Notes under the pieces: model-generated | Told to the model about the DNA's origin: nothing | Database searches by the model: none | Seen by the model: only the letters and a program-made list of their open reading frames with translations | IMG/VR virus record: IMGVR_UViG_3300029516_000004 | Location: 1-64,000 of that record | Reading direction: 5' to 3' (one strand) | DNA: 64,000 nucleotides | Origin: a virus | Taxonomy: Duplodnaviria > Heunggongvirae > Uroviricota > Caudoviricetes | Shown here: positions 1 through 64,000 of the stretch, piece by piece | Position numbering within the stretch: the first letter of the stretch is position 1 | How the letters are laid out: each line of letters opens with the position of its first letter | Program-made: the position numbers and the translations under genes

Positions 1-1
1 A

Positions 2-1525
2 AAACTACAGACGGCAAGAACTATCGGCGGAGTTAGCTTTGATGGTACTGCGAATATTAATTTACCTGGTGTTAACGTTGCGGGTAATCAGAATACATCC
101 GGTAACGCGGCTACAGCGACCAAGTTACAAACCGCTAGAACTATAAATGGGGTGTCGTTTGACGGTTCTAAAAACATTGAGCTAACTCCAAGGTCTATAG
201 GCACGATCAACTCAGCAACAATGTCTTTTAGTGGTGGTGCCGGATGGTTCAAGCTGGCAACTGTAACCATGCCACAGGCCAGTTCCGTGGTTTACATAAG
301 CCTGATTGGTGGTGCAGGGTATAACGTTGGCTCCCCGCGGCAAGCTGGCATATCTGAGCTGGTTCTGCGTGCAGGAAATGGGAATCCAAAAGGTATTACT
401 GGTGCATTATGGCGACGGACCTCGGTTGGATTTACTAATTTTGCATGGGTGAATACATCCGGTAATACCTATGACATTTATGTAGAAATAGGTAATTGCG
501 CCACAGGTGTTAATATCCAGTGGGATTATACAAAGAATGCAACTGTACAAATTCATACATCACCAACTTATACAGCGAATAAACCAACAGGCCTGACAGA
601 TGGAACTGTATATGTAATTTACAGTTCGCACATTAAACCGACCGCCACGGATGTCGGCGCATTACCAATAACCGGAGGGAATCTCAACGGCGGTTTAACG
701 GCTACTGGTGAGATCATTTCAAAATCGGCGAATGGTCTGCGCATTGCCTATGGCAACTATGGATTCTTTATCCGAAACGATGGTTCAAACACATACTTCA
801 TGTTGACCGATTCGGGTGACAGCCTGGGAACCTATAATAGTTTAAGACCGCTTACCATTAACAACGCCAATGGTGCTGTTTCAATCGGTAATGGTTTAAC
901 TGTTTATGGTTCTGTTGGTCTGGGTACTGCAAATGCTCTTGGTGGTAACTCTATCGTCCTTGGCGATAATGATACTGGTTTTAAACAGAATGGTGATGGC
1001 ATTCTTGATGTTTACGCTAATAGCAATAGAGTATTCCGCTTTAAGAATGATGCAGCTTTTTCTTTAAAAAAATTGCTGGTCGGAGATAGTAAAACTTTTT
1101 CATTATCAAGTGCAAACACATCCACTAAGAACGTAACCTTTAATCTATGGGGTGCCTCTACTCGTCCTGTTGTAGCTGAATTAGGTGATGATTCAGGATG
1201 GCATTTTTATAGTCAGAGAAATACTGATAACAGTATAACATTTGCTGTAAATGGTCAGGTGTCCCCCGCTAATTATGGTAATTTTGACTCGCGCTACACA
1301 TTAAAAACGGCTTGTGTGACAAGCGTAAGAATGGGATCTGCTGCCAGTTATAAACCATCAAGCAATGGTGTTTCTTGGACTCAGAATCTAGGAAGCGGAC
1401 TGGTTATGACAGGTATTATTGTTCAAGAAACAGGAAGTCATTCAGCTGACAATATCGGCGGGATTTATTATCGACCGGTTCAATATTGTATCAACGGAAC
1501 ATGGTACACAGCAGCATCAGTATAA
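2..1525 (+). CDS. Tail fibre protein (S-like), 5'-partial; frame is open to the window edge
   Basis: Frame open from nt 2 with no stop; repeated KLQTARTI(G/N)GVSFDG units; Gly/Asn/Ser/Thr-rich; followed by a tail-fibre assembly gene. Confidence 0.8.
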   Translation, partial: KLQTARTIGGVSFDGTANINLPGVNVAGNQNTSGNAATATKLQTARTINGVSFDGSKNIELTPRSIGTINSATMSFSGGAGWFKLATVTMPQASSVVYISLIGGAGYNVGSPRQAGISELVLRAGNGNPKGITGALWRRTSVGFTNFAWVNTSGNTYDIYVEIGNCATGVNIQWDYTKNATVQIHTSPTYTANKPTGLTDGTVYVIYSSHIKPTATDVGALPITGGNLNGGLTATGEIISKSANGLRIAYGNYGFFIRNDGSNTYFMLTDSGDSLGTYNSLRPLTINNANGAVSIGNGLTVYGSVGLGTANALGGNSIVLGDNDTGFKQNGDGILDVYANSNRVFRFKNDAAFSLKKLLVGDSKTFSLSSANTSTKNVTFNLWGASTRPVVAELGDDSGWHFYSQRNTDNSITFAVNGQVSPANYGNFDSRYTLKTACVTSVRMGSAASYKPSSNGVSWTQNLGSGLVMTGIIVQETGSHSADNIGGIYYRPVQYCINGTWYTAASV

Positions 1526-1535
1526 TGAGAGAGCA

Positions 1536-2055
1536 TATGAATAACTTTAAAAATTTCGCACCATATACGCCAGGCGAAGATAAAAGAGAGCTTGTTGATG
1601 CAGGAGTTTTATTCCTGTTGGATGAAAACGGTAACGACTGGTATGAATGTCAAAAGTTATTTTCGGAATGTACAAAAGTAATTGCGTATGATAGCAACAA
1701 TATCGTTGTCAGCATTACAGATGACGCCTCAACCCTTTGGCCCATAGGACTATCTGTAGCAGAAGTGGATAGTTTACCTGAAGATGTAGATATCGACGGT
1801 GGTTGGGTGTTTAGAGACAACTCTGTTGTTAAACGCATATATTCTGATACGGAGTTACAACAGCAAGCTGAATCAAAAAAGGCTGCCTTACTTTCACATG
1901 CCGAATCAGTAATTGTAACTCTTGAGCGGGCGGTTAAATTGAATATGGCAACAGATGAGGAACGAGCTAAACTGGAGGCATGGGAGCGTTATAGCGTGTT
2001 GGTTTATCGCGTAGATACAGCTAAACCAGAATGGCCAGAAGAACCGTTGTTGTGA
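1536..2055 (+). CDS. Tail fibre assembly protein (U/Tfa family)
   Basis: ATG 1536 after GAGAG; C-terminus AKLEAWERYSVLVYRVDTAKPEWPEEP is the typical Tfa signature. Confidence 0.8.
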
Positions 2056-2059
2056 AGTG

Positions 2060-2081
2060 AAGGCCCGATTTATCGGGCCTT
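2060..2081. terminator. Hairpin between convergent tfa genes
   Basis: aaggcccga-ttta-tcgggcctt inverted repeat. Confidence 0.4.
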
Positions 2082-2086
2082 AACTT

Positions 2087-2224
2087 TTAACCTAGCTCAG
2101 TAGGCCAGACGATCGCATTGAAACTGGCTTTATCTGTTATTGTGTTGAAATCTAATGCATTAACTGCATCAATATAGTCCAGCCAGGCGTCAAGAGAAGA
2201 CTGTTCATCTTCAGATAATATTCT
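2087..2224 (-). pseudogene. C-terminal remnant of alternative tail fibre assembly gene (U'-like)
   Basis: Minus-strand frame ends ...DEQSSLDAWLDYIDAVNALDFNTITDKASFNAIVWPTELG (Tfa C-terminal signature), but N-terminal part and partner fibre gene are absent. Confidence 0.5.
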
Positions 2225-2261
2225 GCCGCGTAGTAATTTTGTCTGGCTAATCACGAGCTGT

Positions 2262-2797
2262 TTAGGATTGAAAGGATGACGCCGGAAACTTCTTATAAAG
2301 CGTGGAAACAGCCACATCATAGATGATTGCAACCTGCTTACGGGGGATGCCCTTCTCCAGCAATCGCCGCATTTGCTGCCATGTTTCTTCTTGGTATTTA
2401 GGTCAACGTCCACCTATACGACCTTCTGCGCGAGCTGCATTAAGTCCAGCGCGTGTACGTTCAACGATAAGCTCACGTTCCATTTCTGCCAGCGCCCCAT
2501 TGGTGTACTGGTGTCGATGGAGTCAGTGAGACTCCGGAAGTTAATGCCTCTGTCACGCAGCTCTTCCACCAGCACAACTAAGTGACACATGCCGCGACCA
2601 AGACGGTCTAACTTCCATACGACCAGGGTATCACCTCTGGAAAGCATACGGAGTACCTTTTTTAATCCAGGGCGCTCAGCCTTTTTGCCGCTCGCCTTGT
2701 CCTCAAAAATTAGCTCACATCCTGCGCTTTCAAGAGCGTGTCGTTGTAAAGCAGTGTTTTGTTCATTTGTTGATACGCGTACATAGCCTTTTAACAT
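2262..2797 (-). pseudogene. cin: Cin/Pin/Gin-family serine DNA invertase, disrupted
   Basis: N-terminus MLKGYVRVSTNEQ...SLTDSIDTSTPMGR matches invertases; frame then shifts (expected RFFFHVMG segment missing, ALAEMERELIVERT continues in another frame) and a TGA sits in GRIGGR*PK before the C-terminal HTH QQMRRLLEKGIPRKQVAIIYDVAVSTLYKKF. Confidence 0.7.
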
Positions 2798-2922
2798 ATT
2801 TTCTGCTCACTATCGTTATTTATAGCAAGCTGCGGATTTTAATTAACAAAAACCTGTGTGTGGACATCACAAAGTGCATACCGTGCCCCAATGATGTTTT
2901 ATTGAAAAGCGGGGGTACTTTA

Positions 2923-3204
2923 ATGTTTGATTTAACAATATTTTTTATAACCATCCTTGGAGGCGTGCATTCGTTTCTGAATGGGATTCGTGAAAAACGT
3001 TACGAAGCGTCATGCAGGCAATTGATGGCCGAGTGTATTGCTGCCGTACTTGCAGGCTTTATAGGCATGTATTTCGCGGAATATAAGGGTATGGATGAAA
3101 GTCTTCAGAATTGCGTGACTATTATTTGCAGCATCAATAACAGGCTCATTCTTGAAAAGTCACAAAGGATTATCGATTCGTACCTCAATAGAAATGCCTC
3201 TTAA
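2923..3204 (+). CDS. Small hydrophobic protein, unknown function
   Basis: ORF with GGGGG RBS-like run upstream; predicted TM segment MFDLTIFFITILGG. Confidence 0.3.
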   Translation: MFDLTIFFITILGGVHSFLNGIREKRYEASCRQLMAECIAAVLAGFIGMYFAEYKGMDESLQNCVTIICSINNRLILEKSQRIIDSYLNRNAS

Positions 3205-3250
3205 GCAACAAATGACCGGTTGAGAAGTTACTTTGCATACCATTACCTCC
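3205..3250 (+). promoter_or_regulatory. Putative Lpa-dependent late promoter upstream of lydA
   Basis: AACAAATGAC ... AAGTTACTTTGCATACCAT resembles elements upstream of lyz, pacA, prt/darB and the 52522 operon. Confidence 0.35.
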
Positions 3251-3271
3251 TGACAACGTAGGAGGGAACTT

Positions 3272-3601
3272 GTGCTTGACACACAGGAATTAGCTCCAGT
3301 TGCTATTGCGTTCCTGCTTTCAGTAATTGGTGGGATAGGCACGTTCCTGATGGATGTCCGAGACGGTCGCCAGTCTGGCAATTTGTTGGGATTGGTTACG
3401 GAGATCTTTGTTGCAGTGACAGCTGGCGCGGTGGCGTACCTATTGGGGCAACACGAGGGCTGGGAGTTATCAATTACGTACTTAATGGTAACGATAGCCA
3501 GCAATAACGGTCATGAGGTGATTTCAGGGATGAAACGAGTGAATATCGATAGCATTCTGAATGTTCTTACAAGTTTGGTGAAAAAGGGAGGCGGGAAATG
3601 A
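3272..3601 (+). CDS. lydA: Holin (LydA-like)
   Basis: GTG start after GGAGGG; 109 aa with two hydrophobic segments; first gene of the dar operon as in P1. Confidence 0.55.
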   Translation: MLDTQELAPVAIAFLLSVIGGIGTFLMDVRDGRQSGNLLGLVTEIFVAVTAGAVAYLLGQHEGWELSITYLMVTIASNNGHEVISGMKRVNIDSILNVLTSLVKKGGGK

Positions 3602-4041
3602 TTGGCTGGGGTGTATGCGTTATTGCGTTAGCCTTAGCCGATCGCTATTTGCTAAAACGCAAGGACATCACGCATTTAGAACTTGGTGATGTGGAAATTA
3701 AACCGGGGTTCATCCGGGTGCCGTTCAAATACCGGTCTAAATACCCGTTTTTGCGCGGCGCAACGGTCAGATATTGGATCCGCGATGTTCAGAAGCCGAC
3801 GACAGTGATTGAAGGCGAACAACGTTGTCTGACGTCGGCTGAACAGGGCGAAAACAGTGAATGGTTGTACATACCCACTGAATATATGGGTAAAGGAGAG
3901 CGACTGTGGCATTTCAACGTCATGGTTACGCATGGCGACTCGTTCATTAACCCGTTGTATCGGATTTTCCCTGTTACTCAGCAAATCCGCAGAAGTTACG
4001 TAATAAATCTCGCACAGGATGTGTCAGATGACGAAAAATAA
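3598..4041 (+). CDS. lydB: Antiholin-like protein (LydB-like)
   Basis: 147 aa, overlaps lydA stop, GGGAGG RBS; position matches P1. Confidence 0.5.
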   Translation: MIGWGVCVIALALADRYLLKRKDITHLELGDVEIKPGFIRVPFKYRSKYPFLRGATVRYWIRDVQKPTTVIEGEQRCLTSAEQGENSEWLYIPTEYMGKGERLWHFNVMVTHGDSFINPLYRIFPVTQQIRRSYVINLAQDVSDDEK

Positions 4042-4630
4042 GTATGCAACGGTCGATTTTGACCAGGTTAATGAAAAGGGGCTGAAATCCCTTATCGCGG
4101 CGATCAATAAAACCGGTGTTACGGTAATTGAGGTTGACTCCAGCAACCGCGCAACAACGAAAGATGGCGTTAAAGTTAAAACCGCAAAGCTGGTTCTTAA
4201 CGACGGACAAATTCTTGCCATACAGGTAAACGATACTGGCGATATATCGTCTGTGAAACTGAATGGAAAAGCTATTCCTAACGCTCAGTCGCCGGATATC
4301 AAGACGCTTGGTACCGTCATGGGACAGGCGGCTCGCAAAAACTCCGCAAAATTCCAGAAATCACTGATCGCCAAAGCGAAGCGTGTTGCCAATCCGGTAG
4401 ACAAGAAACCGGCAGTTAAATCCAACTTTCAGCGCCTGCAAGAGGCAAAACAGCGGAATGCTCAGGTGGTTGCCGCTTATAAGTCCGCGCAGAATTCGGT
4501 GTCTTTCAATCAACAGCAGATCACTGATTTGCGGGCGAAGATGGATAAGGAGACGGGCCGACTCAATAACGAAAAGGCACGGAATGGCGAACTCAAACGT
4601 CGTCTTAAGCAACTGAAAGCAGGAAATTAA
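4028..4630 (+). CDS. hdf: Hdf-like protein of the darA operon
   Basis: About 200 aa, Lys-rich coiled-coil C-terminus; position immediately upstream of the 639-aa DarA candidate. Confidence 0.45.
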   Translation: MTKNKYATVDFDQVNEKGLKSLIAAINKTGVTVIEVDSSNRATTKDGVKVKTAKLVLNDGQILAIQVNDTGDISSVKLNGKAIPNAQSPDIKTLGTVMGQAARKNSAKFQKSLIAKAKRVANPVDKKPAVKSNFQRLQEAKQRNAQVVAAYKSAQNSVSFNQQQITDLRAKMDKETGRLNNEKARNGELKRRLKQLKAGN

Positions 4631-4631
4631 C

Positions 4632-6551
4632 ATGGAACAGTTCAATATCAATAAAGGGGTGACGATCAAGCCCGGGCTTGACGTGCTTCCCCCGCCAGTG
4701 ACTGATGATGAATATCGCGCATTAATGGCCGGTGAGGACCGCTATCTGATGACGGAATCCAACACCCTGGAGGAAATCGAGGCTACGTTCTTCTATGACA
4801 CGCCGATCCACTGGTGTGCTACGGATTTACTGGAGGCGATTAGTTCTACTCGTTTGCAGTTACACCGGACCATGCAGGCATTTGTCCGGGCATTGAACCA
4901 GAAGCTGAATGGTACCGGAATCTCTGCGGGGAGTGATAAAACGGGGGATGTGGCCCAGAACGGTGCACGCGCGATCGGCGGTGCTGAAATTGGCCGGGCA
5001 CGTAACGTTAACGGGCTGCCGGTCCTGCCAGCCATTATTCCGCTCAGTGATGGTCAGACTATCAGTATTCTGTTTCATAGCCCGACAGCGGAAAACCGGA
5101 TCACCAATAGTGATACGCTGGTTGCTTTCCAGTTCTTACTGAATAAAAAAGACGTTACTCATACCGTTGCTCCGATGAGTGGACGTGATATGACGCTGGC
5201 GCAGGTCACCATGAAACTTGCCAACCTTGCAGAGAAAAACTCGGCAAAATTCCAGCGTGCGCAGAAGAAGAAAAAAGCCCTGGTTGATGAAATAACCCAA
5301 CTACAGGCTGACAGTGACCAGAAAGAGGATGCCATGAGCGACCTCGCGGATCAGGTGGCAGCGGTAGAAGGGCAGAAGGCAGATCTGGAGCAGAAAATTA
5401 ACGCTGTTGCATCGGAAGCGGATTCTCTTTATGAAGAGAATGAGCGTTTGCAGGGGGAGATTGATCGGCTCAATCGCACTGGTGGGCGCGATACCATTGC
5501 CCCTGCGGGGATGACTGGTGGACACTCTCGCGCGCTGACGGATCGCCTTGCCAGTATCAAAAATCGTATGCATATGGACGGGGAAGCGACGCTCAGTAAT
5601 GGTGCATCAATGAAGCAATTCATTGGGGATGGCGAAGGGTATATCCAGTTAACCGATCCGGATGGCAGCGTATACATGATCAAGGCTAAATCCATACAGG
5701 GTGTGGACATGGCAGATGCGCTCGGCAAGCTGTTTAAAGCCTATAAAGCGGGTAATGTATCGGAATATATGGTCCAACCAGAAGAACATAAACCGGAAAA
5801 CGTCGAACCTGAACCAGCGGAAGATACCGGTAGCTCTTCGCCTGAACCAGAAGTCTCTGTAGGTGCATATCGATATGCCCTGCAAATGCGCCCGGCGGCC
5901 CCTGGCGCAATACCTGAAGGTAACAAAGCAATTCTGCCGCGCCCTGATGAGGGTGACCCGTATTATGAATATGCACGCTACGGCATTGCTACTTACGATA
6001 CCCCGCTTTCTGATCAGCAAATGAGTGCGTACGACCTGAAGTTATTGCCTCGCGAGGATTCTTTCGACTTCCTTGCGAAGACACTTACTAATGGTCCGTT
6101 TGGCAAATATGCACAAAAAGCTCTGGAGCTGGCCACCAGCTCACCAGACGAGTTCCGCGTAATGCTGAAAACTCAGTTTCAAAAAACTTTCCCCAATATT
6201 GCGTTTCCTGGTGGCGCTGGCACCGAGAAAATGGTGCAGAGCATGATCAATGCATTGCAGGCCGAAGTCGGTGAGATTACTCAGCCAGAACCGGCCCCGG
6301 CACAGCCTGATGAAACGGTTAGCGAAGCAGATGCAGAGGCTAATAAAGCCATTGAATATCTCAATAACGTGATGGATATGCAAAGCACTGACATGGCGGA
6401 GATCCGTAACGCCCGGGGCAATGTCCGGGAAGCGATTGCAGCCCTTCAGGCTGCCGGACGTTTTGAGGAAAACGAAGAGCTGGTTAATGGCGCTGCTCGC
6501 CACCTGGCTGATCTGCTGGTAGCAATCCAGAAAGCGGGGGTAGCGGCATGA
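4632..6551 (+). CDS. darA: DarA-like antirestriction capsid protein
   Basis: 639 aa, size and operon position as P1 DarA; AGGA RBS; internal coiled coil. Confidence 0.6.
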   Translation: MEQFNINKGVTIKPGLDVLPPPVTDDEYRALMAGEDRYLMTESNTLEEIEATFFYDTPIHWCATDLLEAISSTRLQLHRTMQAFVRALNQKLNGTGISAGSDKTGDVAQNGARAIGGAEIGRARNVNGLPVLPAIIPLSDGQTISILFHSPTAENRITNSDTLVAFQFLLNKKDVTHTVAPMSGRDMTLAQVTMKLANLAEKNSAKFQRAQKKKKALVDEITQLQADSDQKEDAMSDLADQVAAVEGQKADLEQKINAVASEADSLYEENERLQGEIDRLNRTGGRDTIAPAGMTGGHSRALTDRLASIKNRMHMDGEATLSNGASMKQFIGDGEGYIQLTDPDGSVYMIKAKSIQGVDMADALGKLFKAYKAGNVSEYMVQPEEHKPENVEPEPAEDTGSSSPEPEVSVGAYRYALQMRPAAPGAIPEGNKAILPRPDEGDPYYEYARYGIATYDTPLSDQQMSAYDLKLLPREDSFDFLAKTLTNGPFGKYAQKALELATSSPDEFRVMLKTQFQKTFPNIAFPGGAGTEKMVQSMINALQAEVGEITQPEPAPAQPDETVSEADAEANKAIEYLNNVMDMQSTDMAEIRNARGNVREAIAALQAAGRFEENEELVNGAARHLADLLVAIQKAGVAA

Positions 6552-6913
6552 CACTATCAGCTATTGAGTTAATGGATCTCAGCGATAAGTTGGATGCTCT
6601 GATGTCCAAAGCGGCTACCGCGAGTGGCATGGAGTTGCTGGATATCAGCGATGAAATTGACCAGATCATGCAACAGATGGGGTACGGCGCGTCCGGCGGC
6701 AGTAGTGGCGAGGAAAAACAACCTTCGGTACATGATGGTGTGCCAAAACTGGTTGCTGATTTCCTGGCTGATAAATTCGTCGATCAGAGCACTGATGCAT
6801 TTATCGGTACGTTACAGGACTTGAGTCAATATGTTGGTACATACATCGACCTGGACCAGGTTAAACAGCACACGGCGGCATGGATAGCCGCCAACATTAA
6901 AGAGGCAACATAA
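6548..6913 (+). CDS. ddrA: DdrA-like protein
   Basis: 121 aa, start overlaps darA stop (ATGA); position. Confidence 0.45.
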   Translation: MTLSAIELMDLSDKLDALMSKAATASGMELLDISDEIDQIMQQMGYGASGGSSGEEKQPSVHDGVPKLVADFLADKFVDQSTDAFIGTLQDLSQYVGTYIDLDQVKQHTAAWIAANIKEAT

Positions 6914-6925
6914 GGCGTAACAGGG

Positions 6926-9913
6926 ATGAGCTTAAGCGATCAGGTGGTAATGGCCACCAGCATAGAAACGCTGATCGAGCTGCTAAAAAACCTGCCCGAT
7001 TACGGGCGGGTTTCGTATGTGGTGACAGCGAAGGGAGACGAGGTAAAAACAGCGTTTGATATCGTCGATGCCTCAGCTCTTTTGGTATCCAATACTCTGG
7101 ACGGGAAAATTAACCCTGACTATCCCCAGGAACTTCAGCCGCGTGACCGGACCCGCGCATCCAGTCTTCTTCAGGTCAACCAGATATCCAAGGATTTGCG
7201 TCCTGCCCAGCTTACCGATTCCGGTTTATCCAGCCATGGCGCGCCGATAATTGGTGAGGACAATGCCGTTGAGTCAGGTAATGGACGGACCATGGGGATC
7301 ATCAAAGCCTATCAGGACGGCAATGCGGATCGGTATCGTGAGTACCTGATTGATCATGCGACAGAATTCGGCATACGACCTGAAAAGGTTGAATCAATGG
7401 CGGCTCCGGTACTGGTGCGCCGCCGGTTAACGAAGGTTGACCGTGTTCAGTTTGCCAAGGACTCAAATATTTCTGATCTCCAGGAAATGGCAGCCAGTGA
7501 AAAGGCTTTTGTTGATGCCGACAGCATAACACCGGCGATGATGGCGTTGTTTAACCCGTCAGAAAGCGGAGATCTGCTTAGCCGCAGTAATGACGCGTTT
7601 ATTCGCGGATTCATGACGCAAGTTGGTGCCACACAGGCTGCTGGCCTTGTAACGGAAGATGGGCGACCAACACGGCAACTTGTAGACCGTATACAAAACG
7701 CGATCTTTGCCAAGGCATATAAGGATGCGCGCCTGGTAAGGATGGTTGCAGAAGAACCTGATCCGGATATGCGTAATGTTCTGACGGCACTTAATGCGGC
7801 AGCCAATGATTTTGTCCAGATGCAGGCTTTATCAGGAGAAGCGCACAAGCAGGCTGTGACAACTATTGTTGATGGCATTGAGACAGCGGATAGCCTCGAT
7901 AAAAAGGCGCTGGCGGCATTGAAAGATGCGGTAGACCTGGTAAGGCAATCGAAGGAGTCAGGCCAGCATATTACCGATGTTATTGCTCAGGGGGATATGT
8001 TCAGCGAAACGGCCCCGGAAGTGAAAGCACTCGCGTTGTTCATCGTCGCGAATAACCGTAGTGCGAAGCGTATGGCCACCGCCTTTAAGTTGATGGCGCA
8101 ACGTATCAATGATGAGTTACAGCACCAGGGCCAGGCGCTCGGGGATATGTTTGGCGGCGGCGATGTGTCGTTACAGGATATCCTTCGCCAGGTGTCTCAG
8201 GAACTGGAAAACGAAGGTATGCAAGGGATATCCAGCGGTCTTTTCGAGTCAGCTTCCGGCGGTAGTTACAACGGTGTTGCTCCATATACCAGCTTGCTAT
8301 TACATCGGGCATCCGGCATCAAAGACATTATTCATCTGATCAGGCTGCTATCCCGCACCGATCGCCAGGATGAGCAGCTTGTACAAGTGCTTGCGCATTT
8401 TGTCCGAATGCCTGTTGCCGACGTGAAAAAATGGTGCCGATTATTCGGTATCAGCAATTCGTTACTTCGCGGATTGTTAAATCACGCATCCTCCCTTGGG
8501 CGCGATGGCTTTGATGAGATAGCGCAGGCGATACAAAACGGAGATATGCCACCAGCTATTGACTGGTTTTCCATTCGCCCAACCAGGGTGAAAGCATTCC
8601 TTAGCGCGGCGCAATCAGCATCACCATTGGCAGAAATGGTTCAGAGGTTGTCGCTCATATTCACAGATCATACCGCGTTGGGTGATCTGACTCTTGACGA
8701 GATGAAAGAAGCCTCCATTCAGTGGGCCGATCAACAAAATGAGGTTAACTCAGACTTCTTGCCAGCATTCAGGAAGGCCGTTAGTAAAGCGGATGATGCC
8801 CGTGGAATTCTGAAGGCATTTAAGGCATTGCAAAGTCGGGTTAATAAACATGTCGGTGATATCGATGGGGTAACGGCGGAAGGCAGGGATATCCTTAAAG
8901 AGCACGGCATAACGCCAGAGTTTATTGATGAGATCAGGACGGATATGCAGCGTGAGGTCGTATCGTCCCTGCAAATTGTAGCCAGAGCGTTGGCGGATGC
9001 TAATCCGAAGAGTGCGGCCATTGTTAACCGGGTTATTGGTGATATTGAAGCATCGGAGGGCATGGGGGCGCTGAAACTCTTCCTTTCGCGAGCGTTTAAT
9101 CCTAACGGCAATATTCTCCCTGGCATTATTGGTGAGGCTAAAAAGTATGTCAGTGAAGAAGAACTTGAGCAGCTTGACCAACTACTTAAGCGATTCTCAT
9201 ATAACCCGCAGACACGCTGGCAAATGAATCAGCGAAGTATGGGTTCGGTCCACGAGAAAGTGTTATCTGCCATGAACAGTGCGATCGCAAACTCATCCGT
9301 ATCTGAAGAAAAAGCTCTTGAGTGGGCCGACTCTTTTATCACGGAAGAAGTGGAAGAAGCCCGCGCTGGACAGAATGGTGGGATAGACCTGCGCAAGGAA
9401 CTTGCTGATATTTATCGCCTGACCGGCGGGAAAATATCGACCTTATCAAAGGTGGTTCACCACCAGGGAAGGGCATATGCAAATCTAAATGGTGTTGTTG
9501 CTGTCAATTTGAACGATAAAAATGCAAGTGCACTGTGGCACGAGCTGGGTCATCATCTTGAGTACAGTAACCCTGGTTTGTTAGAGAAAGCCCGGTCATT
9601 CCTGAAGGCCAATGTTGAAGGGGATAAGCCATCATTCGTCAATATCGGTGGGCGTGGCAAGCCTGAATGGTGCTTCAGATCTCGATTGAGTAATATTTAT
9701 ATGGCGAAGGTATACCCGCCAGCCTCAGTGAGTAATTCCGGGAAAATTCGGCAGAAATCACCGACTATTTCCAAAACGTCAGCAACGGAAGTATTCTCTA
9801 TGGCTCTTCAGTTGTATCATGACAAAGAGGCCGCTGCCGCATCACTGATGAATGGTGACGGATTGCTGGAACTGTTATTAGGTGTGGCAAAGGAGCTAAA
9901 TAATGCAGATTAA
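6926..9913 (+). CDS. ddrB: DdrB-like protein
   Basis: 995 aa ORF following ddrA; size and position as P1 DdrB. Confidence 0.55.
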   Translation: MSLSDQVVMATSIETLIELLKNLPDYGRVSYVVTAKGDEVKTAFDIVDASALLVSNTLDGKINPDYPQELQPRDRTRASSLLQVNQISKDLRPAQLTDSGLSSHGAPIIGEDNAVESGNGRTMGIIKAYQDGNADRYREYLIDHATEFGIRPEKVESMAAPVLVRRRLTKVDRVQFAKDSNISDLQEMAASEKAFVDADSITPAMMALFNPSESGDLLSRSNDAFIRGFMTQVGATQAAGLVTEDGRPTRQLVDRIQNAIFAKAYKDARLVRMVAEEPDPDMRNVLTALNAAANDFVQMQALSGEAHKQAVTTIVDGIETADSLDKKALAALKDAVDLVRQSKESGQHITDVIAQGDMFSETAPEVKALALFIVANNRSAKRMATAFKLMAQRINDELQHQGQALGDMFGGGDVSLQDILRQVSQELENEGMQGISSGLFESASGGSYNGVAPYTSLLLHRASGIKDIIHLIRLLSRTDRQDEQLVQVLAHFVRMPVADVKKWCRLFGISNSLLRGLLNHASSLGRDGFDEIAQAIQNGDMPPAIDWFSIRPTRVKAFLSAAQSASPLAEMVQRLSLIFTDHTALGDLTLDEMKEASIQWADQQNEVNSDFLPAFRKAVSKADDARGILKAFKALQSRVNKHVGDIDGVTAEGRDILKEHGITPEFIDEIRTDMQREVVSSLQIVARALADANPKSAAIVNRVIGDIEASEGMGALKLFLSRAFNPNGNILPGIIGEAKKYVSEEELEQLDQLLKRFSYNPQTRWQMNQRSMGSVHEKVLSAMNSAIANSSVSEEKALEWADSFITEEVEEARAGQNGGIDLRKELADIYRLTGGKISTLSKVVHHQGRAYANLNGVVAVNLNDKNASALWHELGHHLEYSNPGLLEKARSFLKANVEGDKPSFVNIGGRGKPEWCFRSRLSNIYMAKVYPPASVSNSGKIRQKSPTISKTSATEVFSMALQLYHDKEAAAASLMNGDGLLELLLGVAKELNNAD

Positions 9914-10211
9914 AATCGCAGCGCCATTAGGCGGAGATGCCATTATCGAATTTGATGATAATGAAGAAGTTTCCGGGCGTTTAAGCATTATCTCCGGTGA
10001 CATTACCGAGGACATGATCGCTGAAGCCATAGCTGGAGCAAATCCCAATAGCTATATGGGATTCGTTAACACCCTTGATGCCCCCGCAAGTGATGTTCTC
10101 CGAACGCTGCATCTTTACGCTGGCTGGTTTGTTGATTGGCCAGCAGTAGATGGTGGCGATGAGGACGACGACGATGATTTTGGTGATCATATAGACCAGA
10201 TCATATATTAA
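9903..10211 (+). CDS. Hypothetical acidic protein
   Basis: 102 aa, GGAG RBS, C-terminal DGGDEDDDDDFGD acidic tail. Confidence 0.4.
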   Translation: MQIKIAAPLGGDAIIEFDDNEEVSGRLSIISGDITEDMIAEAIAGANPNSYMGFVNTLDAPASDVLRTLHLYAGWFVDWPAVDGGDEDDDDDFGDHIDQIIY

Positions 10212-10213
10212 AG

Positions 10214-10239
10214 AAATCCCGCCAATCGGCGGGATTTTT
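10214..10239. terminator. Bidirectional rho-independent terminator
   Basis: aaatcccgcc-aatc-ggcgggattttt; GC stem flanked by A-run and T-run. Confidence 0.6.
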
Positions 10240-10242
10240 ACC

Positions 10243-11337
10243 TCACGAGAAGCTCTTTTCTGATGTCAGCCAACAGTGCTCGTGCAAATCTCTTGGTGGT
10301 TTTTCGACAAATGCCTCTTCAGCCACATCCTGCCAGGGGATTTGTTTAGCCCATTCAGCTATAGCGTTATGGTTTGCCGAGAATAACGGTATTGTATAGG
10401 CCTTCAGCCAGTCTAATGTGCTGGAGTTGTGTTTTTGAGCGTGATGTTTCGCATGGTGTTTGGCGATCACGATCGTAGGCACTACCCATTTACTACCGTC
10501 AGTCATTGTGAAGTGCATATTACGGGGAACAGATGACTTTTCCATCAACTCCCGAATCCCGGGAAATTTCCCCAAGATCAATCGGCGATATTCATCGCTA
10601 TTGCGCCCACCAAACTCTTTGGCTTTGAATTCAAGATATGCTTCAGAAACGAGAGGTGAATCCTCTGTGTTTAGAGTTATCGCCGTGAAAAAACCAGCAG
10701 GATTGTTTTTACTATGGGCCAACCGGTGATGCGAATCATAAAAGTACCCTTTCTCGCGTTCCGATGGTTTCGACAGCAACAGCAGGCGCGAGTCATAATT
10801 GGTTAAATTGCCAGTTATCACTGCATGAGCGCGATCGCTGATTTCCTCCGAGTTAATAACGATGAAAAGATCGTGCGGTCCAGTAAAACCAGCCAGAGAC
10901 ACTTCGTTATTCAGACAATAGGTTATATAGACGCATCCCCATATTTCACTGATATGCACCAACCCTTTGTCAGGGTGCATTCTGAAATGATTGCCAAGAA
11001 AAGGGTGTTTTTGGGTAACTCGCTCCCAATAACGGAACATATAGTCAATTATTGTTTTTCGACTATCGTTAATAGCAGGAGAAACAACCACTGTACGGGA
11101 ACACGAATACAGTATTGTTTGCAGGATGCTAATCACTGCCACAATAGAGGTTTCCCCAATACCATGTGGTGTGGTGGCAGTGACTTTGGCTCCGGTGTTC
11201 TTTATCGCGTTAATAATTTTTGCTTGATGAGGTGTTAACTCAATATCAAGCAACTCTTTCGCTGCCAGTTCCCAATTGTCTTTATACTGTTCTATCAGTG
11301 CTAACCAGGCAGGTTCATTCTGTATACGATTAGTCAC
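10243..11337 (-). CDS. Terminase large subunit (PacB) paralog with mutated Walker A and B motifs, no nuclease domain
   Basis: Aligns with PacB of this same window ([11 protein letters not shown] and FTAITLNTEDSPLV blocks conserved) but P-loop is TPHGIGET versus Pac[10 protein letters not shown] and Walker B is LFIVINSEEI versus [10 protein letters not shown]. Confidence 0.75.
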   Translation of the reverse strand: MTNRIQNEPAWLALIEQYKDNWELAAKELLDIELTPHQAKIINAIKNTGAKVTATTPHGIGETSIVAVISILQTILYSCSRTVVVSPAINDSRKTIIDYMFRYWERVTQKHPFLGNHFRMHPDKGLVHISEIWGCVYITYCLNNEVSLAGFTGPHDLFIVINSEEISDRAHAVITGNLTNYDSRLLLLSKPSEREKGYFYDSHHRLAHSKNNPAGFFTAITLNTEDSPLVSEAYLEFKAKEFGGRNSDEYRRLILGKFPGIRELMEKSSVPRNMHFTMTDGSKWVVPTIVIAKHHAKHHAQKHNSSTLDWLKAYTIPLFSANHNAIAEWAKQIPWQDVAEEAFVEKPPRDLHEHCWLTSEKSFS

Positions 11338-12124
11338 TTTCCACCTCTTCCGTGGTGTTTTCTTGCAGTTCTGTTAATGCAGCACGACACAGGTTCCGGG
11401 CCTTGGCTATAGCCACACTTTTGACTTCATCTGTCATCGTGCAGGTAATGTACTGATCGAGTTCTTCAGCGCGGATGATGCTTTTGCCAATCAGAAACTG
11501 TATTTGCCAGAGCAGATCGGCATCCATAATCAGAATTTCTGCCGGGCCTTCAGGGCCAGCCGGGAAGGAAACATAAGACTGTTTGCCAAGGCCGATAACT
11601 CGACAACTTGCTTCAAGAATTGCGCGCTTGAGGTCTGACTTTGTAACTGAAACAGGTTGATTTTCACCTGCGATTACGCCGTTGACATGGATGTGGAAGG
11701 GCATGTAGCTTGAAATTCGCTCTACTTTCCATACGCCAGCAAGCGATCCTTCATGCAGCACAATGGGGGTAACAGCGAGTTTCATCTCACCATATAACTG
11801 CTGGCAGATAGCTGGATTGCTGAATACATCCAAAGGTTCACACTCAAACAGCGGTGCAATCTGCATGAGGTCCATCATGGTCATACCTGGGGTACGAGCG
11901 GTAATGAATCTGCGCATGCCAGTATCCATTGTTCGCCAGATAGCTACACCATGCTTTTTGCTCACTTCTTCAGTAAAGCCAAGGTGGCACATGATGGTTT
12001 TTTCGATAGCCAGATCAGAGATAGAAACCTTTTCGCCTGGCACTCCATCATTATTGATGGTCACTTCGACACTCTGGCCATTACGTAGGCGGTATTGAAT
12101 GGTTTTAGTATTTTGTGCTGTCAT
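11330..12124 (-). CDS. Hypothetical protein, partner of the PacB paralog
   Basis: 264 aa ORF overlapping the downstream gene by 8 nt; no recognisable motif. Confidence 0.6.
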   Translation of the reverse strand: MTAQNTKTIQYRLRNGQSVEVTINNDGVPGEKVSISDLAIEKTIMCHLGFTEEVSKKHGVAIWRTMDTGMRRFITARTPGMTMMDLMQIAPLFECEPLDVFSNPAICQQLYGEMKLAVTPIVLHEGSLAGVWKVERISSYMPFHIHVNGVIAGENQPVSVTKSDLKRAILEASCRVIGLGKQSYVSFPAGPEGPAEILIMDADLLWQIQFLIGKSIIRAEELDQYITCTMTDEVKSVAIAKARNLCRAALTELQENTTEEVESD

Positions 12125-12321
12125 AGTCTTTTCTCTGCTTAAAAACTGATGTATTGCGCCTTCAGGTTGGTTAGGAATGTTTTCCCACCAGCGAAAGCAA
12201 TATCTCGGGGTGTTCTATTCGTTAAAAGCGCGTGCCATTGCCAACTTTGGCGTTTTTGAGCGAGTTCGTGCTTTTGTCGGCGTCTGGACCACCGCTTTTC
12301 TTTCAGTCGTTTTTTACACAT

Positions 12322-12810
12322 TCAAAACGGAATATCGTCGTCAAAGTCCATTGGAGGTTCGTTATTGGCGTTGCTCTGAGGTTTACCGCCACCACTGTAT
12401 TGCTGGTGGTTTTGAGGTTGGTTTGATTGCCCCCAGCCATTTGAGGACTGTGAATCGTCACGGCGAGCGCCGATCATTTGCATGGTGCCGCCCTGGCTGA
12501 CGATAATTTCCGTCGTGTAACGTTCTACACCGGCGTCATCTGTCCACTTACGGGTTTTAAGTTTCCCTTCGATGTAGACCTGAGAACCTTTTCGTAAATA
12601 TTCACTCGCAATTTCAGCAAGTTTTCCGAACAAAACGACTTTATGCCATTCTGTTTGCTCTTTCTGTTGGCCCGTTTGCTTGTCGCGCCATGATTCATTC
12701 GTTGCGATGCTGAGTCTTCCGACCGCGCCGCCATTTGGTATATACCTGATCTCCGGGTCTTGCCCCAGGGTACCAATCAGGATGACTTTGTTTACACCGC
12801 GTTGTGCCAC
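12322..12810 (-). CDS. ssb: Single-stranded DNA-binding protein
   Basis: OB-fold N-terminus ([15 protein letters not shown]...[12 protein letters not shown]), Gly/Gln-rich linker, C-terminal DFDDDIPF. Confidence 0.95.
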
Positions 12811-12830
12811 TTATCTTACCTAATAAAATA

Positions 12831-12847
12831 AATTAATTAGAGCAATA
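12831..12847 (-). promoter_or_regulatory. C1 repressor operator-like site upstream of ssb
   Basis: aaattaattagagcaat, 15/17 to reverse complement of ATTGCTCTAATAAATTT. Confidence 0.6.
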
Positions 12848-12867
12848 ATGTATATCTTTGAAACGTA

Positions 12868-12895
12868 GCTAACAAGTGATTTGCATTATCCTGTG
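12868..12895 (+). promoter_or_regulatory. Putative late promoter upstream of lyz
   Basis: AACAAGTGATTTGCATTATCCT shares the AACAAGTGAC-type element seen before other late operons. Confidence 0.35.
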
Positions 12896-12979
12896 TCTTC
12901 TAAAGGGATCGAGTCAGTCGGTATTGGCTGTGAATGGGTGTTTGTCCTGGAGCGTAAAAAATTCGCTTATGAGGTCTTT

Positions 12980-13537
12980 ATGAAGGGAAAAACAGCCGCA
13001 GGAGGCGGTGCAATTTGCGCTATCGCGGTGATGATTACCATCGTGATGGGTAATGGCAATGTGCGAACCAACCAGGCGGGGCTTGAGCTTATCGGAAACG
13101 CTGAAGGTTGCCGACGTGATCCATACAAGTGCCCGGCGGGTGTATGGACTGACGGGATTGGTAATACACACGGGGTAACGCCTGGCGTGCGAAAAACCGA
13201 CCAACAAATCGCCGCTGATTGGGAAAAGAATATCCTGATCGCTGAACGCTGTATTAACCAGCACTTCCGGGGCAAAGACATGCCCGATAATGCCTTCAGC
13301 GCAATGACAAGCGCGGCATTCAATATGGGATGCAATAGTTTACGGACCTACTACAGCAAAGCGCGAGGCATGCGAGTCGAAACGTCCATCCACAAGTGGG
13401 CGCAGAAAGGGGAATGGGTGAATATGTGTAACCATCTCCCTGATTTCGTGAACAGTAACGGCGTCCCCCTGCCCGGGTTAAAGATTCGCCGTGAAGAAGA
13501 ACGCCAGCTTTGCCTGACGGGGCTTGTCAATGAATAA
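12980..13537 (+). CDS. lyz: SAR endolysin (T4-lysozyme-like muramidase)
   Basis: 185 aa; N-terminal Gly/Ala-rich weakly hydrophobic signal-anchor; lysozyme-like core. Confidence 0.85.
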   Translation: MKGKTAAGGGAICAIAVMITIVMGNGNVRTNQAGLELIGNAEGCRRDPYKCPAGVWTDGIGNTHGVTPGVRKTDQQIAADWEKNILIAERCINQHFRGKDMPDNAFSAMTSAAFNMGCNSLRTYYSKARGMRVETSIHKWAQKGEWVNMCNHLPDFVNSNGVPLPGLKIRREEERQLCLTGLVNE

Positions 13538-13784
13538 ACTCCGGCAGCTCCGCCGACTTTCGACAATGAAGTTATCGCTGGCGGCGATAGTTTTCGACTC
13601 GATTTTCATGGCGGTATATGTGCTCAATGAGACGTGGCCACTGGAACCGCTATTATATGCCGGGCTTCGGCTGTGCCTGACATTTTTGAGCATGGCTGCA
13701 AGATTGATGCAGCAGAAAGAAACCGCTTCAGATTGCCCACGTCGCGCGGTGCGCAAATATATGGCACGCAGACGAAGGCGATAA
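13524..13784 (+). CDS. Small membrane protein downstream of lyz (lysis accessory candidate)
   Basis: 86 aa, central hydrophobic stretch, Arg-rich C-terminus; position. Confidence 0.4.
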   Translation: MSMNKLRQLRRLSTMKLSLAAIVFDSIFMAVYVLNETWPLEPLLYAGLRLCLTFLSMAARLMQQKETASDCPRRAVRKYMARRRRR

Positions 13785-13795
13785 TAGTTAACGAG

Positions 13796-13825
13796 AACCC
13801 CGGCAGCCGCCGGGGTTATTTTTGG
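13796..13825. terminator. Rho-independent terminator
   Basis: aaccccggc-agcc-gccggggtt followed by atttttgg. Confidence 0.6.
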
Positions 13826-13828
13826 TGG

Positions 13829-16559
<2,731 letters not shown>

Positions 16560-16585
16560 TTAATTAGAATAATTCGCATCGTGTT

Positions 16586-16610
16586 TTAACGGAATTTAAC
16601 ACTAGTCACT
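16586..16610. promoter_or_regulatory. Near-palindromic late-promoter element between divergent prt and darB
   Basis: aacactagtcacttgtt is almost self-complementary and contains the AACAAGTGAC element in both orientations. Confidence 0.35.
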
Positions 16611-16625
16611 TGTTAAGGATTACCA

Positions 16626-19600
16626 ATGAACAAGCTATCTATGGGGGTGTTTCGCTGTTCAAGTGTCAGCGAAATATTGAAATACATTAGGGCAATAACA
16701 TCTCACCGAGCGCCGATTAAATACGGCGTGGAAAAGGTGGAAGGCAAAAGCTATGACCGACTGCGCCGGGAGGCGAATCAGAAGGCGATAGATTTGCTTA
16801 ATTCGCTGGTGGACGGCGCGACACTGACAGATGAACAGCGCCAGATCCTGGCTGGGTACACCGGTGAAGGCGGCATTGGCGGGTCCGTCTCCGAATATTA
16901 CACACCAAAGCCGATCGCTGAAGGTGTCTGGGAGATCATGAAGCTCTACGGCGCGGACGTAGGTAACACTCTGGAACCATCGGCGGGCACCGGCGTTTTT
17001 AATGAGACAAAACCGGTTGGTACGGTGATGACCGCGACTGAGATCAGCAGTGTTTCCGGTCGTATAAACCAGCTGTTACATCCGGAAGACAGCGTACAGA
17101 TTTCCCCGTTCGAACAGCTGGCTGTAAGCACGTCTAACGATTCATTCGACCATGTTGTGGGTAACGTTCCGTTCGGCGGTCGTGATAACACACGCAACAT
17201 CGATAAGCCTTACGCAGAAGAAACGGACATGGGTTCTTACTTCATGCTCCGCATGCTGGACAAGATAAAGCCTGGCGGATTCATGTGTGTGATTGTGCCG
17301 CCGTCCATTGTTTCAGGTTCAAACATGAAGCGGTTACGCCTGCGCCTATCACGGAAAGCTGAATTTCTTGGCGCTCACCGCTTGCCTACCGGTACTTTTG
17401 ACGCAAACGGGACCAGTACGGTCGTAGATGTGGTGCTGATGCGCAAACATCCGGCAGAGATGGCTGAGAAAATCCCCCTGGTGGATGAAAGCACTCTTGA
17501 ATCGGCAAATGTGCTTTGGCCAACGTTTATTTCTGGCAAGTGGTTTGAAAAGGACGGCCGCCGGTTTGTTCATGGCACCCAGGAGAAGGGATTCCAGGGG
17601 CGTATTGAGGTTCGTGCCGACGGGCAGATTGATAACCAGGATCTTAAAGCGAAGCTGATTCATCGTTTCGAAAGTCGTATCGACTGGTCTTTGCTCGATA
17701 TGGCTGAACCGTCACCGACCGCAGATGTTGTTGATGAAGGGGAAATGCGCCTGATTAATGGCGTATGGCAAAAATATGCTGGTGGTCGCTGGATTGAAGC
17801 TGATGCTGGTAAGGAGCTTAAGATTGATGCTGCCAGTTATGGCGCGGATAGCTGGGAGGCTCTTCAGCGTAACCTGACTACAACAGAAGGCCGTCTCGGT
17901 ATGACATTTACCCAGATGGCAAATGTCCGCGATAAGTACACCACATCAATCAGCGACGATATGGTGCAGCTGGTGGACTGGATTAACAGCCAGCCTGAAA
18001 AATACCGTGAACGCTTGTATCGTGGGGCGATGATTGGCCGGATGTTAATTGAATATCAGGATATGAAGGCCGCCGGGCATAGTGCTGAACAAATCGAACA
18101 GCAGCGCCTTTCTCTGGTGTCCCGTTTGCAGGCAGAGATTGACCGTTTTGGTAACCCCGGTCGCGGTCCGATAGCTAAATTATCGGGAAGCGGTGCGCGC
18201 GCCTGGTTTGCTTTCCGTGGTGCAATTAAGCTGGATGGCACTATTTCTGACGAGCTAACAGGAAAGCTGGTTACGCATGATTCCAGCGCCAGTTATGACT
18301 CCACCAGCTATCAGGACACCCTGCGTTATCTCTATAGCGATCTTACCCGCGATCCAATCCAGCTCGATGATTTCCGCCTTGCGTTTACCGGCGAACTGCC
18401 AGCCAGTGATGAAGAGTTGCTTAATTTATTGGCCAGCACCCCTGGTATTGCGGTTTCACCGTATGGCGGGATTGTTCCGTTCGCCCGCGCCACCAGCGGC
18501 GACATTAACGAGATAGTGGCTCCAAAACAGGAATTCCTTGCCACACTCCCCGACGGTCCAGTAAAGAACAACGTCCTTAATCAGCTGGCAGCGATCGAAG
18601 AGAAGCGCATCAAGACGCCAGCAGAGAATATCCGCTTTAAGCTCAATAGCCGTTGGTTCGACCGCTCCGTCATTCTGGAGTTTTTGCAGGAAAACGGCTA
18701 TCCGGATCTGCGCTATGTGCAGTCAGTGCAGCTGGAAGGCGACGAAATGGTTTCTGACACCTATCACGGTGGTGATGGTCTGTTCGTCGGGCACCGATAC
18801 GGTGTCGTCCAGCGCAAGGATAAAGAAACAGGCGAGATCCGCTACGAGTGGGACCGTAAATCAGGTGAAAACGCGACCGGGTTCCCGGCACAGCTGGAAA
18901 AGTATCTCAATGGTGCGCGTATCGGTGGCAAAGATAGCGCGACGGCGAACGGCTACCGCGAGCAGATGGCACTGCTTGAGGACCAGTTCAATAAGTGGAT
19001 CAAGACGCACGATCGCTACGATGAGCTGGTTGCCAAATACAACGATGTGTTCAATAGCAATATCCCGTATGAACACTCTGGCGATCCGCTTGGGTTGAAG
19101 GGATTAAGCGGTAAGCGCCAGCCATTTGATTACCAGAATAGCGAGGTGCGCCGACTGTCCGAAGATGGGCGCGGCATCCTGGGCTTCGGCACCGGGCTGG
19201 GTAAAACCACGACCGCGCTGGCGCTTGAGGCGTTCAACTATGAGAACGGTCGCTCTACCCGTACTGCGTATGTAGTGCCTAAATCAGTGCTGGAAAATTG
19301 GTATTACGAAGCAAAAGAATTCCTGAGTGAAGAGGCATTCAGTAACTACTTGTTCGTCGGTCTTGATGTGCTGATGGATGGCGATCAGATTCGCCAGGTG
19401 CCGGTGCTCGATGAGAACGGTAAACCTGTTCTTGGTACTGATGGCACTCCAGTTATGCACGATGCTCTTAAGCTGGCAGATGAAGCCACTATCACGGCGC
19501 GGATGAACGCGATCCCGCACTCAAATTACCGTGCAGTCGTGTTTACCAAAGAACAATACGCCCGCATTCCGCTACGTGATGACACCGTAGATGAGCATGC

Positions 19601-22600
19601 ACAAGACATGCTTTATGACTTCGTTGCCGCCGGGCGCGTAGCCAGCGCAATGGACTCCGACTCCCACCGCAAAGAGGCGGCGCGTCGCCGGGTATTGTCG
19701 GAGTATTCAGATACCGGTACCGAAAAAGCAGAGAAGTATCCGTACTTTGAGGATATGGGCTTCGACAGCGTGATTGCTGACGAAGGCCACAACTACCGCA
19801 ATAGCTATAAAAATGGTCGCGAAGCGTCACAGCTGGCCTATCTGCCCACCAGCGCGGTGGCGCAATCGGCGCGAGATATGGCAATCAAAAACGCGTACTT
19901 GATGAAAAAGAATGGCGGGCGCGGACCGGTTCTCCTGACTGCAACACCAGTCGTTAACACCCCGATCGATGCATACAACATGCTTTCTCATGTTCTGCCG
20001 AAGGAATACTGGCAGAAGATGGGGATCTACAGTCCTGATGACTTCGTAAAATTCTTCGGCAAGACCAGGCTGGAAACGGTACAGAAAATCAGCGGCGAAG
20101 TTGAAGAAAAAATGGCGCTGGTGGGTTTTGAAAACCTTGATGCGCTGCGCGGCATATTCCATCGCTGGACAACGCTTAAAACGGCGGAAGACGTTAAGGA
20201 TACCGTGGAGATCCCGGAACTGGACGAACACCAGCAGGATGCACCACTTACTGAAGAACAACTGGCGGCGTATGAAGAATTGCGTCAGCAGGCGGAAGCG
20301 GCGGCCAAAGCCAACAATGGTGTAACGACCTCGGTCAATGAAGACGGCGTGATTGAGCACGAGAAAGCCCGTCCGATCTTCTCAATAATCAGGGATATGG
20401 ACCGCGTATGTACTGACATGGACCTGTACTATCGCCGGATCACCTATCGTTTCCTGCCGGAGTACGCCGATGCGGTGCAGCAGCTGGCGGACAGTTTGCC
20501 TAAACAAGCCACCAGCGAAGACGACGACAGTGATGATTCAATCACGCAGCAATCGCAATACTCCCTGATAGATAAGGGCGAGTTTATTCAGTTGCAGGTT
20601 CCGGAAGCGTTCGAGCAGGAAGTGAATAAGCGCCTGGCCAGGTTTGGCATTGACGAACAGACCGTAACTCACCCCGTTACACCCAAATACGCGAAGCTGA
20701 TCGCCACGCTGAAGGAGTTTTTCCCGGAAGGTAAGCAAATCATCTTCACGGACGAAAAAACGCAGCACCAGAAGCTCAAGCGCATTATCTGCAATGCTCT
20801 TAACCTTGAACCTTCAAAGGTGGGGATCCTGAATGCTCAGACGGTTGCCGAGGCAGGTAAAACCGGTAAGAAACTGAAAGCGGTTAAACCGCCGAAAGAG
20901 TTACCGGATGAACCAACAGATGCACAGATAGCGAAATACAACGAGCAAATGGCTCTGTATGACGCCTATATCGCGCAGCAAAATGAAATGTCGTTGGGCG
21001 GTCTGGAAAAGATTGCAGCCGACTTCCAGGAGGGCCGGACTCCTATCATCATCTGCAACAAAAAGGCAGAGGTGGGTATCAACCTGCATCGAGGAACAAC
21101 TGACATCCATCATCTGACGTTGCCATGGACACCAGCCAGTATCGCACAGCGTAACGGTCGCGGTGCCCGAGTTGGCTCCAACCGTGCAAGCGTTCGCGTT
21201 CATTACTACTGCGGCAAGGGTTCTTTCGATGAATACCGACTGAAGACGCTGAAGCGTAAAGCAGGCTGGATCTCCGATATCCTCCGTTCAGATAAGTCAG
21301 AAATGGAGAACGCCGACGCCAACGATATGATCGAAATGCAGATGTATACCGCTAAGGATGATGGCGAACGTCTGGCAATGATGCAGGTTCAAATGGATAA
21401 GGCGAAAGCCGCGCAACGCGCTCGCCAGAAAGAACAGGCTACTATCGACCTTCAGAACTACATCAAGGCGCAGCACGCAGCTGGCGAGGATGTGGAGGTA
21501 CTTACCGCTGAATTAGAGCGAAGCAAAGCGGAACTTGAAAAGACCACCGCCGAGGTAGCTAAATTCAAACAGGCGGTAATGGCCAAAGCAGCTGATAACG
21601 CAGACTGGAAGGCCCGCTGGGGTAGCGTCCATCACACAGACCGTACGTTGTTAGCACAGTATCGCGCGTCGTTGAAAAGCGCCATTCAACGCAAGGCTAA
21701 TATCTCTCAAGCCATCTCCCGCTATGAGAAATTATTGAACCGTACTCAGAAGGCCGCGACGGATATCAAACGCCTGCGCCCACTGGTGGAGGATGCAATA
21801 AATAAAGGCATTCTGGATGTTGATCCTGATCTGGTTAACCATGCGAATGAGTTCCTTGTTATCGGCGATCGCTCATGGCGTGTAGGCCAATACTACGATT
21901 GTGCCGGTGATATCGTTCGTATTAAGTCGCTGGACTTCGACAGCCAGCGCGCAGACGTGGAGATCATCTTTACCTTCAAAGGCACAAAATCTGGTAACTG
22001 GGATGTGAAGACGCTGGATAAACAGGTTGATGTAACTCCCGATGAAGATGCTGTTATGCAGAAAATCAGTGGTGGCGTCTCCATCGCCGGGATTAACGAC
22101 ATCATTTCCTGTGACGATTTCTACCGTTTCCAGCAGCGCGGCATGATCAAAATCACTGACTCATACGGCGTTCAGACTACAGAGTCAGGCTATAGCATTG
22201 ATTTTGTTGGTACCTATACGGACCCACTGAAGCATGCGGTTTACCCGGATCGCCGTGACGGCGCGCTGAAGTCGTCAATTGCAAAATGGGTGCTTGGTAT
22301 GATGTCGGAAGGGAATAACCGCCAGGTCCGTTTGGCAGAAGTATTCCTGACTGAACTGTTTGGCTCCAATTATGGCGATGTAATCGCGTCATACGGAGAT
22401 ACGCTATCTCCTGAAGCAATTCAGGAGAAAATAGCGGATGCGATCGCCAGAATGCCGGAGAAAACAAGCCAGGGGGCTACTCGTAACGGGGATTCTGAAC
22501 TTGAGGTCACCAATGCTATTTTCGGTACCCATGAGTTCCGGGCGTCAGATTATGAGATCACCACAGCACAGTTTGGCACCATTGGCATTTACAGCAATAA

Positions 22601-23393
22601 AGCCGAGATCAAGCAGGCAATGGACGCAGCAAGCGCGCGCATCGCAGCAGAACGGGAAGCCAATCTGAATCATGCAGTCGCCGCACTGACTCAATCGTGG
22701 GTAACAGCAATCAGGGAGGCCGCCACCACAGGGAAAATCACACCTGCAATTGCGGATGTCGTAAACGACGGCTCTAAATTTATGGATGCCTATCAAATGG
22801 ATGCGGTGAAGTTGCCATCAGCCTATGGTCAACTCAGCTATCGCATGACCTACAACCTGGTATCAATGTTTTCCGACCTTGCCATCCTCGGGCTGGTGTA
22901 TCTTAACGAGGTTACGCCGGAATTGCTCAGCATGCGCAAGAATCATGTGGAGATATTGCAGAGAATTAACACGGTTCTTGCCGGGCGCACCGATGAAGAG
23001 AAACAGGCCGACGCTGATCGGATAAACCTGGCCCTTGGCAACATCACGGAGGAAGAAATTGCCGCCAGAAACGAGAAACAAGAAGAGTTATCATCAATAC
23101 ATGGTGATGCCACCAGCATAGCTCAGTCTCTTGGTCTGAATTATCGCGTATCCACCGCCGACCTGAAGATGATGTACGCACCAAAATTCGCCGCTGGCGA
23201 GGTATTTGGGCTTCAGGAAGCCTCAGGCATGAAAGGCGTTCTTTTCCGTGCGAAAGACGCAATCAAGGCGAAATTCGGCGCTCGCTGGCTGCCAGCGAAG
23301 GCGAAGAACAGCGATTTCCCGGGTAACTGGTGGATTATCGAGACAAAAAACAACGTGGCGGACGTTCTGGCCGTCATCCAACAATACGCATAA
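16626..23393 (+). CDS. darB: DarB antirestriction protein (N6-adenine methyltransferase fused to SF2 helicase)
   Basis: 2255 aa; methyltransferase motif VGNVPFGG; helicase Walker A GFGTGLGKTT and DEGH box VIADEGHNYRN; length as P1 DarB. Confidence 0.85.
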   Translation: MNKLSMGVFRCSSVSEILKYIRAITSHRAPIKYGVEKVEGKSYDRLRREANQKAIDLLNSLVDGATLTDEQRQILAGYTGEGGIGGSVSEYYTPKPIAEGVWEIMKLYGADVGNTLEPSAGTGVFNETKPVGTVMTATEISSVSGRINQLLHPEDSVQISPFEQLAVSTSNDSFDHVVGNVPFGGRDNTRNIDKPYAEETDMGSYFMLRMLDKIKPGGFMCVIVPPSIVSGSNMKRLRLRLSRKAEFLGAHRLPTGTFDANGTSTVVDVVLMRKHPAEMAEKIPLVDESTLESANVLWPTFISGKWFEKDGRRFVHGTQEKGFQGRIEVRADGQIDNQDLKAKLIHRFESRIDWSLLDMAEPSPTADVVDEGEMRLINGVWQKYAGGRWIEADAGKELKIDAASYGADSWEALQRNLTTTEGRLGMTFTQMANVRDKYTTSISDDMVQLVDWINSQPEKYRERLYRGAMIGRMLIEYQDMKAAGHSAEQIEQQRLSLVSRLQAEIDRFGNPGRGPIAKLSGSGARAWFAFRGAIKLDGTISDELTGKLVTHDSSASYDSTSYQDTLRYLYSDLTRDPIQLDDFRLAFTGELPASDEELLNLLASTPGIAVSPYGGIVPFARATSGDINEIVAPKQEFLATLPDGPVKNNVLNQLAAIEEKRIKTPAENIRFKLNSRWFDRSVILEFLQENGYPDLRYVQSVQLEGDEMVSDTYHGGDGLFVGHRYGVVQRKDKETGEIRYEWDRKSGENATGFPAQLEKYLNGARIGGKDSATANGYREQMALLEDQFNKWIKTHDRYDELVAKYNDVFNSNIPYEHSGDPLGLKGLSGKRQPFDYQNSEVRRLSEDGRGILGFGTGLGKTTTALALEAFNYENGRSTRTAYVVPKSVLENWYYEAKEFLSEEAFSNYLFVGLDVLMDGDQIRQVPVLDENGKPVLGTDGTPVMHDALKLADEATITARMNAIPHSNYRAVVFTKEQYARIPLRDDTVDEHAQDMLYDFVAAGRVASAMDSDSHRKEAARRRVLSEYSDTGTEKAEKYPYFEDMGFDSVIADEGHNYRNSYKNGREASQLAYLPTSAVAQSARDMAIKNAYLMKKNGGRGPVLLTATPVVNTPIDAYNMLSHVLPKEYWQKMGIYSPDDFVKFFGKTRLETVQKISGEVEEKMALVGFENLDALRGIFHRWTTLKTAEDVKDTVEIPELDEHQQDAPLTEEQLAAYEELRQQAEAAAKANNGVTTSVNEDGVIEHEKARPIFSIIRDMDRVCTDMDLYYRRITYRFLPEYADAVQQLADSLPKQATSEDDDSDDSITQQSQYSLIDKGEFIQLQVPEAFEQEVNKRLARFGIDEQTVTHPVTPKYAKLIATLKEFFPEGKQIIFTDEKTQHQKLKRIICNALNLEPSKVGILNAQTVAEAGKTGKKLKAVKPPKELPDEPTDAQIAKYNEQMALYDAYIAQQNEMSLGGLEKIAADFQEGRTPIIICNKKAEVGINLHRGTTDIHHLTLPWTPASIAQRNGRGARVGSNRASVRVHYYCGKGSFDEYRLKTLKRKAGWISDILRSDKSEMENADANDMIEMQMYTAKDDGERLAMMQVQMDKAKAAQRARQKEQATIDLQNYIKAQHAAGEDVEVLTAELERSKAELEKTTAEVAKFKQAVMAKAADNADWKARWGSVHHTDRTLLAQYRASLKSAIQRKANISQAISRYEKLLNRTQKAATDIKRLRPLVEDAINKGILDVDPDLVNHANEFLVIGDRSWRVGQYYDCAGDIVRIKSLDFDSQRADVEIIFTFKGTKSGNWDVKTLDKQVDVTPDEDAVMQKISGGVSIAGINDIISCDDFYRFQQRGMIKITDSYGVQTTESGYSIDFVGTYTDPLKHAVYPDRRDGALKSSIAKWVLGMMSEGNNRQVRLAEVFLTELFGSNYGDVIASYGDTLSPEAIQEKIADAIARMPEKTSQGATRNGDSELEVTNAIFGTHEFRASDYEITTAQFGTIGIYSNKAEIKQAMDAASARIAAEREANLNHAVAALTQSWVTAIREAATTGKITPAIADVVNDGSKFMDAYQMDAVKLPSAYGQLSYRMTYNLVSMFSDLAILGLVYLNEVTPELLSMRKNHVEILQRINTVLAGRTDEEKQADADRINLALGNITEEEIAARNEKQEELSSIHGDATSIAQSLGLNYRVSTADLKMMYAPKFAAGEVFGLQEASGMKGVLFRAKDAIKAKFGARWLPAKAKNSDFPGNWWIIETKNNVADVLAVIQQYA

Positions 23394-23426
23394 CAGGAGC
23401 GCCCGGTTCGCCGGGCGTCGCATAAT

Positions 23427-23867
23427 ATGGCCACACTATCTGATACAATAAAACCGAATAAAACATATCTTGAGGCGGTACTCCGTACAGCGTTGTTAGG
23501 AAAGACAGAAGACGAATACGTTGATTTCTTCCTGTCAGGGCTACGCGGGCGATTAATGAAAAATCCCCGCCTGTACCGCAGCTATGGTCCATACTGGCCG
23601 GAAATTAAAAAATTATTACTGGAGCGCGGTTATGGTAATTTCGGTCGTCTCGTTGACCGTGACGTTCGCAAAATTTACCGTTATGACCGCCCGGCGCTAA
23701 CACTCATAGCCGCGACGCTCTACAGCCAGGAGCGTTTTGATAATGGTCAGATATACTCAGCCTGGCATTTACTTCCAGTGCCTGAAGAAGTTGACGACCA
23801 GGACTATGAGTTTGAGTCTTACGATTTGGAAGTTGAAGCCTTGGCACAGTCTGGAGAGAAAACTTGA
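23427..23867 (+). CDS. Ulx-like protein
   Basis: 146 aa ORF between darB and the lxc candidate. Confidence 0.4.
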   Translation: MATLSDTIKPNKTYLEAVLRTALLGKTEDEYVDFFLSGLRGRLMKNPRLYRSYGPYWPEIKKLLLERGYGNFGRLVDRDVRKIYRYDRPALTLIAATLYSQERFDNGQIYSAWHLLPVPEEVDDQDYEFESYDLEVEALAQSGEKT

Positions 23868-24112
23868 AAAAGCGATACTACACAGTAAAGCATGGGACGC
23901 TACGAGCATTACAAGAGTTTGCTGACAAGCATAACGTTGAGGTGCGCAGGGAAGGGGGAAGTAAAGCTCTGCGCATGTACCGTCCTGACGGAAAATGGCG
24001 GACGGTCGTCGATTTCAAAACAAACAGCGTTCCCCAGGGCGTCCGCGACCGGGCATTCGAAGAATGGGAGCAGATCATCATAGATAATGCTCTGCTACTA
24101 AATGCTGACTGA
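23864..24112 (+). CDS. lxc: Lxc/Bof-like C1 co-repressor
   Basis: 82 aa basic protein; size and position. Confidence 0.5.
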   Translation: MKKRYYTVKHGTLRALQEFADKHNVEVRREGGSKALRMYRPDGKWRTVVDFKTNSVPQGVRDRAFEEWEQIIIDNALLLNAD

Positions 24113-24130
24113 GTTTAATATTACAATATT

Positions 24131-24163
24131 ATCTGGGAGATAAATGCATCTTATTTCCCAGAT
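24131..24163. terminator. Hairpin at the convergent lxc / AraC-gene junction
   Basis: atctgggagataa-atgcatc-ttatttcccagat. Confidence 0.35.
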
Positions 24164-24885
24164 GATAACTGATGTTTTGCATATTCACATGGTGTACAAT
24201 TATAATACTGCCTAAATAGGTACACAAAGTACGATATACTACTAAAACCACAACTTTCTGATACTTGTTTGAGGGGGCAGTTTTGCTTTAGTAATTTAAT
24301 AGCAAAAGCCATCCGTGTATCAAGTAATAACTTACTGAAGGAGGTGTTTTCTAATAATAGTTTTTTCTTTATTAAACTCTCACTCATGTATAGATAATCA
24401 GTTAAATCTCTTAGTTTCCAATGTTTAGATACATCTGAAAGAAATATGCTGCGTACTTTCCCTGAGAAAGTAGGCATGCCAGACGTAAGAAAAGCTCTAA
24501 GGTTGTCAACATCACTAAAAATTGAAAGTAATGAAAAAGTTAAAGCATCCTTAAAATCAGGATGTATATGATTCTGGTCACTTATATTATCGATCATCCT
24601 GATTAATAAATCAGGATAAGCAAAAGACTTTTTTAGCAAATGTGGGCATTTATCTAGAAGTTGCTTCCCTTGGTGATTGTGACAAGATAAATAGTTTCTT
24701 ACAGCACTATCATTAAGTTCGAATTCGATATATTTATCTGAATAGGTTTGTAAGAATTCGCGTTCAGAATGTTTAAGCAACAGCACATCACCATAATTTA
24801 ATATTAAGAAATCCTTAAGAAATTGAAAATTTATCGGTTTCTTTATAAGGATGAAGTAACAGACTCCTGACATAGCTACCACCAT
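24151..24885 (-). CDS. AraC/XylS-family transcriptional regulator
   Basis: C-terminal double HTH (LRDLTDYLYMSESLIKKKLL...VSESCGFSSISYFVYLFRQYYNCTPCEY); markedly AT-rich. Confidence 0.8.
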   Translation of the reverse strand: MVVAMSGVCYFILIKKPINFQFLKDFLILNYGDVLLLKHSEREFLQTYSDKYIEFELNDSAVRNYLSCHNHQGKQLLDKCPHLLKKSFAYPDLLIRMIDNISDQNHIHPDFKDALTFSLLSIFSDVDNLRAFLTSGMPTFSGKVRSIFLSDVSKHWKLRDLTDYLYMSESLIKKKLLLENTSFSKLLLDTRMAFAIKLLKQNCPLKQVSESCGFSSISYFVYLFRQYYNCTPCEYAKHQLSSGK

Positions 24886-25107
24886 TCTAAAGAGGCTTTG
24901 AACAAGAATAGAGATACAGCAGCACTGAAATCAAGAAGTTGTGCAAAAAATAAAAATATTGATTTGTGTCACAGTTGCTGCTTTTTATTATTGAATTTTT
25001 ATCAATTTCACTACAGATAAATAAATTGACATAGTGTGTAACCCCTGTAAATATAAAGGGCACTTTATCTGCTAAAGCCAACCAATTTAAAAATAGAGGG
25101 TGGGAGC

Positions 25108-25797
25108 ATGGAAGTTATCTACATAGTAGAACCAATCATTTCCACAAGCACTAACAAGTTGATAGCAGTGGAAGTGTTGAGCAGATTTTATTCCAACGAG
25201 GGGGCTATTCTTTCTACTCAGAAAGTATTAGGTATGTTTACAAGCAAGATGAAGATTAACTTGCTAAAATCTCAACTTAACACAATAATCAAATATAAGT
25301 ATTTTTTTGAATGCCATAATATATTATGCTCTATCAATGTAGATTATGATACCTGTTTATATATATATGGCAATAAACAAATTCAAGAACTACTAATAAA
25401 CAATAAATTTATAGCGATTGAGATATCAGAAAACTATCCTGATTTTAGCGATGAGGATTACATCATATCCTTTCTACTGACTTTGACAGATAATGTTTGG
25501 CTTGATGATTTTGGAAGTGGTAACGCCACCATGAAAGCATTAATTAAAAATAAATATCATGCAATAAAACTTGATAAGTCATTTTTTCAAGAGCATATGA
25601 TTAAGCCTCATTTTGATGTCATTATTAGCAATTTAAAAAAGTTATGTCCGAATATCATCGCTGAAGGCGTCGAAAACATTGATTGTCATAAGTTATCAAA
25701 AGGGATAGGGCTATGGGGCGCTCAGGGATATTTTTTCCCATCAATTCCGCTGACGGAGATTGAGTCCATAGATAGTAAGTGGCTATCAGATTTATGA
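25108..25797 (+). CDS. Stand-alone EAL-domain protein (putative c-di-GMP phosphodiesterase)
   Basis: EVL motif (AVEVLSRF), DDFGSG, KLDK, EGVE and GAQGYFF motifs in order; GAGGGTGGG RBS; AT-rich. Confidence 0.8.
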   Translation: MEVIYIVEPIISTSTNKLIAVEVLSRFYSNEGAILSTQKVLGMFTSKMKINLLKSQLNTIIKYKYFFECHNILCSINVDYDTCLYIYGNKQIQELLINNKFIAIEISENYPDFSDEDYIISFLLTLTDNVWLDDFGSGNATMKALIKNKYHAIKLDKSFFQEHMIKPHFDVIISNLKKLCPNIIAEGVENIDCHKLSKGIGLWGAQGYFFPSIPLTEIESIDSKWLSDL

Positions 25798-25850
25798 GAT
25801 GCAGAGAGTTAGGATATTGATATGAACATCTAAGCACCTCATTACTGTGC

Positions 25851-26495
25851 TTAAAAGATGTTATCCTTACCTGTTAATTTACCTTGAGGAACTTTAGCGA
25901 GCTCCATACGATAAAATGCTTTTATCATATTTACAAATGGCTCATATGGTGAATATTCGTTGTCTTGTTTAGTAACGGTGTCTGTCATTGTCCTGATGTA
26001 GTCTGCGCTTACCACGTTGTTGTATTCTGTTGCGAAGCAGCATAACAACGTCAGAACATGCTCTGTCGTTATTTCGCTCCAGTTGATGTTGAAAAACTCA
26101 TCGCCTTTTTTATCGTGTTCGGAATCGAAGATGCTTTGGTGGAGGATGTATTTGCCGGATTCCTTGCGCGGTAACTTGATCGCTTTCTGGCGTTCCAACT
26201 CCTTGTAAATCTGCATTGCTTCAATTAGTACCGGCCTGCCGTTCATGAAGGGATCGCGCAACCTTACACGCTGGCCAACTCGACCGGTAATAAAGCTGTT
26301 TTCCTCTTCCACCAGCACGATAAAACCCTTTTCCTCTTTTTCTCGCAATTCGCGCAGCAGCTGGAGTTCCATATCGCGGCGGCGTTCAGGGTAGCTGGTC
26401 CGATCAGCCATTATCAGCTCGTTATTGATCCATGCAGCAGTCATTGACGCCGGTTTGCCGACGCTCATCGAAACAACGCATATTTTCTTATCCAT
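25851..26495 (-). CDS. Hypothetical protein (Mat position)
   Basis: 214 aa from ATG 26495 after GTAGGGGG; no recognised motif. Confidence 0.5.
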   Translation of the reverse strand: MDKKICVVSMSVGKPASMTAAWINNELIMADRTSYPERRRDMELQLLRELREKEEKGFIVLVEEENSFITGRVGQRVRLRDPFMNGRPVLIEAMQIYKELERQKAIKLPRKESGKYILHQSIFDSEHDKKGDEFFNINWSEITTEHVLTLLCCFATEYNNVVSADYIRTMTDTVTKQDNEYSPYEPFVNMIKAFYRMELAKVPQGKLTGKDNIF

Positions 26496-26684
26496 AGCGC
26501 CCCCTACAAAAAAGAAAAGCCACCAGCGGCGGCTTAGCAATACAACAGAAGGTAGCGCCCGGTACTCAGACTGTGCCGTCCATGGAATATTTGAAAAGGG
26601 ATCCATCCGTACCGGGCGTGTGATGATTCTGACTCAAGTCACTTGTCAGTTGTCAATCATTTAAGATTAAAAATAATATATTTA

Positions 26685-27074
26685 TTAGTGCATGATGTTT
26701 GCCATTTCATAGGCGTCAGCCAGCAACTCCATCTCTGACTTGTTCAGCAAGGTGAATTCTTTCTTGCTTCCAACCACACCATCTGCATGAACAGGGACCA
26801 GCCAGGGGTATTTTTCTCTTACTTCAGCCGGTGCTGCATGCTGGTGGTACCATCTACAAAGTGGCAATTGCTTTTTGTGACAACCCGGCGCGGTACGACC
26901 GGCGATATGGTGCAGAGACACCTCATTAGATATTACTCCAGGCATATAGCAGGCAATGCAGGGGAGAGCGCCAAGAGCATTGGCGATGCGCCGTTCCTCC
27001 GTCGTTGGTGGGCTCCGTTTGGGAAACGGAAGATATTGTACGTTAAGATGATTTTTTGTACTGGCTGACATCAA
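26685..27074 (-). CDS. HNH-family nuclease-like protein (possible Ref homologue)
   Basis: Cys/His pattern CIAC...SLHHIAG...CHKKQLPLC. Confidence 0.45.
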   Translation of the reverse strand: MMSASTKNHLNVQYLPFPKRSPPTTEERRIANALGALPCIACYMPGVISNEVSLHHIAGRTAPGCHKKQLPLCRWYHQHAAPAEVREKYPWLVPVHADGVVGSKKEFTLLNKSEMELLADAYEMANIMH

Positions 27075-27289
27075 TAAGCCTTAAAGGACGATACTTCCTT
27101 TCAATGCGTCAGATCTGTACCCGCTTTCAGCAGACATATTCCTGAAACCTGAGAGCCAGAAGAATGGCCTGATATCATCCAAATATGGCATTATTTCAGT
27201 GGCAGGCAGGCCTGATTTAATCATAATTATCACATTAGGCCATCATGATATGGCTCTGATGGTTATTAACCAATACAGGACTTGCTAAA

Positions 27290-28066
27290 ATGAAGATCAT
27301 CCAGGTACGTAACGCCACACAACTCATTTCTTACGCTGGTAAAAAATTTCTTGTCGATCCGATGCTTGCGAAAAAAGAAGCCTATCCGGGATTCGAAGGA
27401 ACGGCCCGGTCAGATATCCGCATCCCGATGACTGAGCTGCCTTTTGACCTTGATGTACTGCTGGATGTGGATGCCATTATTGTCACCCACACACACCCTG
27501 ACCACTGGGATGAAGCGGCTGTTGCGCACATCCCGAAAGATAAACTGATTTATGTTCAGAATGAACATGATGAAAAGATCCTGCGTTCCCAGGGCTTCAG
27601 CAACCTTGTTATTCTGTCTGACAAAAGCACATTTGGCGAAATTTCACTTATTAAAACCGTTTGTCAGCATGGTTCGGACGAAGCCTATGCTAACCCGCAA
27701 CTCGCAGCAATCCTTGGGGATGCCTGTGGGGTGGTCTTCCAGCATCCGTCCGAAAAAACGCTCTATCTGGTCGGGGATACCATCTGGATCAAGGCTGTAG
27801 AGGATAATTTACGTCGGTTCAATCCTGGCGTCGTTATTATGAATACGGGCTGGGCGCATGTTCTCGGATTCGGCCCCATTATTTTCGGCAGGGAAGATGT
27901 CCTGAAAGCCCATCGTATCGTACCAGAGGCACTGATTGTGGCAACGCACATGGAGGCCGTAAACCACTGTCTGCTGACCCGTCAGGAACTGCTGGAATAT
28001 GCCCGCGATAACCAGATCCAGGCGTCAGTTGCCGTTCCTGCTGATGGTGAATCAGTTACGATTTAA
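27290..28066 (+). CDS. MBL-fold metallo-hydrolase
   Basis: THTHPDHW metal-binding motif and downstream His/Asp residues. Confidence 0.8.
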   Translation: MKIIQVRNATQLISYAGKKFLVDPMLAKKEAYPGFEGTARSDIRIPMTELPFDLDVLLDVDAIIVTHTHPDHWDEAAVAHIPKDKLIYVQNEHDEKILRSQGFSNLVILSDKSTFGEISLIKTVCQHGSDEAYANPQLAAILGDACGVVFQHPSEKTLYLVGDTIWIKAVEDNLRRFNPGVVIMNTGWAHVLGFGPIIFGREDVLKAHRIVPEALIVATHMEAVNHCLLTRQELLEYARDNQIQASVAVPADGESVTI

Positions 28067-28081
28067 CCCGGAGGCCATGGC

Positions 28082-29071
28082 ATGTCCACCATCACTGTCG
28101 CTATAGTGATCACCGAAGGGTTCAGTACATTTCATGTCTCCGTTCCACTAATCCTGTTCGGGGAGATACTGGAAGGGAAGGCTCTCTTCAGCCGCCGGGT
28201 ATGTGCGGAAGAGCCCGGGCTTATCTGGTCTGCTGAAGGTACGGCGATGAGGGCAGAATACGGGCTTGATGCACTGGCAGAGGCCGATATCGTTATTATT
28301 CCTTTCTGGAAACACATCCATGAAAGGCCTTCTGAAACTCTGCTCAGTGCCCTGGTTGCAGCCTGGAAAAATGGAGCTCAGGTGGTGGGCCTGTGCCTGG
28401 GGAGTTTTGTTCTGGCTTACACCGGTCTGCTGGATGGTAAACGGGCGGCCACGCACTGGGAGGCTGAACGGGATTTCCAGATGCTTTTCCCGGCGGTTCA
28501 TCTGGACGTGAACGTGCTTTATGTTGAGGACGAGCGGATTATCACCTCAGCCGGTACAGCCGCAGCACTGGACTGTTGTCTCCATGTGATCCGGCAACGC
28601 CTGGGCAGATATACGGCTAATCAAATAGCCCGCCGGATGGTTGCTCCTCCTTACCGGGAAGGCGGACAGGCACAGTACCGGCAACTGCTTATTCCCAAAA
28701 GTACGTCCGATAACCGCATAAACCAGCTGCTGGAATACCTGTCCGCAAATCTGGGATTACCACATGATATTGACACTCTGGCCCATTTAGCCTCCATGAG
28801 CCGAAGAACGCTTACACGCCATTTTCATTCGGCCACAGGAATGACGGTCTGGGAGTGGATCACCACAGAGCGTCTCCGGCGGAGTCAGGAACTGCTGGAA
28901 AGTACAGATATTGCAGTGGAGCGGGTTGCCGAACTGGCAGGCTTTCAGTCCACCATTACTTTCCGGCAGATATTCCGGCAGCGGATGGGAGTCAGTCCCA
29001 GTGAATGGCGAAAAACATTTAACGGAACGCCGGAAGGCAATATTCCGGCAGGTAAAGAAACTGAAAAATGA
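28082..29071 (+). CDS. GlxA-family regulator (DJ-1/PfpI domain + AraC HTH)
   Basis: N-terminal DJ-1-like fold with GLCLGSF; C-terminal AraC HTH (MSRRTLTRHF...FQSTITFRQIFRQRMGVSPSEWRK). Confidence 0.85.
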   Translation: MSTITVAIVITEGFSTFHVSVPLILFGEILEGKALFSRRVCAEEPGLIWSAEGTAMRAEYGLDALAEADIVIIPFWKHIHERPSETLLSALVAAWKNGAQVVGLCLGSFVLAYTGLLDGKRAATHWEAERDFQMLFPAVHLDVNVLYVEDERIITSAGTAAALDCCLHVIRQRLGRYTANQIARRMVAPPYREGGQAQYRQLLIPKSTSDNRINQLLEYLSANLGLPHDIDTLAHLASMSRRTLTRHFHSATGMTVWEWITTERLRRSQELLESTDIAVERVAELAGFQSTITFRQIFRQRMGVSPSEWRKTFNGTPEGNIPAGKETEK

Positions 29072-29079
29072 GGTGCAAT

Positions 29080-29481
29080 ATGTCTGTTGAAGAAAATATC
29101 AAAACGGTTAAAAAGTTTTATCGTCTGATTGAAGAAAATAAATATGATGAGGTGAAAAACCTCTGCCATCCGGATTTTAAATTCTATTCTCAGGTGGATA
29201 CACCGCTGAACAGTGAGCAGTTTATCGTACAGGAAAAAGGCCATATGGATGCTTTTCCGGGATTTACAATGCGTATCCACGAAATCTTTGCCAGAGACGA
29301 TAAAGTCGCCTGCTATCTTATCTTTGAAGGCGTGCAGACCCGTGAATTCCTTGGGCATCCTGCCAGCGGCAGGAAAGTGCGCTTTTCTCTGATGTTTATG
29401 ATCACTCTGAAAGACGGGAAATATATAGAAAAACGGGCTCATTATAATACAGCGGATATCCTCCGGCAGTTGTCAGCCTGA
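29080..29481 (+). CDS. SnoaL-like / ester cyclase family protein
   Basis: 133 aa, NTF2-like pattern (VKKFYRLIEEN...DFKFYSQ...); translationally coupled to upstream regulator. Confidence 0.6.
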   Translation: MSVEENIKTVKKFYRLIEENKYDEVKNLCHPDFKFYSQVDTPLNSEQFIVQEKGHMDAFPGFTMRIHEIFARDDKVACYLIFEGVQTREFLGHPASGRKVRFSLMFMITLKDGKYIEKRAHYNTADILRQLSA

Positions 29482-29734
29482 GTGGCAACACATTGCCCAG
29501 TCTGTATTATTACAGGCAGGGCTGCGTATCTGACAGGAGCAATGAGCTTAGCCTGGAAAGGTAATCCATTAACGCCAGGGCTACTTTTTATTCCGATTCA
29601 GGCTCTCTATAAAGGGCTTGAATGCGGCATATCTGTGAAGGACTGTACCCTGTCGCATCTACCGTTTCATGGATACTTAGTTTCTTGACCTGCCGGTAGT
29701 ACAGGACTTTCTGATGCCGTTCCTGATCGGCCTG

Positions 29735-30228
29735 TTATCCCCGGTATTTACCCAGCGTATGAGCCCGTTCAATTCCCTGTTGTTGCCGTTGGCGACGGCT
29801 CAGCCAGTCCTTATGCGACATCGCGGCCATCAGGTCGATAAGCATGTTATTGATGGCGGTTATCACGGCGCGGGTGATTGGGTCAGCCTGCGAAGGGTCT
29901 TTATCTGACAGCGCCTGCCATGAGGTGGATACATCCAGGCGACAATCCGCAGTTCGTGTTGTTCTATCTGCTTTTTCAGCGTAATCCAGTCACTGTTACT
30001 CAGACGGGTCAGGCGGTCAATTTGCTCGACCAGTAAAATATCATTGCGGTGGCTGTCCATCAGTAAGCGTCCCAGTTCCGGGCGGTCGAGTTTTGTACCG
30101 CTTATGTTCTCCCGGTAGTAACTGGCTATTTTATGTCCCCGCTCCTGAACAAACTGCCCCAGCATCTCTTTTGCCCGATCGGCAAACTGATCTTCCGTTG
30201 ATGCCCTTAAATAAGCTCTGATGAACAT
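29735..30228 (-). pseudogene. Serine recombinase (resolvase family), frameshifted and lacking C-terminal HTH
   Basis: N-terminus MFIRAYLRASTEDQ...LLVEQIDRLTRL in one frame; continuation LDVSTSWQALS...GKYRG* in the +1 frame (one base missing in gtcgcctgg run near 29935) and stops before the DNA-binding domain. Confidence 0.6.
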
Positions 30229-30510
30229 TTTTCCACCACGTTATCGCTTTTAGGTTATTGCATTTAATCTATCGCAATGGCAGAGTCCTGTCCGGGAACC
30301 TCGCGGGCTTCTCTGGAAAACATGCAGGCATGGTACATCCGAGATGAAACCTACTCTGCTGCCCTGGCGGAACTGGTTAAGTAGGTAATGGCCACGTCTT
30401 CGTAGTTGACTAACGCCACGGCTCAATTATAACAATCAATTAGAGCAATGTTATATTGTTTATCTTCAGTCACATTTTTTCACTTTAGTATCTATGTGCT
30501 ATACTCCTTT

Positions 30511-30578
30511 CTGATTGATTGGATGCGGAACACAAACCCGCTCTTTAGTGCAGCCTGGCTCCTTGCCAGGCTTTTTTT
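30511..30578 (+). ncRNA. Candidate small antisense RNA carrying CUGAUUGAUUGG seed
   Basis: -10-like TATACT at 30500-30505, seed 30516-30527, small hairpin gcgg-N9-ccgc, then intrinsic terminator agcctggc-tcctt-gccaggct plus T7; no ORF on either strand. Confidence 0.3.
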
Positions 30579-30888
30579 ATTTCATCATGGAAGCTGTTAA
30601 CGCTTTGGACCTTGCTGAACTGATTGAAAGGACATTGTTAACCTTATCCAAGAGTTCGCCAAAGTCAGACACTACTTTAGCAAAACCGCGCCGTGCTTCT
30701 TCCTCGGTGGCATTCATCACGAAATGTTCAGCACTACGCATACTTCTGACAGGGAACGCAACGGATATTGAGTCAATATCAGGCATTCTATCGCTCAGCT
30801 TTACAGTGACAATGACGGCTGGCGACTGAATATTAGTGCTCACAGACAGCACTACATATTTTCCGTCGATGTTGAAATCCTTTCTCAT
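30577..30888 (-). CDS. Hypothetical protein downstream of cre (Cra position)
   Basis: 103 aa ORF co-directional with cre. Confidence 0.4.
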   Translation of the reverse strand: MRKDFNIDGKYVVLSVSTNIQSPAVIVTVKLSDRMPDIDSISVAFPVRSMRSAEHFVMNATEEEARRGFAKVVSDFGELLDKVNNVLSISSARSKALTASMMK

Positions 30889-30938
30889 ATGTCACCATAA
30901 ATATCAAAGAATTAGAGCAATCATTTACGCGTTAATGG

Positions 30939-31970
30939 CTAATCGCCATCTTCCAGCAGGCGCACCATTGCCCCTGTTTCACTATCCAGGTTACGGATAT
31001 AGTTCATGACAATATTTACGTTGGTCCAGCCACCAGCTTGCATGATCTCCGGTATTGAAACTCCGGCACGGGCCATATCTCGCGCGGCTCCGACACGGGC
31101 ACTGTGTCCAGACCAGGCCAGGTACCTCTGGCCAGAGTCATCCTTAGCCCCGTAAATCAATCGGTGAGTTGCTTCAAAAATCCCTTCCAGGGCGCGAGTT
31201 GATAGCTGGCTGGTGGCAGATGGCGCGGCAACACCATTTTTTCTGACACGGCAAAACAAGAAGTTATTCGGATCATCAGCCACACCAGAGACAGAAATCC
31301 ATCGCTCAACCAGTTTAGTTACCCCCAGACTAAGTGCCTTCTCTACACCAGCGGTGCTAACCAGCGTTTTCGTTCTGCCAATATGGATTAACATTCTCCC
31401 ACCGTCAGTACGTGAGATATCTTTAACTCTGATCCTAGAAATTTCGGCTATACGTAACAGGGTGTTATAAGCAATCCCCAGAAATGCCAGATTACGTATA
31501 TCCTGGCAGCGATCGCTATTTTCCATGAGTGAACGAACCTGGTCGAAATCAGTGCGTTCGAACGCCAGCGCCTGTTTTGCACGCTCACCGGCATCAACGT
31601 TTTCTTTTCGGATCCGTCGCATGACCAGTGAAACAGCATTGCTGTCACTTGGTCGTGGCAGCCCGGACCGACGATGAAGCATATTTAGCTGGCCCAAATG
31701 TTGCTGGATAGTTTTCACTGCCAGACCGCGCGCCTGAAGATATAGAAGATAATCGCGAACATCTTCAGGTTCTGCGGGAAACCACTTCCGGTTATTCAAC
31801 TTGCACCATGCCGCCCACGACCGGCAAACGGACAGAAGCATTTTCCAGGTATGCTCAGAAAACGCCTGGCGATCCCTGAACATGTCCATCAGGTTCTTGC
31901 GAACCTCATCACTCGTTGCATCGACCGGTAATGCAGGCAAATTTTGGTGTACGGTCAGTAAATTAGACAT
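30939..31970 (-). CDS. cre: Cre tyrosine site-specific recombinase
   Basis: 343 aa; sequence read as Cre throughout (MSNLLTVHQNLPALPVDATSDEVRKNLMDMFRDRQAFSEHTWKMLLSVCRSWAAWCKLNNRKWFPAEP...), loxP about 420 bp upstream. Confidence 0.98.
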   Translation of the reverse strand: MSNLLTVHQNLPALPVDATSDEVRKNLMDMFRDRQAFSEHTWKMLLSVCRSWAAWCKLNNRKWFPAEPEDVRDYLLYLQARGLAVKTIQQHLGQLNMLHRRSGLPRPSDSNAVSLVMRRIRKENVDAGERAKQALAFERTDFDQVRSLMENSDRCQDIRNLAFLGIAYNTLLRIAEISRIRVKDISRTDGGRMLIHIGRTKTLVSTAGVEKALSLGVTKLVERWISVSGVADDPNNFLFCRVRKNGVAAPSATSQLSTRALEGIFEATHRLIYGAKDDSGQRYLAWSGHSARVGAARDMARAGVSIPEIMQAGGWTNVNIVMNYIRNLDSETGAMVRLLEDGD

Positions 31971-32296
31971 TTAACACTCAGATAATGGTTTTAAGTAAAG
32001 TGTACAGGATCGGCTCTGCCTTTACCTGTTTATGGTTCTCGTCATAGAAACGCCAGCGACCGCGCGTGCGTTCTATTTTCTCTTCACCGCGCGATAATGA
32101 CAGTTGGCAACTATCACGCTCAAACCCTTTTGCCCGCCAGTAACCACGGTTTTTCTCAAGCTCAAGATGAGTGGACACTTTAGCAGCTGAATATCCCATT
32201 TTTCACCTCTGATTGATTGGTGGTGCTAAGTGCGCTACGCGAAATCTGGAGCACTAACACTGCCAACATTTCGCAGATTTTACGTAGCGCAACCTT

Positions 32297-32369
32297 GATC
32301 AAATGATCAAGTGATCACTATTTGACCTGATAAGGTATTGAACTGTATGGATTTACAGGTAAATTGATC
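32297..32369. promoter_or_regulatory. GATC cluster in the cre promoter region
   Basis: Four GATC sites within 73 bp between loxP and cre. Confidence 0.5.
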
Positions 32370-32388
32370 ATATTCAATAACCCTTAAG

Positions 32389-32422
32389 ATAACTTCGTAT
32401 AATGTATGCTATACGAAGTTAT
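32389..32422. other. loxP recombination site
   Basis: Exact ATAACTTCGTATA-ATGTATGC-TATACGAAGTTAT. Confidence 0.98.
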
Positions 32423-32465
32423 TAGGTCTGAAGAGGGGTTTACTTCCAGCTGCGCATAAAAATCA

Positions 32466-32482
32466 AGAATTATTAGAGCAAT
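32466..32482 (-). promoter_or_regulatory. C1 operator-like site
   Basis: agaattattagagcaat, 15/17 to operator consensus. Confidence 0.6.
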
Positions 32483-32537
32483 AAATTTTGAGAGAAAAAT
32501 CCCACTCCACCAGCCAAAAACTGGATTGCTTTTCATA

Positions 32538-32554
32538 GTTGTTTGACAATTGCT
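32538..32554 (+). promoter_or_regulatory. C1 operator-like site
   Basis: attgctctaataaatta, 16/17 to ATTGCTCTAATAAATTT. Confidence 0.7.
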
Positions 32555-32803
32555 CTAATAAATTATAGTTTTGCCGCCGTTTCGTAATACGACTTTGGAT
32601 TCACTATTTAATGTGTCTTCAGCGTTGTAGAGCGGCTCAGAAGGAAATGAGCAAACAGGGAAACCTTATACAACGGCATTACAGCTATGCATTGCTCATC
32701 TTACACACAGCGCAATGTTGTTAGATTACCCCAGCATGGATCATGGGTGAAACAGTAGGTCAGAGCTTCAGGCTCTGTGTTGTCAATACAGTGAGGCATA
32801 ATT

Positions 32804-33013
32804 ATGGCTTTCATTCCACCAACCATCGACGACGTTAGACATTGCTCTAACGCTTTATCTGTAGACCCTGCCGAAACCGACGCTGCCCGCGCCATTGCTG
32901 AACACTACTCAAAGATATCCAATCAGGAGTACCGCATCACCCAAGACGACCTGGATGATCTCACTGACACAATCGAATATCTCATGGCCACTAACCAGCC
33001 AGACTCACAATAA
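32804..33013 (+). CDS. coi: Coi (C1 inactivator)
   Basis: 69 aa ORF immediately upstream of c1, between loxP and c1. Confidence 0.75.
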   Translation: MAFIPPTIDDVRHCSNALSVDPAETDAARAIAEHYSKISNQEYRITQDDLDDLTDTIEYLMATNQPDSQ

Positions 33014-33123
33014 ATGCACTAATAAATCTATTATTTTCGTTGGATCCTTCTATAATGGTGGCCAACAACTCCCAGTGTAATCCGCTGTGAGTTGTTGGCC
33101 ATGTCAATTCTGGAGGAGGATCA

Positions 33124-33975
33124 ATGATAAATTATGTCTACGGCGAACAACTGTACCAGGAGTTCGTCAGCTTCAGGGATCTCTTTCTAAAAAAAGCTGT
33201 TGCACGCGCCCAACACGTTGATGCCGCCAGCGACGGTCGTCCTGTACGCCCGGTTGTCGTTCTGCCGTTCAAAGAAACGGACAGCATTCAGGCTGAAATT
33301 GATAAATGGACTTTAATGGCGCGGGAACTGGAACAGTACCCAGATCTCAATATCCCAAAGACTATTTTATATCCTGTGCCTAACATCCTTCGCGGTGTGC
33401 GTAAGGTTACGACTTATCAGACAGAAGCTGTGAACAGCGTCAATATGACCGCTGGCCGCATTATTCATCTGATTGATAAGGACATTCGCATCCAAAAAAG
33501 CGCGGGGGTCAATGAGCACAGTGCGAAATACATAGAGAACCTGGAAGCAACAAAAGAGCTAATGAAGCAGTACCCGGAGGATGAAAAATTCCGTATGCGC
33601 GTACACGGCTTTAGCGAAACAATGCTGCGCGTCCATTACATTTCCAGTAGCCCTAACTACAATGATGGTAAATCAGTTAGTTACCATGTGCCGCTATGTG
33701 GCGTGTTTATCTGCGATGAAACTCTCCGAGATGGAATCATCATCAACGGTGAATTTGAGAAAGCAAAATTTAGCCTTTATGACTCTATAGAACCGATCAT
33801 CTGCGACCGCTGGCCGCAGGCAAAAATATATCGCCTGGCAGATATTGAAAATGTAAAAAAACAAATTGCCATCACTCGCGAAGAGAAAAAGGTCAAATCA
33901 GCCGCATCAGTTACGCGCAGCCGTAAAACTAAGAAGGGGCAGCCAGTAAACAGCAACCCCGAAAGCGCGCAATAG
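33124..33975 (+). CDS. c1: C1 repressor of lysis
   Basis: 283 aa, GGAGGAGG RBS; position between loxP/coi and pacB; multiple cognate operators in window. Confidence 0.9.
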   Translation: MINYVYGEQLYQEFVSFRDLFLKKAVARAQHVDAASDGRPVRPVVVLPFKETDSIQAEIDKWTLMARELEQYPDLNIPKTILYPVPNILRGVRKVTTYQTEAVNSVNMTAGRIIHLIDKDIRIQKSAGVNEHSAKYIENLEATKELMKQYPEDEKFRMRVHGFSETMLRVHYISSSPNYNDGKSVSYHVPLCGVFICDETLRDGIIINGEFEKAKFSLYDSIEPIICDRWPQAKIYRLADIENVKKQIAITREEKKVKSAASVTRSRKTKKGQPVNSNPESAQ

Positions 33976-34000
33976 TTTTCCATCCGGCATGGTCAAATTG

Positions 34001-35485
34001 TTATTCATTAAGCCATGCCAGAGCTTCATCAACCTGCGCTTCGTCTTCGACGCTAAGCACTTCATCTTGGGGAACATAGTTCGCCAACATAGCGAAACAA
34101 TATGTATCCCAATGGTCCGGTGAGTGCAGGTTGAGTTTTTTCTTCATATCTTCCTTTGACATCACCTTCCATTGACCTGCGGAATTTATCCCTACCGGTA
34201 TCTTTGATGCTTCCTCTATAGTCGCAGCCCCCTTATCAAGCCGCATACGCCCTGATTTTACAGCTTCTGCCGCCTGAATATTCGCGAAAGCGCGCATATC
34301 GAAATAAAGGCTTTTATCTTCACGGCTGTGCATCTTTTTACCCCAGCGGATACGCTGGACGGTAATACCATAGCGTTCGTACATCAGATCAGCCGTCGAT
34401 TTCCCCAAGCCATCGCCATCAATAGCTATGGTTATGTTCGGGAACCGTTCTGGGTTACATTCTGCGAAAATCTTGGCGGCTAACTGCGTTTCTGTAACGT
34501 CTGTGTATTCCAGCATACGATAGTTGATTACACGGCGTTTATTTCGCTGGCCGGACACCATCATGATATTAATAACGGACTTATCTCGTCCTGCGCCACC
34601 AGCAACGTCAACACATGCAACCCAGCCCCATCCTTTGGCAATCTTGACCTTTCGCCGCGTCGCCCGCTCAACCTCATCACGACCAAGAAGAAAGCCATCT
34701 TGAGATTTGGGAAATTCACCACGTACTTTAATCATATACATGGGGTTATCACGACCGCCATACTCCGCAAGTTTTGCTCGTATAAATTTTGCATCTACAA
34801 GCGGAGATTCTTCACTATTCAGTATTATCGCAGTAAACAATCCATCAGGATTTCCCGGGCGAATAGCTAGTCTGTGGTGTGAATCGTAGAAATAGCCTGA
34901 AGGTCGCGTAGGCTGGGAAAGAAGCAGAATACGGTTATCCTTACCGGTCAGCGCACCTGTTATCACACTGAATGCTTTATCACTCACACCCGACGCTTCG
35001 TCGATGATATACAAGAGATGATCGGCGTGTTCACCAGCCAACGCCTCCTCATTTCCGGGGCGACAGGACTTTATCAATATTGTCCAAACACCCTTGCCAG
35101 TCACCTCAAAAAAAGACGTTTCTGTAAGAATGAAATACTTCGACAACCACGGGAATCTGCTAACAGCAGTAGCCCAATTGCTCTTTATGTATTTGAAAAT
35201 ACCATCAAGGACTTGCTGTCTTTTGTTAGCGACCAGAATAACGCGAGCGCCGGGGAAAAACATGATGAAGAGTATTGCAATGATACTCGTCATATCCGAC
35301 TTACCAGTACCATGGCCGGAGGTCACACTTGTCCAACTGCCGTCCTGCTGCGTGGACTCAATGATCTCATCCTGCTGCCAGGTTGGTGTCTTCCCAAACA
35401 ACACATCAGCGGCCGCAATCCAGTCATAACGATATAGCGCCACCAGCTCGCGCCAACGTGGGTCCGTTACGCAACTTCTGGCCAT
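34001..35485 (-). CDS. pacB: Terminase large subunit PacB
   Basis: 494 aa; Walker [10 protein letters not shown], Walker [12 protein letters not shown]-terminal nuclease-like region; overlaps pacA stop. Confidence 0.85.
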
Positions 35486-36678
35486 TAATCATCATCCCCG
35501 TACAGTTTGCGGGTAACTTCTTCGTCTTCCTCCTCGTCTTCGTCCAGATCCTGTTCAAGCCATGCTTCGTTTGATATGCCTTCCGCATCGACATCACCAT
35601 AACCACCTGTATCGACGATATCGGCAATTTCTTCTCTACGATGCTCAATCCACAATGCGGCATCAGCGCGGCGGCTGGCGGCCCGTTCTCGCGCGATTTT
35701 ATCCAGATCTTCAAGTGATGGAGCGCCAGATGCTGTTTGGTTTTCCTCGTCATCGGTATTGGTCTTAGGAGCACGCAGATCGGCTTTGATTTGCTCCAGC
35801 ATCAGGGGCGGCACTTTCCCTCCATGCGCCTCGATGAATTCAGCTGCTTCCAGCACTGACCAGTTATTTTCACGCTTTCGTTCGTATGCCAGCTTAACAA
35901 TGCCAGCTTGCCCCATAGATAAAGCGTGCTTTTCCGCCTCCCGGCTTTCTTTTCGATAGTTATTCCGGATGCTGTAAATGGTGTTGATCAGGCTGCTTAT
36001 CTGCGCGGAACAGCTGTTTAGCATGCTCGCGATACGGTATTCAGGCGGAGTACCTTCATCATCGTCTTTTTGCTGATCGCGCATTTCCTGCACCAGGCGA
36101 ATACACGTATCCCTGGCGTTCTCCAGCATAAGGAGATGAGAAAGAGACTTTTCAAGAAGAGTGGTTTCCAGAACATCGGCCCCGGACCGACGCAACATAG
36201 CGCGCGCGGCCTTCCGTGCTTCAACGTTATCTATCAGGTAATCGCCAGCTTCGAATTCAAAGCGTTCACCATCATCATCCAGGGTGTCGCGTTCCAGGCG
36301 ATCACGTAAGGTACGGTGGGCGCGAGTGATCACGTCATGATCATCAGAACGATCATTTATGCGCTTATTTTGGCGCTTAGCGTTCTCGACTGCGGCACTG
36401 ACAACAGCATTAACTCTTTGTTTTTCAGCCATTTCAGCCACAATGTGATCACCTGCACGTTGATCATTAGCGTGATCAATGATCATGCTTTTTAGTGGTT
36501 TCCTGACAGGCTTATTTGGCTTACGACTGTCCGCTGTTCCGGTGTCTTCTTTGAATGCACGGAGATAACGACGTGCGGTGTTTGGGTTGAGATTAAACTC
36601 GGCGGCATATTGTGCGATGGTGTAACCACCATCTCGCGCCAGGCGAGCAAAATTCTTCTTGTGATCGTCCCAGGTCAC
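35485..36678 (-). CDS. pacA: Terminase small subunit PacA (contains pac site)
   Basis: 397 aa, GTG start after AGGAAG, acidic C-terminus; GATC clusters inside 5' part. Confidence 0.8.
36300..36484. other. pac packaging site (two GATC clusters)
   Basis: Four GATC at 36300-36354 and four at 36447-36484 inside pacA 5' region. Confidence 0.7.
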
Positions 36679-36721
36679 TTATGCTTCCTTTCGTATAAAA
36701 CTCTTTTTGACGCGAGGGTAA

Positions 36722-36742
36722 CGAAAGTCACATGTCAAAAGG
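36722..36742 (-). promoter_or_regulatory. Putative late promoter for pacA
   Basis: Minus-strand TTTTGACATGTGACTTTCG resembles the late element; about 45 nt upstream of pacA start. Confidence 0.35.
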
Positions 36743-36764
36743 CCCGGAACGGGCAAGCAATCAA

Positions 36765-37217
36765 TCAGATACGTGCGGATGTAGCATTACCGTAATGACG
36801 GTGCTGACGGGCCACCTTATTGAAAAGTTGACGCGCCATTACCCAAGGCTGGTGCTCCCGGCGTTCCTTTTCGTCCTGCGTCATATAGAGTTCGTTCTGG
36901 AGTTTTTCATCAAACCGGCGCGGAGCGCGGCTACGGCGAAAGAATTCAGGATTCAGAGAGTGGATCTGAAATCTACGTGGGCGTGTACTGTCATCAATCA
37001 AAACAGACGAATACTTAGACACAGCGATAGCCTTTAAGCGCAGATAAACATCGCGCTTATCGACATCCAGATGCGGGTATTCCTTTTCAAGAATTGCTGC
37101 GAGTTCTTTCGCTGATAGAAGAGATTTAGTGCGGATCATGTAATCCGCAATCTCGTACGATGTTATTCGTGAGTGATTTATTTCCATGAAGTGGCGTCCC
37201 TGCCAGTTAAGTAACAT
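36765..37217 (-). CDS. lpa: Lpa late promoter activator
   Basis: 150 aa; position between pdcB and pacA; C1 operator-like site upstream. Confidence 0.7.
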   Translation of the reverse strand: MLLNWQGRHFMEINHSRITSYEIADYMIRTKSLLSAKELAAILEKEYPHLDVDKRDVYLRLKAIAVSKYSSVLIDDSTRPRRFQIHSLNPEFFRRSRAPRRFDEKLQNELYMTQDEKERREHQPWVMARQLFNKVARQHRHYGNATSARI

Positions 37218-37287
37218 CCTGTCACCTACTGATTAGCCCATGTCAACTAATCAACGTGGAATATAATACCCTCGATTAAAGAAATAG

Positions 37288-37304
37288 CAATACATTAGAG
37301 CAAT
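37288..37304 (-). promoter_or_regulatory. C1 operator-like site upstream of lpa
   Basis: caatacattagagcaat, 13/17; same strand as lpa. Confidence 0.5.
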
Positions 37305-37305
37305 T

Positions 37306-38349
37306 TTATCTAACGCTCAACGAGTGACTTGTGATAGCGCCGACTCCAAGCGCGTAATCAAAGAACAATCGTTGATGCATCGCCAGCCTACCGTGCGTCT
37401 TCTCCCAATTATCGCGGTCACGCTCAATATCACGCTGGCATGACTGGCACAGAGGAATTGCGTAAATGTCATGCGCGCATAATCGACTATGACGAACAAT
37501 ATAAGGCGTAATGTGAGCGCCAGCTCCCGCCGCTCCACACCCACAGCATGGACGGGAAGCAACAAAGTCCATGTACTCAGGTAATTTTAGCGATTGCAGT
37601 TTTGGTATTTTGAAATGCGCCATGCCAGGGTCGGAGTCAACATCCACAGGGCATACTTTTGCACGCATCGGCGCGGCGCGTTCTTCCATCATCTGAACAT
37701 ATGCTGTAGCGCGATCGTCATACGGGCGAATATCCGCCTCTTTCAGAGGTCCGCTATCCTGCGTTGCGGCTTTCATCTTATTTATTGATATACGGCAAAC
37801 TTCTTCCGGCATCAGGTGCATCATGTTGCGCATGAAAGCCCACCAGCACAGTTCCTGAATACTTAAATCATGGCCATCTGAAAGCCCCATTTCCTGACGG
37901 GCGACATCCAGTATCCAGTTAACGCGATTATTATGCAGCGTTTCTTTCAGCTCATTAAAACCACGCATCCGGTAATGGTTATCGTGATGCCAGCACAGCA
38001 ACACCGCGCTATTGTCTCGTTCAGCGTGGACAATATGGTTGTCACACCAACTATGATCTGCGGCCTGGCATCGCCCCTCTTTCCTGCGCAACCACGCCAC
38101 CAGCGCGTCAATTCCACCAATACGACGAAACAGCTCATCGCTGTTAAAAAACGGCTGCAACGCCTCATTTGTTGCCATGGTTTGCTCGGAAACAACGAGG
38201 CCGTCGTCCATGTGCTCGATTAACTCACGCGGCACCGGCTCCATAATAAATTTACGGCCAGCCTCCACCAGCTTTCTGACCTCCTGATCCACTTTGAACG
38301 TGGCGAGGCCAAGCTCTTTCTGTACAAAGGGAGTAATTACGGCTTTCAC
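37306..38349 (-). CDS. PdcB-like protein (post-doc)
   Basis: 347 aa Cys/His-rich ORF downstream of doc; position. Confidence 0.5.
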
Positions 38350-38376
38350 ATCACACCTTTAATCACTGATTGGGCT

Positions 38377-38556
38377 TTATCTGCTGCCCGGCATTCTCTG
38401 TTTAAGCACAACCATTTCCTGACGGCATAACACAGCAATAGCGGTCCTGGCACCAATTTGCTTACCAACCAGGTATTGCTTTACCTTGCGGCGACTCACG
38501 CCATCAAGAAGCATCTTTAACGCTTCACGGGACAATTTGTTGTATTTGCGTGCCAT
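38377..38556 (-). CDS. Small basic protein between doc and pdcB (PdcA position)
   Basis: Short ORF, basic; weak. Confidence 0.3.
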   Translation of the reverse strand: MARKYNKLSREALKMLLDGVSRRKVKQYLVGKQIGARTAIAVLCRQEMVVLKQRMPGSR

Positions 38557-38560
38557 TAAT

Positions 38561-38941
38561 CTACTCCGCAGAACCATACAATCTACGTAACGTGTCGGCG
38601 ACAGAAGATACAGATATCTCGCCAGTCGCAGCGCCTACGGTAAGGTCTGCCAGTTCAGGTGAATCAAATACCTGCACCCCGTTACGGCGTAGAAATAGCA
38701 GCGCACTGTTTAGCGCGGTACGCTTATTGGCATCATTGAATATATGCCCTCTCGCTGTAGCCACCAGGTAGGTGGCGGAGACTTCGAAAAGGTCGGTGAT
38801 CTCTTCGTAGGCAACTCTGGCCTGAACTCTCCCGATAATGGCCTCTGCCCTACCCGGATCTGACATTCCCGGCAGGCCGCCGTAGCGGTTTATATTCGCA
38901 TCATGAAGCGCAATAAGTTCTTCCGGTGATATATGCCTCAT
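38561..38941 (-). CDS. doc: Doc toxin (Fic-fold)
   Basis: 126 aa with Fic-like motif ([19 protein letters not shown]); start overlaps phd stop. Confidence 0.9.
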
Positions 38942-39162
38942 TATCGGTTAACCAGTTCCTTGTTGGTGGAGTCCAGGGTGTCAAACAGGGATGCAAATTC
39001 AGCATCCAGCGCCGCTTTTTTGTAGGCTTCGAAAGTAGCCTTGCTGACAATTACTGCTGGCTCACGGCCTCTGCGGGTGATTTCAACCTCTTCCCCGGCC
39101 TCAACATTGTTGAGCACTTCAGAAAGGTTGCCGCGCGCGGTACGGAAGTTAATGGATTGCAT
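38941..39162 (-). CDS. phd: Phd antitoxin
   Basis: 73 aa, [39 protein letters not shown]. Confidence 0.9.
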
Positions 39163-39170
39163 AAATACCT

Positions 39171-39193
39171 CGTGTACTCGTTATGTGTACACA
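39171..39193. promoter_or_regulatory. phd-doc operator/promoter palindromes
   Basis: gtgtac and tgtgtacaca palindromic units directly upstream of phd. Confidence 0.4.
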
Positions 39194-39338
39194 ATTATAA
39201 ACTTCACAGGCATAAAGCACCAGCACTTTGCGGCTTAACAAACCTCTAGGCAGGTCATTCGTAGCCTAATGTCCGAACTGCTAAAGCATCCAAGTTGCTG
39301 TAGAATCACCGCCAATTACATAAGCCTGAAATAAGTGG

Positions 39339-40901
39339 ATGAAAATGACAAGTATTCAACAACGTGCAGAGCTTCATCGTCAAATCTGGCAAATTGCTAA
39401 CGATGTCAGGGGTTCGGTCGATGGATGGGATTTTAAGCAATACGTTCTGGGCGCACTTTTCTACCGTTTTATCAGCGAAAATTTTTCCAGCTATATTGAA
39501 GCCGGGGATGACAGTATCTGTTATGCGAAACTGGATGACAGCGTAATTACTGATGACATTAAAGACGATGCTATCAAAACTAAAGGCTACTTCATCTACC
39601 CCAGTCAGCTTTTCTGCAACGTAGCGGCGAAAGCAAATACCAATGACAGACTGAATGCAGATTTAAACAGCATCTTCGTTGCTATCGAAAGTTCTGCTTA
39701 CGGTTATCCTTCAGAAGCTGACATCAAAGGTTTGTTTGCTGATTTCGATACCACCAGTAACCGCCTGGGTAACACCGTTAAAGATAAAAATGCCCGCCTG
39801 GCTGCGGTTCTGAAAGGGGTTGAAGGGTTAAAACTTGGTGACTTCAACGAACATCAGATTGACCTGTTCGGTGATGCCTATGAGTTCCTGATCTCTAACT
39901 ATGCGGCAAATGCCGGTAAGTCAGGCGGCGAGTTCTTTACACCGCAGCACGTCTCTAAGCTGATTGCACAACTGGCTATGCACGGGCAGACCCACGTTAA
40001 CAAAATCTACGACCCGGCAGCAGGCTCCGGTTCGCTGTTGTTGCAGGCTAAAAAACAGTTTGATGACCATATCATCGAAGAAGGTTTTTTTGGTCAGGAA
40101 ATCAACCATACGACCTATAACCTGGCGCGTATGAACATGTTTTTGCACAACATCAACTACGACAAGTTTGATATCAAGCTGGGCAATACGCTGACTGAAC
40201 CGCACTTCAGAGATGAAAAACCGTTTGATGCCATCGTTTCTAACCCGCCGTATTCGGTGAAATGGATTGGCAGCGATGACCCGACGCTGATTAACGATGA
40301 ACGTTTTGCCCCGGCTGGCGTTCTGGCCCCCAAATCCAAAGCTGACTTTGCGTTTGTATTACATGCGCTGAACTATCTTTCTGCCAAAGGTCGTGCTGCG
40401 ATTGTTTGCTTCCCGGGTATTTTTTACCGTGGCGGTGCGGAGCAGAAAATCCGTCAGTATCTGGTCGACAATAACTATGTCGAAACCGTGATTTCACTGG
40501 CACCGAATCTGTTCTTTGGCACCACCATTGCCGTCAATATTCTGGTGCTGTCTAAACATAAAACCGATACCAAAGTTCAGTTTATTGACGCCAGCGAACT
40601 ATTCAAAAAAGAGACCAACAACAATATCCTGACCGATGCCCATATCGAACAGATTATGCAGGTATTTGCCAGCAAGGAAGATGTTGCTCATCTGGCGAAA
40701 TCAGTCGCGTTTGAGACCGTTGTTGCTAATGACTATAACCTGTCGGTGAGCAGCTATGTTGAAGCGAAAGATACTCGCGAAATTATCGATATCGCTGAGT
40801 TGAATGCAGAGCTGAAAACCACGGTCAGCAAAATCGACCAGTTGCGTAAAGATATTGATGCAATTGTGGCTGAAATTGAAGGCTGCGAGGTGCAGAAATG
40901 A
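39339..40901 (+). CDS. hsdM: Type I restriction-modification methyltransferase HsdM
   Basis: 520 aa; AdoMet motif [11 protein letters not shown], catalytic SNPPYSVKW. Confidence 0.9.
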
Positions 40902-42115
40902 GCGAGTTGAGTTATCTGGAAAAATTGATGGATGGGGTTGAAGTTGAGTGGTTGCCACTCTCAAAAGTATTCAACTTAAGGAATGGTTATACACCGTCTA
41001 AAACTAAAAAAGAATTTTGGGCGAATGGTGATATACCTTGGTTCAGAATGGATGACATACGTGAAAATGGTAGAATTCTAGGGAGTTCACTTCAAAAAAT
41101 TTCATCCTGCGCCGTAAAAGGGGGGAAACTATTTCCTGAAAATTCAATATTAATATCAACGTCGGCAACAATTGGTGAGCATGCTTTAATCACTGTACCT
41201 CATCTAGCCAATCAAAGGTTTACATGTTTGGCTTTAAAAGAGTCTTATGCTGATTGCTTTGATATTAAATTTTTATTTTACTACTGTTTTTCTTTAGCTG
41301 AGTGGTGCCGAAAAAACACAACGATGTCCAGTTTTGCGTCTGTTGATATGGATGGATTCAAAAAATTTTTAATCCCTCGCCCCTGCCCGGATAATCCGGA
41401 AAAATCCCTTGCCATCCAGTCTGAAATCGTGCGAATTCTGGACAAATTCAGCGCCCTTACTGCAGAGCTTACTGCAGAGCTTACTGCAGAGCTTAGCATG
41501 CGTAAAAAACAATACAACTACTATCGCGACCAGTTGTTGAGTTTTAAAGAGGATGAGGTTGAGGGTAAGAGGAAAACCTTAGGGGAAATTATGAAGATGC
41601 GTGCCGGACAACATATTTCGGCTCATAATATAATTGAAAGAAAAGAAGAGAGTTATATATATCCTTGTTTTGGAGGAAATGGCATACGGGGTTACGTCAA
41701 AGAAAAAAGTCATGATGGAGAACATCTATTAATAGGGCGACAAGGAGCATTGTGTGGTAATGTTCAAAGAATGAAAGGCCAGTTCTATGCTACAGAACAT
41801 GCTGTTGTAGTTTCAGTCATGCCCGGGATTAACATTGACTGGGCATTTCATATGTTAACGGCAATGAATCTAAACCAATATGCTTCAAAATCGGCACAAC
41901 CGGGACTTGCTGTAGGGAAATTACAGGAATTGAAATTATTTGTCCCTTCAATAGAGAGACAAATATATATTGCCGCAATACTCGATAAATTCGACACTCT
42001 GACCAACTCCATCACCGAAGGTCTCCCGCGTGAAATCGAGTTACGCCAGAAACAGTACGAATATTATCGAGATATGCTATTTAGTTTCCTGAAGCCGGAA
42101 GTAGCAGAGGCATGA
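40898..42115 (+). CDS. hsdS: Type IC specificity subunit HsdS
   Basis: Two AT-rich variable domains separated by conserved central region with three TAEL repeats; conserved C-terminal [20 protein letters not shown]. Confidence 0.85.
41456..41491 (+). repeat. 3 x 12-bp in-frame tandem repeat (cttactgcagag) in hsdS central region
   Basis: Encodes [13 protein letters not shown]. Confidence 0.8.
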
Positions 42116-42116
42116 C

Positions 42117-43307
42117 ATGGGCAAGACACTCTCGGAAATAGCTCAACAGCTTAGTACGCCTCAGAAAGTCAAGAAGACTGTCCATAAAGAAGTTGAAGCG
42201 ACCAGGGCCGTGCCAAAGGTGCAGTTAATCTACGCTTTCAATGGCACGGGGAAAACGCGTCTTTCCCGGGATTTCAAGCAACTGCTTGAGTCCAAAGTTC
42301 ATGACGGAGAAGGTGAAGACGAAGCTGAACAGTCCGCGTTGTCGCGCAAAAAAATCCTCTATTATAATGCCTTCACCGAGGACTTGTTCTATTGGGATAA
42401 CGATCTGCAAGAAGACGCAGAACCGAAGCTGAAGGTGCAGCCTAACTCCTATACAAACTGGTTGCTGACCTTGCTAAAAGATTTGGGACAGGATAGCAAT
42501 ATCGTCCGTTATTTCCAGCGCTATGCGAACGACAAGCTAACGCCACACTTCAATCCAGATTTTACCGAAATCACTTTTTCCATGGAGCGCGGTAACGATG
42601 AGCGTTCCGCCCACATCAAGTTATCCAAAGGTGAAGAGAGCAACTTCATCTGGAGTGTGTTTTACACCCTACTGGATCAAGTGGTAACAATTCTCAATGT
42701 CGCTGACCCGGATGCGCGCGAGACCCACGCATTTGATCAACTGAAATATGTATTCATTGATGATCCCGTTAGCTCCCTTGATGATAACCACTTGATTGAA
42801 CTGGCGGTTGATCTTGCAGGGCTGATCAAATCCAGCGAATCCGATTTGAAGTTCATTATCACGACACATAGTCCAATATTTTATAATGTACTTTTCAATG
42901 AGTTGAACGGTAAAGTTTGCTACATGTTGGAAAGTTTTGAGGATGGTACATTTGCCCTCACAGAAAAATATGGCGACTCTAACAAGAGTTTTTCCTACCA
43001 TCTCCACCTAAAGCAAACAATCGAACAGGCAATTGCTGACAACAACGTTGAAAGATATCATTTCACGTTACTGCGCAATCTTTATGAGAAAACGGCCAGC
43101 TTTCTGGGCTACCCTAAATGGTCTGAACTCTTGCCTGACGACAAGCAGCTTTATCTGAGCAGAATCATCAATTTCACAAGCCACAGCACGCTATCGAATG
43201 AGGCCGTTGCAGAGCCAACGCCAGCGGAGAAAGCGACTGTCAAACTGTTGCTCGATCACTTGAAGAACAACTGTGGCTTCTGGCAGCAGGAACAAAAAAA
43301 TGGTTGA
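42117..43307 (+). CDS. prrC: PrrC anticodon nuclease
   Basis: 396 aa; N-terminal P-loop FNGTGKT; C-terminal R320-x3-E324 ... H356 spacing (LLRNLYEKT...NFTSHSTLS); embedded between hsdS and hsdR as in the prr locus. Confidence 0.9.
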
Positions 43308-52908: not shown

Positions 52909-54126
52909 ATGCCAACTGAATATGCTCGCGACAACCTTGGTCGCTATCAGACTGATGGATTAAGTGCAAAAGACTTTAACAAGGTCTTCGATCTTATCCG
53001 TAAACAGCAGCGTCAGAATCGGCGAAACGCGCGACGTACACTCACCCCAAGGATTATGGGGATGCGTAACCGCGAACTTGAGGCATTCCTCAGCCTTGGG
53101 AAAAAGAAAGATGGCACCTACTTTACGCCCGAAGATATACGCAGCTTCGACACCTCAAGGCAGGCTCATAAAACAAAATTCAAGAGCACGGTACCCGGCA
53201 TTACCTATGCTCAGCTGGTGGCGCAGTCCACCAGCATTGATATAAAACGCGCTAACAACAAGGTTTCTGATGGCACAGGGATCAAAGCCGCGACATTCCT
53301 CGGGCTAAAACATAACCTTGCATTGATATCTGTTAATGCCTCGGATGAGTCTGTCCACCAGCATCACCGTGTCAGAATTCGATTTGAGGAATGGGATAAA
53401 GCCGTTGAGGAAATTGCTGAAGACGGTGCGAAAAAAGCCCGAATCGCTGCCGATCTCTGCAAGGGCCGGGTATCTTTCGACTGTGATTGTGGACGCCATC
53501 AATACTGGTATCGTTATATGGCCACGGCTGGTAACTATGCTGTCGCGCCGCCAAAAGAGTATGCATTCCCCAAGATCCGCAACCCTGATCTGACTGGTGT
53601 AGCCTGCAAACATGTATTGCACGCTATGACGCGTTTTCAGTCTCCCACATGGCACAAGGCCATCATTATTGCCCTGGAAAAAGCAGCTGAACAGGTGGCC
53701 TTCGGCGATGACAAGCGGAAGACAACAACCTATTTCAAAGGCGAACTGGCTAAATCACTCGCGCGCAACCGGACAACAACGACGGATCAGGCTAAAGCGG
53801 CGCGTGAGTATGAGTTATATCTGAAATCTCAGGATGCATTAGGCAAAAAACTACGCGCCAAAGATAGCGCCACGGACAACGTTCGCCGGTTGTTAAAAAA
53901 AGCTCGCACCACGGCAAACAGGAAGAATGCCGAACTAAAAGCATCGCGGGTGAGGGAAGCCCAAGCTCGCGCTGAAGCCGACGCTCTCAAAAAAGCCCTG
54001 CAAACGCAGGCGAACAACCTCATAAAGTTTTTCATGAGTCAGGGAATGGACAAGGCCGCTGCCACCGCGCAGGCGCGAAGCATTCTTGAGACACAAATTA
54101 ACGAAGCCCGTAAACGGAAAGGATAA
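52909..54126 (+). CDS. Virion structural/morphogenesis protein
   Basis: 405 aa, basic coiled-coil C-terminus; operon context. Confidence 0.55.
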   Translation: MPTEYARDNLGRYQTDGLSAKDFNKVFDLIRKQQRQNRRNARRTLTPRIMGMRNRELEAFLSLGKKKDGTYFTPEDIRSFDTSRQAHKTKFKSTVPGITYAQLVAQSTSIDIKRANNKVSDGTGIKAATFLGLKHNLALISVNASDESVHQHHRVRIRFEEWDKAVEEIAEDGAKKARIAADLCKGRVSFDCDCGRHQYWYRYMATAGNYAVAPPKEYAFPKIRNPDLTGVACKHVLHAMTRFQSPTWHKAIIIALEKAAEQVAFGDDKRKTTTYFKGELAKSLARNRTTTTDQAKAAREYELYLKSQDALGKKLRAKDSATDNVRRLLKKARTTANRKNAELKASRVREAQARAEADALKKALQTQANNLIKFFMSQGMDKAAATAQARSILETQINEARKRKG

Positions 54127-57273
<3,147 letters not shown>

Positions 57274-57274
57274 G

Positions 57275-57302
57275 AAAAGCCCGGCGATTGGGCTTTTCTT
57301 TT
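57275..57302. terminator. Bidirectional rho-independent terminator
   Basis: aaaagcccggcg-att-gggcttttctttt. Confidence 0.6.
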
Positions 57303-57318
57303 ATAATGGGTTCAATTT

Positions 57319-58317
57319 TTATCCGTTACCGCACGACGGTTTCTGCGTGATAAACGTTTCAAGCATCTTTTCCGCGATTGCCGACCAGGTGTGACACTGG
57401 ACCTTTTCAGCATTTTTCAGGCGATCAACGCGAGCAATCACCTCATCCCAATCAATCCGCGACTTGATAACCATATGGTTCACCAAAGCCAGGCGATCTG
57501 GCGGAAGGCAATCGGACGGCGTTAATATCAACGCCCCACACATTGCCGCCTCAAGAACAGTTAATCCAAGGCTTTCGGGATGCGTAACGATAAAAACGTC
57601 ACTCTTACGCAATTCAGCTGCAAATTCGGTTGCTGGCACCGGCGTCCGCCTGTATGGAGTTACCGAAATATTCCCCGGATCAATGGTAACCAATCCGTCA
57701 TCAGTCAACGTTCTGGCCTCATACGGAACGGTCAGACGCTGAAGGTTCATAAGGATACTTAAGGAGTGATCAAAACCACTAACATCAAATGCAGCGTGGT
57801 CTACAAAAATACGCAGAACATCGTCCGTTTTGGTTTCCAGATGGAACAGCTCCTGATTCGCTGCCCATCCAACATGTTTGTTAAAGCGATTATGACGTTC
57901 TAACCGACCGGGATTATCCAGGTACCGCCAGGTATCATCGCGGACAGTAAAAGTAATATCGACTGGTGCCGAATCCAGCATAGAACCGTCATATACCTGG
58001 GCTACCCATCCAGAGAATCGGCGACACAGTTGCATGCCTATTTCCCTGGGTACCGTAGTAAAATACCTCAATCCTGGTGCCAAAATGGCCTTCGCAGAAC
58101 ATGCTGTCGCAGCAGTCAACACAGCTTCAACATAATCCTCGGGGCTTTCGACGCCAGGGGAATATGGACGATGGTATTGCAATGTTACCCCTGCCTCACT
58201 AAAGGCGCAGGCCAGGTTATAAGACCACATTTCCGTATATGTTTTCACATCACTGATGGCTGCAAATTTTCGCCCAATGATCAGGATGTTCATCGGCTTT
58301 TCCTCATTCCATTGCAT
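57319..58317 (-). CDS. Glycosyltransferase-like protein downstream of ban (Dbn position)
   Basis: 332 aa; GT-B-like C-terminal block (FIVTHPESLGLTVLEAAMCGALIL); start overlaps ban stop. Confidence 0.55.
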   Translation of the reverse strand: MQWNEEKPMNILIIGRKFAAISDVKTYTEMWSYNLACAFSEAGVTLQYHRPYSPGVESPEDYVEAVLTAATACSAKAILAPGLRYFTTVPREIGMQLCRRFSGWVAQVYDGSMLDSAPVDITFTVRDDTWRYLDNPGRLERHNRFNKHVGWAANQELFHLETKTDDVLRIFVDHAAFDVSGFDHSLSILMNLQRLTVPYEARTLTDDGLVTIDPGNISVTPYRRTPVPATEFAAELRKSDVFIVTHPESLGLTVLEAAMCGALILTPSDCLPPDRLALVNHMVIKSRIDWDEVIARVDRLKNAEKVQCHTWSAIAEKMLETFITQKPSCGNG

Positions 58318-59687
58318 TAATAATCCTCTTGCCAGTCAGCACCGGCATAGTTATCAAACCGTGAGTATTGGCCGTTAAAAGCCAATCTCACCGTGCCAAT
58401 TGGGCCATTTCGTTGCTTTCCGATAATTACCTCGGCAATGCCCTTCATTTCGCTATCCGGGTGATAAACTTCGTCGCGATACAGAAACATAATCAGGTCT
58501 GCGTCCTGCTCAATTGCTCCTGATTCACGTAAATCTGAATTTACCGGTCGTTTGTCCGCACGCTGTTCAAGCGATCGATTAAGTTGTGACAATGCCACCA
58601 CCGGTACTTGTAATTCCTTCGCCAACGCCTTCAGTGAGCGAGAAATCTCGGCAATTTCCAGCGTTCGGTTATCTTGCAGCTCGGGGACGCGCATAAGTTG
58701 CAGGTAGTCGATCATAATCATGCTCAAACCACCATTTTCTTTATAAACACGACGAGCGCGGGAACGTAGCTCTGTCGGCGTCAGGGCGCTTGAGTCATCA
58801 ATAAAAATATTCTGCTTGTCCAACAGAATACCCATTGCGCCAGAAACCCGCGCCCAATCCTCGTCGTTAAGTTGCCCTGTCCGAATACGAGTCTGATCAA
58901 CGCGTGCAAGAGAAGCCAGTGAGCGCATCATCAGCTGGTGGCTCGGCATCTCAAGGCTAAAAACCAATACGGGCTTATCGTTACGAACTGCGGCATTTTC
59001 GACGAGATTCATCGCAAACGTGGTCTTCCCCATAGATGGGCGGGCGGCGACAATGATGAGATCGGACGGCTGAAGCCCTGCCGTCTTCTTATTGAGATCG
59101 GTAAATCCCGTATCAAGCCCCGTTACACCATCATGTGGTCGCTGAAACAACTCTTCTATGCGAGATACCGTTGCATCGAGAATGCTGGCGATATCTTTTG
59201 GACCACTACCGCTCTTTTGTCGTTTTTCAGCTATTTCAAAAACGCGGCGCTCGGCCATATCCAGCAATTCATTGCTGCCCCTGCCATCCTGCGCATATCC
59301 AGCTTCGGCTATTTCATTTGCGACGGAAATCATTTCACGAACAACCGCGCGTTCACGAACGATATCCGCATAAGCACAAATATTTGCCGCGCTGGGCGTG
59401 TTCTTTGACATCTCCGCAAGGTACGCAAAACCACCGGCGCGTTCTAATTTACCGTTCTGTTCAAGTGCTTCAGCAAGTGTTATCAAATCAATCGGTTTGC
59501 CATGACTTAATAACCTCTCCATCTCACTGAAAATTTCACGATGAGCACTGGTATAAAAATCATCAGCAACTATACGATCTGCAACTTCATCCCAGCGGCA
59601 GTTATCAAGCATTAAGCCACCAAGTACAGCTTGTTCTGCACTAAGGGAATTTGGCATGGATTCAAGAGGGGATGCAGACATTAGCAC
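58317..59687 (-). CDS. ban: Ban replicative DNA helicase (DnaB family)
   Basis: 456 aa; Walker A ARPSMGKTTFAMN, DnaB motifs through C-terminus. Confidence 0.92.
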   Translation of the reverse strand: MLMSASPLESMPNSLSAEQAVLGGLMLDNCRWDEVADRIVADDFYTSAHREIFSEMERLLSHGKPIDLITLAEALEQNGKLERAGGFAYLAEMSKNTPSAANICAYADIVRERAVVREMISVANEIAEAGYAQDGRGSNELLDMAERRVFEIAEKRQKSGSGPKDIASILDATVSRIEELFQRPHDGVTGLDTGFTDLNKKTAGLQPSDLIIVAARPSMGKTTFAMNLVENAAVRNDKPVLVFSLEMPSHQLMMRSLASLARVDQTRIRTGQLNDEDWARVSGAMGILLDKQNIFIDDSSALTPTELRSRARRVYKENGGLSMIMIDYLQLMRVPELQDNRTLEIAEISRSLKALAKELQVPVVALSQLNRSLEQRADKRPVNSDLRESGAIEQDADLIMFLYRDEVYHPDSEMKGIAEVIIGKQRNGPIGTVRLAFNGQYSRFDNYAGADWQEDY

Positions 59688-59967
59688 TCCACCCAGGCGT
59701 GCTGAATGTCAGATATAATCGGCATACTCAAATCACTCCTAACGATATGAGTCATCACCAGAAAATCAGGATTAATGCGCCGGACTCTTCCCGGCTGTCA
59801 CACCGAATCGCCAGGATGGTGAATCCCTTTACCCGAGAAACAACAAACGGTGGCTTGCACATTCCGGCTACCTGGTTCGTTGCCTGAGCTAGGGGCAAGG
59901 TTCCCCCCTTTTAACGTCACCAGACCGCTAACGACGCATGTGCTAGACGCCGTGTTACAACCAAATA

Positions 59968-60043
59968 TGGTGGCCCCTACCGGACTTGAACCGGTGACCG
60001 TGCGATTATGAGTCGCCAGCTCTAACCACTGAGCTAAAGGGCC
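59968..60043 (-). tRNA. tRNA-Ile (anticodon CAU, ileX-like)
   Basis: Cloverleaf GGCCCTT...AGGGGCCACCA, anticodon loop CUCAUAA; resembles E. coli ileX as recalled. Confidence 0.85.
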
Positions 60044-60046
60044 GGA

Positions 60047-60154
60047 TTACTGTTTCCTGAGTGCTTCTATGACGCCAGCAATACCGCCTACAACTATGCC
60101 AGCAATGACAACGAGAACAATTGGATGCTTGTCAGCAAAATCCCAGAAGCCCAT
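60047..60154 (-). CDS. 35-aa membrane peptide
   Basis: MGFWDFADKHPIVLVVIAGIVVGGIAGVIEALRKQ; start overlaps upstream stop; ends 3 nt before tRNA-Ile. Confidence 0.35.
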   Translation of the reverse strand: MGFWDFADKHPIVLVVIAGIVVGGIAGVIEALRKQ

Positions 60155-60318
60155 CACTGATCCTTAGAAGCTGTTTTTAATATCGGCCATACCAATGTTA
60201 CAGCTACTGCTACCAACGCCCCGTCGGATAAAACCGACAGGATTGTGCTGGTGAAATCCACCAGCACAGATAGCACGAGAAAAACCAAAGCCAGAATTAG
60301 ACGTGCTTTTATAACCAT
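60154..60318 (-). CDS. 54-aa membrane protein
   Basis: MVIKARLILALVFLVLSVLVDFTSTILSVLSDGALVAVAVTLVWPILKTASKDQ; start overlaps TerB-like stop. Confidence 0.4.
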   Translation of the reverse strand: MVIKARLILALVFLVLSVLVDFTSTILSVLSDGALVAVAVTLVWPILKTASKDQ

Positions 60319-60743
60319 CAGATATACTGTTCCAGTGGCAATTGAAGAGCCTGGGCAATTTTCTTCAATTGCTCCTGCTCTTCTGCCCCAATGCCATCCT
60401 GGTCAGCAATATCAATGCATAGGCACAGAACATCTACCGCATCATTAGTTCCAGACACGTCAGCCAGTTCACGTAAAGCCTGGGCATTCGCTCGGCGCGG
60501 CGAGGCTTCATATTGAGCGCGAATATTGGCACTCATCTGGGCAATTTCACCGGAGAACGGCGCAAAGGCAGGAAGTGCTGCAATGGTTTTTTCCAATACT
60601 GCAATTTCTTTCGCATCGCAGGTGCCGTCAGAGTATGCAATGGAATATGCGCCCCAGACAGTCGCTTCCACCGCATCACGGTTTTCCATCTTCTTGACTC
60701 CGCCAGCCGCTTTGCGGAATTTCTTTTTGAGAATGCCGAGCAT
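60318..60743 (-). CDS. TerB-like protein (Tci family)
   Basis: 141 aa; TerB-type pattern (DGTCDAKEIAVLEKTIAAL...GAEEQEQLKKIAQAL); GAGG RBS. Confidence 0.7.
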   Translation of the reverse strand: MLGILKKKFRKAAGGVKKMENRDAVEATVWGAYSIAYSDGTCDAKEIAVLEKTIAALPAFAPFSGEIAQMSANIRAQYEASPRRANAQALRELADVSGTNDAVDVLCLCIDIADQDGIGAEEQEQLKKIAQALQLPLEQYI

Positions 60744-60922
60744 TTATTAACCTCATTACTGGTTGGGAAATAAGGTTGCGGTGCCGGGTGCCTCCCGGTG
60801 TCCTTTAGCTGGTTATCCACCGTGGACGGGGAAATAAGGAGAAATAATGGACAGATATAACCATTTCCCCGCGTGCGCTTAGCCGCATTCACCGCAACGG
60901 AAAGAGCATTCCTGGTGGACCT

Positions 60923-60947
60923 GTAGATTGGGATATGAACCCGTTAC
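60923..60947. repeat. 25-bp direct repeat copy A (loop of a 10-bp-stem hairpin)
   Basis: gtagattgggatatgaacccgttac flanked by aagagcattc / gaatgctctt. Confidence 0.7.
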
Positions 60948-61201
60948 AGGAGAATGCTCTTACCTGTTACGTGCTCCGTTTCGTGGAGCTAACGGCGGGT
61001 GATCGGGCCGCACCAGACTGGACTTATTTCAGCGTTATGCTCATGCCAGAGAATCAAACTGTGATGGTCGGTGCTGAACTCCGACACAGGGTTGTAGCAA
61101 GCCCCGCAAAGCGCGCACTACTGTAGTTGCGGCACATCAGCCTGTGCATTCACCACAATGTTGAGAACACTGGTTGTCACGCTGCAACGCAACATTTATT
61201 C

Positions 61202-61226
61202 GTAGATTGGGATATGACCCCGTTAC
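61202..61226. repeat. 25-bp direct repeat copy B (loop of a 19-bp-stem hairpin)
   Basis: gtagattgggatatgaccccgttac (24/25) flanked by acaatgttgagaacactgg / ccagtgttctcaacgttgt. Confidence 0.7.
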
Positions 61227-61392
61227 GCCAGTGTTCTCAACGTTGTTGTGCCGGTTACGGTTCCGGCCAGGCCTCTTCCTCAACGGGGTGTTCTCCATAC
61301 GGACTACCGTTTATTGGTCGTTCCTGCGGTTTATGTTGTGAAGCCAGATGCTTATCTTCTGGTTGCTTCAAAGAGCTGCACTTCATCACAAC

Positions 61393-61470
61393 GGTAAGGG
61401 TACTTCGTAGGGATTCGAACCCTCTGCCAAGCTCGGCGATCTCCGACGTCGCAAAATACCCTTACCTGTT
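61393..61470 (-). other. tRNA-like fragment closed by a perfect 10-bp stem
   Basis: GGTAAGGGTA...TACCCTTACC encloses a T-arm-like AGGGTTCGAATCCCT; no full cloverleaf. Confidence 0.25.
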
Positions 61471-61474
61471 GTGC

Positions 61475-61550
61475 TGGTGCCGATTAACGGACTCGAACCG
61501 CTGACATCCTGCTTACAAGGCAGGCGCTCTACCAACTGAGCTAAACCGGC
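61475..61550 (-). tRNA. tRNA-Thr (anticodon UGU)
   Basis: GCCGGTTTAGCTCAGTTGGTAGAGC...CTTGTAA...GGTTCGAGTCC...ACCA. Confidence 0.9.
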
Positions 61551-61552
61551 AT

Positions 61553-61628
61553 TGGCGATGGTGGATGGATTTGAACCATCGACCCGTTGATTAACAGTCA
61601 ACCGCTCTAACCGCTGAGCTACACCATC
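61553..61628 (-). tRNA. tRNA-Asn (anticodon GUU)
   Basis: GATGGTGTAGCTCAGCGGTTAGAGC...CTGTTAA...GGTTCAAATCC...GCCA; 2 nt from tRNA-Thr. Confidence 0.9.
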
Positions 61629-62294
61629 ACTTGCCGGGTACGTCTCCGGCGAGGGCTTCCACCTCCGTATGCTTTTCGGCGCACCGCGCCCTGGCTGCAA
61701 TTCGGTAACAGGGGATGCACAACCCTGGCTTCCAGCGTGATTAGCGCCTTCAGCATGACGGGATATACCCGTAAATTCGTGGAACTGTACCCAAAGTGCT
61801 GTTAAGCACCGCTGTTACGCTGAAAAGAAAACGCAACAGGAAAGGACGCTGACCAACAGATGGCCCCTTCTCGTTCATCTGGTTAATCACACCAGCGCCC
61901 TTACCTGTTGTGCCTCCCCGTTCCCTAATACACAGACGGGGACACTCTGCGGTCGATTTTTTTGACGGGGGACGACTCATACCCCGTGGCATCTGGTTTC
62001 TTAGGCCGCTACCATCATCAGATCATCGTTTGCATTTACTTTAATGGTCAGTTTCTAAACCGCCGCAAAGTCGCTAACCATGACGAAAACCCTGAAAAAA
62101 ACGCCCACCCGAAGATGGGCAAACTGGAAGCTCGTAACGCACTTCGGCGTTGCCACTTAGGCGCATGGTCAACCTGGCAACTCGGTGGTTTGTCTGGGAG
62201 GACTAGGCCCAGCCATGCTTACCGCCGCGCCTGTCGCGGCTAACAGCTAAATCGCTCTATAAATCACGATTCATTGAGGCGATATTACACTAAT

Positions 62295-62311
62295 AAATTT
62301 ATTAGAGCAAT
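62295..62311 (-). promoter_or_regulatory. C1 operator, perfect consensus, heading the tRNA-tci-ban transcription unit
   Basis: Minus strand reads ATTGCTCTAATAAATTT 17/17; overlaps dmt stop codon. Confidence 0.8.
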
Positions 62312-64000
62312 ATACCCAAAACATCATGAGCTACACCTCGAGTGTCCCCCTTACAAGACACAGAACGTCTGGCAAAAAGATGTTCCACTCTGAAACCACT
62401 GTCATGATAAAGCTCTCTGATGTTTGGCGCGCCACTGTTAGTAATGAGAACCTTTGCACCTCGACGATGAGCATCCGTCAACAGAGACACCAGGCGTTTT
62501 TGCTCTTCAAACTTAAAGTCATGACCGGAATAGTTCGTGAATCCCTCTGTATTTGGAAGCGGTTCATACGGCGGATCGCAAAAGATGACATCTCCTTCTC
62601 CGGCAGCTTCAATCACCGCTGCAAAATCACCGCATACAAACTCAGACCGCCCTTCCGCACCGAGGAAGGCTTCCATCTCCTGTAATGGGAAATACGGAGT
62701 TTTATACTTCCCATAACCGACATTGAACTCACCGGCCTGGTTGTAACGCGTCAATCCGTTAAAACAATGTCGGTTCAGGAACAAAAACGCCGCTGCGCGA
62801 TGTAAATCATCATAGACTTGTTTGTTAAACGCATTCCGTACTGCCAGGAATCCCTCCTGGGTGTTGTAGTCCAAGAAGAAACGATGTGCCAGAGTGATAA
62901 GTGAATGCGCCTCGCGTTGCAGAATCTTGTAAAAGTTAATCAGGTCAGCATTCACATCATTTAGCAGATTTTCCTGGTATCCGGCATTCATGAAGACAGC
63001 TCCACCACCGACGAAAGGTTCAATCAGGCGCTTCCCTTCTGGCAAATAGCGAAAGATTTGTTCCAGAACACCAAATTTTCCACCAGCCCATTTGAATATG
63101 GACCGTTCGAATTCTGCCGCTGGTTTAACTTTTCGCTCTTTTGTTTCACGCCCTTCATTCTGCCGACATGCAGCCTTGGTTATCCGCTCGCCAATCCAGC
63201 GCATTACTGGTATCGCCATACTATTGCCGATCGCTTTGTAACGCGGTCCGTCAGCTGCAAGCATTGCGGCCTCTTCTTCGTTCAAATCAGGAGAGTTTTT
63301 GCGAAGGTATGCCAGTTCATCTGAAGAAACTTTTTTACGCTTTTCCGTAGGGATCAATGTATGTCCATCAGGAAAACCTTGCAGCCTTTCACATTCGACA
63401 GGGGTAAGACGGCGCATTCTACCGTCGCCGAGCAATACAATTGGTGCTTCATGGTTACATGTCAAAGTTGGTGCCGAATTATCGGTTTTTATCTCAGCCC
63501 CTCCTTGCCCATGTGCCATGGCAACTATGTTTGTATCATCGCAAGATCTGATAGCGATGTCTGAAGTATATCTGGTAGTTTCCTTCCCCTCGCCTCTGCT
63601 CGGCGCAATATTCCGGCGCACGCCTTCGAACTCAAAAAGTACCGTTGCGGGATCGAGGTCTGTTCGAGCACTTGCGACAACAAACACGCGTCGGCGTCGT
63701 TGTGCCACTCCGAAGTATTGGGCATCAAGGATTCTCCAGGCCACCTTTCGCTGCGGTCCATAAATACAACCACACTGCGGCCACTTTGGAACATGGCAAC
63801 CGGTTTTGCCATCCCACCGCCAGAACGCGTTGCTTTTTCCTGATTCAGGTCGATCACCTGGTTCAAATGGCACATCTTCTCCAGCCAATCCAGCAAGGAA
63901 ACATCCGAAGGCGTTATCTGCCGATGACAAGACTCCTGGGACATTTTCCCAGACGATAACGGCTGGTTTGAGAAATGACTCAGCCCGTTTGTCGTCAATT
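62302..64000 (-). CDS. dmt: Dmt DNA methyltransferase (C5-cytosine MTase fused to Dam-like N6-adenine MTase), 5'-partial
   Basis: Frame open to window end; C5 motifs ENV (IVWENVPGV), QRRRRVF, RLTPVECERLQGFPD, GNSMAIPV, then Dam-like domain with FVGGGAVF and DPPY. Confidence 0.8.
   Translation of the reverse strand, partial: IDDKRAESFLKPAVIVWENVPGVLSSADNAFGCFLAGLAGEDVPFEPGDRPESGKSNAFWRWDGKTGCHVPKWPQCGCIYGPQRKVAWRILDAQYFGVAQRRRRVFVVASARTDLDPATVLFEFEGVRRNIAPSRGEGKETTRYTSDIAIRSCDDTNIVAMAHGQGGAEIKTDNSAPTLTCNHEAPIVLLGDGRMRRLTPVECERLQGFPDGHTLIPTEKRKKVSSDELAYLRKNSPDLNEEEAAMLAADGPRYKAIGNSMAIPVMRWIGERITKAACRQNEGRETKERKVKPAAEFERSIFKWAGGKFGVLEQIFRYLPEGKRLIEPFVGGGAVFMNAGYQENLLNDVNADLINFYKILQREAHSLITLAHRFFLDYNTQEGFLAVRNAFNKQVYDDLHRAAAFLFLNRHCFNGLTRYNQAGEFNVGYGKYKTPYFPLQEMEAFLGAEGRSEFVCGDFAAVIEAAGEGDVIFCDPPYEPLPNTEGFTNYSGHDFKFEEQKRLVSLLTDAHRRGAKVLITNSGAPNIRELYHDSGFRVEHLFARRSVSCKGDTRGVAHDVLGILL

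Follow-up and report, generated by a model that had tools for sequence, protein, structure and literature searches.

The window, a 64,000-nt stretch of DNA comprising positions 1 to 64,000 of the IMG/VR virus record IMGVR_UViG_3300029516_000004, carries at 2060-2800 what is very probably (roughly 92%, in our estimate) a relic, in a P1-like phage-plasmid, of a tail-fibre switch operated by a Cin-type serine invertase. In phages P1 and Mu, such a switch consists of an invertase that acts together with Fis and an enhancer to invert the segment between inverted 26-bp sites. According to the explanation that we propose, intact relatives would have one such site (cix) inside the fibre gene S, the other overlapping the cin stop codon, and the enhancer in the 5' part of cin, and inversion would exchange the 3' end of S together with the matching assembly gene (Sv-U versus Sv'-U'). 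In the window the system would have been broken in cis by a 1,114-bp deletion at a GTT microhomology, which would have removed Sv' entirely, the greater part of U' and, from one cix, the core together with the inner half, so that only orphan cix sites in S remained. It would have been broken in trans by a 25-bp slipped-repeat deletion that shifts the cin frame after R102 and by a stop at R140, a 127-aa stub of the catalytic domain being the only product that could still be made. The outcome would be a fibre permanently composed of S (with a mosaic Sv) and U, a single frozen configuration of what was probably a multi-site system, and a distantly related backbone would also have acquired the module together with the distal fibre. 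We infer the loss of switching in vivo from the lesions, from their identity across assemblies and from the lack, in the window, of an alternative cassette and of a partner site.

The window is P1-like phage-plasmid DNA of the IncY type. Comparison with the P1 annotation indicated that its gene order (Table 1) is the P1 order around cin and the C segment, and megablast gave 97-98% identity between the region and many P1-like E. coli plasmids of the IncY type. Window positions 1-8797 are 100% identical to two further contigs, a 95-kb human-gut metagenome contig (L004) and a contig of assembly GCA_030473505.1 (L007). The best intact comparator was NZ_CP062890.1 (L001), which encodes U (170 aa), U' (181 aa), Sv' (233 aa) and a recombinase of 186 aa with the same amino-acid sequence as P1 Cin. 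The hairpin between the convergent U and U' is probably a bidirectional terminator; it was not called by the consensus terminator scan because it has no T-run. On the other side of the invertase frame, window positions 2850-2950 (from the spacer between cin and lydC into the start of lydC) contain indels and many substitutions relative to both NZ_CP062890.1 and P1, with flanks that are >97% identical. The LydC-like products were given as 93 or 109 aa by gene callers and vary among members of the lineage.

Table 1. Features of the tail-fibre and invertase region, in window coordinates
Feature	Position	Strand	Details
Tail-fibre gene S, distal part	1..1525	+	ORF starts upstream of the window; Gp34_trimer Pfam match; the only fibre tip that is left
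Intact 26-bp site inside S (cixB), now orphan	768..793	+	TTATCCGAAACG-AT-GGTTCAAACACA; from a pattern scan built from the sites of P1 and relatives
U, full-length tail-fibre assembly gene	1537..2055	+	172 aa; Caudo_TAP E=5e-29 over the whole profile
Hairpin between convergent U and U' (probable terminator)	2055..2086	.	15-bp stem, AAGTGAAGGCCCGAT..ATCGGGCCTTAACTT; inverted repeat, kept in NZ_CP062890.1
U' remnant (tfa-like tail)	2087..2259	-	Last ~57 codons and stop of the alternate tail-fibre assembly gene; aligned to NZ_CP062890.1 3685-3856
Deletion junction	2260..2262	.	GTT microhomology; P1 homology begins exactly at 2260
Surviving outer half of the cin-adjacent cix	2260..2272	.	(G)GTTTAGGATTG; overlaps the cin stop codon; compared with annotated P1 cixL and the NZ_CP062890.1 site
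cin pseudogene (serine DNA invertase)	2262..2797	-	536 nt versus 561 nt intact; aligned to the cin genes of P1 and NZ_CP062890.1
In-frame TGA replacing R140 (CGG)	2403..2405	-	Two substitutions, C418T and G420A, relative to both P1 and NZ_CP062890.1
25-bp deletion site	between 2490 and 2491	-	Retained repeat copy AGCGCCCC at 2491-2498
Putative recombinational enhancer (sis) homologue	2708..2779	-	P1 annotates sis at cin nt 19-90; one substitution in 72 nt (A58C)
Promoter-like site TCCACA-17-TAAAAT	2836..2868	-	Coincides with the annotated P1cin promoter of P1; consensus match only
lydC, lydA, lydB, hdf, darA, in this order after the invertase frame		+	

The decisive lesion, which was absent from an earlier note on this DNA, is the loss of half of the cin-adjacent cix. 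The intact site reads TGTGCTTGAACC-AT-GGTTTAGGATTG and the window version ...AATCACGAGCT/GTTTAGGATTG, which lacks the first G as well as the core dinucleotide and the whole inner half. The invertases Cin, Gin, Hin and Pin are interchangeable and complement one another in trans. Loss of the core and the inner half therefore locks the switch by itself, even with Cin, Gin or Pin supplied in trans. The cix inventory of the window thus stands at one complete site and one outer half-site, with no inverted pair of the kind that relatives have. The invertible segment of NZ_CP062890.1 is flanked by a 134-nt, 95% inverted repeat whose ends are marked by the counterpart of the complete site and by the cin-adjacent site. 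The identical contig L004 has a second site, cixA, of the P1 cixR type, which lies 1,428 nt upstream in S and in direct orientation. The S-side site differs by two mismatches from the core pattern AAACCNNGGTTT and was found only with a pattern derived from the sites of relatives. With AAACCNNGGTTT itself and at most one mismatch (<=1), the window gave four matches versus 2.3 expected, which is chance level. A stretch at 41026-41051, TGGTGATATACCTTGGTTCAGAATGG, has a core like that of cixA (ATACCTTGGTT) and poor outer half-sites (~6-7 of 12), and such matches likewise occur at chance level.

The sites of intact relatives bear on the form of the ancestral switch. Plasmid pMTY2330_IncY (L011; NZ_CP128959.1, 21000-34000) has four cix-type sites, at ~4030-4055, 5395-5420, 7985-8010 (minus strand) and 9824-9849 of that locus. 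They comprise cixA (core TT) and cixB (core AT) in S, an inverted cixB', and cixL beside cin. As a set they would imply two nested invertible segments, with two middle parts and two tips to combine, in a Min-like arrangement. The cin-adjacent site of NZ_CP062890.1 (4957-4982) is a hybrid with an outer cixL half (CAATCCTAAACC), the core AT and an inner cixB half (GGTTCAAGCACA). Such a hybrid would be the expected leftover of a site-specific deletion between cixL and cixB' in direct orientation in an ancestor resembling pMTY2330_IncY, and the cixA of NZ_CP062890.1 would then have become an orphan. Intact relatives vary in orientation, with the inner segment of pMTY2330_IncY running opposite to that of NZ_CP062890.1. 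The ancestral switch was probably multi-site and similar to p15B Min, rather than a two-site P1 C segment.

Nucleotide alignment to NZ_CP062890.1 located the deletion in cis, the window being without positions ~3857-4971 of that plasmid, a loss of 1,114 bp. The lost DNA held ~124 N-terminal codons of U' and the whole of Sv'; it also included the inner half of the cin-adjacent cix, together with its core. The deletion junction abuts the stop codon of cin (2262-2264) and is displaced by 1-4 nt from the crossover dinucleotide in the direction of cin, and the deletion presumably arose through microhomology. Precise recombination by Cin between cix and a quasi-cix site in U' was considered as a source of the junction and rejected, with the junction 1-4 nt off the core and one G missing. 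The U' flank, GCTAATCACGAG/TT/GTTGACGTGCGT, is moreover unlike a cix half-site.

What is left of U' was identified in two ways. Using tblastn, residues 124-181 of the 181-residue U' align to window 2263-2090 at 96.6%, and the remnant matches positions 94-128 of the 131 in the Caudo_TAP (PF02413) profile. The earlier note had put the surviving part at ~45 codons; both searches bear out the remnant, and its length is corrected to ~57 codons. It lacks its own start codon and promoter and falls short of a full-length Tfa (~170-180 aa). The note had also held that the alternate Sv' is missing, and tblastn over the 64-kb window indeed gave none. Queries with Sv', U' and Cin from three relatives found no other copy of Sv', of U'/tfa or of an invertase in the 64 kb, and on this empty result we rejected the idea that a further cassette or invertase is hidden in another part of the window.

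A 77-aa ORF at window 2087-2320 (minus strand) is listed in RefSeq as a 'tail fiber assembly protein' (WP_106474621.1) and is a chimera across the junction. It begins out of frame in the 3' end of cin and crosses the deletion junction into the U' tail. The entry is most likely an annotation artefact.

For the invertase itself, the ORF list and an alignment with Cin placed the frame on the minus strand at 2262-2797, just where the earlier note had it. Outside the lesions, this frame is 97.9% identical in nucleotide sequence to P1 cin. The note had further described a frameshift at the conserved RFFFHVMG block and an in-frame TGA, and both are there. In coding sense the intact gene reads CCA ATG GGG CGC [TTT TTC TTT CAC GTA ATG GGG GCG C]TG GCA, and the bracketed 25 bp are missing from the window, so that F103-G109 (FFFHVMG) plus 4 nt are lost relative to both P1 and NZ_CP062890.1. 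The deleted block is bounded by the near-identical repeats ATGGGGCGC and ATGGGGGCGC (coding sense), and judging by these flanking repeats the deletion was presumably a slipped-strand event. Frame 0 consequently encodes Cin residues 1-102 followed by 25 unrelated residues (..TPMGR/WQKWNV..) up to a stop at 2414, giving an ORF of 127 aa (2414-2797). The downstream frame reads ALAEMERE...GRIGGR*PKYQ..., with the TGA at the position of R140.

Pfam searches divided the locus accordingly. The first fragment (2414-2797) matches positions 3-111 of the Resolvase profile (PF00239) with E=1.9e-33, and the second matches positions 119-144 together with the complete HTH_7; positions 112-118 are missing. 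The serine motif GYVRVSTNEQ, of the YxRVST type, is present. Taken as sequence evidence, the Resolvase match and the serine motif show family descent, not function. At the cin locus no uninterrupted ORF links the catalytic domain, helix E and HTH_7, the last being found only in a separate frame fragment. By homology with the structures of gamma-delta resolvase and Gin, we take the deleted block to be the start of helix E and the R140 stop to fall in the arm that precedes the DNA-binding domain. Cin aligns with the crystallised Gin sequence 3UJ3 from end to end and residue for residue (E=9e-89). The 127-aa stub, without helix E and the DNA-binding domain, is expected to be inactive. Rescue by frameshifting or readthrough was rejected as well, since eight helix-E residues are physically deleted and the window has no partner site. 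On the identical sequence in plasmid pCR-0543_3, the RefSeq/PGAP label is 'recombinase family protein; frameshifted; internal stop'. To judge by the promoter-like site, transcription of the pseudogene probably continues; with this site and the enhancer homologue surviving, the useless stub may therefore still be made.

The lesions are not confined to one record. All three (the junction, the 25-bp deletion and the TGA) are identical in 16 of the 16 lineage loci that were fetched, and window 2056-2734 is invariant among the aligned lineage loci. Differences elsewhere are patchy, which indicates recombination. Exact-protein look-ups returned the 127-aa Cin stub ORF from 43 contigs (59 index blocks) and the 77-aa junction-spanning ORF from 63 contigs (126 index blocks), and the named sources of both are E. 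coli and Shigella flexneri. It was these look-ups that revealed the lineage, not the 24-mer scans: the exact junction 24-mer was absent from the species-representative genomes (one per species) and from IMG/VR contigs. The junction was likewise not found in any PLSDB plasmid. Within 5,426 complete E. coli genomes, a query running from the junction to the frameshift was covered only by pCR-0543_3 (NZ_JBSWAS010000004.1; urine, Houston), with 100% identity. According to the gene tables, the arrangement of S, U and the U' remnant is the same in 17 of the 17 junction-bearing loci (the 16 above and L017, described below), and both orientations were thus not seen. The dead switch is a real, inherited state of single origin that circulates on P1-like plasmids of E. 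coli and Shigella.

The cin allele of this lineage bears a signature of decay. Relative to both P1 and NZ_CP062890.1, it has 11 derived substitutions, of which 7 are nonsynonymous (I3K, N20H, S69G, R71C, D128N and the two that create the TGA) and 4 synonymous. The cin alleles of P1 and NZ_CP062890.1 differ from each other at 7 positions, all synonymous (0 nonsynonymous), and encode the same protein. The nonsynonymous excess of the window allele (7:4 versus 0:7; Fisher one-sided p=0.010) points to relaxed constraint on cin in the dead lineage. In a search with the N-terminal 307 nt of cin, none of 443 PLSDB plasmids exceeded 97.7% identity, and the changes are therefore private to this lineage.

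A further locus, L017 (GCA_048157505.1; JBKIAQ010000005.1, 2499-3059), has the identical junction beside an uninterrupted cin that encodes wild-type Cin. The deletion is thus the common denominator, and the cin lesions mark a subset. No inverted partner cix site was present in the inspected 6 kb of this locus. Its cin carries synonymous variants of the NZ_CP062890.1 type at positions where the dead allele has those of the P1 type, and L017 may be either an ancestor-like intermediate or a recombinant. As proof that the deletion came first it was rejected, since its cin is a different allele.

In a second group of loci (pCR-0543_3, which is L003, at 1302-6679, and L015, L016 and L019), the module of distal S, U, U' remnant and dead cin sits on a distant P1-like backbone. 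Relative to the window, DarA, Hdf and the LydB-like protein of this backbone are only 38%, 40% and 35% identical, and nucleotide similarity is limited to a single 67%-identical stretch. Homology of the module to the window extends from inside S to approximately cin nt 63-132, and one recombination joint falls within the enhancer region at the 5' end of cin. The group has an additional 1-nt deletion at cin nt 35. The presence of the module on a backbone with a 38%-identical DarA indicates an exchange of the distal fibre module in which the dead invertase was carried along.

The expressed fibre was also examined. The window U is 99.4% identical to the U of NZ_CP062890.1 and has 57% amino-acid identity to the U of P1. 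Window 770-1330 matches the Sv' of NZ_CP062890.1 at 95% in reverse orientation, and 1265-1497 matches its Sv at 97%. Judged by these alignments, the expressed Sv is a mosaic in which part of the 'alternate' fibre persists within the expressed gene. The two matches overlap over a 67-nt internal inverted repeat that Sv and Sv' of NZ_CP062890.1 have in common, and the mosaic suggests an earlier homologous inversion within the invertible segment.

The dead-switch lineage contains short (1157 and 1177 aa) and long (1557-1606 aa) forms of S. The window has the short form, which is 1177 aa in the gene table of L004. Between the 1177- and 1606-aa forms there is a difference of 1,287 nt, bounded on the two sides by direct copies of a ~245-bp repeat that contains cixB (window 650-894; L003 at 3389 and 4676; L006). 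A variant base at ~788 suggests homologous recombination between the length forms, with a crossover point downstream of the cix core. With the inverted cix pair and the cassette gone and cin broken, the claim of the earlier note that the phage would be fixed in one host-range state is supported at the level of the fibre; an effect on host range would require that the element still makes virions.

The reading of 2060-2800 as a switch relic has to be weighed against others. Short-read assemblers can lose 25 bp between short repeats or collapse an inverted-repeat region, and the lesions might accordingly be sequencing or assembly artefacts of one record, the real plasmid having an intact switch. 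This we discount almost entirely. The lesions are not assembly errors, because they are identical in 16 independently assembled contigs from varied projects and assemblers (ENA gut metagenomes, NCBI GCA assemblies, Logan assemblies of SRA data and the circular RefSeq plasmid), and the cin allele bears lineage-specific missense changes in addition. The doubt about assembly raised in the earlier note, for which resequencing had been suggested, is answered by the NCBI, ENA and Logan assemblies and the complete RefSeq plasmid, which have the same lesions in the same orientation. It is also very improbable that the switch still works through the invertase of another prophage (Pin or a Gin-like enzyme) acting in trans on leftover cix sites. 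The exchangeability of these enzymes, the retained enhancer homologue and the several cix sites in S of relatives would allow it, but cixB and cixA (~1.4 kb further upstream in L004) both lie in S in direct orientation, the cin-adjacent site is without its core and inner half, other matches to the cix core are at the chance level given above, and the 64 kb contain no alternative cassette to switch to.

Two other questions concern how the relic came about and why it spread. Cleavage by Cin at cix, followed by microhomology joining to a break in U', would explain why the right endpoint of the 1.1-kb deletion is 1-4 nt from the cix core dinucleotide, a position that is rare for a random endpoint, and relatives do show clean cix x cix products such as the cixL/cixB hybrid of NZ_CP062890.1. 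We nevertheless consider this origin rather unlikely. The junction is off the core, the GG expected of the half-site is down to one G, and the U' side is unlike any cix or quasi-cix site. Fis- and enhancer-dependent invertases strongly disfavour deletion, a 3-bp microhomology fits generic illegitimate recombination, and the argument from closeness is post hoc. An endpoint within 4 nt of the crossover could be a hint of a Cin-initiated break; a generic microhomology deletion fits equally well. As for the spread, locking of the fibre may have been positively selected, for instance by a single useful receptor type in a human-associated E. coli/Shigella niche. The locked module is on at least 63 contigs and was transferred, with the dead cin, to the backbone with a 38%-identical DarA. 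A dead gene hitch-hiking beside a useful fibre tip would give the same pattern, however, a plasmid lineage can spread clonally without the switch being under selection, and switch decay also occurs in P1-like plasmids that are simply degenerating (PMC6906374). Selection is on balance unlikely, if the least so of these alternatives. A scenario that combines the two, with a Cin break at cix and microhomology repair followed by an advantage of the one fibre, spread across backbones and later decay of cin, is doubtful and less probable than either element alone. The switch relic with its lesions in cis and in trans remains the preferred reading.

The relic was compared with known systems. It shares with the P1 C-segment system the order and orientation of S, U, U', cix and a cin that reads toward the segment, followed by lydC-lydA-lydB-hdf-darA, as well as the overlap of cix with the cin stop codon; a putative homologue of the P1 enhancer lies at the same place, cin nt 19-90. 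Unlike P1, it has two breaks in cin, only half of the cin-side cix, no Sv' and no more than ~57 codons of U'. Its fibre tip and U also differ from their P1 counterparts, and the S-side cix has the core AT in place of the TT of P1. Sandmeier, Iida and Arber are said to have described the Min multiple-inversion system of p15B in 1990-1992. As in p15B Min, pMTY2330_IncY and NZ_CP062890.1, several crossover sites in the fibre gene and nested or combinatorial inversions are features of the system from which the relic would derive; the window keeps the same cixB as pMTY2330_IncY, and its identical contig L004 keeps cixA. Unlike p15B Min and pMTY2330_IncY, the window is without any inverted partner site, and nothing can invert. 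The Gin/G segment of Mu, the Pin/P segment of e14 and Hin of Salmonella (Din family) have the same logic of 26-bp sites, Fis and an enhancer, but these are working switches whereas the window has a pseudogene and a single orphan site. Among P1-like plasmids, pSvP1, pTZ20_1P and pJIE250-3 have a truncated or altered invertase and an incomplete C segment (Venturini et al. 2019, PMC6906374), which the same authors interpret as a lost tail-tip switch and a narrowed host range (PMC6906374). Those plasmids have mostly IS-mediated rearrangements and a wider loss of phage genes (PMC6906374), whereas the window has a small, clean haplotype of three lesions in a region that is otherwise collinear with P1. 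Surveys of P1-like plasmids have described lydC-cin-Sv'-U'-U-S as a hypervariable region (PMC9603915).

Decay of cin and the C segment in P1-like plasmids is thus of a kind already known and biologically ordinary, and the gene is already a RefSeq pseudogene. The additions made here are the loss of the cix half-site, the ~57-codon remnant, the mosaic Sv and the recognition of an inherited, circulating haplotype. The chimeric 77-aa 'tail fiber assembly protein' is flagged as a probable annotation artefact. Beyond bookkeeping, the result as a whole is of little consequence. The locus offers a clean natural case of function being lost after its use was lost, with the site and the cassette gone and cin showing excess missense changes, a frameshift and a stop. 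P1-like elements of this sort often carry resistance genes, and a recognisable E. coli/Shigella P1-like lineage with a permanently locked fibre is relevant to the prediction of host range and transduction.

Follow-up and report, generated by a model that had tools for sequence, protein, structure and literature searches.

Why should a phage that keeps a complete terminase also carry a second, altered terminase-like gene far from its packaging genes? The window analyzed here is a stretch of 64,000 nucleotides from a virus of the class Caudoviricetes (IMG/VR record IMGVR_UViG_3300029516_000004, positions 1 to 64,000). It belongs to a P1-type phage-plasmid and encodes the genuine pacase genes pacA (35485..36678, minus strand) and pacB (34001..35485, minus strand; 494 aa), which served as our comparators. 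About 22 kb from this pair lie two further minus-strand ORFs, 11330-12124 (264 aa) and 10243-11337 (364 aa, GTG start), both present where an initial annotation of the DNA had placed them. Our analysis indicates that the 364-aa ORF is almost certainly a PacB-derived pseudo-enzyme, hereafter pseudo-PacB. It has the TerL ATPase fold with all hydrolysis residues replaced, lacks the nuclease domain, carries a fused domain of ~100 aa, and is an accessory gene belonging to a wider clade.

The relationship to PacB is supported by both sequence and predicted structure. BLASTP aligned residues 1-289 of the 364-aa protein with the PacB of the same genome at 34% identity (E 1e-51), in agreement with the initial annotation, which had matched the ORF to the PacB ATPase domain. 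Structure prediction had been suggested there as a check, and the AlphaFold model (pLDDT 86 overall, above 90 over residues 11-260) showed the terminase ATPase fold. The top PDB and BFVD matches in Foldseek were all terminase ATPase domains, including those of Sf6 gp2, P74-26, HK97, D6E, and T4 gp17. The N-terminal domain (residues 1-262; 10552..11337, minus strand) thus has the ASCE ATPase fold found at the N terminus of TerL proteins, and the protein groups with PacB-type terminases. It shares with PacB the N-terminal helices and the motifs FYDSHH, EDSPLV, and YGGR..YR. In a segment-wise comparison with its own PacB, these helices and residues 181-220 were best kept (60-70% identity), and no single binding surface was convincingly singled out. 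The protein corresponds to PHROG 5902, listed as "unknown function" (E 8.8e-183, residues 2-364), with a weaker match to the TerL family phrog_2. Searches of Pfam, PADLOC, and NCBIfam returned no match for this protein, for the product of the neighboring 264-aa ORF, or for four other clade members.

The residues required for catalysis have been replaced. At the Walker A position (residues 57-64; 11146..11169, minus strand) the protein reads PHGIGETS against GHGTGKSD in PacB, so that the invariant Lys-Ser/Thr pair is missing from HGIGET. The lysine has become glutamate, as had been noted initially (GIGET in place of GTGKS), and the serine has become threonine. The Walker B segment (residues 158-163; 10849..10866, minus strand) reads FIVINS against YIIDEA, with isoleucine in place of the Walker B aspartate and asparagine in place of the catalytic glutamate (IVIN versus IIDE). 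The earlier reading of this motif, INSE versus IDEA, had correctly recognized its loss and was off by one residue in register. The C-motif threonine and other TerL-invariant residues are also gone. These replacements recur in the clade members compared: the TerL-invariant positions K62, D162, E163, H153, Q91, and T193 are retained in none of nine members, while fold residues are kept. Among 53 TerL relatives, the Walker A lysine is present in 100%, the Walker B aspartate in 98%, and the catalytic glutamate in 100%, compared with 0/9 in the pseudo-PacB clade for each.

The nuclease part of the enzyme is likewise missing. The PacB nuclease domain (~230 aa, with its catalytic Asp residues) is absent, ~100 unrelated residues stand in its place, and the protein stops ~130 residues before the end of PacB. 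The columns of the nuclease that are invariant in TerLs align with gaps or with residues other than Asp, and neither the alignment nor the model shows an RNase H-like nuclease with its catalytic Asp positions, which bears out the initial observation that this domain is lacking. The replacement domain (residues 263-364; 10246..10551, minus strand) was modeled with moderate confidence (pLDDT 52-76) as two strands plus helices. Its P1-lineage and D6-lineage versions share 58% identity, and it has stand-alone homologues in other phage contigs (P0140, 123 aa; P0166, 100 aa; E ~1e-9 to 1e-10). A nuclease remnant was considered for this domain and rejected, given these free-standing homologues and the absence of any retained catalytic column. 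Since DNA translocation and cutting should be impossible without the catalytic residues and the nuclease, pseudo-PacB would be expected to act by binding only.

With respect to expression, the arrangement of the locus points to the ssb transcription unit. Its first gene, ssb (12322..12810, minus strand), was identified as an ORF and from the annotation of the homologous gene in P1 and P7. Upstream of it lies a C1 repressor operator, ATTGCTCTAATTAATTT (12830..12846, minus strand), with one mismatch to the consensus. It is the equivalent of Ossb/Op21, and the P1 annotation lists a C1 operator at the homologous position. The window contains seven matches to the C1 operator, compared with 0.02 expected by chance. 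Between ssb and the two ORFs, the coding strand showed no terminator-like site. The initial placement of the gene downstream of ssb and a C1 operator is therefore upheld, and by analogy with the P1 annotation pseudo-PacB is predicted to be expressed early, from the C1-controlled ssb operon. The stop codon of the 264-aa ORF and the GTG start of pseudo-PacB overlap by 8 nt, and a GAGG Shine-Dalgarno sequence lies 7-10 nt upstream of this start. Because of these two features, translational coupling of the genes is likely; the overlapping arrangement was seen in 27/27 loci.

On the other side, a GC-rich hairpin (10214..10237) separates pseudo-PacB from the convergent hxr gene (9903..10211, plus strand). 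Together with ddrB (6926..9913, plus strand), hxr forms the distal end of the Dar/Ddr antirestriction operon, as assigned by comparison with P1 and from a published table (PMC10695390). Plasmids that carry the upstream gene alone have the same hairpin directly after its stop codon.

That upstream gene, described initially as unknown, is the ordinary isaA of P1. The 264-aa ORF (11330..12124, minus strand) aligns along its 264 aa with residues 57-320 of the annotated P1 IsaA at 97% identity, matches PHROG 2326 (E 8.5e-151), and occupies the same place downstream of ssb, in synteny with P1. The two genomes differ in what follows: in reference P1 the order is isaA-IS1-isaB, as the initial annotation had stated, whereas here isaA overlaps the pseudo-PacB gene. 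P1 IsaB was considered as a counterpart of the 364-aa protein and rejected as unrelated. Beyond the isaA stop codon P1 contains no remnant of the 364-aa gene, so IS1 did not simply split it. The possibility, raised at the outset, that both ORFs are ordinary P1/P7 genes of this interval thus holds for isaA and fails for the 364-aa gene, which reference P1 and P7 lack. The two ORFs had also been likened to pacA-pacB as a small gene followed by a large one. A functional TerL gene would lie beside that of a small subunit in the packaging module; here the upstream gene is isaA, and neither BLASTP nor profile comparison (hhalign) detected any similarity between IsaA and PacA, which reduces the analogy to gene order.

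IsaA itself yielded few clues. Its profile gave chance-level matches to PDB sequences (E 0.3 or worse), and its AlphaFold model, built from a single sequence, reached a pLDDT of 35; the family, confined to P1 and D6 lineages, is too shallow for a useful alignment. Two relatives, P0018 and P0021, look like frameshifted artefacts. We found no IsaA function described in the literature. The gene is dispensable for lytic growth of P1 on a laboratory host (PMC10695390), an observation that is compatible with the decoy proposal discussed below and uninformative about it.

The distribution of pseudo-PacB is that of a maintained accessory gene. Of the complete E. coli genomes, 100 among 5,426 carry it, every copy being full length, and it also occurs in 119 PLSDB plasmids; it is thus a common variant of the isaA hotspot despite its absence from reference P1 and P7. 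Presence and absence are patchy and involve a clean, gene-sized unit: where present, the gene always follows isaA directly, its start codon overlapping the isaA stop, and ~2/3 of isaA-bearing plasmids have isaA without it. Word-based searches recovered only three relatives of the 364-aa protein and, for the C-terminal domain, only fragments; an exhaustive HMMER search reached the wider family. This clade, which spans 30-48% identity, consists of short PacB-like proteins with degenerate Walker motifs, is sister to the PacB-type terminases, and is without annotation. Members on typable contigs reside on P1/D6-type phage-plasmids (the contig of P0002 is not on record). A complete pacB is also kept in this window and in the D6-type loci examined. 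Our literature search found no described dead terminase paralogue.

These data bear on whether the gene is a decaying, functionless duplicate of pacB. The loss of all catalytic residues and of the nuclease domain would fit such a relic. However, the isaA and pseudo-PacB ORFs were intact in 27/27 loci, and dN/dS within lineages was 0.12-0.31, with a pN of 0.31 against a pS of 0.74 between lineages. The two lineages, 52% identical, keep the same length and architecture, and the full-length E. coli copies and the breadth of the clade point the same way. The pseudogene reading is contradicted by these selection and conservation data and was rejected; we regard it as extremely improbable. Selection on a catalytically dead protein makes a protein mimic the most likely interpretation.

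The surroundings of the hotspot suggest what kind of conflict such a mimic might serve. In D6-type and many P1-type plasmids, isaA is directly preceded by a co-oriented Tad2-like anti-Thoeris gene (PF11195, E 1e-20 to 4e-23), and the isaA/pseudo-PacB hotspot borders the Dar/Ddr antirestriction operon. The reported frequency of Tad2 is 93% among D6 and 56% among P1 phage-plasmids, Dar-Ddr is reportedly universal among them, and defence systems are among the cargo of P1-type variable regions (bioRxiv 10.1101/2025.09.12.675607). Other cargo of this hotspot is defence-like or unrelated: a dGTPase-like gene, the nmpC porin gene, and IS1. Distant clade members have other upstream neighbors, namely a Ref-like nuclease and a radical-SAM protein; the latter, next to P0030, falls far below viperin cut-offs and is uninformative. 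The initial annotation had proposed a packaging regulator, a decoy, or interference with co-infecting phages, and to this list the neighborhood adds an anti-defence reading.

No proteins of tailed phages are more conserved than terminase large subunits, which are also a main target of bacterial pattern-recognition immunity. We tentatively favor the possibility that pseudo-PacB is an early, non-catalytic mimic of PacB that serves as an anti-defence decoy against terminase-sensing immunity. In this proposal, pseudo-PacB would be produced from the C1-repressed ssb operon ahead of the late protein PacB, whose ATPase domain it would imitate at the molecular level. The targets that we favor are host immune receptors that recognize the terminase ATPase domain (Avs1-3, Upx). 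The terminase ATPase domain alone is a ligand of EcAvs2 and Upx, and EcAvs2 contacts ATP and Mg in the terminase active site (bioRxiv 10.64898/2026.04.30.721860). A look-alike without bound ATP could thus fill the sensor pocket without licensing oligomerization. The specific claim that the dead ATPase-domain copy occupies Avs1-3 or Upx early in P1/D6-type infection without triggering them is more doubtful than the general one. IsaA, co-produced by coupling, would be a partner.

In favor of the decoy we counted the fact that the nine clade members have selectively lost catalytic residues and kept fold residues, together with purifying selection, the early-operon position, patchy presence, and the anti-defence neighbors. 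We know of no decoy-type inhibitor of Avs or Upx. The neighborhood arguments are associative, the distant clade members differ upstream, and this account does not explain what IsaA and the C-terminal domain do. The closest analogue also counts against it: vs.8 of T4, an uncharacterized stand-alone paralogue of the T4 terminase ATPase domain, is bound by EcAvs2 and activates it, rather than blocking it (bioRxiv 10.64898/2026.04.30.721860). Like pseudo-PacB, vs.8 is a nuclease-less, phage-encoded paralogue of the phage's own terminase ATPase domain, and its case demonstrates that terminase-sensing immunity detects such paralogues. By its description, on which this comparison is based, vs.8 keeps Walker A and B and is of T4-type origin. 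Pseudo-PacB, in contrast, is of the PacB type and no longer has these motifs; it also possesses an additional C-terminal domain and is coupled to IsaA.

The main rival to the decoy reading is interference with packaging, which we consider rather unlikely. Here the dead look-alike would target a co-resident or superinfecting P1/P7/D6-type phage, binding its PacA or portal or joining its PacB ring, and poison the motor, so that the carrier gains in competition among phage-plasmids. Ring packaging ATPases are poisoned by inactive subunits, as in the T4, phi29, and lambda motors, and satellites use terminase-binding proteins (SaPI Ppi, PICI Rpp) to block the packaging of their helpers. Pseudo-PacB is a paralogue of a packaging ATPase that resides with pacA-pacB in the same window, its best-conserved parts are PacB-type helices and residues 181-220, and its patchy distribution fits a conflict gene. 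Ppi and Rpp offer a parallel as non-catalytic proteins of mobile elements that bind terminase components. However, they are small, unrelated to terminases, and bind the small subunit, whereas pseudo-PacB is a TerL derivative from a complete phage whose binding is hypothetical. Moreover, the PacAB of the carrier itself would face this poison too, and no specificity determinant was found. The gene is also probably silent in the lysogen, where exclusion matters most, because its early operon is repressed by C1. A related proposal, that early in the lytic cycle the protein acts as a self-regulator, titrating PacA or pac DNA and delaying pac cleavage until heads are ready, would explain the early-operon position and the mimicry of PacB. 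We find it quite improbable. An early inhibitor would have little to inhibit since PacA and PacB are late proteins, and the absence of the gene from P1, P7, and ~2/3 of isaA-bearing relatives rules out a core regulator; unlike pacB, it lies in an early accessory operon away from pacA and is dispensable across the family.

Other readings give more weight to the neighboring genes. In a two-gene conflict system, the pseudo-ATPase would be the sensor or adaptor for a foreign packaging component or DNA end, with the effector encoded by the variable upstream gene (IsaA, Ref-like nuclease, or radical-SAM protein). A constant pseudo-ATPase with varying, often overlapping upstream partners is consistent with this, as are the stop-start overlap, suggestive of stoichiometric co-production, and the occurrence of defence systems in P1-type variable regions. 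Yet PADLOC matched neither IsaA nor any clade member submitted, IsaA mostly occurs without the pseudo-ATPase, and the predicted expression is lytic rather than lysogenic. The Ref-like neighbor, in turn, may simply be the ordinary P1 ref homologue, presumably in its usual cre-proximal region. We judge such a system unlikely. An accessory role in DNA metabolism is suggested by its neighbors (ssb here; dut, the Ref-like nuclease, and RdgC in relatives). In early replication or recombination, the protein would then work alongside SSB, Ref, or Dut as a scaffold that binds DNA or protein. Such neighborhoods are, however, generic early or accessory regions, and DNA binding by the isolated domain is a supposition, which makes this role very improbable.

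Whichever reading holds, a terminase paralogue that is under selection, catalytically dead, and nuclease-less represents a class of phage accessory protein without annotation, and the class recurs across P1/D6-type phage-plasmids beside known anti-defence genes. It bears on two questions, namely self-mimicry against terminase sensors and packaging competition among related phage-plasmids. If the decoy reading is true, pseudo-PacB would be the first anti-defence decoy of a pathogen-associated pattern itself, obtained by duplication of the sensed protein. IsaA, to our knowledge unexplained since the P1 genome paper, gains a consistent genetic partner. Even if the gene is neutral, there is practical value in correcting its current annotation, which is "hypothetical protein" or, wrongly, "terminase large subunit".

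The window is a P1-type phage-plasmid, with positions 9000-13500 98% identical to the Punavirus P1 record MH422554. The 364-aa ORF (10243-11337, minus strand), which we call pseudo-PacB, follows a 264-aa ORF (11330-12124, minus) and ssb (12322-12810, minus), with lyz (12881-13537, plus) beyond ssb. The distal part of the dar operon, with ddrB (6926-9913, plus) and hxr (9903-10211, plus), forms the other flank. An E. coli plasmid of 93,433 bp (AP026472.1 / NZ_CP128959.1) matches the 2.1-kb interval and its 364-aa gene at 100% identity. The genuine pacase genes, pacA (35485-36678, minus) and pacB (34001-35485, minus), are also present.

As the initial annotation proposed, both ORFs lie downstream of ssb and a C1 operator. 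This operator (12830-12846, minus, one mismatch) is located just upstream of ssb, and from ssb to the two ORFs the coding strand has no terminator-like site. The unit is closed by a GC-rich hairpin (10214-10237). The pseudo-PacB gene is placed in a unit that is C1-controlled in P1. The window contains seven C1 operator matches, where chance predicts 0.02; the other six fall within 32466-32565 and at 46668-46684, 52433-52449 and 62284-62311, the last forming an overlapping divergent pair.

The 364-aa protein can be aligned with the window's own PacB over residues 1 to about 289 (34% identity, E 1e-51), in agreement with the suggested match to the N-terminal ATPase domain. A four-way alignment and a 110-sequence alignment of relatives both show that Walker A changes from GHGTGKSD in PacB to PHGIGETS, confirming replacement of the P-loop lysine. 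Walker B and the catalytic Glu change from YIIDEA to FIVINS; here the reported substitution holds, while the strings originally quoted were one residue out of register. Structure prediction, a proposed check, supports a terminase ATPase fold. The AlphaFold2 model, built from a 69-sequence alignment, has a mean pLDDT of 86 (above 90 for residues 11-260), and its top Foldseek matches in the PDB are all terminase ATPase domains: Sf6 gp2 (E 2.5e-9), then P74-26, HK97, D6E and T4 gp17. Matches in BFVD agree.

For residues 263-364 the model is only moderately confident (pLDDT 52-76) and shows two strands plus helices. This part keeps none of the TerL-invariant nuclease columns, and homologues of it, 100-123 aa long, occur as free-standing proteins in unrelated phage contigs; therefore the nuclease is absent, as originally noted, and a different small domain stands in its place. 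Such homologues include L051 5113-5415 and L050 2562-2933. One free-standing copy has split DNA polymerase B genes on one side and a RecA/UvsX-like gene on the other; its contig also carries Phage_DsbA, dNMP-kinase and dCMP-deaminase genes.

Three defining features of a functional terminase were tested on the 364-aa protein and were absent, so it is not a functional terminase; it is a pseudo-enzyme offshoot of the large subunit. In public records it goes under "hypothetical protein" or the misleading "terminase large subunit". It falls in PHROG 5902, annotated as unknown function, and no account of it turned up in our literature searches.

An exhaustive HMMER search over 1.84 billion representatives returned 604 relatives. 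Those of at least 450 aa all carry GK[ST] and DE, except for a few single-position variants. Both motifs are degenerate in eleven representatives, which are either short (230-268 aa) or end in a non-nuclease C-terminus (364-366 aa, 444 aa). In a neighbour-joining tree, which has no bootstrap support, eight of the eleven form one clade, sister to PacB-type terminases. The TerL-invariant Lys62, Asp162, Glu163, His153, Gln91 and Thr193 are kept in none of nine clade members, while the Q-motif Gln and the Gly, Pro and aromatic positions that define the fold are conserved. Separately, several full-length PacB-type terminases among the relatives (P0052, P0062, P0074, P0099 and P0118) carry long insertions of ~130-340 residues inside Walker A (GHGC...HNTGKS) that look like inteins.

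Genomic contexts were recovered for five members. The contigs of P0026, P0028, P0034 and P0036 encode a P1/P7-type C1 repressor and a Cre-like recombinase, and P0032 lies in a prophage-like early region. The order Tad2-like, IsaA, pseudo-PacB is repeated for P0026 and P0028. The gene for P0034, a distant degenerate member of 263 aa on an 84-kb contig, overlaps by 4 nt the stop codon of the gene for a Ref-like, RecA-dependent nuclease (L042 7336-8792). A sixth member, P0030, lies downstream of a radical-SAM gene on a contig of untyped kind.

The 264-aa ORF, initially described as an unknown gene, is P1 IsaA, with 97% identity to residues 57-320 of the annotated protein. The 320-aa annotation in reference P1 (L001 4425-5387; 12124-12321 in the window) is probably over-extended at its 5' end: a stop codon in frame ahead of the ATG at 12124 excludes the longer form in the window, and the PHROG 2326 profile covers 264 residues. 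IsaA had no match in Pfam, PADLOC or NCBIfam, nothing significant among PDB sequences and no similarity to PacA. The proposed small-then-large likeness to pacA-pacB is therefore one of gene order alone. CRISPRi knock-down of isaA leaves P1 lytic growth unimpaired (PMC10695390).

At the position of the 364-aa gene, the suggested comparison with P1 and P7 gave other cargo. Reference P1 has isaA, a different hairpin, the expected IS1, and isaB, which is unrelated to the 364-aa gene; P7 has the porin gene nmpC. The ssb-hxr interval (10212-12321 in the window) is a recognised variable region among P1-like plasmids (PMC6906374, PMC9603915); vB_EcoM-673R5 has dGTPase-like genes there, and JL22 an ompD porin. 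In PLSDB, isaA occurs in 337 plasmids, 119 of which also carry the 364-aa gene. The latter was found, always at full length, in 100 of 5,426 complete E. coli genomes, with 99 of 101 copies plasmid-borne. In plasmids with isaA only, the hairpin that closes the unit in the window stands directly 3' of the isaA stop, so the 364-aa gene is gained and lost as a clean unit.

A second pseudo-PacB lineage (52% identical) occupies a different genomic place in D6-type phage-plasmids, in the order pacB, c1, cre, two ORFs, dut, Tad2-like, isaA-like, pseudo-PacB, doc/phd, humD, and is present in only 34 of 131 isaA-bearing plasmids. In each of the 27 loci compared, both ORFs are intact and isaA directly precedes pseudo-PacB, its stop codon overlapping the start codon of the latter; the two are probably co-translated. 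Within lineages, Nei-Gojobori estimates of dN/dS are 0.12-0.31 (pseudo-PacB) and 0.10-0.15 (isaA). Comparison across lineages gives a pN of 0.31-0.35 and a pS of 0.74, which is saturated, and divergence is similar (52% amino-acid identity for pseudo-PacB, 48% for IsaA). Given the low dN/dS and similar divergence, both are maintained proteins, inherited together. In one D6-lineage locus (L031 7220-7993), isaA departs strongly from the other copies of its lineage in the 5' half; its 3' half, like the pseudo-PacB gene, is nearly identical to theirs. This pattern suggests a recombination breakpoint within isaA.

Overall, these results confirm what the initial annotation observed and support its interpretation in part. 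These data show pseudo-PacB to be a selected, non-catalytic look-alike of the PacB ATPase domain; a relic is effectively excluded. Judged by its sequence, it would have neither ATPase nor nuclease activity and would act by binding only. Our preferred, tentative reading is that it may mimic the terminase ATPase domain against immunity. EcAvs2 and Upx, sensors of E. coli and Salmonella, are activated by this domain alone; EcAvs2 reads ATP and Mg in the terminase site and binds vs.8, a T4 ATPase-domain paralogue (bioRxiv 10.64898/2026.04.30.721860). An early, ATP-less PacB look-alike could occupy such sensors unproductively. T4 vs.8 is the nearest described protein, but it retains its Walker motifs, whereas pseudo-PacB does not. 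The main rival, rather unlikely in our estimation, is that, in a competing P1-type element, it would poison or titrate components of the packaging machinery (PacA, portal, PacB ring). Lesser rivals cast it as the sensor in a two-gene conflict system, as a self-timing regulator or as an accessory factor in DNA metabolism. The candidate function is cheaply testable against a current question.

Known anti-defence genes lie in the neighbourhood. In the D6-type loci examined and in many P1-type plasmids, the gene directly upstream of isaA matches Pfam Tad2-like (PF11195, anti-Thoeris; E 1e-20 to 4e-23), as at L035 4414-5091 (minus), L020 6527-7213, L052 4515-5201 and L053 4590-5234. It is absent from the window, where the ssb-isaA gap is 197 bp. 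According to a phage-plasmid survey, 93% of D6 elements and 56% of P1 elements have Tad2, and Dar-Ddr antirestriction is universal (bioRxiv 10.1101/2025.09.12.675607). The window also carries a type I restriction-modification cassette (39339-46419, plus), identified by PADLOC with E-values between 6e-148 and 0, in which a gene for a PrrC anticodon nuclease separates the specificity gene from the restriction gene: hsdM (39339-40901), hsdS (40898-42115), prrC (42117-43307) and hsdR (43273-46419), all on the plus strand.

Follow-up and report, generated by a model that had tools for sequence, protein, structure and literature searches.

A divergent AraC-EAL gene pair with a predicted c-di-GMP phosphodiesterase in the lxc-mat cargo slot of a P1-like phage-plasmid

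The slot between the lxc and mat genes of a P1-like phage-plasmid contains a divergent pair of genes, encoding an AraC-family regulator and a stand-alone EAL-domain protein. The EAL protein is predicted from its sequence to be a catalytically competent c-di-GMP phosphodiesterase. On balance, the pair is best read as a lysogenic-conversion cassette, in which an active phosphodiesterase is the effector and the AraC protein a dispensable local activator; we infer the enzymatic activity, the control of the EAL gene by AraC and the phenotype. The cassette itself is genuine and occurs commonly in E. coli, where it has so far gone uncharacterised; each of its genes belongs to a familiar kind, one a phage-borne accessory gene of the AraC family and the other an EAL phosphodiesterase that stands alone. 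A literature search returned no paper linking P1-like elements with an EAL protein or c-di-GMP. The database names of both proteins are generic, and PHROGs lists both families (phrog_32988 for the EAL protein; phrog_1450, 1.2e-67, for the regulator) as being of unknown function.

The window, the whole stretch of 64,000 nucleotides that was analysed, is a P1-like phage-plasmid as judged from gene order and from domain and sequence matches. The features of the locus, by position in the window, are as follows.

16626-23393, plus strand: darB
23427-23867, plus strand: ulx
23864-24112, plus strand: lxc, the left flank of the pair
24087-24112, plus strand: left border, a cassette-linked variant of the final ~25 nt of lxc, from the left-junction alignment
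24127-24167, where the 3′ ends of lxc and the AraC gene converge: hairpin with a 17-bp stem (inverted repeat I2), a candidate bidirectional terminator
24151-24873, minus strand: AraC/XylS-family regulator of the YdeO/Rns type, 240 aa, copy intact; the ORF can be extended to an ATG at 24885 (244 aa)
24874-25107, no strand: control region between the two divergent genes (GC 0.33); it contains a -35-like hexamer, TTGACA, at ~25037 and, ahead of the EAL start, the Shine-Dalgarno sequence GGGTGGGAG
25108-25797, plus strand: EAL-domain protein of 229 aa that stands alone and is predicted to be an active c-di-GMP phosphodiesterase (Pfam EAL, 11 canonical catalytic residues, fold model)
25851-26495, minus strand: mat, the right flank of the pair
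25851-25984, minus strand: right border, a cassette-linked allele of the final ~44 codons of mat (GC 0.34), from BLAST breakpoints
After mat in the gene order: ref, truncated

The initial annotation had described an AraC-family regulator and a 229-aa stand-alone EAL protein, and the ORFs and Pfam matches confirm both identities. The divergent arrangement also stands, with AraC on the minus strand, EAL on the plus strand and a spacer of 222-234 bp in the ORF list. The Met at 24873 was taken as the start of the AraC gene, this being the start used by relatives. Sequence comparison of the intergenic region at 24874-25107 revealed blocks that are kept in the IncFII and Ro157 versions of the pair. 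A scan of the pair region for promoters found none above chance, so the promoter assignment is only putative. The hairpin between the convergent genes, found by repeat search, is 88% complementary with a 7-nt loop and would be suited to terminate transcription from both sides. No RNA family was matched in an Rfam scan of 23800-26200. No C1 operator was found inside the cassette, so the prophage repressor is not expected to repress it.

The composition of the window changes sharply at the pair. Across ~24100-25900 the GC content drops from 0.48-0.52 to 0.29-0.34, and the segment 24087-25985 has a GC of 0.324 compared with 0.478 for the whole window, which bears out the shift to AT-rich sequence reported earlier. 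The pair had been placed at 24113-25850; its location holds but the limits do not, as the divergent block also takes in the final ~25 nt of lxc and the final ~134 nt of mat. On the left, alignment shows that the window ceases to resemble P1, RCS47 and SJ46 within the end of lxc, where it has a variant in common with the laboratory P1vir stock OP279344 and phage Ro157c2YLVW, whereas P1, RCS47 and SJ46 have another. On the right, BLAST breakpoints place the return of similarity to the same three elements at ~25985, inside mat. Alignment of the Mat C-terminus identified one private allele in all three AraC-EAL lineages; elements carrying restriction-modification (RM), CapRel or SIR2 genes, or an empty slot, have the other allele. 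A repeat search found no flanking or terminal inverted or direct repeats around the cassette. This rules out transposition and points to cargo exchange by recombination in the flanks.

Comparison with P1 confirmed that the slot of the AraC-EAL pair is the slot of res-mod in P1. The res-mod region has been described as the low-GC variable region 1 of P1-like plasmids (PMC9603915), and the lxc-mat slot is a hypervariable cargo hotspot. It is empty in RCS47 (39 bp), although only 54 of 702 genomes have it empty or small. The P1-type type III RM system lies in the slot on ~57 plasmids, a defence-type SIR2 protein in 70 genomes and a 373-aa RelA/SpoT protein (SJ46 type) in 14 genomes; the last is very probably CapRel-SJ46 (PMC9712102). 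Further contents are PIN, DUF2971 and YaaC-family genes, one GNAT gene and an icd/ant duplication. AraC-EAL is the most frequent occupant identified and the sole one of a regulatory type. The pair shares with EcoP1I res-mod, SJ46 RelA/SpoT and SIR2 the slot, the low-GC cargo character and the exchange by flank recombination. These three are defence systems, however, whereas the AraC and EAL proteins had no match in PADLOC-DB 2.0 at E<=0.01; the SJ46 RelA/SpoT and SIR2 occupants do match PADLOC models. That the other occupants are mostly defence genes is a hint of a different selective logic.

The company of the slot raises the question of whether the pair is the equivalent of its slot-mates, a phage-competition module working by second-messenger depletion. 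The enzyme could clear the lysogen of receptors or surface structures that depend on c-di-GMP, or it could degrade cyclic-dinucleotide immune signals as a form of counter-defence. This would suit the RM, probable CapRel-SJ46, SIR2, PIN, DUF2971 and YaaC-family genes found in the same position, and the anti-restriction genes darB and ulx that adjoin it. It has also been reported that a c-di-GMP-controlled glycan is needed for infection by phage N4 (PMC8669469, PMC8669472). The N4 pathway is nevertheless reported to be under local control (PMC8669469, PMC10211494), so a global phosphodiesterase might leave it unaffected. Given also the lack of PADLOC matches for either protein and the homologues of both genes on non-phage plasmids and at adhesin loci, a competition role is considered quite unlikely. 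If it were true, the EAL enzyme would be a defence or counter-defence effector, and its placement among defence genes makes such a role directly testable.

The cassette is widespread. The same pair occupies the same slot in OP279344 (98.6% identity; PMC10250240) and in Ro157c2YLVW (91.9% identity). Salmonella phage SJ1 was left out as evidence, its record having end-to-end gene coordinates and no spacers. The pair is present in 151 PLSDB plasmids and in 146 of 5426 complete E. coli genomes (~2.7%), nearly always on plasmids. As the flanking P1 genes (ulx-lxc/mat) occur in 699-702 of the complete E. coli genomes, the pair is carried by ~21% of P1-like elements (~146 of ~700). It is thus an accessory and not a component of the P1 backbone, and its earlier description as cargo agrees with this frequency and with the empty slot of RCS47. 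An apparently active phosphodiesterase is thus carried by roughly a fifth of the P1-like phage-plasmids of complete E. coli genomes and by at least one laboratory P1vir stock. If the enzyme is active, P1-type lysogeny would change motility and biofilm formation in many isolates from patients and animals, perhaps along with their susceptibility to other phages, and the enzyme could be a hidden variable in P1-based experiments.

At least three diverged alleles of the cassette (83-99% aa identity) are found in the same slot of P1-like elements. The dS between them is 0.42-0.55 compared with 0.04-0.05 for the backbone (darB/ulx), a difference of ~10-fold, and their dN/dS is 0.09-0.16. Over dS values of 0.4-1.6 both genes have a dN/dS of 0.08-0.16 (0.08-0.11 for the AraC gene and 0.13-0.16 for the EAL gene), and both are under purifying selection. 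The high dS relative to the backbone, together with the low dN/dS, indicates that the cassette is old. A recent foreign origin had been proposed from the low GC content. This is not upheld: in view of the age of the alleles, the selection on them and the private mat allele that accompanies them, low GC marks a foreign type of cargo, probably silenced by H-NS, and not recency.

Selection on the cassette has not been uniform, as is evident from the frameshifts and deletion in AraC and a frameshift in one EAL gene. A shared 1-nt deletion, corresponding to C24385 of the window, is present in the AraC gene of ~98 of ~129 P1-type copies (~76%) and shifts the frame just upstream of the DNA-binding domain; the window copy is without it. 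Alleles of 83-86% protein identity in the same slot have an intact AraC gene. In the laboratory P1vir stock, 21 nt are missing in frame from the part of the AraC gene that encodes the helix-turn-helix. The EAL gene of Ro157c2YLVW is frameshifted, with loss of the EGVE and QG motifs. Elsewhere the EAL ORF is annotated as intact in essentially all of the plasmid copies listed, and RefSeq still annotates it as intact in copies with the AraC frameshift. The EAL gene is the more consistently kept partner and persists without the AraC protein.

Such decay could mean that P1-like elements carry the cassette along in a largely neutral way, as a regulatory leftover from an adhesin island that is slowly decaying in successful plasmid lineages. 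The spread of one AraC deletion to most P1-type copies would be explained, as would the P1vir stock that still plaques with its in-frame deletion (PMC10250240) and the EAL frameshift of Ro157c2YLVW. A fragment of the regulator has also been left elsewhere: 138 further E. coli records match an AraC 45-mer at 91-93%, and the one large-plasmid record examined among them has just the C-terminal part of the AraC gene, within a resistance region, and lacks the pair. Neutral carriage is, however, an improbable account of the long-term dN/dS of 0.08-0.16 in both genes at dS up to 1.6, of the invariant catalytic residues and of the EAL ORF kept intact in nearly every plasmid copy listed. Moreover, no other identified occupant is as frequent in the slot, and the slot is seldom empty.

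The prediction of an active phosphodiesterase derives from the active site. Pfam EAL (PF00563) matches residues 8-210 at 1e-17, with 64.7 bits against a gathering cutoff of 31.3. Residues were checked in a HMMER alignment to YahA/PdeL and a MAFFT alignment with PdeH, YdiV, STM1697 and SfaY. All 11 catalytic positions (E22, R26, N77, E105, E108, D133, D134, K154, E186, E189 and Q206) are the same as in active PdeL/YahA, as is the canonical L24. The set of canonical motifs (E..L.R, N, ExxE, DD, K, EGVE and QG) is present, and the earlier observation of apparently intact catalytic motifs is thereby secured on proper alignment. The catalytic and metal-binding columns are invariant in 17 family members with identity down to 23%, SfaY/PdeY included. 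Among 77 small stand-alone EAL relatives, 35 keep all 11 residues, the clade of the window among them; the clades of YdiV and STM1697 have degenerated independently.

One close counterpart is PdeH (YhjH) of E. coli K-12: it too is a single-domain EAL enzyme, comparable in size, its metal-binding and catalytic residues are canonical, and its effect, a lowering of c-di-GMP, is the one predicted for the window protein. The best NCBIfam model is that of PdeH (PRK11596, 1.2e-26), but the score of 93.6 bits is under the equivalog cutoff of 190. The two proteins are just 25-26% identical, and PdeH has V in place of the EALxR arginine that the window protein retains. Unlike pdeH, the window gene is AT-rich, is carried by a plasmid or phage and has an AraC gene as its partner. 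When 1.84 billion cluster representatives were searched exhaustively, only 12 relatives of the EAL protein were retrieved at E<=1e-30 and 90 at E<=1e-10. PdeU1-3, described by Cimdins et al., were considered as candidate identities and ruled out, as these proteins carry motifs of the Tn21 Urf2 type.

The nearest solved structures are those of YdiV and STM1697, not PdeH or the VmpA protein suggested earlier for comparison. The best PDB sequence matches are STM1697 (7.8e-28) and YdiV (1e-18). The AF2 model of the EAL protein has a pLDDT of 91.6 and a pTM of 0.88, and in Foldseek its best match is YdiV (TM 0.88), followed by STM1697 and then YahA (0.78); the YdiV/STM1697 matches range from TM 0.82 to 0.88 with an rmsd of ~2 Å. 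There were 103 PDB structure matches at E<=0.001, and the best 50 of these 103 are all EAL or EAL-like domains. Because of these fold matches and the canonical residues, the protein is modelled as a compact architecture of the YdiV type with an active site of the PdeL type. YdiV/RflP of E. coli and STM1697 of Salmonella share this compact single-domain architecture. They lack E105, D133, E186 and R26, and YdiV also lacks K154 and D134; the window protein has all of these. It has been reported that YdiV and STM1697 neither bind nor cleave c-di-GMP (PMC5622320).

Enterobacterial EAL proteins that bind transcription factors are known, with YdiV and STM1697 acting on FlhD (PMC5622320), and these two are the top sequence and structure matches in the PDB. 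The EAL protein might accordingly act mainly by protein contact, as an anti-FlhD4C2 factor or as a c-di-GMP-sensing ‘trigger enzyme’ that gates a transcription factor, e.g. the adjacent AraC protein; its pairing with a transcription factor gene is kept on an IncFII plasmid. The FlhD-contact residues (F160, L172, L173, K175, H176 and others in STM1697; F155, F168, F181 and A184 in YdiV; PMC5622320) were compared by alignment. Of the 11 STM1697 contacts, two are identical in the window protein (F160, which is a general EAL motif residue, and K167), four are conservative and five (K175, H176, Y180, V115 and L116) are replaced non-conservatively. One of the four YdiV contacts is identical. Position 171 varies even within the family. 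With an active site that is fully canonical and invariant in the family, unlike that of YdiV/STM1697, and an EAL gene that persists beside a broken AraC gene, action mainly through protein contact is judged unlikely. Items counted against the phosphodiesterase reading were the non-catalytic, FlhD-binding nature of the nearest solved relatives, the PdeH score under its cutoff, the lack of a promoter above chance and the frameshifts in both genes.

The regulator has the C-terminal double helix-turn-helix of the AraC/XylS family, with Pfam matches to HTH_18 (1.2e-11, 45.2 bits) and HTH_AraC (1e-9, 38.7 bits), both above cutoff. The NCBIfam YdeO model (NF007407) aligns over the full length at 8.8e-45, but with 153 bits against an equivalog cutoff of 348. 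Identity to K-12 YdeO is 34% over the whole length, and the C-terminal half is 39% identical to AppY. PDB matches include the GadX DNA-binding domain (1e-20), Rns/CsvR (1e-18) and also ToxT; the AF2 model is of low confidence (pLDDT 59). YdeO, AppY, PsrB and PatE belong to the AraC/XylS regulators of the acid-resistance circuit, and prophages encode several of them (PMC10057817); the window regulator resembles YdeO and AppY and is also phage-borne. It differs from the YdeO group in being paired with an EAL gene and in being a pseudogene in most natural copies.

For the lysogenic-conversion cassette, the following sequence of events is proposed. The EAL enzyme, expressed from the plasmid prophage, would convert c-di-GMP to pGpG, and the c-di-GMP pool of the host would fall. 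The lysogen would be pushed towards a motile, low-matrix state, much as happens with PdeH, a stand-alone EAL enzyme encoded on the chromosome. The influence on biofilm, motility or nucleotide signalling suggested earlier is plausible. The divergent YdeO/Rns-type AraC protein most likely activates its own cassette, countering the silencing of the 32%-GC DNA, and may act on host genes too. It is considered dispensable because it has been lost from most natural copies. The related prophage-borne regulators AppY, PsrB and PatE have been reported to rewire host physiology (PMC10057817). The breakpoints of the cassette lie inside lxc and mat, and homologous recombination in these flanks would move it among P1-like elements and to IncFII plasmids.

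The relatives of both genes suggest where the cassette came from. An IncFII plasmid carries paired relatives (AraC 84% and EAL 66% identical) adjoining toxin-antitoxin and replication genes. More distant EAL relatives, of 33-49% identity, are located where a Pap-type operon ends, next to SPATE autotransporters or, in Pantoea, next to a chaperone-usher operon, and a 58% relative of the AraC protein adjoins K88-type fimbrial subunits. A 206-aa gene adjoining a 49% AraC relative was considered as a further EAL gene and ruled out, as it is not EAL. From these adhesin loci it follows that both genes probably stem from regulator lineages that travel with horizontally acquired adhesin loci, and the cassette lineage appears to be one of adhesion/motility regulators. 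There is a likeness here to SfaY/PdeY and the other fimbria-linked EAL proteins of pathogenic E. coli, which are small and stand-alone, have intact motifs and travel with such loci; the relatives of the window protein at the Pap-type operon end and beside SPATE genes are 45-49% identical to it. SfaY itself is 23% identical, and the window gene differs in lying in a phage-plasmid cargo slot with no adjoining fimbrial operon. SfaY/PdeY has been reported to work as a phosphodiesterase on overexpression (PMC5635171).

The AraC gene, which forms a divergent pair with the EAL gene between lxc and mat, has been inactivated in most P1-type copies by one common lesion, a 1-nt deletion at window position 24385 (C on the + strand). 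Of the ~129 P1-type copies that complete E. coli genomes contain, ~98, drawn from many different hosts and countries, carry this deletion, while AraC is intact in ~31, the window copy among them. An AraC C-terminal fragment also lies within the resistance region of a 274-kb plasmid (NZ_CP101211.1, 6807-7628), with part of an MBL-fold hydrolase gene and ramA alongside. The AraC 45-mer also has 91-93% matches in 138 more E. coli records, which may resemble NZ_CP101211.1, the one large-plasmid record examined.

The EAL gene was also encountered in other phage records. In phage vB_EcoM-Ro157c2YLVW (NC_050153.1, 3727-4326) it is frameshifted past the KLDK motif, leaving a protein without EGVE and QG, though the frameshift may be a sequencing error. 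Here AraC is intact and EAL is broken, the reverse of the situation in most plasmids. The same EAL gene is named ydiV, an anti-FlhDC factor, in the 24.5-kb 'Salmonella phage SJ1' (OQ595196.1, 6001-7470), which has an IS1 at the expected position of the AraC gene. The annotation of this record looks unreliable, as its gene coordinates run end to end without spacers.

The cassette is also present in a laboratory 'P1vir' stock (OP279344.1, 3752-5377; PMC10250240), where it occupies the place of res-mod. The record was deposited under the description 'del res del mod', and an in-frame deletion removes 21 nt from its AraC helix-turn-helix. As AraC-EAL replaces res-mod in this stock, some P1 stocks in use are natural variants at the lxc-mat slot rather than engineered deletions.

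The lxc-mat interval (window 24087-25985; loci L024, L025 and L035-L043 in other records) is a highly polymorphic cargo hotspot. Besides AraC-EAL, it holds type III RM, SIR2, PIN, DUF2971, YaaC-family, GNAT and icd/ant genes as well as a probable CapRel, and is sometimes without any cargo. Several distinct breakpoints fall in the 3′ end of mat; it is as if each cargo moves together with its own Mat C-terminal allele.

The ref gene of the window is broken up by a second cargo block, 26685-29481, with the following features:

26685-27074, ref remnant left by the block, an N-terminally truncated 129-aa ORF
27290-28066, SaxA-like isothiocyanate hydrolase (PDB 6brm, 1.2e-92)
28082-29071, GlxA-type DJ-1/AraC regulator
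29068-29481, 'ester cyclase' ORF

This block is independent of the AraC-EAL cassette, since it is also present in P1-like plasmids having SIR2 in place of AraC-EAL.

A scan of the window with the P1 C1-operator consensus (≤3 mismatches) detected no match within the AraC-EAL cassette, nor at the P1 Omat position beside the truncated ref. Across the window there were 14 matches versus 0.39 expected (for example 62295-62311, 46668-46684 and 32549-32565), an excess which fits an intact P1-type immunity network.

Follow-up and report, generated by a model that had tools for sequence, protein, structure and literature searches.

At the position where phage P1 carries ref and mat, this locus presents two small genes, and the question is whether they are indeed ref and mat and what their products might still do. 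The window, i.e. the whole stretch of 64,000 nt that was analysed, represents a P1-like phage-plasmid read in reverse, with the ref-mat segment on the cre strand. For this segment the first-pass annotation described two co-oriented ORFs, a Cys/His-rich, HNH-like protein of 129 aa and a 214-aa protein without recognisable motif, and guessed from their position that they are Ref and Mat, but it remained doubtful due to the length of P1 Ref, given as 186 aa. Both ORFs are indeed located on the minus strand:

26685..27074, minus strand: ref remnant ORF, 129 aa with TTG as start or 128 aa with the ATG at 27071
25851..26495, minus strand: mat, 214 aa plus stop codon, starting with MDKKIC, phrog_1837
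30939..31970, minus strand: cre, on the same strand as the ref remnant and mat

The region from 25986 to 27016 shows a DNA identity of 96.6% to P1 nt 2306-3336, which comprise ref and mat, and both proteins align with their P1 counterparts, so that the guess from position is supported at the DNA as well as at the protein level. The characterisation of the short ORF as Cys/His-rich and HNH-like proved accurate, with matches to RecA_dep_nuc (Pfam PF16786, E 4e-48, 162.3 bits at a cut-off of 26.9, model positions 1-102 of 103) and to the structure of P1 Ref, a RecA-dependent HNH endonuclease (PDB 3PLW, E 1.8e-69). For the 214-aa protein nothing was found in Pfam, NCBIfam, and PADLOC, and to this extent a recognisable motif is absent, but PHROG 1837 is matched over nearly its entire length (E 2.7e-104, residues 1-213 to profile positions 1-211 of 212). 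Due to these family matches, a chance reading frame is excluded for either ORF. The length of 186 aa given for P1 Ref is correct, and the discrepancy to 129 aa is resolved, since the gene is a 5'-truncated ref remnant and not another HNH protein. Judged from these alignments, the locus is the ref-mat segment of phage P1 in its usual place, with ref as a decaying pseudogene and mat intact. This arrangement is ordinary, except that a predicted fold and the gene neighbourhood give hints on the function of the poorly understood Mat. Overall, the best explanation, which we consider very probable, is a P1-like ref-mat segment composed of a dead ref remnant and an intact mat encoding a 214-aa protein with a predicted RNase H-like fold.

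P1 Mat is the "maturation control" or particle maturation protein, formerly designated gene 1 and named decades ago. The AlphaFold2 model of Mat, based on a 115-sequence alignment, reaches a pLDDT of 91.8 and a pTM of 0.79. In a Foldseek search with this model, the high-probability PDB matches and nearly all top BFVD matches are nuclease domains of terminases, including those of G20c, P22, SPP1, T4, D6E, and E217, with a probability of 1.00, E-values down to 4e-5 and TM scores of 0.45-0.55 (e.g., G20c 5M1F with E 1.5e-4). The predicted fold of Mat is thus of the RNase H type, with the large-terminase nuclease domain as its nearest structural neighbour, and the likeness is at the fold level only. 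A Pfam scan of all 115 family members gave scattered noise and no significant terminase match, and PDB sequence searches with Mat alone and with the family profile gave no real match. A derivation of Mat as a duplicate of PacB, the terminase of P1 itself, received no support (hhalign probability 0.13). Across the family, Mat stands alone, with a length of about 213 aa and no fused N-terminal packaging ATPase.

Three positions of the model bear on catalysis. The end of strand 1, which appears to be the position of the first catalytic Asp and is occupied by Ser9, carries Ser, Thr, or Cys in 82% of the 115 members, with a register taken from secondary structure and not from residue-level superposition. 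After strand 4, 92-94% of the family show Asp or Glu at positions 63-64; after strand 5, position 138 carries Asp in 60% and Asn in 29% of the members. Of the catalytic acids of terminases, only the acidic pair after strand 4 appears to be conserved in the Mat family.

The genomic surroundings of mat were compared by means of homologous loci collected by tblastn against annotated plasmids and phages. The order mat, gp26-like gene, gp25-like gene occurs in 10 out of 10 other lineages, in which mat heads a baseplate and tail-stability operon, and in 8 out of 10 mat and the next gene overlap by 1-11 nt. From gene order and overlap, mat is regarded as the gene that opens the baseplate operon, with translational coupling, in the other lineages examined. 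In P1 itself, mat lies apart from genes 26 and 25, and in the window the corresponding genes are likewise located elsewhere:

52522-54858: genes 26, 25, and 7, within the window, apart from mat

A role of Mat deduced from synteny is guilt by association. In second-hand literature, Mat is listed as essential on the basis of amber mutants, for which lethality is reported; upon CRISPRi knockdown of mat, plating fell no further than to 0.28 (PMC10695390). A described mechanism for Mat was not found in the accessible literature.

Considering fold and neighbourhood together, Mat would be a non-catalytic assembly factor derived from a terminase nuclease and needed for baseplate or tail maturation, a reading to which we assign roughly even chances. 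An active terminase or RuvC-type nuclease in packaging, which might resolve branches or help with the headful cut and in this sense would "mature" particles, is unlikely. It would agree with the exclusive appearance of terminase nuclease domains among the best structural matches, with the strong retention of the acidic pair 63-64 and of Asp or Asn at position 138 (about 89% together), and with the fact that mat adjoins ref, i.e. another DNA enzyme, in several lineages. These points are opposed by the Ser, Thr, or Cys that predominates at the apparent first catalytic Asp position and by the considerable share of Asn at position 138. Furthermore, P1 already possesses a full-length terminase in PacB (phrog_2, residues 32-473), and the genes that regularly accompany mat belong to baseplate and tail and not to packaging. 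Mat is probably not a DNA-cutting enzyme.

The fate of ref is linked to an insertion upstream of the remnant, whose limits are given by the breaks of homology to P1:

about 27017..30385, no strand assigned: inserted cargo of 3.37 kb
27081..27233, minus strand: ORF of 50 aa within the insert, sharing the frame of the ref remnant, with one TAA and two codons in between
27290-28066, plus strand: MBL-fold hydrolase of the insert (Pfam, PGAP)
28082-29071, plus strand: GlxA-type DJ-1/AraC regulator of the insert (Pfam, PGAP)
29068-29481, plus strand: SnoaL-like cyclase of the insert (Pfam, PGAP)
~29590-30228, minus strand: resolvase pseudogene of the insert (Pfam, PGAP)
30390-30395, minus strand: surviving -35 box of P1ref, the -10 box being deleted (P1 annotation nt 2017-2044)
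30427..30455, minus strand: P2ref, an orphaned ref promoter aligned to P1 annotation nt 1957-1985
30434-30450, minus strand: Oref, a C1 operator within P2ref (P1 annotation)

Positions of the ref promoters were transferred from P1 by window = 32412 - P1. The insertion, which is bounded on one side by the degenerate resolvase gene, replaced P1 nt ~2028-2305 (about 280 bp), and the -10 box of P1ref, the ribosome site and the start codon of ref as well as ref codons 1-77 were lost with it. P2ref now points into the insert and is separated from the ref remnant by 3.4 kb with oppositely oriented genes in between. A Serratia plasmid (H155) contains a part of the cargo cassette without flanking P1 sequence. 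A reading of the locus as a defence system was rejected, as neither Mat nor the ref remnant nor any adjacent cargo gene had a PADLOC hit.

The remnant consists of 18 foreign codons (MSASTKNHLNVQYLPFPK), followed by Ref residues 78-186 and the stop codon. Compared to the same residues of P1 Ref, four substitutions and one inserted residue were observed in the protein alignment. The basic, disordered N-terminal segment of about 76 residues is missing, homology begins at residue 78, and only two Lys are present among the 18 replacement residues. In the HNH/zinc core, C96, C99, H112, H113, H123, C130, H134, and H153 are kept, and H133 is lost. PGAP annotates the locus as a pseudogene ("Ref family protein, incomplete, missing N-terminus"). 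The ORF as such is still open, with a weak AAGG upstream of the ATG; a scan of the sequence revealed no promoter-like site on the minus strand upstream of the remnant, and the 50-aa ORF had no family match in Pfam, PHROG, and NCBIfam.

The N-terminal segment of Ref (~76 residues) mediates DNA binding, and every in-vivo effect depends on it (PMC4330346, PMC4713147). DNA binding of ΔN74 and ΔN76 Ref is undetectable (PMC4330346), and RefΔN76 elicits neither SOS induction nor filamentation nor killing, even when over-expressed (PMC4713147). Together with codons 1-77, the acquisition of the cargo removed this DNA-binding segment, by which the HNH domain is guided to RecA filaments; a 109-residue HNH core is left over behind 18 accidental codons, without a promoter of its own and gathering changes at invariant residues.

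Such changes are apparent from a comparison with 102 full-length Refs. H133, which is His in all 102, is replaced by Tyr, H102 (His in 94 out of 102) by Pro and G160 (Gly in 99 out of 102) by Ser. H102P is common to all five truncated copies compared, and H133Y and G160S are private to the window. Among the sister copies, L006 carries H112N and a frameshift, P0072-P0075 contain other indels, frameshifts, or early stops, and the core of L003-L005 differs from P1 by H102P and A82T only. Due to the nearly unchanged core of L003-L005, the decay of ref is recent and shallow. The ref/insert junction was found in 51 PLSDB plasmids, and the identical junction is present in 74 out of 5,426 complete E. 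coli genomes (about 1.4%).

From truncation, decay, and the published behaviour of RefΔN76, we infer that the ref copy of the window does nothing. That a short Ref of 128-129 aa still works, with its HNH core produced by read-through or by coupling to the 50-aa ORF, nicking RecA-bound DNA or serving a new role, and being kept because full-length Ref is toxic, is very unlikely. The ORF is intact, in frame with the 50-aa ORF and only 9 nt downstream of it, and the spread of the junction over 74 complete genomes would fit a retained function. Moreover, φW39 Ref ΔN74, a close equivalent of the truncation in the window, regains nuclease activity in vitro at a 10-fold higher concentration, and the published Zn ligands of Ref, H134 and H153, are retained. 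Against this, the private and shared substitutions affect highly conserved residues, with H133Y at a position that is His throughout the full-length Refs, and the H112N, the frameshifts, and the early stops of the sister copies follow the pattern of neutral decay. An upstream promoter-like site is lacking, PGAP calls a pseudogene, and the over-expressed RefΔN76 is inert in vivo. Hitch-hiking with a plasmid lineage that was successful accounts for how far the junction has spread.

Following the reading as a dead remnant, the proper annotation of the 129-aa "HNH protein" is that of a ref pseudogene. Loss of Ref removes a host-toxic function that reduces lysogenisation about 40-fold and renders lysogens more sensitive to ciprofloxacin (PMC4713147). 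The P1-like plasmid lineage without ref, which occurs in ~1.4% of complete E. coli genomes, may live in its host in a less harmful and more plasmid-like way.

The control region of mat overlaps the end of the ref remnant, and its elements were placed according to the P1 annotation by window = 29322 - P1 in case of the promoters:

26677..26694, minus strand: Omat, the C1 repressor operator of mat (P1 annotation nt 2628-2645), identical in sequence and overlapping the ref stop codon
26626..26656, minus strand: Pmat, a sigma-70 promoter with the -35 box at 26651-26656 and the -10 box at 26626-26631 (P1 nt 2666-2696)
26636-26644, minus strand: -22 box of LPmat, a late promoter overlapping Pmat (P1 annotation)
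26496..26625, minus strand: 5' leader of mat, a part of which is taken in the P1 record NC_005856 as the opening 37 codons of a 250-aa Mat (ATG at 26606)
26508..26535, minus strand: intrinsic-terminator-like hairpin, AAGCCGCC-GCT-GGTGGCTT followed by TTCTTTTTT, with its end 12 nt upstream of the mat ATG

In the alignment, the -35 and -10 boxes of Pmat and the -22 box of LPmat are all identical to P1. Given this identity, mat should be expressed as in P1, i.e. from a C1-repressed sigma-70 promoter that overlaps an Lpa-type late promoter.

The start annotated for the 250-aa Mat of P1 is probably too long, and the real start is presumably situated 37 codons further in, resulting in 214 aa. That Mat is instead the 250-251-aa protein of the P1 reference genome is hardly credible: the frame is open up to the ATG at 26606 (251 aa), and this start is taken in NC_005856 and some PGAP records, but most family members have 213 aa and every aligned homolog begins with MDKKIC, the N-terminal extension is not conserved as protein (wholly different in P0045 and absent from most homologs), its region forms the terminator-like hairpin and the U-run from which the "FFF" codons originate, a Shine-Dalgarno sequence is lacking before 26606 whereas AGGGGG is located 5 nt before the inner ATG, and PHROG 1837 is only 212 positions long. 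Mat should thus be recorded as a 214-aa protein.

The hairpin at 26508..26535 is the only terminator-like site in the region 25700-27400, and RNA folding of the mat leader gave a 10-bp long-range stem together with this hairpin. Each of the 10 other lineages examined likewise has a GC-rich hairpin followed by a U-run ahead of mat; in Pantoea the U-run is weaker, and the site was missed by the scan. No Rfam match was obtained for 25700-27400 at E ≤ 1. RNAalifold predicted no pairs for a MAFFT alignment of mat leaders from nine lineages, which is out of register. The alignment of five D6-type leaders yielded a three-way junction and a terminator, with compensatory changes in 8 out of 28 pairs, and a covariance model derived from these leaders finds those of Xenorhabdus (E 0.008) and Photobacterium (E 0.03); the P1-type, Aeromonas, Serratia, and Citrobacter leaders were not found with it. 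Since the model misses the P1-type leader, homology of P1 and D6-type leaders is not claimed, and the layout alone is shared.

Taking fold, neighbourhood, and leader together, it is tempting to speculate that Mat is a catalytically degenerate, stand-alone terminase nuclease domain, which was recruited by P1/D6-type phage-plasmids as lead gene of the baseplate/tail-stability operon and whose expression is controlled by an intrinsic terminator close to the promoter, perhaps also by Shine-Dalgarno sequestration, within a structured leader RNA described in no database. This composite proposal is tentative and in its entirety rather doubtful. If true, "maturation control" would mean a terminase-derived assembly factor under attenuation control. 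The terminase nuclease likeness of the Mat model and the baseplate genes as partners provide a concrete and testable hypothesis, and of the two genes mat offers the more useful leads.

In comparison with known systems, the ref remnant resembles P1 Ref by an identity of 96% over residues 78-186, by the presence of the fold-defining Cys and His including the Zn ligands, and by the same genomic position between c8/cre and mat with Omat overlapping the stop codon as in P1. It differs by the absence of the basic DNA-binding N-terminus of 76-77 residues, of the ribosome site, and of a direct promoter linkage, and by H102P, H133Y, and G160S. Effectively, it represents a natural equivalent of the RefΔN76 laboratory mutant. 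With P1 mat, the gene of the window shares the operator and the dual promoter, and the first ~160 residues of the proteins are identical save one substitution; the C-terminal ~45 residues diverge and match those of the P1 isolate OP279344, which lacks res/mod and carries AraC and EAL genes downstream. Compared to large terminases (G20c 5M1F, P22 4DKW, SPP1 2WC9, T4 gp17), the predicted fold and strand order of Mat match, including the acidic pair that follows strand 4. Mat differs from these enzymes as a stand-alone protein of 214 aa without ATPase domain and without detectable sequence similarity, with Ser, Thr, or Cys apparently in place of the first catalytic Asp and with three extra C-terminal helices, and its gene is encoded together with baseplate genes and not with packaging genes.

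Both co-oriented genes that the first-pass annotation had described on the cre strand were recovered on the minus strand:
25851..26495, minus strand: mat ORF, 214 aa from MDKKIC, with the frame open up to an ATG at 26606 (251 aa)
26685..27074, minus strand: ref remnant ORF, 129 aa from TTG or 128 aa from ATG at 27071
30939..31970, minus strand: cre, on the same strand as both ORFs

To judge from homology, both ORFs are real and not chance reading frames. The short ORF matches the whole Pfam model RecA_dep_nuc (E 4e-48), the PHROG "Ref-like RecA filament endonuclease" and the P1 Ref crystal structure 3PLW (E 1.8e-69). The 214-aa protein matches PHROG 1837 from end to end (E 2.7e-104), and searches of Pfam, NCBIfam and PADLOC gave no match. 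P1 nt 2306-3336, comprising ref and mat, and window 25986-27016 are 96.6% identical. OP279344, a P1 isolate without res/mod, is 98.4% identical to window 23300-27016, and the gene order darB-ulx-lxc-AraC-EAL-mat-ref is common to both. Due to the P1 homology and the shared gene order, the identity as Ref and Mat, previously guessed from position, is correct; by sequence comparison, the window is a P1-like phage-plasmid in reverse orientation.

The first ~160 residues of Mat equal those of P1 Mat except for E68D, and the last ~45 residues diverge, from the point where DNA homology breaks off (25986). Omat, the Pmat -35 box, the LPmat -22 box and the shared -10 box are all identical to P1. In the P1 reference annotation, Mat has 250 aa and starts at the upstream ATG. 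Homologs in the databases mostly have 213 aa and the MDKKIC start is present in every aligned homolog; only one extended homolog was among those compared, with an extension unrelated in sequence. Furthermore, AGGGGG precedes the inner ATG and nothing comparable precedes the outer one. Almost certainly, the 214-aa form is the real mat product.

Situated between Pmat/LPmat and the MDKKIC codon are a long-range stem of 10 bp and a hairpin with a U-run that resembles an intrinsic terminator and ends 12 nt before the start codon. Leaders were located as follows:
26508-26625, minus strand: mat leader structure of the window, hairpin and U-run between the mat promoters and the start codon
L007 4866-4974, L010 5832-5940, L009 ~5948-5975, and L011, L012, L014-L016: mat leaders of other lineages

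A GC-rich hairpin with a U-run occurs upstream of mat in all 10 other lineages examined. Its spacing to the mat start is mostly 8-24 nt, and two lineages have 65-70 nt; the scan missed the Pantoea site, whose U-run is weaker. In D6 the hairpin is still present and the gene upstream of mat is divergent, thus the hairpin cannot be the terminator of that gene. For the D6-type leaders, RNAalifold predicted a three-way junction and a terminator, 8 of the 28 pairs showing compensatory changes. A covariance model of these leaders did not detect the P1-type leader, and an Rfam search of the mat leader region gave no match. The predicted mat leaders share a layout; an RNA family is not established. The hairpin could exert attenuation control of mat or give rise to a short leader RNA.

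Outside P1 proper (L007-L016, mat loci of other lineages), mat is the first gene of a baseplate and tail-stability operon (mat, gp26-like, gp25-like). In ten lineages, i.e., phage D6, plasmids of Photobacterium, Aeromonas, Xenorhabdus, Leclercia, Serratia, Citrobacter, Pantoea and Klebsiella, and a D6-like E. coli element, the gene directly downstream of the Mat homolog encodes a gp26-like baseplate wedge subunit (phrog_1269), and mostly the one after that encodes a gp25-like tail protein (phrog_1722). The mat gene overlaps its downstream neighbour by 1-11 nt in 8 out of 10 lineages, and ref lies directly upstream of mat in three. The corresponding loci of the window are:
52522-54858, plus strand: genes 26, 25 and 7, about 26 kb from mat and on the opposite strand; likewise apart in P1
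part of 24151-25797, minus strand: low-GC AraC-family regulator, in the res/mod slot of P1
part of 24151-25797, plus strand: EAL-domain protein, 229 aa, YdiV-like by the annotation of one phage record

Due to this distance, P1-type elements appear to have parted mat from the rest of the operon. The stretch behind mat has turned into a cargo slot, occupied by res/mod in P1, by the AraC and EAL genes in the window and by a SIR2 gene in the relative L005. In further relatives the slot holds SIR2 or RelA/SpoT genes. The final ~45 mat codons (25851-25986) vary along with the AraC/EAL cassette, so the recombination break lies within the mat 3' end.

A profile search among 1.84 billion representative proteins found 157 Mat family members, of which the full-length ones mostly comprise about 185-240 aa. 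The AlphaFold2 model was confident, with pLDDT 91.8 and pTM 0.79 with a 115-member alignment (77.1 with an 11-sequence alignment), and Foldseek gave the same answer for both models. In PDB, large-terminase nuclease domains make up the high-probability matches (G20c, P74-26, P22, SPP1, T4, D6E, E217, HCMV UL89), besides a few other RNase H-like proteins with weaker E-values; in a viral library nearly all top matches are large terminases (probabilities 1.00, E-values to 4e-5, TM-scores 0.45-0.55). The modelled likeness is at fold level only: no family member matched a Pfam terminase, the family profile matched no PDB sequence, and no profile similarity was found to PacB, P1's own terminase:
34001-35485, minus strand: PacB, with PHROG 2 "terminase large subunit" covering residues 32-473

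By PHROG 2, PacB is itself a full-length terminase; it had no Pfam terminase match, with sub-threshold AAA_30 only, and is by its sequence a very divergent one.

In a register inferred from secondary structure, the end of Mat strand 1 appears to correspond to the first catalytic Asp of terminases. Since this residue is Ser/Thr/Cys in 82% of the family, conservation argues against a canonical terminase active site. Behind strand 4, 92-94% of members retain the acidic pair 63-64; at position 138, behind strand 5, 60% have Asp and 29% Asn. The main rival, an active packaging nuclease, agrees with the fold and is unlikely. At about even chances, Mat would be a non-catalytic, terminase-nuclease-like assembly factor in baseplate or tail maturation. 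The fold, the baseplate synteny and the promoter-proximal terminator, all predicted, were not found described in the searched literature and raise the interest of the locus slightly.

As to ref, the first-pass annotation doubted its identity because of the short HNH protein. The protein does align with P1 Ref, and its length reflects the absence of N-terminal residues 1-77: in protein and DNA alignments homology begins at Ref residue 78 (P1 nt ~2306, window ~27016), and ORF codons 1-18 are unrelated to P1 Ref. P1 homology resumes at window ~30385, corresponding to P1 nt ~2027. Between these points, cargo replaces P1 nt ~2028-2305; lost with that stretch are the P1ref -10 box and, of ref itself, the ribosome site, start codon and first 77 codons:
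27017-30385, 3.37 kb: cargo insert with an MBL-fold hydrolase, a GlxA-type DJ-1/AraC regulator, a SnoaL-like cyclase and a frameshifted resolvase
30427-30455, minus strand: P2ref and C1 operator Oref, surviving, orphaned and directed into the insert
within 30390-30455, minus strand: P1ref -35 box, surviving and orphaned

The arrangement is not an assembly artefact, since it is carried by 51 PLSDB plasmids (at least 80% query coverage), its junction occurs in 74 of 5,426 complete E. coli genomes (any P1-type ref in about 700), and the NCBI pipeline labels the locus "Ref family protein; incomplete; missing N-terminus". PADLOC found no match in the insert. A Serratia plasmid carries cargo part 27104-29264 at 93.7% identity and has no P1 sequence flanking it. 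C1-controlled transcription from the orphaned ref promoter is now aimed at the resolvase pseudogene, antisense to the cargo genes. A 50-aa ORF (27081-27233, minus strand), without match in family searches, lies in the frame of the ref remnant, separated by only TAA and two codons; this may be fortuitous or a vestige of an earlier fusion.

Conserved residues are altered in the window copy: Tyr replaces H133 (invariant among 102 full-length homologs), Pro replaces H102 (conserved in 94 of the 102) and Ser replaces G160 (conserved in 99 of the 102). H102P is common to all five truncated copies compared, and H133Y and G160S were seen in the window copy alone. The relative L006 has H112N and a frameshift, and P0072-P0075 show other indels, frameshifts and early stops. 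No promoter-like site was found upstream of the remnant on the minus strand. Independent damaging changes in separate copies indicate relaxed selection, and thus the remnant is very probably a pseudogene. Residual function, for which the still open ORF and three only lightly damaged sister copies speak, is highly improbable.

In kind, the finding is already known: a ref pseudogene, flagged by automated annotation, beside an ordinary mat. The N-terminal 76 residues of Ref are its DNA-binding segment; DNA binding of ΔN74 and ΔN76 was not detectable, and the nuclease activity of ΔN74, much reduced, returned only when the protein concentration was raised 10-fold (PMC4330346). Over-expressed RefΔN76 caused no SOS induction, filamentation or killing (PMC4713147). 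The natural truncation point observed here coincides almost exactly with that of the RefΔN76 laboratory construct.

Follow-up and report, generated by a model that had tools for sequence, protein, structure and literature searches.

A foreign segment within ref

The window, i.e., the whole 64,000-nucleotide stretch of DNA analyzed, carries three intact plus-strand genes within the ref gene of a P1-like phage-plasmid. They are bordered on one side by a terminal inverted repeat (IR) of the Tn3 transposon family and on the other by the remains of tnpR, res, and tnpA. The features of the locus are as follows.

26685-27009, minus strand: ref remnant, P1 Ref codons ~79-186, RecA-dependent HNH nuclease core
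27010-27047: left terminal inverted repeat (IRL), Tn3-family, 38 bp, GGGCTCCGTTTGGGAAACGGAAGATATTGTACGTTAAG
27048-27100: conserved transposon left-end sequence, common to family members with other cargo
27290-28066, plus strand: SaxA-family metallo-beta-lactamase (MBL)-fold hydrolase, putative isothiocyanate hydrolase, 258 aa, intact (Pfam Lactamase_B_2)
28082-29071, plus strand: GlxA/FtrA-type regulator, 329 aa, intact (Pfam DJ-1_PfpI and HTH_18)
29080-29481, plus strand: SnoaL-like ("ester cyclase") protein, 133 aa, or 137 aa from the ATG at 29068
29588-30228, minus strand: tnpR pseudogene (serine resolvase), aligned with the intact tnpR of L003, L004, and L005
30229-30276: res remnant, 48 bp adjoining tnpR, with one TATCGC-type motif at 30242-30258
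30277-30378, plus strand: internal tnpA fragment, 34 codons, equivalent to TnpA residues ~624-660
30385-30460, minus strand: retained P1 ref control region with P2ref and the C1 operator Oref (P1 feature table)
30426-30431 and 30449-30454: -10 and -35 of P2ref (promoter scan match 30454-30426)
30433-49: C1 operator Oref

Alignment against P1 delimits the foreign DNA to 27010-30383, where it replaces ~276 bp of P1. Homology to P1 stops at 27010-27016 and restarts at 30385 (P1/L002 position 3697), and P1 positions 3418-3696 are absent from the window. On the left, P1 sequence gives way to the IR at the first IR base, with one G common to both; junction A reads TCTATCGCA/ATGGCAGAG (joined: TCTATCGCAATGGCAGAG). 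At the right edge, the 48 bp of res are followed by the internal tnpA fragment, which is joined directly to P1, and this right junction, GGTTAA/GTAGG, is an illegitimate join. Neither P1 nor P7 nor any of the 20 further matching phage records contains the cassette, in agreement with the initial annotation, which had recognized foreign cargo next to an inactivated serine recombinase. The cassette is indeed present at the position given there (27290-30228), but the true foreign segment is larger and does not represent a clean insertion. It also does not lie between cra and ref, as had been proposed; it lies inside ref, beside c8, the neighbor gene on the cre side, and P1 cra is found beyond cre.

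The ref remnant is 96% identical to P1 up to 27010-27016 and retains the nuclease core (Pfam RecA_dep_nuc, E=4e-48), whereas its first ~77 codons, the ribosome-binding site, and the P1ref -10 are gone with the lost ~276 bp of P1 DNA. The reading frame continues through the transposon end to 27074, yielding a chimeric 129-aa ORF in which 22 residues from the transposon end replace the N-terminal DNA-binding segment of Ref (basic, ~76 residues). PGAP likewise annotates a "Ref family protein, missing N-terminus". The N-terminal 76 residues of Ref are needed for DNA binding and efficient cleavage (PMC4330346), and ref is thus probably knocked out in this element, with Ref activity presumably lost. 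The tnpA fragment and the tnpR pseudogene now lie in front of the retained control region with P2ref and Oref.

Remnants of the transposition machinery

The IRL has the ~38-bp length and the GGGG/GGG start of Tn3-family IRs and terminates with the ACGTTAAG motif. It agrees at 38/38 positions with the IRL of a transposon on plasmid pEA7_1 (L101; see below) and at 37/38 with its IRR, and it shows two mismatches to each IR of the element on pKP2611-N (L009). Searching all 64 kb of the window with up to 12 mismatches allowed revealed no second, inverted IR copy; its deletion leaves the element one-ended. When 27011-29600 was used as the query, other plasmids matched only its positions 1-93 or 1-51. 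The homology of L005, L007, and L008 begins at 27101, and the IRR side of the L009 element matches 27010-27102 at 86%, placing the start of the cargo-specific DNA at ~27101.

Toward the right edge, tnpR is 86-93% identical at the nucleotide level to intact tnpR genes (93% to L003, 86% to L009), which are divergent from 995-aa Tn3-family transposases and have cargo between IRL and tnpR. When aligned with three intact homologues, the gene shows a 1-bp deletion between 29940 and 29941 (ATTGTC-GCCTGG versus ATTGTCAGCCTGG), confirming the missing base that had been noticed near 29935. A second lesion converts AAA to a TAA nonsense codon at 29735-29737. Because of this codon, the ORF stops before the helix-turn-helix (HTH) domain, as described initially; however, the HTH coding sequence is not missing but continues past the stop, in frame to 29588. 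Pfam Resolvase is matched on residues 1-121, its domain covering residues 5-96 only, and HTH_23 on 29593-29734, and the frameshift and the stop intervene between the catalytic domain and the C-terminal HTH. PGAP, an independent annotation, labels tnpR "frameshifted; internal stop" and calls the same three pseudogenes.

Homology of the res remnant to intact elements ends at 30276, from where they run ~120 bp further to the tnpA start, whereas the window has lost the remainder of res. The pattern of the tnpR-proximal res motif has one match in the whole window, upstream of tnpR, with at least one match in 13 of 100 shuffled sequences. The adjoining tnpA fragment shares 79% identity with the TnpA of L003/L004 (blastx), 97% amino acid (TnpA residues 627-660) and 93% nucleotide identity with L009, and 96% nucleotide identity with L101. 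In public contigs, a 35-aa ORF at this position has a weak precomputed Pfam DDE_Tnp_Tn3 match. What is left of the large transposase (~1000 aa, DDE_Tnp_Tn3) is homology without a functional gene, and no further tnpA pieces are present anywhere in the 64-kb window.

Three intact cargo genes

The three plus-strand genes named in the initial annotation (MBL hydrolase, GlxA regulator, SnoaL-like) are all present and intact. The MBL protein aligns over residues 1-256 with the crystallized SaxA (PDB 6BRM; E=1.2e-92) and is identical to it at 137/257 positions (53%), an identity that does not guarantee the same specificity. The HxHxDH motif is kept, and 6BRM has the same residues at the aligned positions of THTHPDHWDE, QHGS, GDT, and THME, which, by analogy with MBL-fold enzymes in general, would supply the metal-binding motif and the downstream His/Asp ligands. 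Judged by this homology, the enzyme most likely hydrolyzes isothiocyanates to amines and carbonyl sulfide. Isothiocyanate hydrolase activity has been reported for all five Enterobacterales saxA clusters (PMC7036374).

The second protein combines a DJ-1/PfpI sensor-like domain with an AraC-type HTH, scores 312 bits against NCBIfam FtrA, which is below the cut-off, and is presumably an inducer-sensing activator. The third matches Pfam SnoaL (E=9e-24) and, weakly, SnoaL-type cyclases in the PDB. The cargo module also occurs on the chromosomes of many Enterobacterales and Vibrionaceae. In nearly all of 80 chromosomal loci, Pectobacterium included, glxA lies directly downstream of the MBL gene, and in Vibrio, Proteus terrae, and Alteromonadaceae loci snoaL is found between the two. 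A scan for the source species (one genome per species) gave a best protein identity of 79%, in Photorhabdus kayaii. The dN/dS of the cargo is ~0.09-0.10. Several carriers have IS elements within the cassette, which suggests that the cargo is dispensable in some hosts.

Relatives of the remnant and its P1-like carriers

A near-intact transposon with the same cargo is present on pEA7_1 of Escherichia albertii (NZ_CP117563.1, L101 2797-11338), with pieces 96-99% identical to the window at the nucleotide level. Its layout is IRL, MBL gene, glxA (split by an IS21), snoaL, intact tnpR (213 aa), full res, intact tnpA (995 aa), and IRR. Compared with this element, the window copy has lost the res site(s), 96% of tnpA, and the IRR, and its tnpR is dead, whereas its glxA is intact. 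Our literature search found neither a published name nor a description of the pEA7_1 transposon. Other Tn3-family elements of the same lineage are present on pKP2611-N (lysR'-tauE cargo), on the IncX3 plasmid pNDM-KP14003 (L004; frmR-frmA-VOC-fghA cargo, frmRAB), and on an IncHI2 plasmid (L003). Like the window, they have cargo between IRL and the tnpR 3' end, divergent tnpR and tnpA, and 38-bp IRs ending in ACGTTAAG; unlike it, they carry different cargo modules and are complete and presumably mobile. Intact relatives thus follow the classical IRL-cargo-tnpR-res-tnpA-IRR layout. The L004 element is flanked by a 5-bp target duplication, TTAAT, whereas none flanks the elements of L101 or L009.

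A related remnant with different truncations occurs on IncF plasmids (L005, L008). In L005, an IS5075 is annotated directly beside a broken copy of the same IR; IS5075 targets Tn21/Tn3-type IRs. Against L005, dS is 0.95 for the MBL gene and 0.012 for snoaL. With its parts closest to different relatives, this is a mosaic element that may have had a more complex history than the steps proposed below.

The remnant occurs in approximately 10% of E. coli P1-like elements. The same tnpR frameshift and the same IRL/ref and tnpA/P1 junctions recur in each of the 13 other P1-like assemblies examined, and the res/tnpA junction is exact in 12 of them. The tnpR TAA stop is found in the window and in 12/13 assemblies but is missing from L100, which makes the frameshift the older lesion. 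These shared sequence features indicate a single origin of the remnant across P1-like assemblies. On the mat side of the cassette, P1-like elements are mosaic.

Origin of the segment

We consider it highly probable that 27010-30383 is the decayed, immobile remnant of a Tn3-family replicative transposon that inserted into the ref gene of a P1-like element. The intact progenitor, represented by the near-intact copy on pEA7_1, would have comprised IRL, passenger genes, tnpR, res, tnpA, and IRR, ~6.4 kb in total. It would have entered ref of an ancestral P1-like phage-plasmid such that the IRL abuts ref at codon ~78. Two deletions would have followed. The first would have taken tnpA up to codon ~623 together with the greater part of res; the second would have taken the remaining tnpA, the right IR, and ~276 bp of P1 DNA carrying the P1ref -10, the ribosome-binding site, and the start of ref as far as codon ~77. 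Finally, tnpR would have lost one base and, later, acquired the nonsense codon. Because the window contains neither a right IR nor a target-site duplication, we infer transposition into ref from one end only. Having a single end and lacking both transposase and resolvase, the element keeps its three passenger genes locked in the phage-plasmid.

In a variant of this scheme, which we regard as unlikely, the transposon landed upstream of ref, and the 276 bp were lost through intramolecular transposition of the IRL end into codon ~78, i.e., by a transposase-mediated adjacent deletion, with tnpA and IRR lost separately. Tn3-family elements produce adjacent deletions through intramolecular replicative transposition, and the IRL/ref junction is precise. 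This route, however, needs one event more than if a single deletion had removed the tnpA 3' end, IRR, and the ref 5' end together, and no sequence feature separates the two.

Decay could also have taken place on another replicon, from which the remnant then reached the P1-like genome through illegitimate or homologous recombination rather than through transposition into ref. The differently truncated IncF relative, the illegitimate right junction, and the mosaicism of P1-like elements on the mat side would fit such an import. Yet the switch from P1 sequence to the IR falls at the first IR base, as it would at a transposition junction, no other plasmid context was found with both deletion junctions, and every context among those listed for the exact MBL protein is P1-like; we therefore give this scenario a low probability.

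The initial annotation had explained the locus as a cassette captured by site-specific recombination through the adjacent resolvase-family enzyme, which later decayed. In favor of this view, the cargo does have a serine recombinase gene beside it, with part of the res upstream of that gene still in place. The borders, however, are a 38-bp transposon IR and a tnpA fragment rather than recombination sites, and all intact relatives are organized like standard Tn3-family elements, where the sole task of TnpR is to resolve cointegrates. Beyond the motif upstream of tnpR, the window contains no second res-type motif; res-like repeats, suggested to lie at 27075-27290 and 29482-29735, were searched for and not found there, and a general repeat search gave only short, chance-level pairs and no flanking repeats. 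These observations contradict capture by site-specific recombination, which becomes very improbable; the recombinase is the cointegrate resolvase of the transposon (tnpR), not the agent of capture. That the frameshift is a sequencing or assembly error in an intact recombinase gene has next to no probability and was rejected, since the same 1-bp deletion recurs in all 13 other P1-like assemblies, which come from different projects, the independent nonsense codon is present in the window and 12 of the 13, and PGAP flags both lesions.

Discussion

Insertion of a Tn3-family transposon into a P1-like backbone is an ordinary kind of event, and the cargo enzyme of the remnant described here resembles a bacterial hydrolase for plant isothiocyanate toxins. 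SaxA of Pectobacterium and Pseudomonas syringae shares full-length homology and the conserved metal-binding motif with the window protein, and a GlxA/AraC-type regulator adjoins the gene, as in Pectobacterium loci; carriage of the gene on mobile elements is a further common feature. Plasmid-borne saxA is known from cabbage-root-fly gut bacteria (cited in PMC7036374). The window differs from known sax systems in its gut/animal E. coli host and its phage-plasmid vehicle. A SnoaL partner is not described among the sax genes covered by the literature consulted, and the literature searched contained no paper linking SaxA to P1-like phage-plasmids. Transposon- and IS-borne antibiotic-resistance cargo has been described in P1-like phage-plasmids (PMC9600943, PMC9603915). 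As in these cases, a transposable element brought accessory DNA into a variable spot of the P1-like backbone; in contrast to them, the cargo is not a resistance determinant, the transposon has decayed, and a sub-lineage has fixed the arrangement. The variable regions that PMC9603915 lists do not include ref.

The Ref nuclease is toxic to the host and sensitizes P1 lysogens to ciprofloxacin (PMC4713147). One may speculate, although we find it rather doubtful, that a widespread E. coli P1-like sub-lineage has fixed a working detoxification module for plant isothiocyanates, made up of a saxA-like hydrolase and its regulator, and lost Ref as a double host-benefit conversion rather than as junk. 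If so, lysogens would tolerate isothiocyanates derived from diet or feed, and their Ref-dependent hypersensitivity to ciprofloxacin would be removed. Hosts of roughly one in ten E. coli P1-like elements may be able to degrade isothiocyanates, as encountered in crucifer-rich diets and rapeseed feed, and the same elements probably lack a functional Ref; neither consequence would be surprising in kind. The remnant shows how phage-plasmids acquire, and then permanently fix, non-resistance cargo: a transposon insertion followed by deletions that strip away everything needed for further movement.

Structure of the foreign segment at ref

The features of the P1-like phage-plasmid around the foreign segment are as follows.

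Features of the region (window coordinates, strand, identity).
25851–26606, minus: mat
26685–27074, minus: ref, shortened
27010–27047: IRL, 38-bp Tn3-family terminal inverted repeat (GGGCTCCGTTTGGGAAACGGAAGATATTGTACGTTAAG), the first 38 bp of foreign DNA
27290–28066, plus: MBL-fold hydrolase (Lactamase_B_2)
28082–29071, plus: GlxA-type regulator (DJ-1/PfpI and AraC-HTH)
29068 or 29080–29481, plus: SnoaL-like protein
30277–30378, plus: internal tnpA fragment, 34 codons
30577–30888, minus: c8
30939–31970, minus: cre

Alignment to the P1 locus defined the segment as a replacement rather than a clean insertion: P1 homology ends at 27010–27016 and restarts at 30385, with positions 3418–3696 of that locus absent from the window. 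The ~276 bp lost comprise ref codons 1 to ~77, the leader and the -10 of P1ref; P2ref and the C1 operator Oref (30426–30454) are kept. The neighboring gene had been named as cra, but it is c8: features in the P1 table are ordered lox-cra-cre-c8-ref-mat.

The 38-bp inverted repeat (IR) also borders other, complete transposons; in the pKP2611-N element, each end differs from it at two positions. The resolvase gene, which starts at 30228 on the minus strand, shares 86–93% nucleotide identity with intact tnpR genes that are divergent from a neighboring Tn3-family transposase gene (995 aa); in these elements, the space from IRL to the tnpR 3′ end holds varied cargo (for example, frmRAB in an IncX3 plasmid, tauE in an IncN plasmid and other genes in IncHI2). 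Upstream of tnpR, only 48 bp remain, ending at 30276, where the sequence jumps to the fragment from the middle of tnpA (protein identity 79% to TnpA of the IncHI2 and IncX3 elements and 97% to that of pKP2611-N), which then joins P1; a precomputed Pfam DDE_Tnp_Tn3 match in public contigs backs this fragment. Both joins (res/tnpA, TCTATCGCA/ATGGCAGAG; tnpA/P1, GGTTAA/GTAGG) have microhomology of at most 1–2 bp, and the 64-kb window holds neither a second IR nor further tnpA pieces. The segment is a Tn3-family transposon remnant with passenger genes, and such remnants are familiar. Capture by site-specific recombination, as first proposed, is not supported, and the res-like repeats searched for at the positions suggested for them were not found.

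A near-complete progenitor

Almost the whole same element is carried by Escherichia albertii pEA7_1 (NZ_CP117563.1), with an identical IRL, the MBL gene, glxA (split by IS21), snoaL, tnpR (213 aa) and tnpA (995 aa), both intact, the full res and an IRR matching at 37/38 positions; its identity to the three window pieces is 97.1%, 99.2% and 96.2%. Compared with pEA7_1, two stretches are missing from the window, ~2.0 kb from res to tnpA codon ~623 and ~1.04 kb covering the 3′ end of tnpA together with IRR, in addition to the 276 bp of P1. A 5-bp target duplication, a hallmark of the Tn3 family, flanks the IncX3 pNDM-KP14003 element with its other cargo (TTAAT); none was found in pEA7_1 or pKP2611-N. 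In an IncF plasmid relative, the same IR is interrupted after its 22nd base, with IS5075, an IR-targeting element, annotated immediately alongside. Separately, pEA7_1 carries a further Tn3-family IR of the IncHI2/IncX3 type (1908–1945), ~850 bp away from the IRL of the saxA element, and another MBL-fold gene lies nearby, which suggests nested or adjacent transposons.

Decay of tnpR and probable history of the insertion

Alignment with three intact homologues bore out the frameshift noted initially, placing a 1-bp loss between 29940 and 29941 (ATTGTC-GCCTGG versus ATTGTCAGCCTGG), and revealed a second lesion, AAA to TAA at 29735–29737. The reading frame therefore does end before the HTH domain, as the initial annotation held, but the HTH coding sequence is still present beyond the stop and continues to 29588 in the same frame as the stop. 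The frameshift is real, being common to 13/13 other P1-like assemblies; the stop occurs in 12 of these, the exception, L100, retaining AAA, which makes the frameshift the older lesion. Because both recur and PGAP flags them (“frameshifted; internal stop”), resequencing is unnecessary. An unrelated serine-recombinase match (~2594–2797, minus strand, 31% identity to TnpR) is presumably the P1 cin invertase.

We infer that transposition into ref would have been followed by two deletions, and these by tnpR decay. All other P1-like assemblies checked have the frameshift together with the junctions of IRL with ref and of tnpA with P1, which points to one ancestral event; the res/tnpA junction motif is matched exactly by all but one (L094). 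Because the mat side of the backbone varies among carriers in its restriction-modification or EAL modules, both descent and recombination have spread the segment since that event.

Insertion sequences have repeatedly hit the cassette and IR (IS110/IS5075-type beside the broken IR, IS1, IS3, IS21, IS66), in L100 (GCA_048985265.1 contig) and PLSDB plasmids H24, H29, H35, H36 and H37. At the glxA stop codon (29041–29064), 18–25 nt (TATTCCGGCAGGTAAAGAAACTGA) match, as an inverted copy, the part of tnpR near its 3′ end that encodes YYRQVKKL. On a rough hand estimate, a chance match of this kind is improbable within 3.6 kb; this may be the scar of an earlier rearrangement joining MBL-glxA to a snoaL-tnpR segment.

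A putative isothiocyanate-detoxification cargo

The three plus-strand cargo genes recognized initially are real, intact ORFs. The MBL protein matches crystallized SaxA (6BRM), a metal-dependent isothiocyanate hydrolase, over its full length (E = 1.2e-92, 137/257 identical residues), keeping HxHxDH and the downstream motifs. saxA is common in Enterobacterales, in five clusters all with reported hydrolase activity, and is frequently borne on mobile elements (PMC7036374). At nearly all of 80 chromosomal loci (one genome per species scanned), the MBL gene (52–79% protein identity) is directly followed by a GlxA-type regulator, including in Pectobacterium species known for saxA; in several groups, among them Vibrio, Proteus terrae and Alteromonadaceae, snoaL lies between them. 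This recurring synteny marks the trio as a genuine functional neighborhood. The best curated match of the regulator is FtrA, under the FtrA cut-off.

Between the window (27290–29481) and the IncF variant (6190–8381), dN/dS values of 0.094 (MBL) and 0.099 (GlxA) indicate purifying selection on both. dS drops sharply from MBL (0.95) through glxA (0.38) to snoaL (0.012), with tnpR ~97% identical, so the cassette is a mosaic, which indicates recombination between cassette variants. We infer a putative inducible isothiocyanate-detoxification module.

Prevalence and the mat-side hotspot

At least 80% of 27010–30383 is present in 71 of 5,426 complete E. coli genomes and c8-cre in 690, so ~10% of P1-like elements are affected. 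The entire 26600–31000 arrangement occurs on 51 PLSDB plasmids; none of 22 matching phage records, including P1, P7, SJ46 and RCS47, has the cassette. Public assemblies have 294 indexed blocks with the exact MBL protein, and all ten places listed are P1-like. One record labelled E. coli chromosome (NZ_CP097001.1, 423281–431654) has this same P1-like segment, EAL gene included, at 99.9–100% identity, which reflects either chromosomal integration of a P1-like element or a join made in assembly. Of 718 c8-cre places in E. coli genomes, 14 are chromosomal. In the literature searched, we found no account of the element and no paper that connects SaxA to P1-like phage-plasmids. All three pseudogenes are, however, already marked as such in public annotation.

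Beside mat, a low-GC block (24000–25900; 29–37% versus ~48%) has ORFs at 24151–24885 (minus) and 25108–25797 (plus) and encodes an HTH protein of AraC type and a protein with an EAL domain; upstream (16626–23393), a 2255-aa N6-methylase/helicase ORF occupies the place of P1 res/mod. Other cassette carriers have different modules there (EcoP15I-like, DUF2971, acetyltransferase), making this a separate variable hotspot.

Consequences for ref and phage transcription

The C1-controlled P2ref survives without its gene, directed at the tnpA fragment and tnpR pseudogene and antisense to the cargo. Because no predicted terminator was found between it and the convergent cargo genes, derepression could, speculatively, yield antisense transcripts across them. 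The ref remnant, a pseudogene according to PGAP, keeps the HNH core (RecA_dep_nuc). Missing from it are its own promoter-proximal region and the 76 basic N-terminal residues, without which Ref does not bind DNA or cleave it efficiently (PMC4330346). E. coli is harmed by the toxicity of Ref, which also makes lysogens ciprofloxacin-sensitive (PMC4713147); cassette carriers would probably be free of this Ref-dependent sensitization.

Follow-up and report, generated by a model that had tools for sequence, protein, structure and literature searches.

A candidate trans-acting small RNA between c8 and ref in P1-like phage-plasmids

Phage P1 is one of the founding models of phage and plasmid biology, and Cre-lox originates from it. 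Is the short segment between its genes c8 and ref transcribed into a regulatory RNA, and if so, which genes would such an RNA address? The question arises from a stretch of 64,000 nucleotides of a tailed-phage record in IMG/VR (IMGVR_UViG_3300029516_000004, positions 1 to 64,000; here called the window), in which a first-pass annotation singled out positions 30436-30585 as the possible source of a trans-acting antisense small RNA (sRNA). We analyzed this locus for transcription signals, repeated sequence, predicted pairing, and conservation.

Setting of the locus

The window belongs to a P1-like phage-plasmid and is reverse-complemented relative to the P1 map. Its closest relative is the IncY plasmid pJIE250_3, with 99.5% identity in the c8/ref region. 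From the open reading frame list and the P1 annotation, cra (31978-32199) and cre (30939-31970) lie on the minus strand, as does c8 (30577-30888), which is convergent with the candidate sRNA. Positions 30436-30585 correspond to the c8/ref intergenic region and adjoin immC and lox, which agrees with the earlier placement of the element outside immI. Within this intergenic region the P1 annotation lists only the C1 operator Oref (Op2a), P2ref, and P1ref, all on the minus strand; it gives no feature between the c8 stop and P2ref, and RefSeq annotates no noncoding RNA at the locus. Oref occupies 30433-30449 on the minus strand, inside P2ref, as placed by the P1 annotation, an operator scan, and a promoter scan, and is not part of the candidate RNA. 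P2ref is divergent from the candidate sRNA promoter and stands back-to-back with it. Since Oref lies about 30 bp upstream of the sRNA -35 element, direct occlusion of the sRNA promoter by C1 is not expected.

Several further observations concern the surroundings. P1 homology of the window ends at 30385, so that ref itself has been replaced by other cargo. The ref slot beside P1ref (window positions ~29480-30385) is a site of cargo exchange, and its common boundary lies at ~30380-30385; in P1 the slot is occupied by ref, the window and pJIE250_3 have genes for HTH, ester cyclase, and MBL-fold proteins upstream, and two plasmids (L005 and L006, 1131-2461) carry an icd-like gene and a KilAC antirepressor operon directed toward c8. 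A remnant of an icd/ant operon upstream in the window was ruled out, as homology to those two plasmids starts only at ~30379. In its last six bases Oref deviates from the C1 consensus; the minus strand there carries ATTGATTG (window positions 30432-30439 in plus-strand numbering), which is a partial repeat of the GATTGATTG word. A second C1-operator-like sequence, ATTGCTCTAATTCTTTG, lies at 30905-30921 on the minus strand between the cre stop and the c8 start, with its first 11 nt perfect; the P1 counterpart reads ATTGCTATAATTATTTG and is not annotated as an operator in P1. Through this site c8 may be under C1 control.

A candidate promoter-to-terminator unit

In silico, the c8/ref region supports a candidate plus-strand unit running from promoter to terminator, with a predicted RNA of about 66 nt that has no coding potential. 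The putative promoter is of the sigma-70 type with an extended -10 element and reads TTTTCA-17-TGcTATACT in full. The -35-like hexamer TTTTCA lies at 30477-30482 and the extended -10 element TGcTATACT at 30497-30505 (TATACT at 30500-30505); TTTTCA-17-TATACT scores 9/12, with the TG present. An Lpa-dependent late promoter was considered and rejected, as nothing upstream of TATACT corresponds to the LPmat -22 box, AAGTGACTT. Promoter-like matches as such are not enriched in the region (5 found and 4.4 expected from shuffles), which favors a reading in which the locus has no dedicated function: the promoter match would be fortuitous, the hairpin downstream would be an insulating terminator or a 3' stabilizer of c8 mRNA, and the repeated word would be a chance low-complexity repeat (GATT GATT). 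We regard this as rather improbable, for reasons that come from the conservation profile and the target ranking.

Transcription would likely start at G30513, the first purine, 8 nt past the -10 box. The predicted sRNA spans 30513-30579 on the plus strand (~66 to 67 nt), its end lying inside the U-tract, and corresponds to about 1830-1895 on the minus strand of P1 (NC_005856). The repeated motif begins 5 nt past the end of TATACT and not 10 nt as first described, and a start at G30513 would leave a seed of 10 to 12 nt, GAUUGAUUGG(AU), in place of the full 12-mer proposed at first; the expectation of a single-stranded 5' end is borne out by the predictions. In the consensus fold, nt 1 to 12 are unpaired, and this putative 5' seed, GAUUGAUUGGAU, occupies 30513-30524. 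In the fold of the P1 RNA, nt 1 to 8 have unpaired probabilities of 0.66 to 0.99, and nt 9 to 11 are able to enter a weak helix.

The small hairpin and the strong terminator described after the motif are both present in the sequence. The hairpin, GCGG-N9-CCGC at 30525-30541, has a 4-bp stem and a 9-nt loop; among its 11 variants, pairing is retained as G-U in two and lost in two, which is weak support. A U-rich linker leads from it to the intrinsic terminator at 30552-30579 (stem-loop at 30552-30572), which has an 8-bp stem with 6 GC pairs, a 5-nt loop, and U7. When the whole 64-kb window was scanned for top-grade terminators, defined as a perfect 8-bp stem with at least 6 GC pairs and a T-rich tail, this was one of only four, and none were found in 20 shuffles. 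It is predicted to work on the plus strand only, as the minus-strand hairpin follows an A-run and has no U-run. In P1 no plus-strand gene lies upstream of it, ref and mat pointing the opposite way, and the simplest reason for a plus-strand terminator in such a place would be a short dedicated plus-strand transcript.

The terminator also overlaps the c8 stop codon. For lack of a U-run after the minus-strand hairpin, transcripts of c8 should continue past it and cross the whole complement of the sRNA, and the sRNA, being convergent with c8, would be fully complementary to any such read-through RNA. This arrangement speaks for a second alternative, in which the sRNA is made but acts only in cis, by pairing with c8 read-through RNA or by transcriptional collision, so as to uncouple c8 from ref or to tune the stability of c8 mRNA, and in which the matches to cra, the peptide gene, and pmgS described below are fortuitous. 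We consider it unlikely, and the evidence on targets, seed, and co-occurrence bears on it further.

The statement that the locus lacks an open reading frame on either strand is correct in effect. Mechanical plus-strand frames exist at 30448-30600 and 30515-30829, but indels in relatives break the frame, and in P1 an ATG-initiated plus-strand frame ends inside the motif. A minus-strand mini-ORF after the Shine-Dalgarno (SD)-like AAGGAG was ruled out, as there is no start codon.

The repeated motif and its chance expectation

The 12-mer CTGATTGATTGG occurs exactly at 30511-30522 and 32209-32220 on the plus strand, and GTGATTGATTGG at 46599-46610 differs from it by one mismatch. The recurrence of the motif at three loci is thus real, with two of the coordinates first given, 30516 and 46597, off by 2 to 5 nt (30511 and 46599). 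The accompanying argument that a 12-mer is expected far less than once in 64 kb is valid only for a word fixed in advance. It fails here because thousands of 12-mers are repeated in the P1 genome: in its 88 kb there are 2,926 oriented 12-mers with two occurrences and 368 10-mers with four or more. For the fixed 12-mer with at most one mismatch there are 5 matches against 0.64 expected, a count reached in 0 of 100 shuffles; for the 11-mer, likewise with at most one mismatch, there are 6 against 1.85 expected, reached in 3 of 100. Two further one-mismatch copies, at 36757 and 57448 (opposite strand), have unrelated contexts and were taken as chance. P1 and most relatives carry TTGATTGATTGG in place of the window's 12-mer, and the conserved core of the motif is GATTGATTGG. 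As the window's C30511 lies upstream of the predicted start, the 12-mer identity that drew attention to the locus is partly accidental. The repeat count by itself is weak evidence. The abundance of repeated 10- to 12-mers in P1, the modest enrichment of the 11-mer, and the nature of the word as a slippable tandem GATT repeat, of which one CAAT unit has been lost from the peptide leader in three genomes, all favor the reading without function.

What stands out is the sequence context, and tests that are independent of how the word was picked carry more weight. Among the 368 repeated P1 10-mers, CCAATCAATC ranks first for copies in translation initiation regions (-35 to +30 of the start codon, sense strand): three of its five copies lie in start regions, which make up 3.4% of the sequence, although one of these belongs to a 28-amino-acid (28-aa) open reading frame that joined the gene list only after it had been seen, and without it CCAATCAATC ties at two copies. 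The three copies lie at -21 of cra, about 25 nt upstream of the ATG of the 28-aa frame, and at +20 of pmgS. A purely cis-acting RNA does not predict that the complement of its seed should be the repeated P1 10-mer most associated with start regions.

A third alternative places the function on the other strand. Here the minus-strand sequence, as a c8 3' untranslated region or c8-ref read-through, would carry a shared mRNA leader module consisting of a hairpin, CCAAUCAAUCA, and an SD, serving, for example, as an unstructured enhancer of translation or as a binding site for a protein; it would be used at cra and the peptide gene and persist as a relic or decoy after c8, and no plus-strand RNA would matter. 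All three exact copies are indeed on the minus strand, and each combines a stem-loop, CCAATCAATCA, and an SD-like purine run (AAGGAG, AGGTG, AGGAG). The minus strand folds equally well (z = -3.1), and the hairpin variant CCCAC keeps its pairing on the minus strand only; against this, two other hairpin variants retain G-U pairing on the plus strand only, and the terminator is predicted to function there alone. Neither the window nor P1 has a start codon or an open reading frame after the SD-like run at 30506-30511, and that run, with variants CTCTTT, CTCGTT, and CTCCCTT, is less conserved than the -10 box and the seed that flank it. These last two findings weaken the minus-strand module, and we judge it improbable.

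Predicted targets

Pairing was predicted between the first 24 nt of the candidate RNA and all 93 P1 start regions. The 28-aa frame (pep28) ranked first of the 93, with a duplex energy of -22.5 kcal/mol, and cra ranked second, with -22.0 kcal/mol. A second-best target this good was obtained with 1 of 300 shuffled seeds (p ~0.003), and a best target this good with 2.3%. The pairing first proposed with the two leaders is thus recovered as the top two of all start regions, a result that the cis-only reading does not predict and that counts against the reading without function. When the full RNA was cofolded with each leader, the seed was used in all three cases (cra, peptide, and pmgS).

The first predicted target, CCAAUCAAUCAG(A) at 32209-32221 on the minus strand, lies directly 5' of the cra SD (cra ATG at 32199). 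The site had been assigned to the leader of cre; it adjoins the SD of cra, which opens the cra-cre operon. No variant of the site occurs among the ~85 relatives from which the leader was recovered, and its cofold ddG is -7.5 kcal/mol; with a start at G30513, contiguous pairing to cra would amount to only 10 bp. The second predicted target, (GU)AUCCAAUCAAUC at 46599-46612 on the minus strand, is located 5' of the SD of the 28-aa frame, as the first-pass annotation had it. A seed duplex of 14 nt there has a predicted energy of -20.9 and a cofold ddG of -15.0 kcal/mol, and its variants are wobble-compatible transitions or the loss of a CAAT unit, which are uninformative on covariation. Both of these sites fall inside annotated transcripts, P3cre and PpmgT. 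A possible third target, CCAAUCAAUC at 48496-48505 on the minus strand, covers pmgS codons 7 to 10, ranks fifth of 93 by duplex energy, and has a cofold ddG of -14.5 kcal/mol. This pmgS site represents a fourth copy of CCAATCAATC on the sense strand; in three genomes it reads AAGCAATC, a nonsynonymous N-to-K change. The distances from the candidate sRNA are 1.7 kb to cra and 16 kb to the peptide gene.

Plaque formation requires none of the predicted targets, nor the cra-darB region as a whole (PMC10695390). Any phenotype may therefore be subtle, and the biology to be expected is that of lysogeny or plasmid maintenance and not of plaques.

The 28-aa frame and a second terminator

The 28-aa frame, MNTAFKIIMAAIYFWLFSITFGGIVAHG, is strongly hydrophobic and occupies 46499-46585 on the minus strand (reading from 46585 to 46499; ~84393-84479 in P1, AF234172), with a good SD. 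It lies downstream of the operator Op88 and the PpmgT promoters and, in P1, where it is unannotated, just upstream of pmgT. It is identical in 85 of 101 P1-like genomes, and the peptide has no family match in Pfam, PHROGs, or NCBIfam.

A second top-grade terminator is found on the plus strand at 46613-46644 (stem region 46613-46635), with a 10-bp stem and a TTTTATTTT tail. It is specific to the plus strand, lies directly 3' of the motif copy GTGATTGATTGGATA on that strand, and is antisense to the peptide leader; the neighborhood contains no plus-strand genes. The two plus-strand segments, at c8 and at the peptide leader, share a common layout: CTCCT, 2 to 3 nt, TGATTGATTGGAT, one or more hairpins, and TTTTTATTT(T)CA. 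Upstream of the second terminator there is only a weak promoter, AGAACA-19-CATAAT. A cis-antisense RNA could end at this terminator, in the manner of a type I toxin-antitoxin locus; the terminator could alternatively be a 5'-terminal stabilizing hairpin of the peptide-pmgT mRNA, beside the A-rich -10 region of P1pmgT.

Conservation in the P1 family

The candidate sRNA element is present in P1, P7, RCS47, SJ46, plasmids of Escherichia albertii, and about 700 plasmid records; the ~700 sequenced P1-like plasmids that carry it come from E. coli, Salmonella, Shigella, and Klebsiella hosts, and some carry resistance genes. The search for the motif in P1, P7, and their relatives, which had been named as a check, thus found the element in both and in ~110 relatives. 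Conservation was assessed in a sample of 112 P1-like loci, ~100 of them from IMG/VR, which yielded 46 distinct in-register sequences. Among these, TATACT has no variants, and the TG is kept in nearly all. Counted as variants per column, the -10 box has 0, the seed 0.33, the remaining body 0.68, the discriminator 1.4, the spacer 1.9, the -35 hexamer 3.2 (including TTTTCT and TTTTTA), and the DNA further upstream ~7, so that the minima coincide with the -10 box and the first 12 nt, the seed.

Measured as differing genomes per column, the segment from the -10 box through the body has 1.12, compared with 14.7, 2.1, and 6.5 for the three codon positions of c8. The ~55 nt that separate the -10 box from the terminator are thus better conserved than the most constrained c8 codon position, which indicates that this noncoding stretch is under stronger constraint than the neighboring protein. 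A bare terminator would leave these ~55 nt unexplained, as it would the conservation minimum exactly on the -10 box and seed, and this profile weakens the reading without function. The conservation signal does not distinguish the two strands.

Nucleotides 1 to 9 of the seed are invariant in all (~110) loci, and substitutions occur at nt 10 only. A purely cis-acting antisense RNA would have no need for its first 9 nt to be the most invariant. On the other side, the seed variants G10A and G10U have no matching changes in the cra, pep28, and pmgS sites of the IMG/VR contigs, and this lack of covariation with the proposed trans targets is in keeping with action in cis only. In three IMG/VR contigs (L023, L025, and L075) the G10A change occurs together with loss of the extended -10 TG (TGTGC to TGTAC), which may mean that the sRNA gene is decaying in one lineage or that the two changes are simply linked.

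RNAalifold found 0 compensatory pairs in the structure of the candidate sRNA. Distant relatives were sought through the C8 protein, and all 135 matches were P1-family proteins with at least 72% identity, so there is no depth for covariation.

Linkage of the unit with c8

Wherever the candidate sRNA occurs in complete E. coli genomes, c8 adjoins it. In plasmid pCFSAN058545_02, ref and Oref are joined directly to the first c8 codons; the junction runs from the T-run of the sRNA -35 element to c8 codon 4-5, and what is absent is exactly the stretch from that T-run through the c8 body (L112 3560-3625 compared with L001 2590-3000). The constant co-occurrence and the joint loss suggest that the convergent c8-sRNA pair behaves as one cassette. 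That the two are always together, and absent together in pCFSAN058545_02, favors the cis-only reading, and the cassette behavior keeps a cis-antisense role on c8 read-through RNA in play.

Proposed mechanism and implications

We hypothesize, with a probability of roughly 0.45, that the locus encodes a constitutively or independently promoted sRNA of ~66 nt that uses its 5' seed to occlude the ribosome-binding regions of both cra and the peptide gene, with pmgS as a possible further target, and that also acts in cis on c8 read-through RNA. In this scheme the sRNA would be transcribed in the direction opposite to cre, c8, and ref from the extended -10 sigma-70 promoter, which Oref does not cover, beginning at G30513 and ending at the strong intrinsic terminator that overlaps the c8 stop. 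Its seed would pair with CCAAUCAAUC just 5' of the SD of cra and of the 28-aa peptide gene, the latter heading an Op88-controlled operon that continues with pmgT in P1, and it may also pair near the beginning of pmgS. Such pairing would keep the 30S subunit from binding and reduce translation. Repression of cra might reach cre through polarity or coupling, which would make cre a target only indirectly. As the sRNA is antisense to the c8 read-through transcript, it might act in cis as well. The U-rich linker and U-tail suggest that Hfq is probably needed.

A bolder version of this scheme can be put forward, which we hold to be a long shot. The P1 family would possess a second riboregulatory circuit besides C4, in which the c8-linked sRNA coordinately restrains the Cre recombinase operon (via cra) and a C1-controlled 28-aa membrane peptide acting as a type I toxin; a partner cis-antisense RNA ending at 46613-46635 would share the anti-RBS sequence, and the c8-sRNA pair would be a portable convergent cassette gained and lost as a unit.

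The annotation of Cre control in P1 comprises three promoters, Dam methylation sites, and a LexA binding site. If the sRNA reading is true, a posttranscriptional layer would be added to this control via the cra-cre operon, an unannotated peptide gene would be revealed at the head of the Op88 (pmgT) operon, and a simple testable circuit would be available in the ~700 sequenced P1-like plasmids. The practical impact would be modest, as the genes involved are all dispensable for lytic growth.

Comparison with known small RNAs

The first-pass annotation had likened the candidate to the C4-type antisense RNA. C4 is cut from its operon's leader, controls the icd/ant mRNA located downstream in the same transcript family, and recognizes its target through two loop sequences. 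The likeness is a functional one: both C4 and the candidate are small RNAs of the same phage family for which a block of translation via short complementarity around the RBS is proposed. The candidate differs in having its own promoter and terminator, predicted targets 1.7 and 16 kb away, and a linear 5' seed in place of loops. The Rfam C4 model gave no match at E <= 10 in 29500-33500 and none at the gathering score in the whole window; with the different locus, the own promoter and terminator, and the linear seed, membership in the C4 family was ruled out. Nor did any other Rfam family match in searches at permissive and gathering thresholds, the best being SorX with 19 bits and GadY with 17 bits, far below threshold and terminator-like only. 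A 2025 review of phage small RNAs (PMC12197685) lists no P1 riboregulator other than C4. A full-text literature search on P1 sRNAs and on the sequence itself, with the P1 genome paper outside its scope, found no mention of such an RNA, and an RNA-seq preprint on P1vir in an hfq mutant reports genes only.

Type I antitoxin RNA systems, such as Sib/Ibs and IstR/TisB, offer a second comparison. RalA, of the RalA/RalR system of the rac prophage, is reported to be a trans-encoded type I antitoxin RNA with 16 nt of complementarity (PMC4041452). The candidate resembles these RNAs in that one predicted target is a gene for a 28-aa, strongly hydrophobic peptide, the RBS of which would be covered by 12 to 14 bp. 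It is unlike them in lying 16 kb from the peptide gene and not adjacent to it, and in also matching cra and pmgS.

The third comparison is with the Hfq-dependent 5'-seed sRNAs of enterobacteria. RNAs of the RybB and OmrA/B type are 60 to 90 nt long, with a conserved single-stranded 5' end, a U-rich stretch, and a GC-rich terminator with a long U-tail, and they address several targets at or near the SD. In silico the candidate has the same build, its free 5' seed being followed by a small hairpin, a U-rich linker, and a U-tailed terminator. It differs in being borne on a phage-plasmid, in having the element's own genes as its predicted targets, and in showing no similarity to any Rfam sRNA. Judged by computation only, the candidate is thus probably a new trans-acting 5'-seed sRNA of the P1 family.

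Follow-up and report, generated by a model that had tools for sequence, protein, structure and literature searches.

Few temperate phages have been studied as much as bacteriophage P1, whose Cre-lox recombination system has become a universal genetic tool. Transcription towards cre in P1 is served by the Dam-regulated promoter pR1/P3cre, in which GATC sites overlap the -35 region, and a similar triple-GATC arrangement is annotated at P1 PkilA. At the post-transcriptional level, the c4 RNA of P1 and P7 (icd-ant, immI; Rfam C4) adds a further layer to repression by C1: it is processed from the transcript of its own targets, carries two loop sequences (a' and b') and blocks a ribosome-binding region through short complementarity. 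A preprint on P1vir in a delta-hfq background (10.64898/2025.12.28.696737) names only c4 as a small regulatory RNA of P1 and describes under-induction of cra, cre and ref in the absence of Hfq.

Two other groups of regulators are relevant to the present locus. Enterobacterial Hfq-type small RNAs such as RybB, OmrA/B and MicC combine a conserved 5' seed with a body that varies, a stretch rich in U and a Rho-independent terminator whose U tail is long, and like GcvB they act on several mRNAs at or just 5' of the Shine-Dalgarno (SD) sequence. Type I antitoxins such as IstR-1, acting on tisB, and RalA, acting on ralR of the rac prophage (PMC4041452), are unlinked short RNAs that pair with ~10-20 nt of a leader.

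Comparative sequence analysis of a P1-like element now gives good support to a previously unannotated gene for a small RNA (sRNA), with a conserved predicted regulon in P1-like elements. The predicted RNA resembles c4 in being encoded by the phage, in its short complementarity to ribosome-binding regions and in the additional layer that it would place upon C1 repression. Unlike c4, with which it has neither sequence nor structure in common, it has a predicted promoter of its own, a linear seed at its 5' terminus and no fewer than three scattered predicted targets at distances of up to 18 kb. The features listed above for Hfq-type sRNAs are all predicted for it, including several mRNA targets; it differs from them in being encoded by a phage-plasmid and in having, as far as examined, predicted targets among the element's own genes. 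Its predicted leader pairing is also that of the type I antitoxins, two of its predicted targets are small hydrophobic ORFs, and the promoter region of one target carries a LexA box, a likeness to tisB. Unlike such antitoxins, it is predicted to act on non-toxin genes as well (the cra operon, ref, pmgS), and its target site adjoins the SD and not a standby site.

The loxP-cra-cre region

The stretch of DNA analysed (hereafter the window) comprises 64,000 nucleotides, positions 1 to 64,000 of the IMG/VR record IMGVR_UViG_3300029516_000004, and belongs to a P1/P7-like phage-plasmid. Positions 31971-32430 are the known loxP-cra-cre regulatory region (Table 1), and sequence comparison of positions 30500-33200 gave 97.6% identity to phage P7 and ~97% to P1. 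Promoters pR1-pR3 are carried in the 1986 record X03453, and the annotation of phage P1 places pR2 and pR3 inside cra. The LexA box (CTGT-N8-ACAG) is kept in the window, in P1 and in the divergent lineages L008, L010 and L012, and reads CTGG-N8-ACAG in L006. The inverted repeat spanning the pR1 -10 region and the early leader changes in sequence among six lineages, the repeat itself being present in all of them, and its 3' arm and loop constitute the first hairpin in the predicted fold of the leader RNA.

Table 1. Positions of known and predicted features (window coordinates unless stated otherwise).
Feature	Position	Strand	Remarks
loxP, 34 bp	32389..32422	.	exact ATAACTTCGTATAATGTATGCTATACGAAGTTAT; annotated in X03453, AF234172
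Dam site 1 (GATC) adjoining loxP	32366..32369	.	'Dam site 1' of P1/P7, cre regulatory region, nt 37-40
LexA box (CTGTAAATCCATACAG core)	32341..32360	-	overlaps divergent P2coi promoter; position-equivalent to annotated P1/P7 LexA site 46..65
Three GATC, 8 bp apart (TGATCAnnTGATCAnnTGATCA), pR1/P3cre -35 region	32297..32316	.	P7 Dam sites 2-4, nt 90, 98, 106
-10 hexamer TAAAAT of pR1/P3cre	32277..32282	-	position-equivalent to P1 P3cre -10, 124..129
Conserved inverted repeat, GCGCTACGTAAAATCTG ... CAGATTTCGCGTAGCGC	32231..32290	-	pR1 -10 and early leader; in 6/6 lineages compared
Predicted sRNA target site CCAAUCAAUCAG, cra leader	32209..32220	-	-21..-10 from cra ATG
cra, 73 aa	31978..32199	-	ORF1 of X03453, Upf0.2 of P7, cra of P1
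Spacer, cra stop to cre ATG, 7 nt	31971..31977	-	constant length across lineages
cre, 343 aa	30939..31970	-	99.4% identical to P1 Cre
Predicted sRNA promoter, TTTTCA-17 nt-TATACT with extended -10 TG	30477..30505	+	promoter scan
Predicted sRNA, ~65-70 nt	30512..30580	+	5' seed, variable hairpin, U-rich linker, terminator
Predicted sRNA 5' seed (U)GAUUGAUUGGAU	30512-30524	+	reverse complement of motif copy
Predicted Rho-independent terminator, AGCCUGGC-UCCUU-GCCAGGCU then U7	30552..30582	+	terminator scan
Predicted sRNA counterpart in P1	complement(~1826..1895) of P1
Second predicted target site AUCCAAUCAAUCA	46600..46612	-	13 bp perfect, -18.5 kcal/mol; best trans site; just 5' of SD AGGAG
Hydrophobic small ORF, 28 aa (MNTAFKIIMAAIYFWLFSITFGGIVAHG)	46499..46585	-	downstream of pap and C1-controlled OpmgT promoter
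Third candidate target site CCAAUCAAUCG, pmgS codons 7-10 (+20..+30)	48495..48505	-	-15.0 kcal/mol; third-best trans site

An earlier note on this DNA had drawn attention to four GATC sites within 73 bp between loxP and cre and had suggested Dam-methylation control of Cre expression. The four sites are present, at 32297, 32305, 32313 and 32366, and correspond one-to-one to nt 106, 98, 90 and 37 of P7, whose record annotates the same four as Dam recognition sites; Dam control is thereby borne out as something already known. The comparison with P1 that had been proposed likewise shows the GATCs, pR1/P3cre and the LexA site at equivalent positions, P1 annotating three Dam sites, and the GATCs overlapping the -35 region display no difference in position from those of P1. 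The cluster lies in or beside the -35 region of pR1/P3cre, adjoined by the LexA box and the divergent P2coi promoter, and at least two GATC are kept at this place in all the lineages compared. Clustering alone is not significant: with 250 sites placed at random in 64 kb, 42% of trials produce four sites in 73 bp. The significance of the cluster derives from its conservation and existing annotation and not from clustering statistics. Work by Sternberg and colleagues in 1986 is said to have found higher pR1 activity without Dam. Judged by sequence, the Dam-sensitive pR1/P3cre promoter is thus an already described feature, to which the GATC sites of the window add nothing new.

The same note held that a 73-aa ORF opening at the ATG of this leader ends exactly at the cre start and may be a coupling leader ORF rather than a real protein. 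The ORF does open at this ATG (32199), but it ends short of cre, its TGA occupying 31978-31980 and the cre ATG 31968-31970. A stop codon within a few nucleotides of the downstream start was nevertheless found in all lineages examined, always with a gap of 7 nt, the bases of which differ (GTGTTAA, CTAACTT, GCAGACA, TTAAGCT). A good SD for cre is lacking in L006 and L012, and merely GAG is found in the window, L008 and L010. Translational coupling from cra to cre is plausible from the sequences because the stop-start spacing is invariant and cre is without a good SD. Independent transcripts of cre are also expected because of the annotated pR2 and pR3 promoters inside cra.

The unconstrained peptide expected of a mere coupling or leader ORF was not found. 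P1-like plasmids from Klebsiella, Salmonella and Cronobacter carry homologues with 61-68% amino acid identity, pairwise dN/dS values range from 0.08 to 0.34 (with dS saturated), and an alignment of ten sequences has 35 invariant columns. As judged by this conservation, the ORF is cra, a conserved protein and not only a leader ORF, so that of the earlier suggestion the coupling is retained and the doubt about the protein is not. In relatives, cra is an internal gene of the operon without a leader of its own and is not the first gene after loxP; its start is overlapped (ATGA) by a 356-aa ORF (phrog_7674), which is sometimes preceded by a 68-aa ORF. Cra matches phrog_804 (E=8e-35), a PHROG of unknown function, and no Pfam family. 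Its AF2 model, of medium confidence (pLDDT 71), consists of two helices, a four-stranded sheet and a C-terminal helix, and a Foldseek search found no PDB fold match at E <= 0.001.

The leader motif and a predicted small RNA gene between c8 and ref

A motif followed by an SD had been noted in the cra leader, and the minus strand from 32220 to 32197 reads CCAATCAATCAGAGGTGAAAAATG, exactly as described. The peptide leader at 46585, for which the same arrangement had been claimed, has the matching layout at 46610->46583 (CCAATCAATCAC-AGGAG-CTGAAAAT-ATG), although its last motif base is C and not G. The exact 12-mer occurs twice in the window, at 32209-32220 and 30511-30522, both on the minus strand, and with two or fewer mismatches there are 15 matches, as against 7.6 +/- 2.8 in shuffled sequences. 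Outside the sRNA gene the window has five near-exact copies, of which three are found at a translation start and on the coding strand (binomial P ~7e-4). In two complete divergent relatives, five of eight and five of six near-exact copies lie at translation starts (P ~7e-6 and ~8e-7, respectively), and all near-exact copies are on one strand. In the window and relatives the motif always either precedes the SD by 0-11 nt, covers the start codon or falls within the first part of the ORF, a placement that suits control of ribosome binding. Its occurrence exceeds what chance would give. Many 11-12-mers are estimated to recur in 128 kb of two-strand sequence, which would allow the shared 11-12-mer to be a chance repeat; the enrichment at translation starts, the strand bias, the co-variation described below and the conservation across lineages with 20-40% divergent flanks make this the least probable of all the readings considered.

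The copy at 30511-30522, listed in the earlier note as a third copy of the motif, lies between c8 and ref and is followed by no start codon, and hence is not a leader. It is the reverse complement of the seed of a predicted opposite-strand transcription unit, to the 5' end of which the cra leader sequence CCAATCAATCAG, 1.7 kb away, is complementary. The parts of this unit are a conserved extended -10 promoter, TGnTATACT (TGcTATACT in the window), the seed GAUUGAUUGG at the 5' end and a terminator of the Rho-independent type. The seed bases are placed 6 nt after the TG-extended -10, and an 8-bp G+C-rich hairpin at 30552..30572, with a run of U7 as its tail, follows ~40 nt later. A promoter and a terminator of its own, both on the plus strand, were thus found, as is expected of an independent non-coding transcription unit. 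The unit has no SD and no ATG, its sole ORF being a TTG-started frame antisense to c8, and there is no plus-strand gene upstream that the terminator could serve. The predicted 68-nt RNA folds at -24.4 kcal/mol, compared with -14.9 +/- 2.8 for shuffled sequences (z = -3.4), with the transcription start predicted from the position of the -10 alone. Its minimum-free-energy fold pairs five seed bases with the U-rich linker, and in both leaders the target motif is predicted to lie in a loop or an unpaired stretch. The promoter is of a constitutive type and does not overlap the nearby C1 operator; therefore, the sRNA is probably made in lysogens.

Rfam contains no family for the sRNA: only three tRNAs were found at the gathering thresholds, and the best sub-threshold hit to the sRNA region was SorX, with 19 bits against a cutoff of 46.6. 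The locus is without annotation in P1, P7 and the RefSeq E. coli genomes (81 of 5426 carry the region). Nothing annotated or published was found for the c8-ref interval, and a full-text search of the literature that included the motif and seed strings gave no description of the sRNA; the older P1 literature is only partly covered by such a search, and an earlier description in it is possible.

The conservation of the locus was examined in P1, ~70 IMG/VR contigs, the divergent lineages L006/7, L008/9, L010/11 and L012, the complete Salmonella plasmid NZ_CP146848 and the Cronobacter phage JK004. Carriers are P1, P7-like elements and the Klebsiella, Salmonella and Cronobacter relatives. TGnTATACT and the GATTG-TT that follows it are invariant across all the sRNA variants collected, while the flanks diverge. 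The first hairpin is non-homologous between lineages, being replaced by different hairpins. The stem of the terminator persists, and the changes in it comprise one compensatory C-G to U-A pair as well as G-U changes. A fixed seed with a variable body is a signature of the kind seen in sRNAs, as far as conservation can tell.

The motif could instead be the site of a sequence-specific RNA- or DNA-binding protein, or a translational enhancer or standby site, in which case the c8-ref copy would be one more such site or the remnant of a leader. Translational enhancers rich in C and A are known from positions upstream of SDs. All copies share their orientation, a protein site would also co-vary if the specificity of the protein changed, and the SD-like AAGGAG comes after the c8-ref copy in P1 as well as in the window. 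However, no start codon comes after these SD-like bases and they are not kept in the relatives, whereas the invariant GAGTATA[GT]CAC is an opposite-strand extended -10 placed to start transcription at the motif, with a correctly oriented terminator after it. A protein site also does not predict that the bases flanking a target should match those following the seed in the RNA of the same genome. Such a site is considered unlikely, and the sRNA gene is the reading followed below.

Predicted targets and their co-variation with the seed

Both strands of the window were scanned with the 14-nt 5' end of the sRNA, a former scan with 24 nt, which included the first hairpin arm, having been noisy. The three best trans matches are the leader of the small hydrophobic ORF, the cra leader and the early part of pmgS, all of them at translation starts and on the strand opposite to the sRNA gene. 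The cra site, the second best, can form 11 Watson-Crick base pairs with the 5' end of the sRNA (-15.7 kcal/mol) and overlaps the SD GAGGUG by one base, its last G being also the first of the SD; in the predicted fold of the leader it lies in the 11-nt loop of a small CACC/GGUG hairpin. Transcripts from pR1/P3cre carry the motif ~57-68 nt downstream of the -10 hexamer. At +20..+30, the pmgS site is farther into the gene than the classical five-codon window reaches. Its codons, xxC CAA TCA ATC, are invariant in three lineages, the site being kept at synonymous positions, and it changes to AACCAATCACC in the lineage with an altered seed. The hydrophobic small ORF belongs to no Pfam or PHROG family; an ORF of this type with 28-53 aa is conserved in four lineages, each with a predicted sRNA site, and homologous ORFs of 46-53 aa with the same leader arrangement are present in the Salmonella plasmid, JK004 and L194. 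The 3' end of lpa (36757-36768, mRNA CUGAUUGAUUGC before the lpa terminator) was considered as a second seed-bearing RNA and rejected, as the match is absent in the Salmonella plasmid and JK004 and is within chance expectation for one-mismatch matches.

In the Salmonella plasmid, the 68-aa ORF, the 356-aa ORF and two small hydrophobic ORFs of 46 and 50 aa each have a near-exact copy of the motif in front of them, and further copies are found early in pmgS and in the RNA gene itself. JK004 has the same set of sites and an additional copy fused to the start codon of ref (CCAATCAATC-ATG). The lineages with the seed GATTGATTGG all have CCAATCAATC at their target sites. A clear switch is seen in the Cronobacter contig SRR25030782_57 (loci L012 and L194; hereafter D type), where the seed is GATTGGTTGT (also given as GAUUGGUU) and all four sites examined, in the leaders of the 68-aa ORF and the small ORF, at the ref start and in pmgS, read AACCAATC and are without the second AATC. 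The D-type ref site differs by one base from that of the closely related JK004, compensating the change in the seed. In Klebsiella (L006/L007), the seed is GATTGGTTTT, with TAACCAATC at the single site compared, the leader of the 68-aa ORF.

The co-variation extends to the flanks, where bases 5' of the target core track the lineage-specific sRNA bases 3' of GG (AU/AU, AG/CU, AAA/UUU). Watson-Crick runs of 8-13 bp were found in 22 of 22 pairs taken from the same genome; outside the D type they are 11-13 bp long in 16 of 17 pairs and 9 bp in the remaining one, and the D-type duplexes are short, at 8-9 bp. In a cross-lineage matrix, own-lineage pairings were the best or tied. The co-variation rests on few independent lineages, with one clear seed switch together with the flank differences, and a scan of IMG/VR for further D-type seeds returned 53 matches, all 53 attributable to chance.

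These patterns bear on the possibility that the unit of hairpin, motif and SD marks module boundaries or serves as a recombination linker, maintained by the exchange of gene cassettes there and without a regulatory role. Copies do sit where gene content differs, as with cra versus the 68-aa and 356-aa ORFs after loxP, or the small ORF beside hsdR in the window versus pmgT in P1, and the notes to P1 record homology of this leader segment to the hsd-flanking DNA of R124/3 and EcoDXXI. A linker would, however, leave without explanation why the distance to the SD or ATG is fixed, why pmgS keeps a copy at synonymous positions, why the c8-ref copy has a promoter and a terminator around it and why all copies changed together in the D type, and it is judged quite improbable.

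The partner of the cra leader could also have been the c4 RNA (immI) of P1/P7, acting through a- and b-like sites (TTGGCAG-T-GTTAGTGC, 32266..32251, minus strand). The window leader contains the exact P1 b1 site (GTTAGTGC) and a 6/7 a-like site. A 7-mer match between RNAs of such lengths is expected about half the time, though, and the window has no Rfam C4 match. The P1 leader (GTTAGTCC) mismatches P1 c4, and the P7 leader has a P1-type b site, yet the loop of P7 c4 is CACAAUC (target GAUUGUG). With the b-like site mismatching the cognate c4 in both phages and no match kept within one phage, c4 was rejected as the antisense partner, its involvement being highly improbable.

Proposed regulation of the cra-cre operon and distribution of the system

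It is likely, on the comparative evidence above, that a trans-acting sRNA binds to the motif of the cra leader; this RNA probably controls the translation of several phage genes. Transcription of cra-cre from pR1/P3cre would be set at the DNA level by the Dam-methylatable GATCs at the -35 region and the LexA box, pR1 responding to Dam methylation and perhaps to LexA. From the opposite strand, between c8 and ref, a trans-acting RNA of ~65-70 nt would be transcribed from the constitutive-looking extended -10 promoter. Its unpaired 5' end, (U)GAUUGAUUGG, would pair with the cra mRNA at -21..-10, abutting the SD, and this pairing would keep the 30S subunit off and lower the synthesis of Cra. Activation may be an alternative outcome to repression, and is conceivable because the SD is weakly sequestered in the predicted fold of the leader.

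Cre made from pR1 transcripts would also fall, through the 7-nt stop-start junction, while transcripts from pR2 and pR3 would escape the sRNA because they lack the target site. As these annotated promoters lie downstream of the motif, any effect of the sRNA on cre would be indirect, and it may be small. The antisense-RNA control that had been proposed for Cre is thus upheld for cra, where motif-sRNA complementarity and seed/target co-variation provide comparative evidence, and for cre only in this indirect form.

A further target of the sRNA would be the small hydrophobic ORF that follows pap, and pmgS is a probable one. In relatives its reach would extend to ref, to another small membrane ORF and to the two ORFs, of 68 and 356 aa, at the head of the cre operon there. 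In this way, the sRNA could keep leaky or induced expression low for the small membrane ORFs, for pmgS and, in relatives, for ref. A broader and more doubtful proposal, offered tentatively, is that the sRNA, made constitutively, forms a third layer of P1-like immunity beside C1 and c4, repressing cra-cre, ref, pmgS and two possibly toxic small membrane peptides, and that it also acts as a trans-acting type I antitoxin and sets the Cra and Cre levels obtained from a Dam/LexA-controlled promoter after infection, replication or SOS. If true, the sRNA regulon would add a post-transcriptional circuit to the control of P1 lysogeny, give a first regulatory entry point to cra and to two small membrane proteins that have gone unstudied, and explain a leader sequence common to unrelated P1 genes. 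The sRNA would then be present in the P1-like plasmids of ~1.5% of complete E. coli genomes (81/5426) and in the Salmonella, Klebsiella and Cronobacter relatives.

Phage D6, which carries Dre/rox, has no cra, motif, GATC cluster or sRNA, and the system is therefore taken to be confined to Cre/loxP lineages. A search of genome contigs with a Cre profile recovered only two near-identical E. coli loci.

Features of the cra leader and of the region between loxP and cra

The pR1 -10 box, belonging to the promoter upstream of cra and cre, and the initial 40 nt of the cra leader are enclosed by an inverted repeat (see the table below), which was found in all the six lineages with altered bases and could serve either as an operator or as an RNA hairpin of read-through transcripts. 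This leader also includes stretches similar to the sites a and b that are targeted by P1 c4, the antisense RNA of the P1/P7 immI region; these stretches were rejected as c4 targets and the likeness was judged coincidental, since the cognate c4 of neither P1 nor P7 is matched.

In the relatives, a 356-aa ORF (phrog_7674) lies between loxP and cra (divergent relative loci L006-L012, 2697..4004; Salmonella plasmid NZ_CP146848, 62404..63720), often together with a 68-aa ORF (phrog_19934), and P1, P7 and the window lack both. The gene order of P1 seems to stem from a deletion that placed the leader of the ancestral operon before cra.

Many homologues of the Cra protein encoded at 31978..32199 of the window (P0002, P0005, P0006, P0029, P0030 etc.) carry the name 'creatininase' at NCBI. 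This appears to be a confusion with the gene symbol cra, and no hints of an enzyme were observed in the 71-73-aa Cra homologues.

Locations of the features discussed (window coordinates unless a genome is named)
Feature	Location	Strand	Details
Truncated serine recombinase, 121 aa	29863..30228	-	ref position of P1; Pfam PF00239, E=2e-17
c4-like sites, cra leader	32251..32266	-	TTGGCAG-T-GTTAGTGC
Inverted repeat, 15-17 bp	32231..32290	-	GCGCTACGTAAAATCTG ... CAGATTTCGCGTAGCGC
Seed-like copy, lpa stop codon and 3' end	36757..36768	- (mRNA)	CUGAUUGAUUGC; 11/12 copy of sRNA seed
Type I restriction subunit, hsdR-like, 1048 aa	43273..46419	+	convergent with small ORF 46499..46585
Second small ORF, 50-52 aa	NZ_CP146848 83303; JK004 ~70400	-	C-terminal half hydrophobic; downstream of darB/ulx homologues

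The ref position and the 3' end of lpa

The ORF occupying the ref position contains an N-terminal resolvase domain as the sole domain present, that is, it is a truncated serine recombinase. Homology between the window and P1 ends about 120 bp beyond the promoter of the predicted sRNA. A copy of the sRNA seed also occurs immediately 5' of the lpa terminator hairpin, and is probably a chance match because it is not conserved in the Salmonella plasmid or the Cronobacter phage JK004.

Small hydrophobic ORFs and the Salmonella relative

The small ORF 46499..46585 lies at the place of pmgT in P1, and its leader segment is homologous, according to P1's own notes, to the hsd-flanking DNA of R124/3 and EcoDXXI. 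The second small ORF of the Salmonella plasmid and JK004 is preceded by a leader with the hairpin-motif-SD order seen elsewhere, and no copy of this particular leader was detected in the window; in the Salmonella plasmid this ORF is without annotation in the PLSDB gene table. The same P1-like plasmid also has, at 2081..2611, a gene for an RNA-binding protein of the ProQ/FinO family, which is of possible interest as the element seems to employ a trans-acting RNA.
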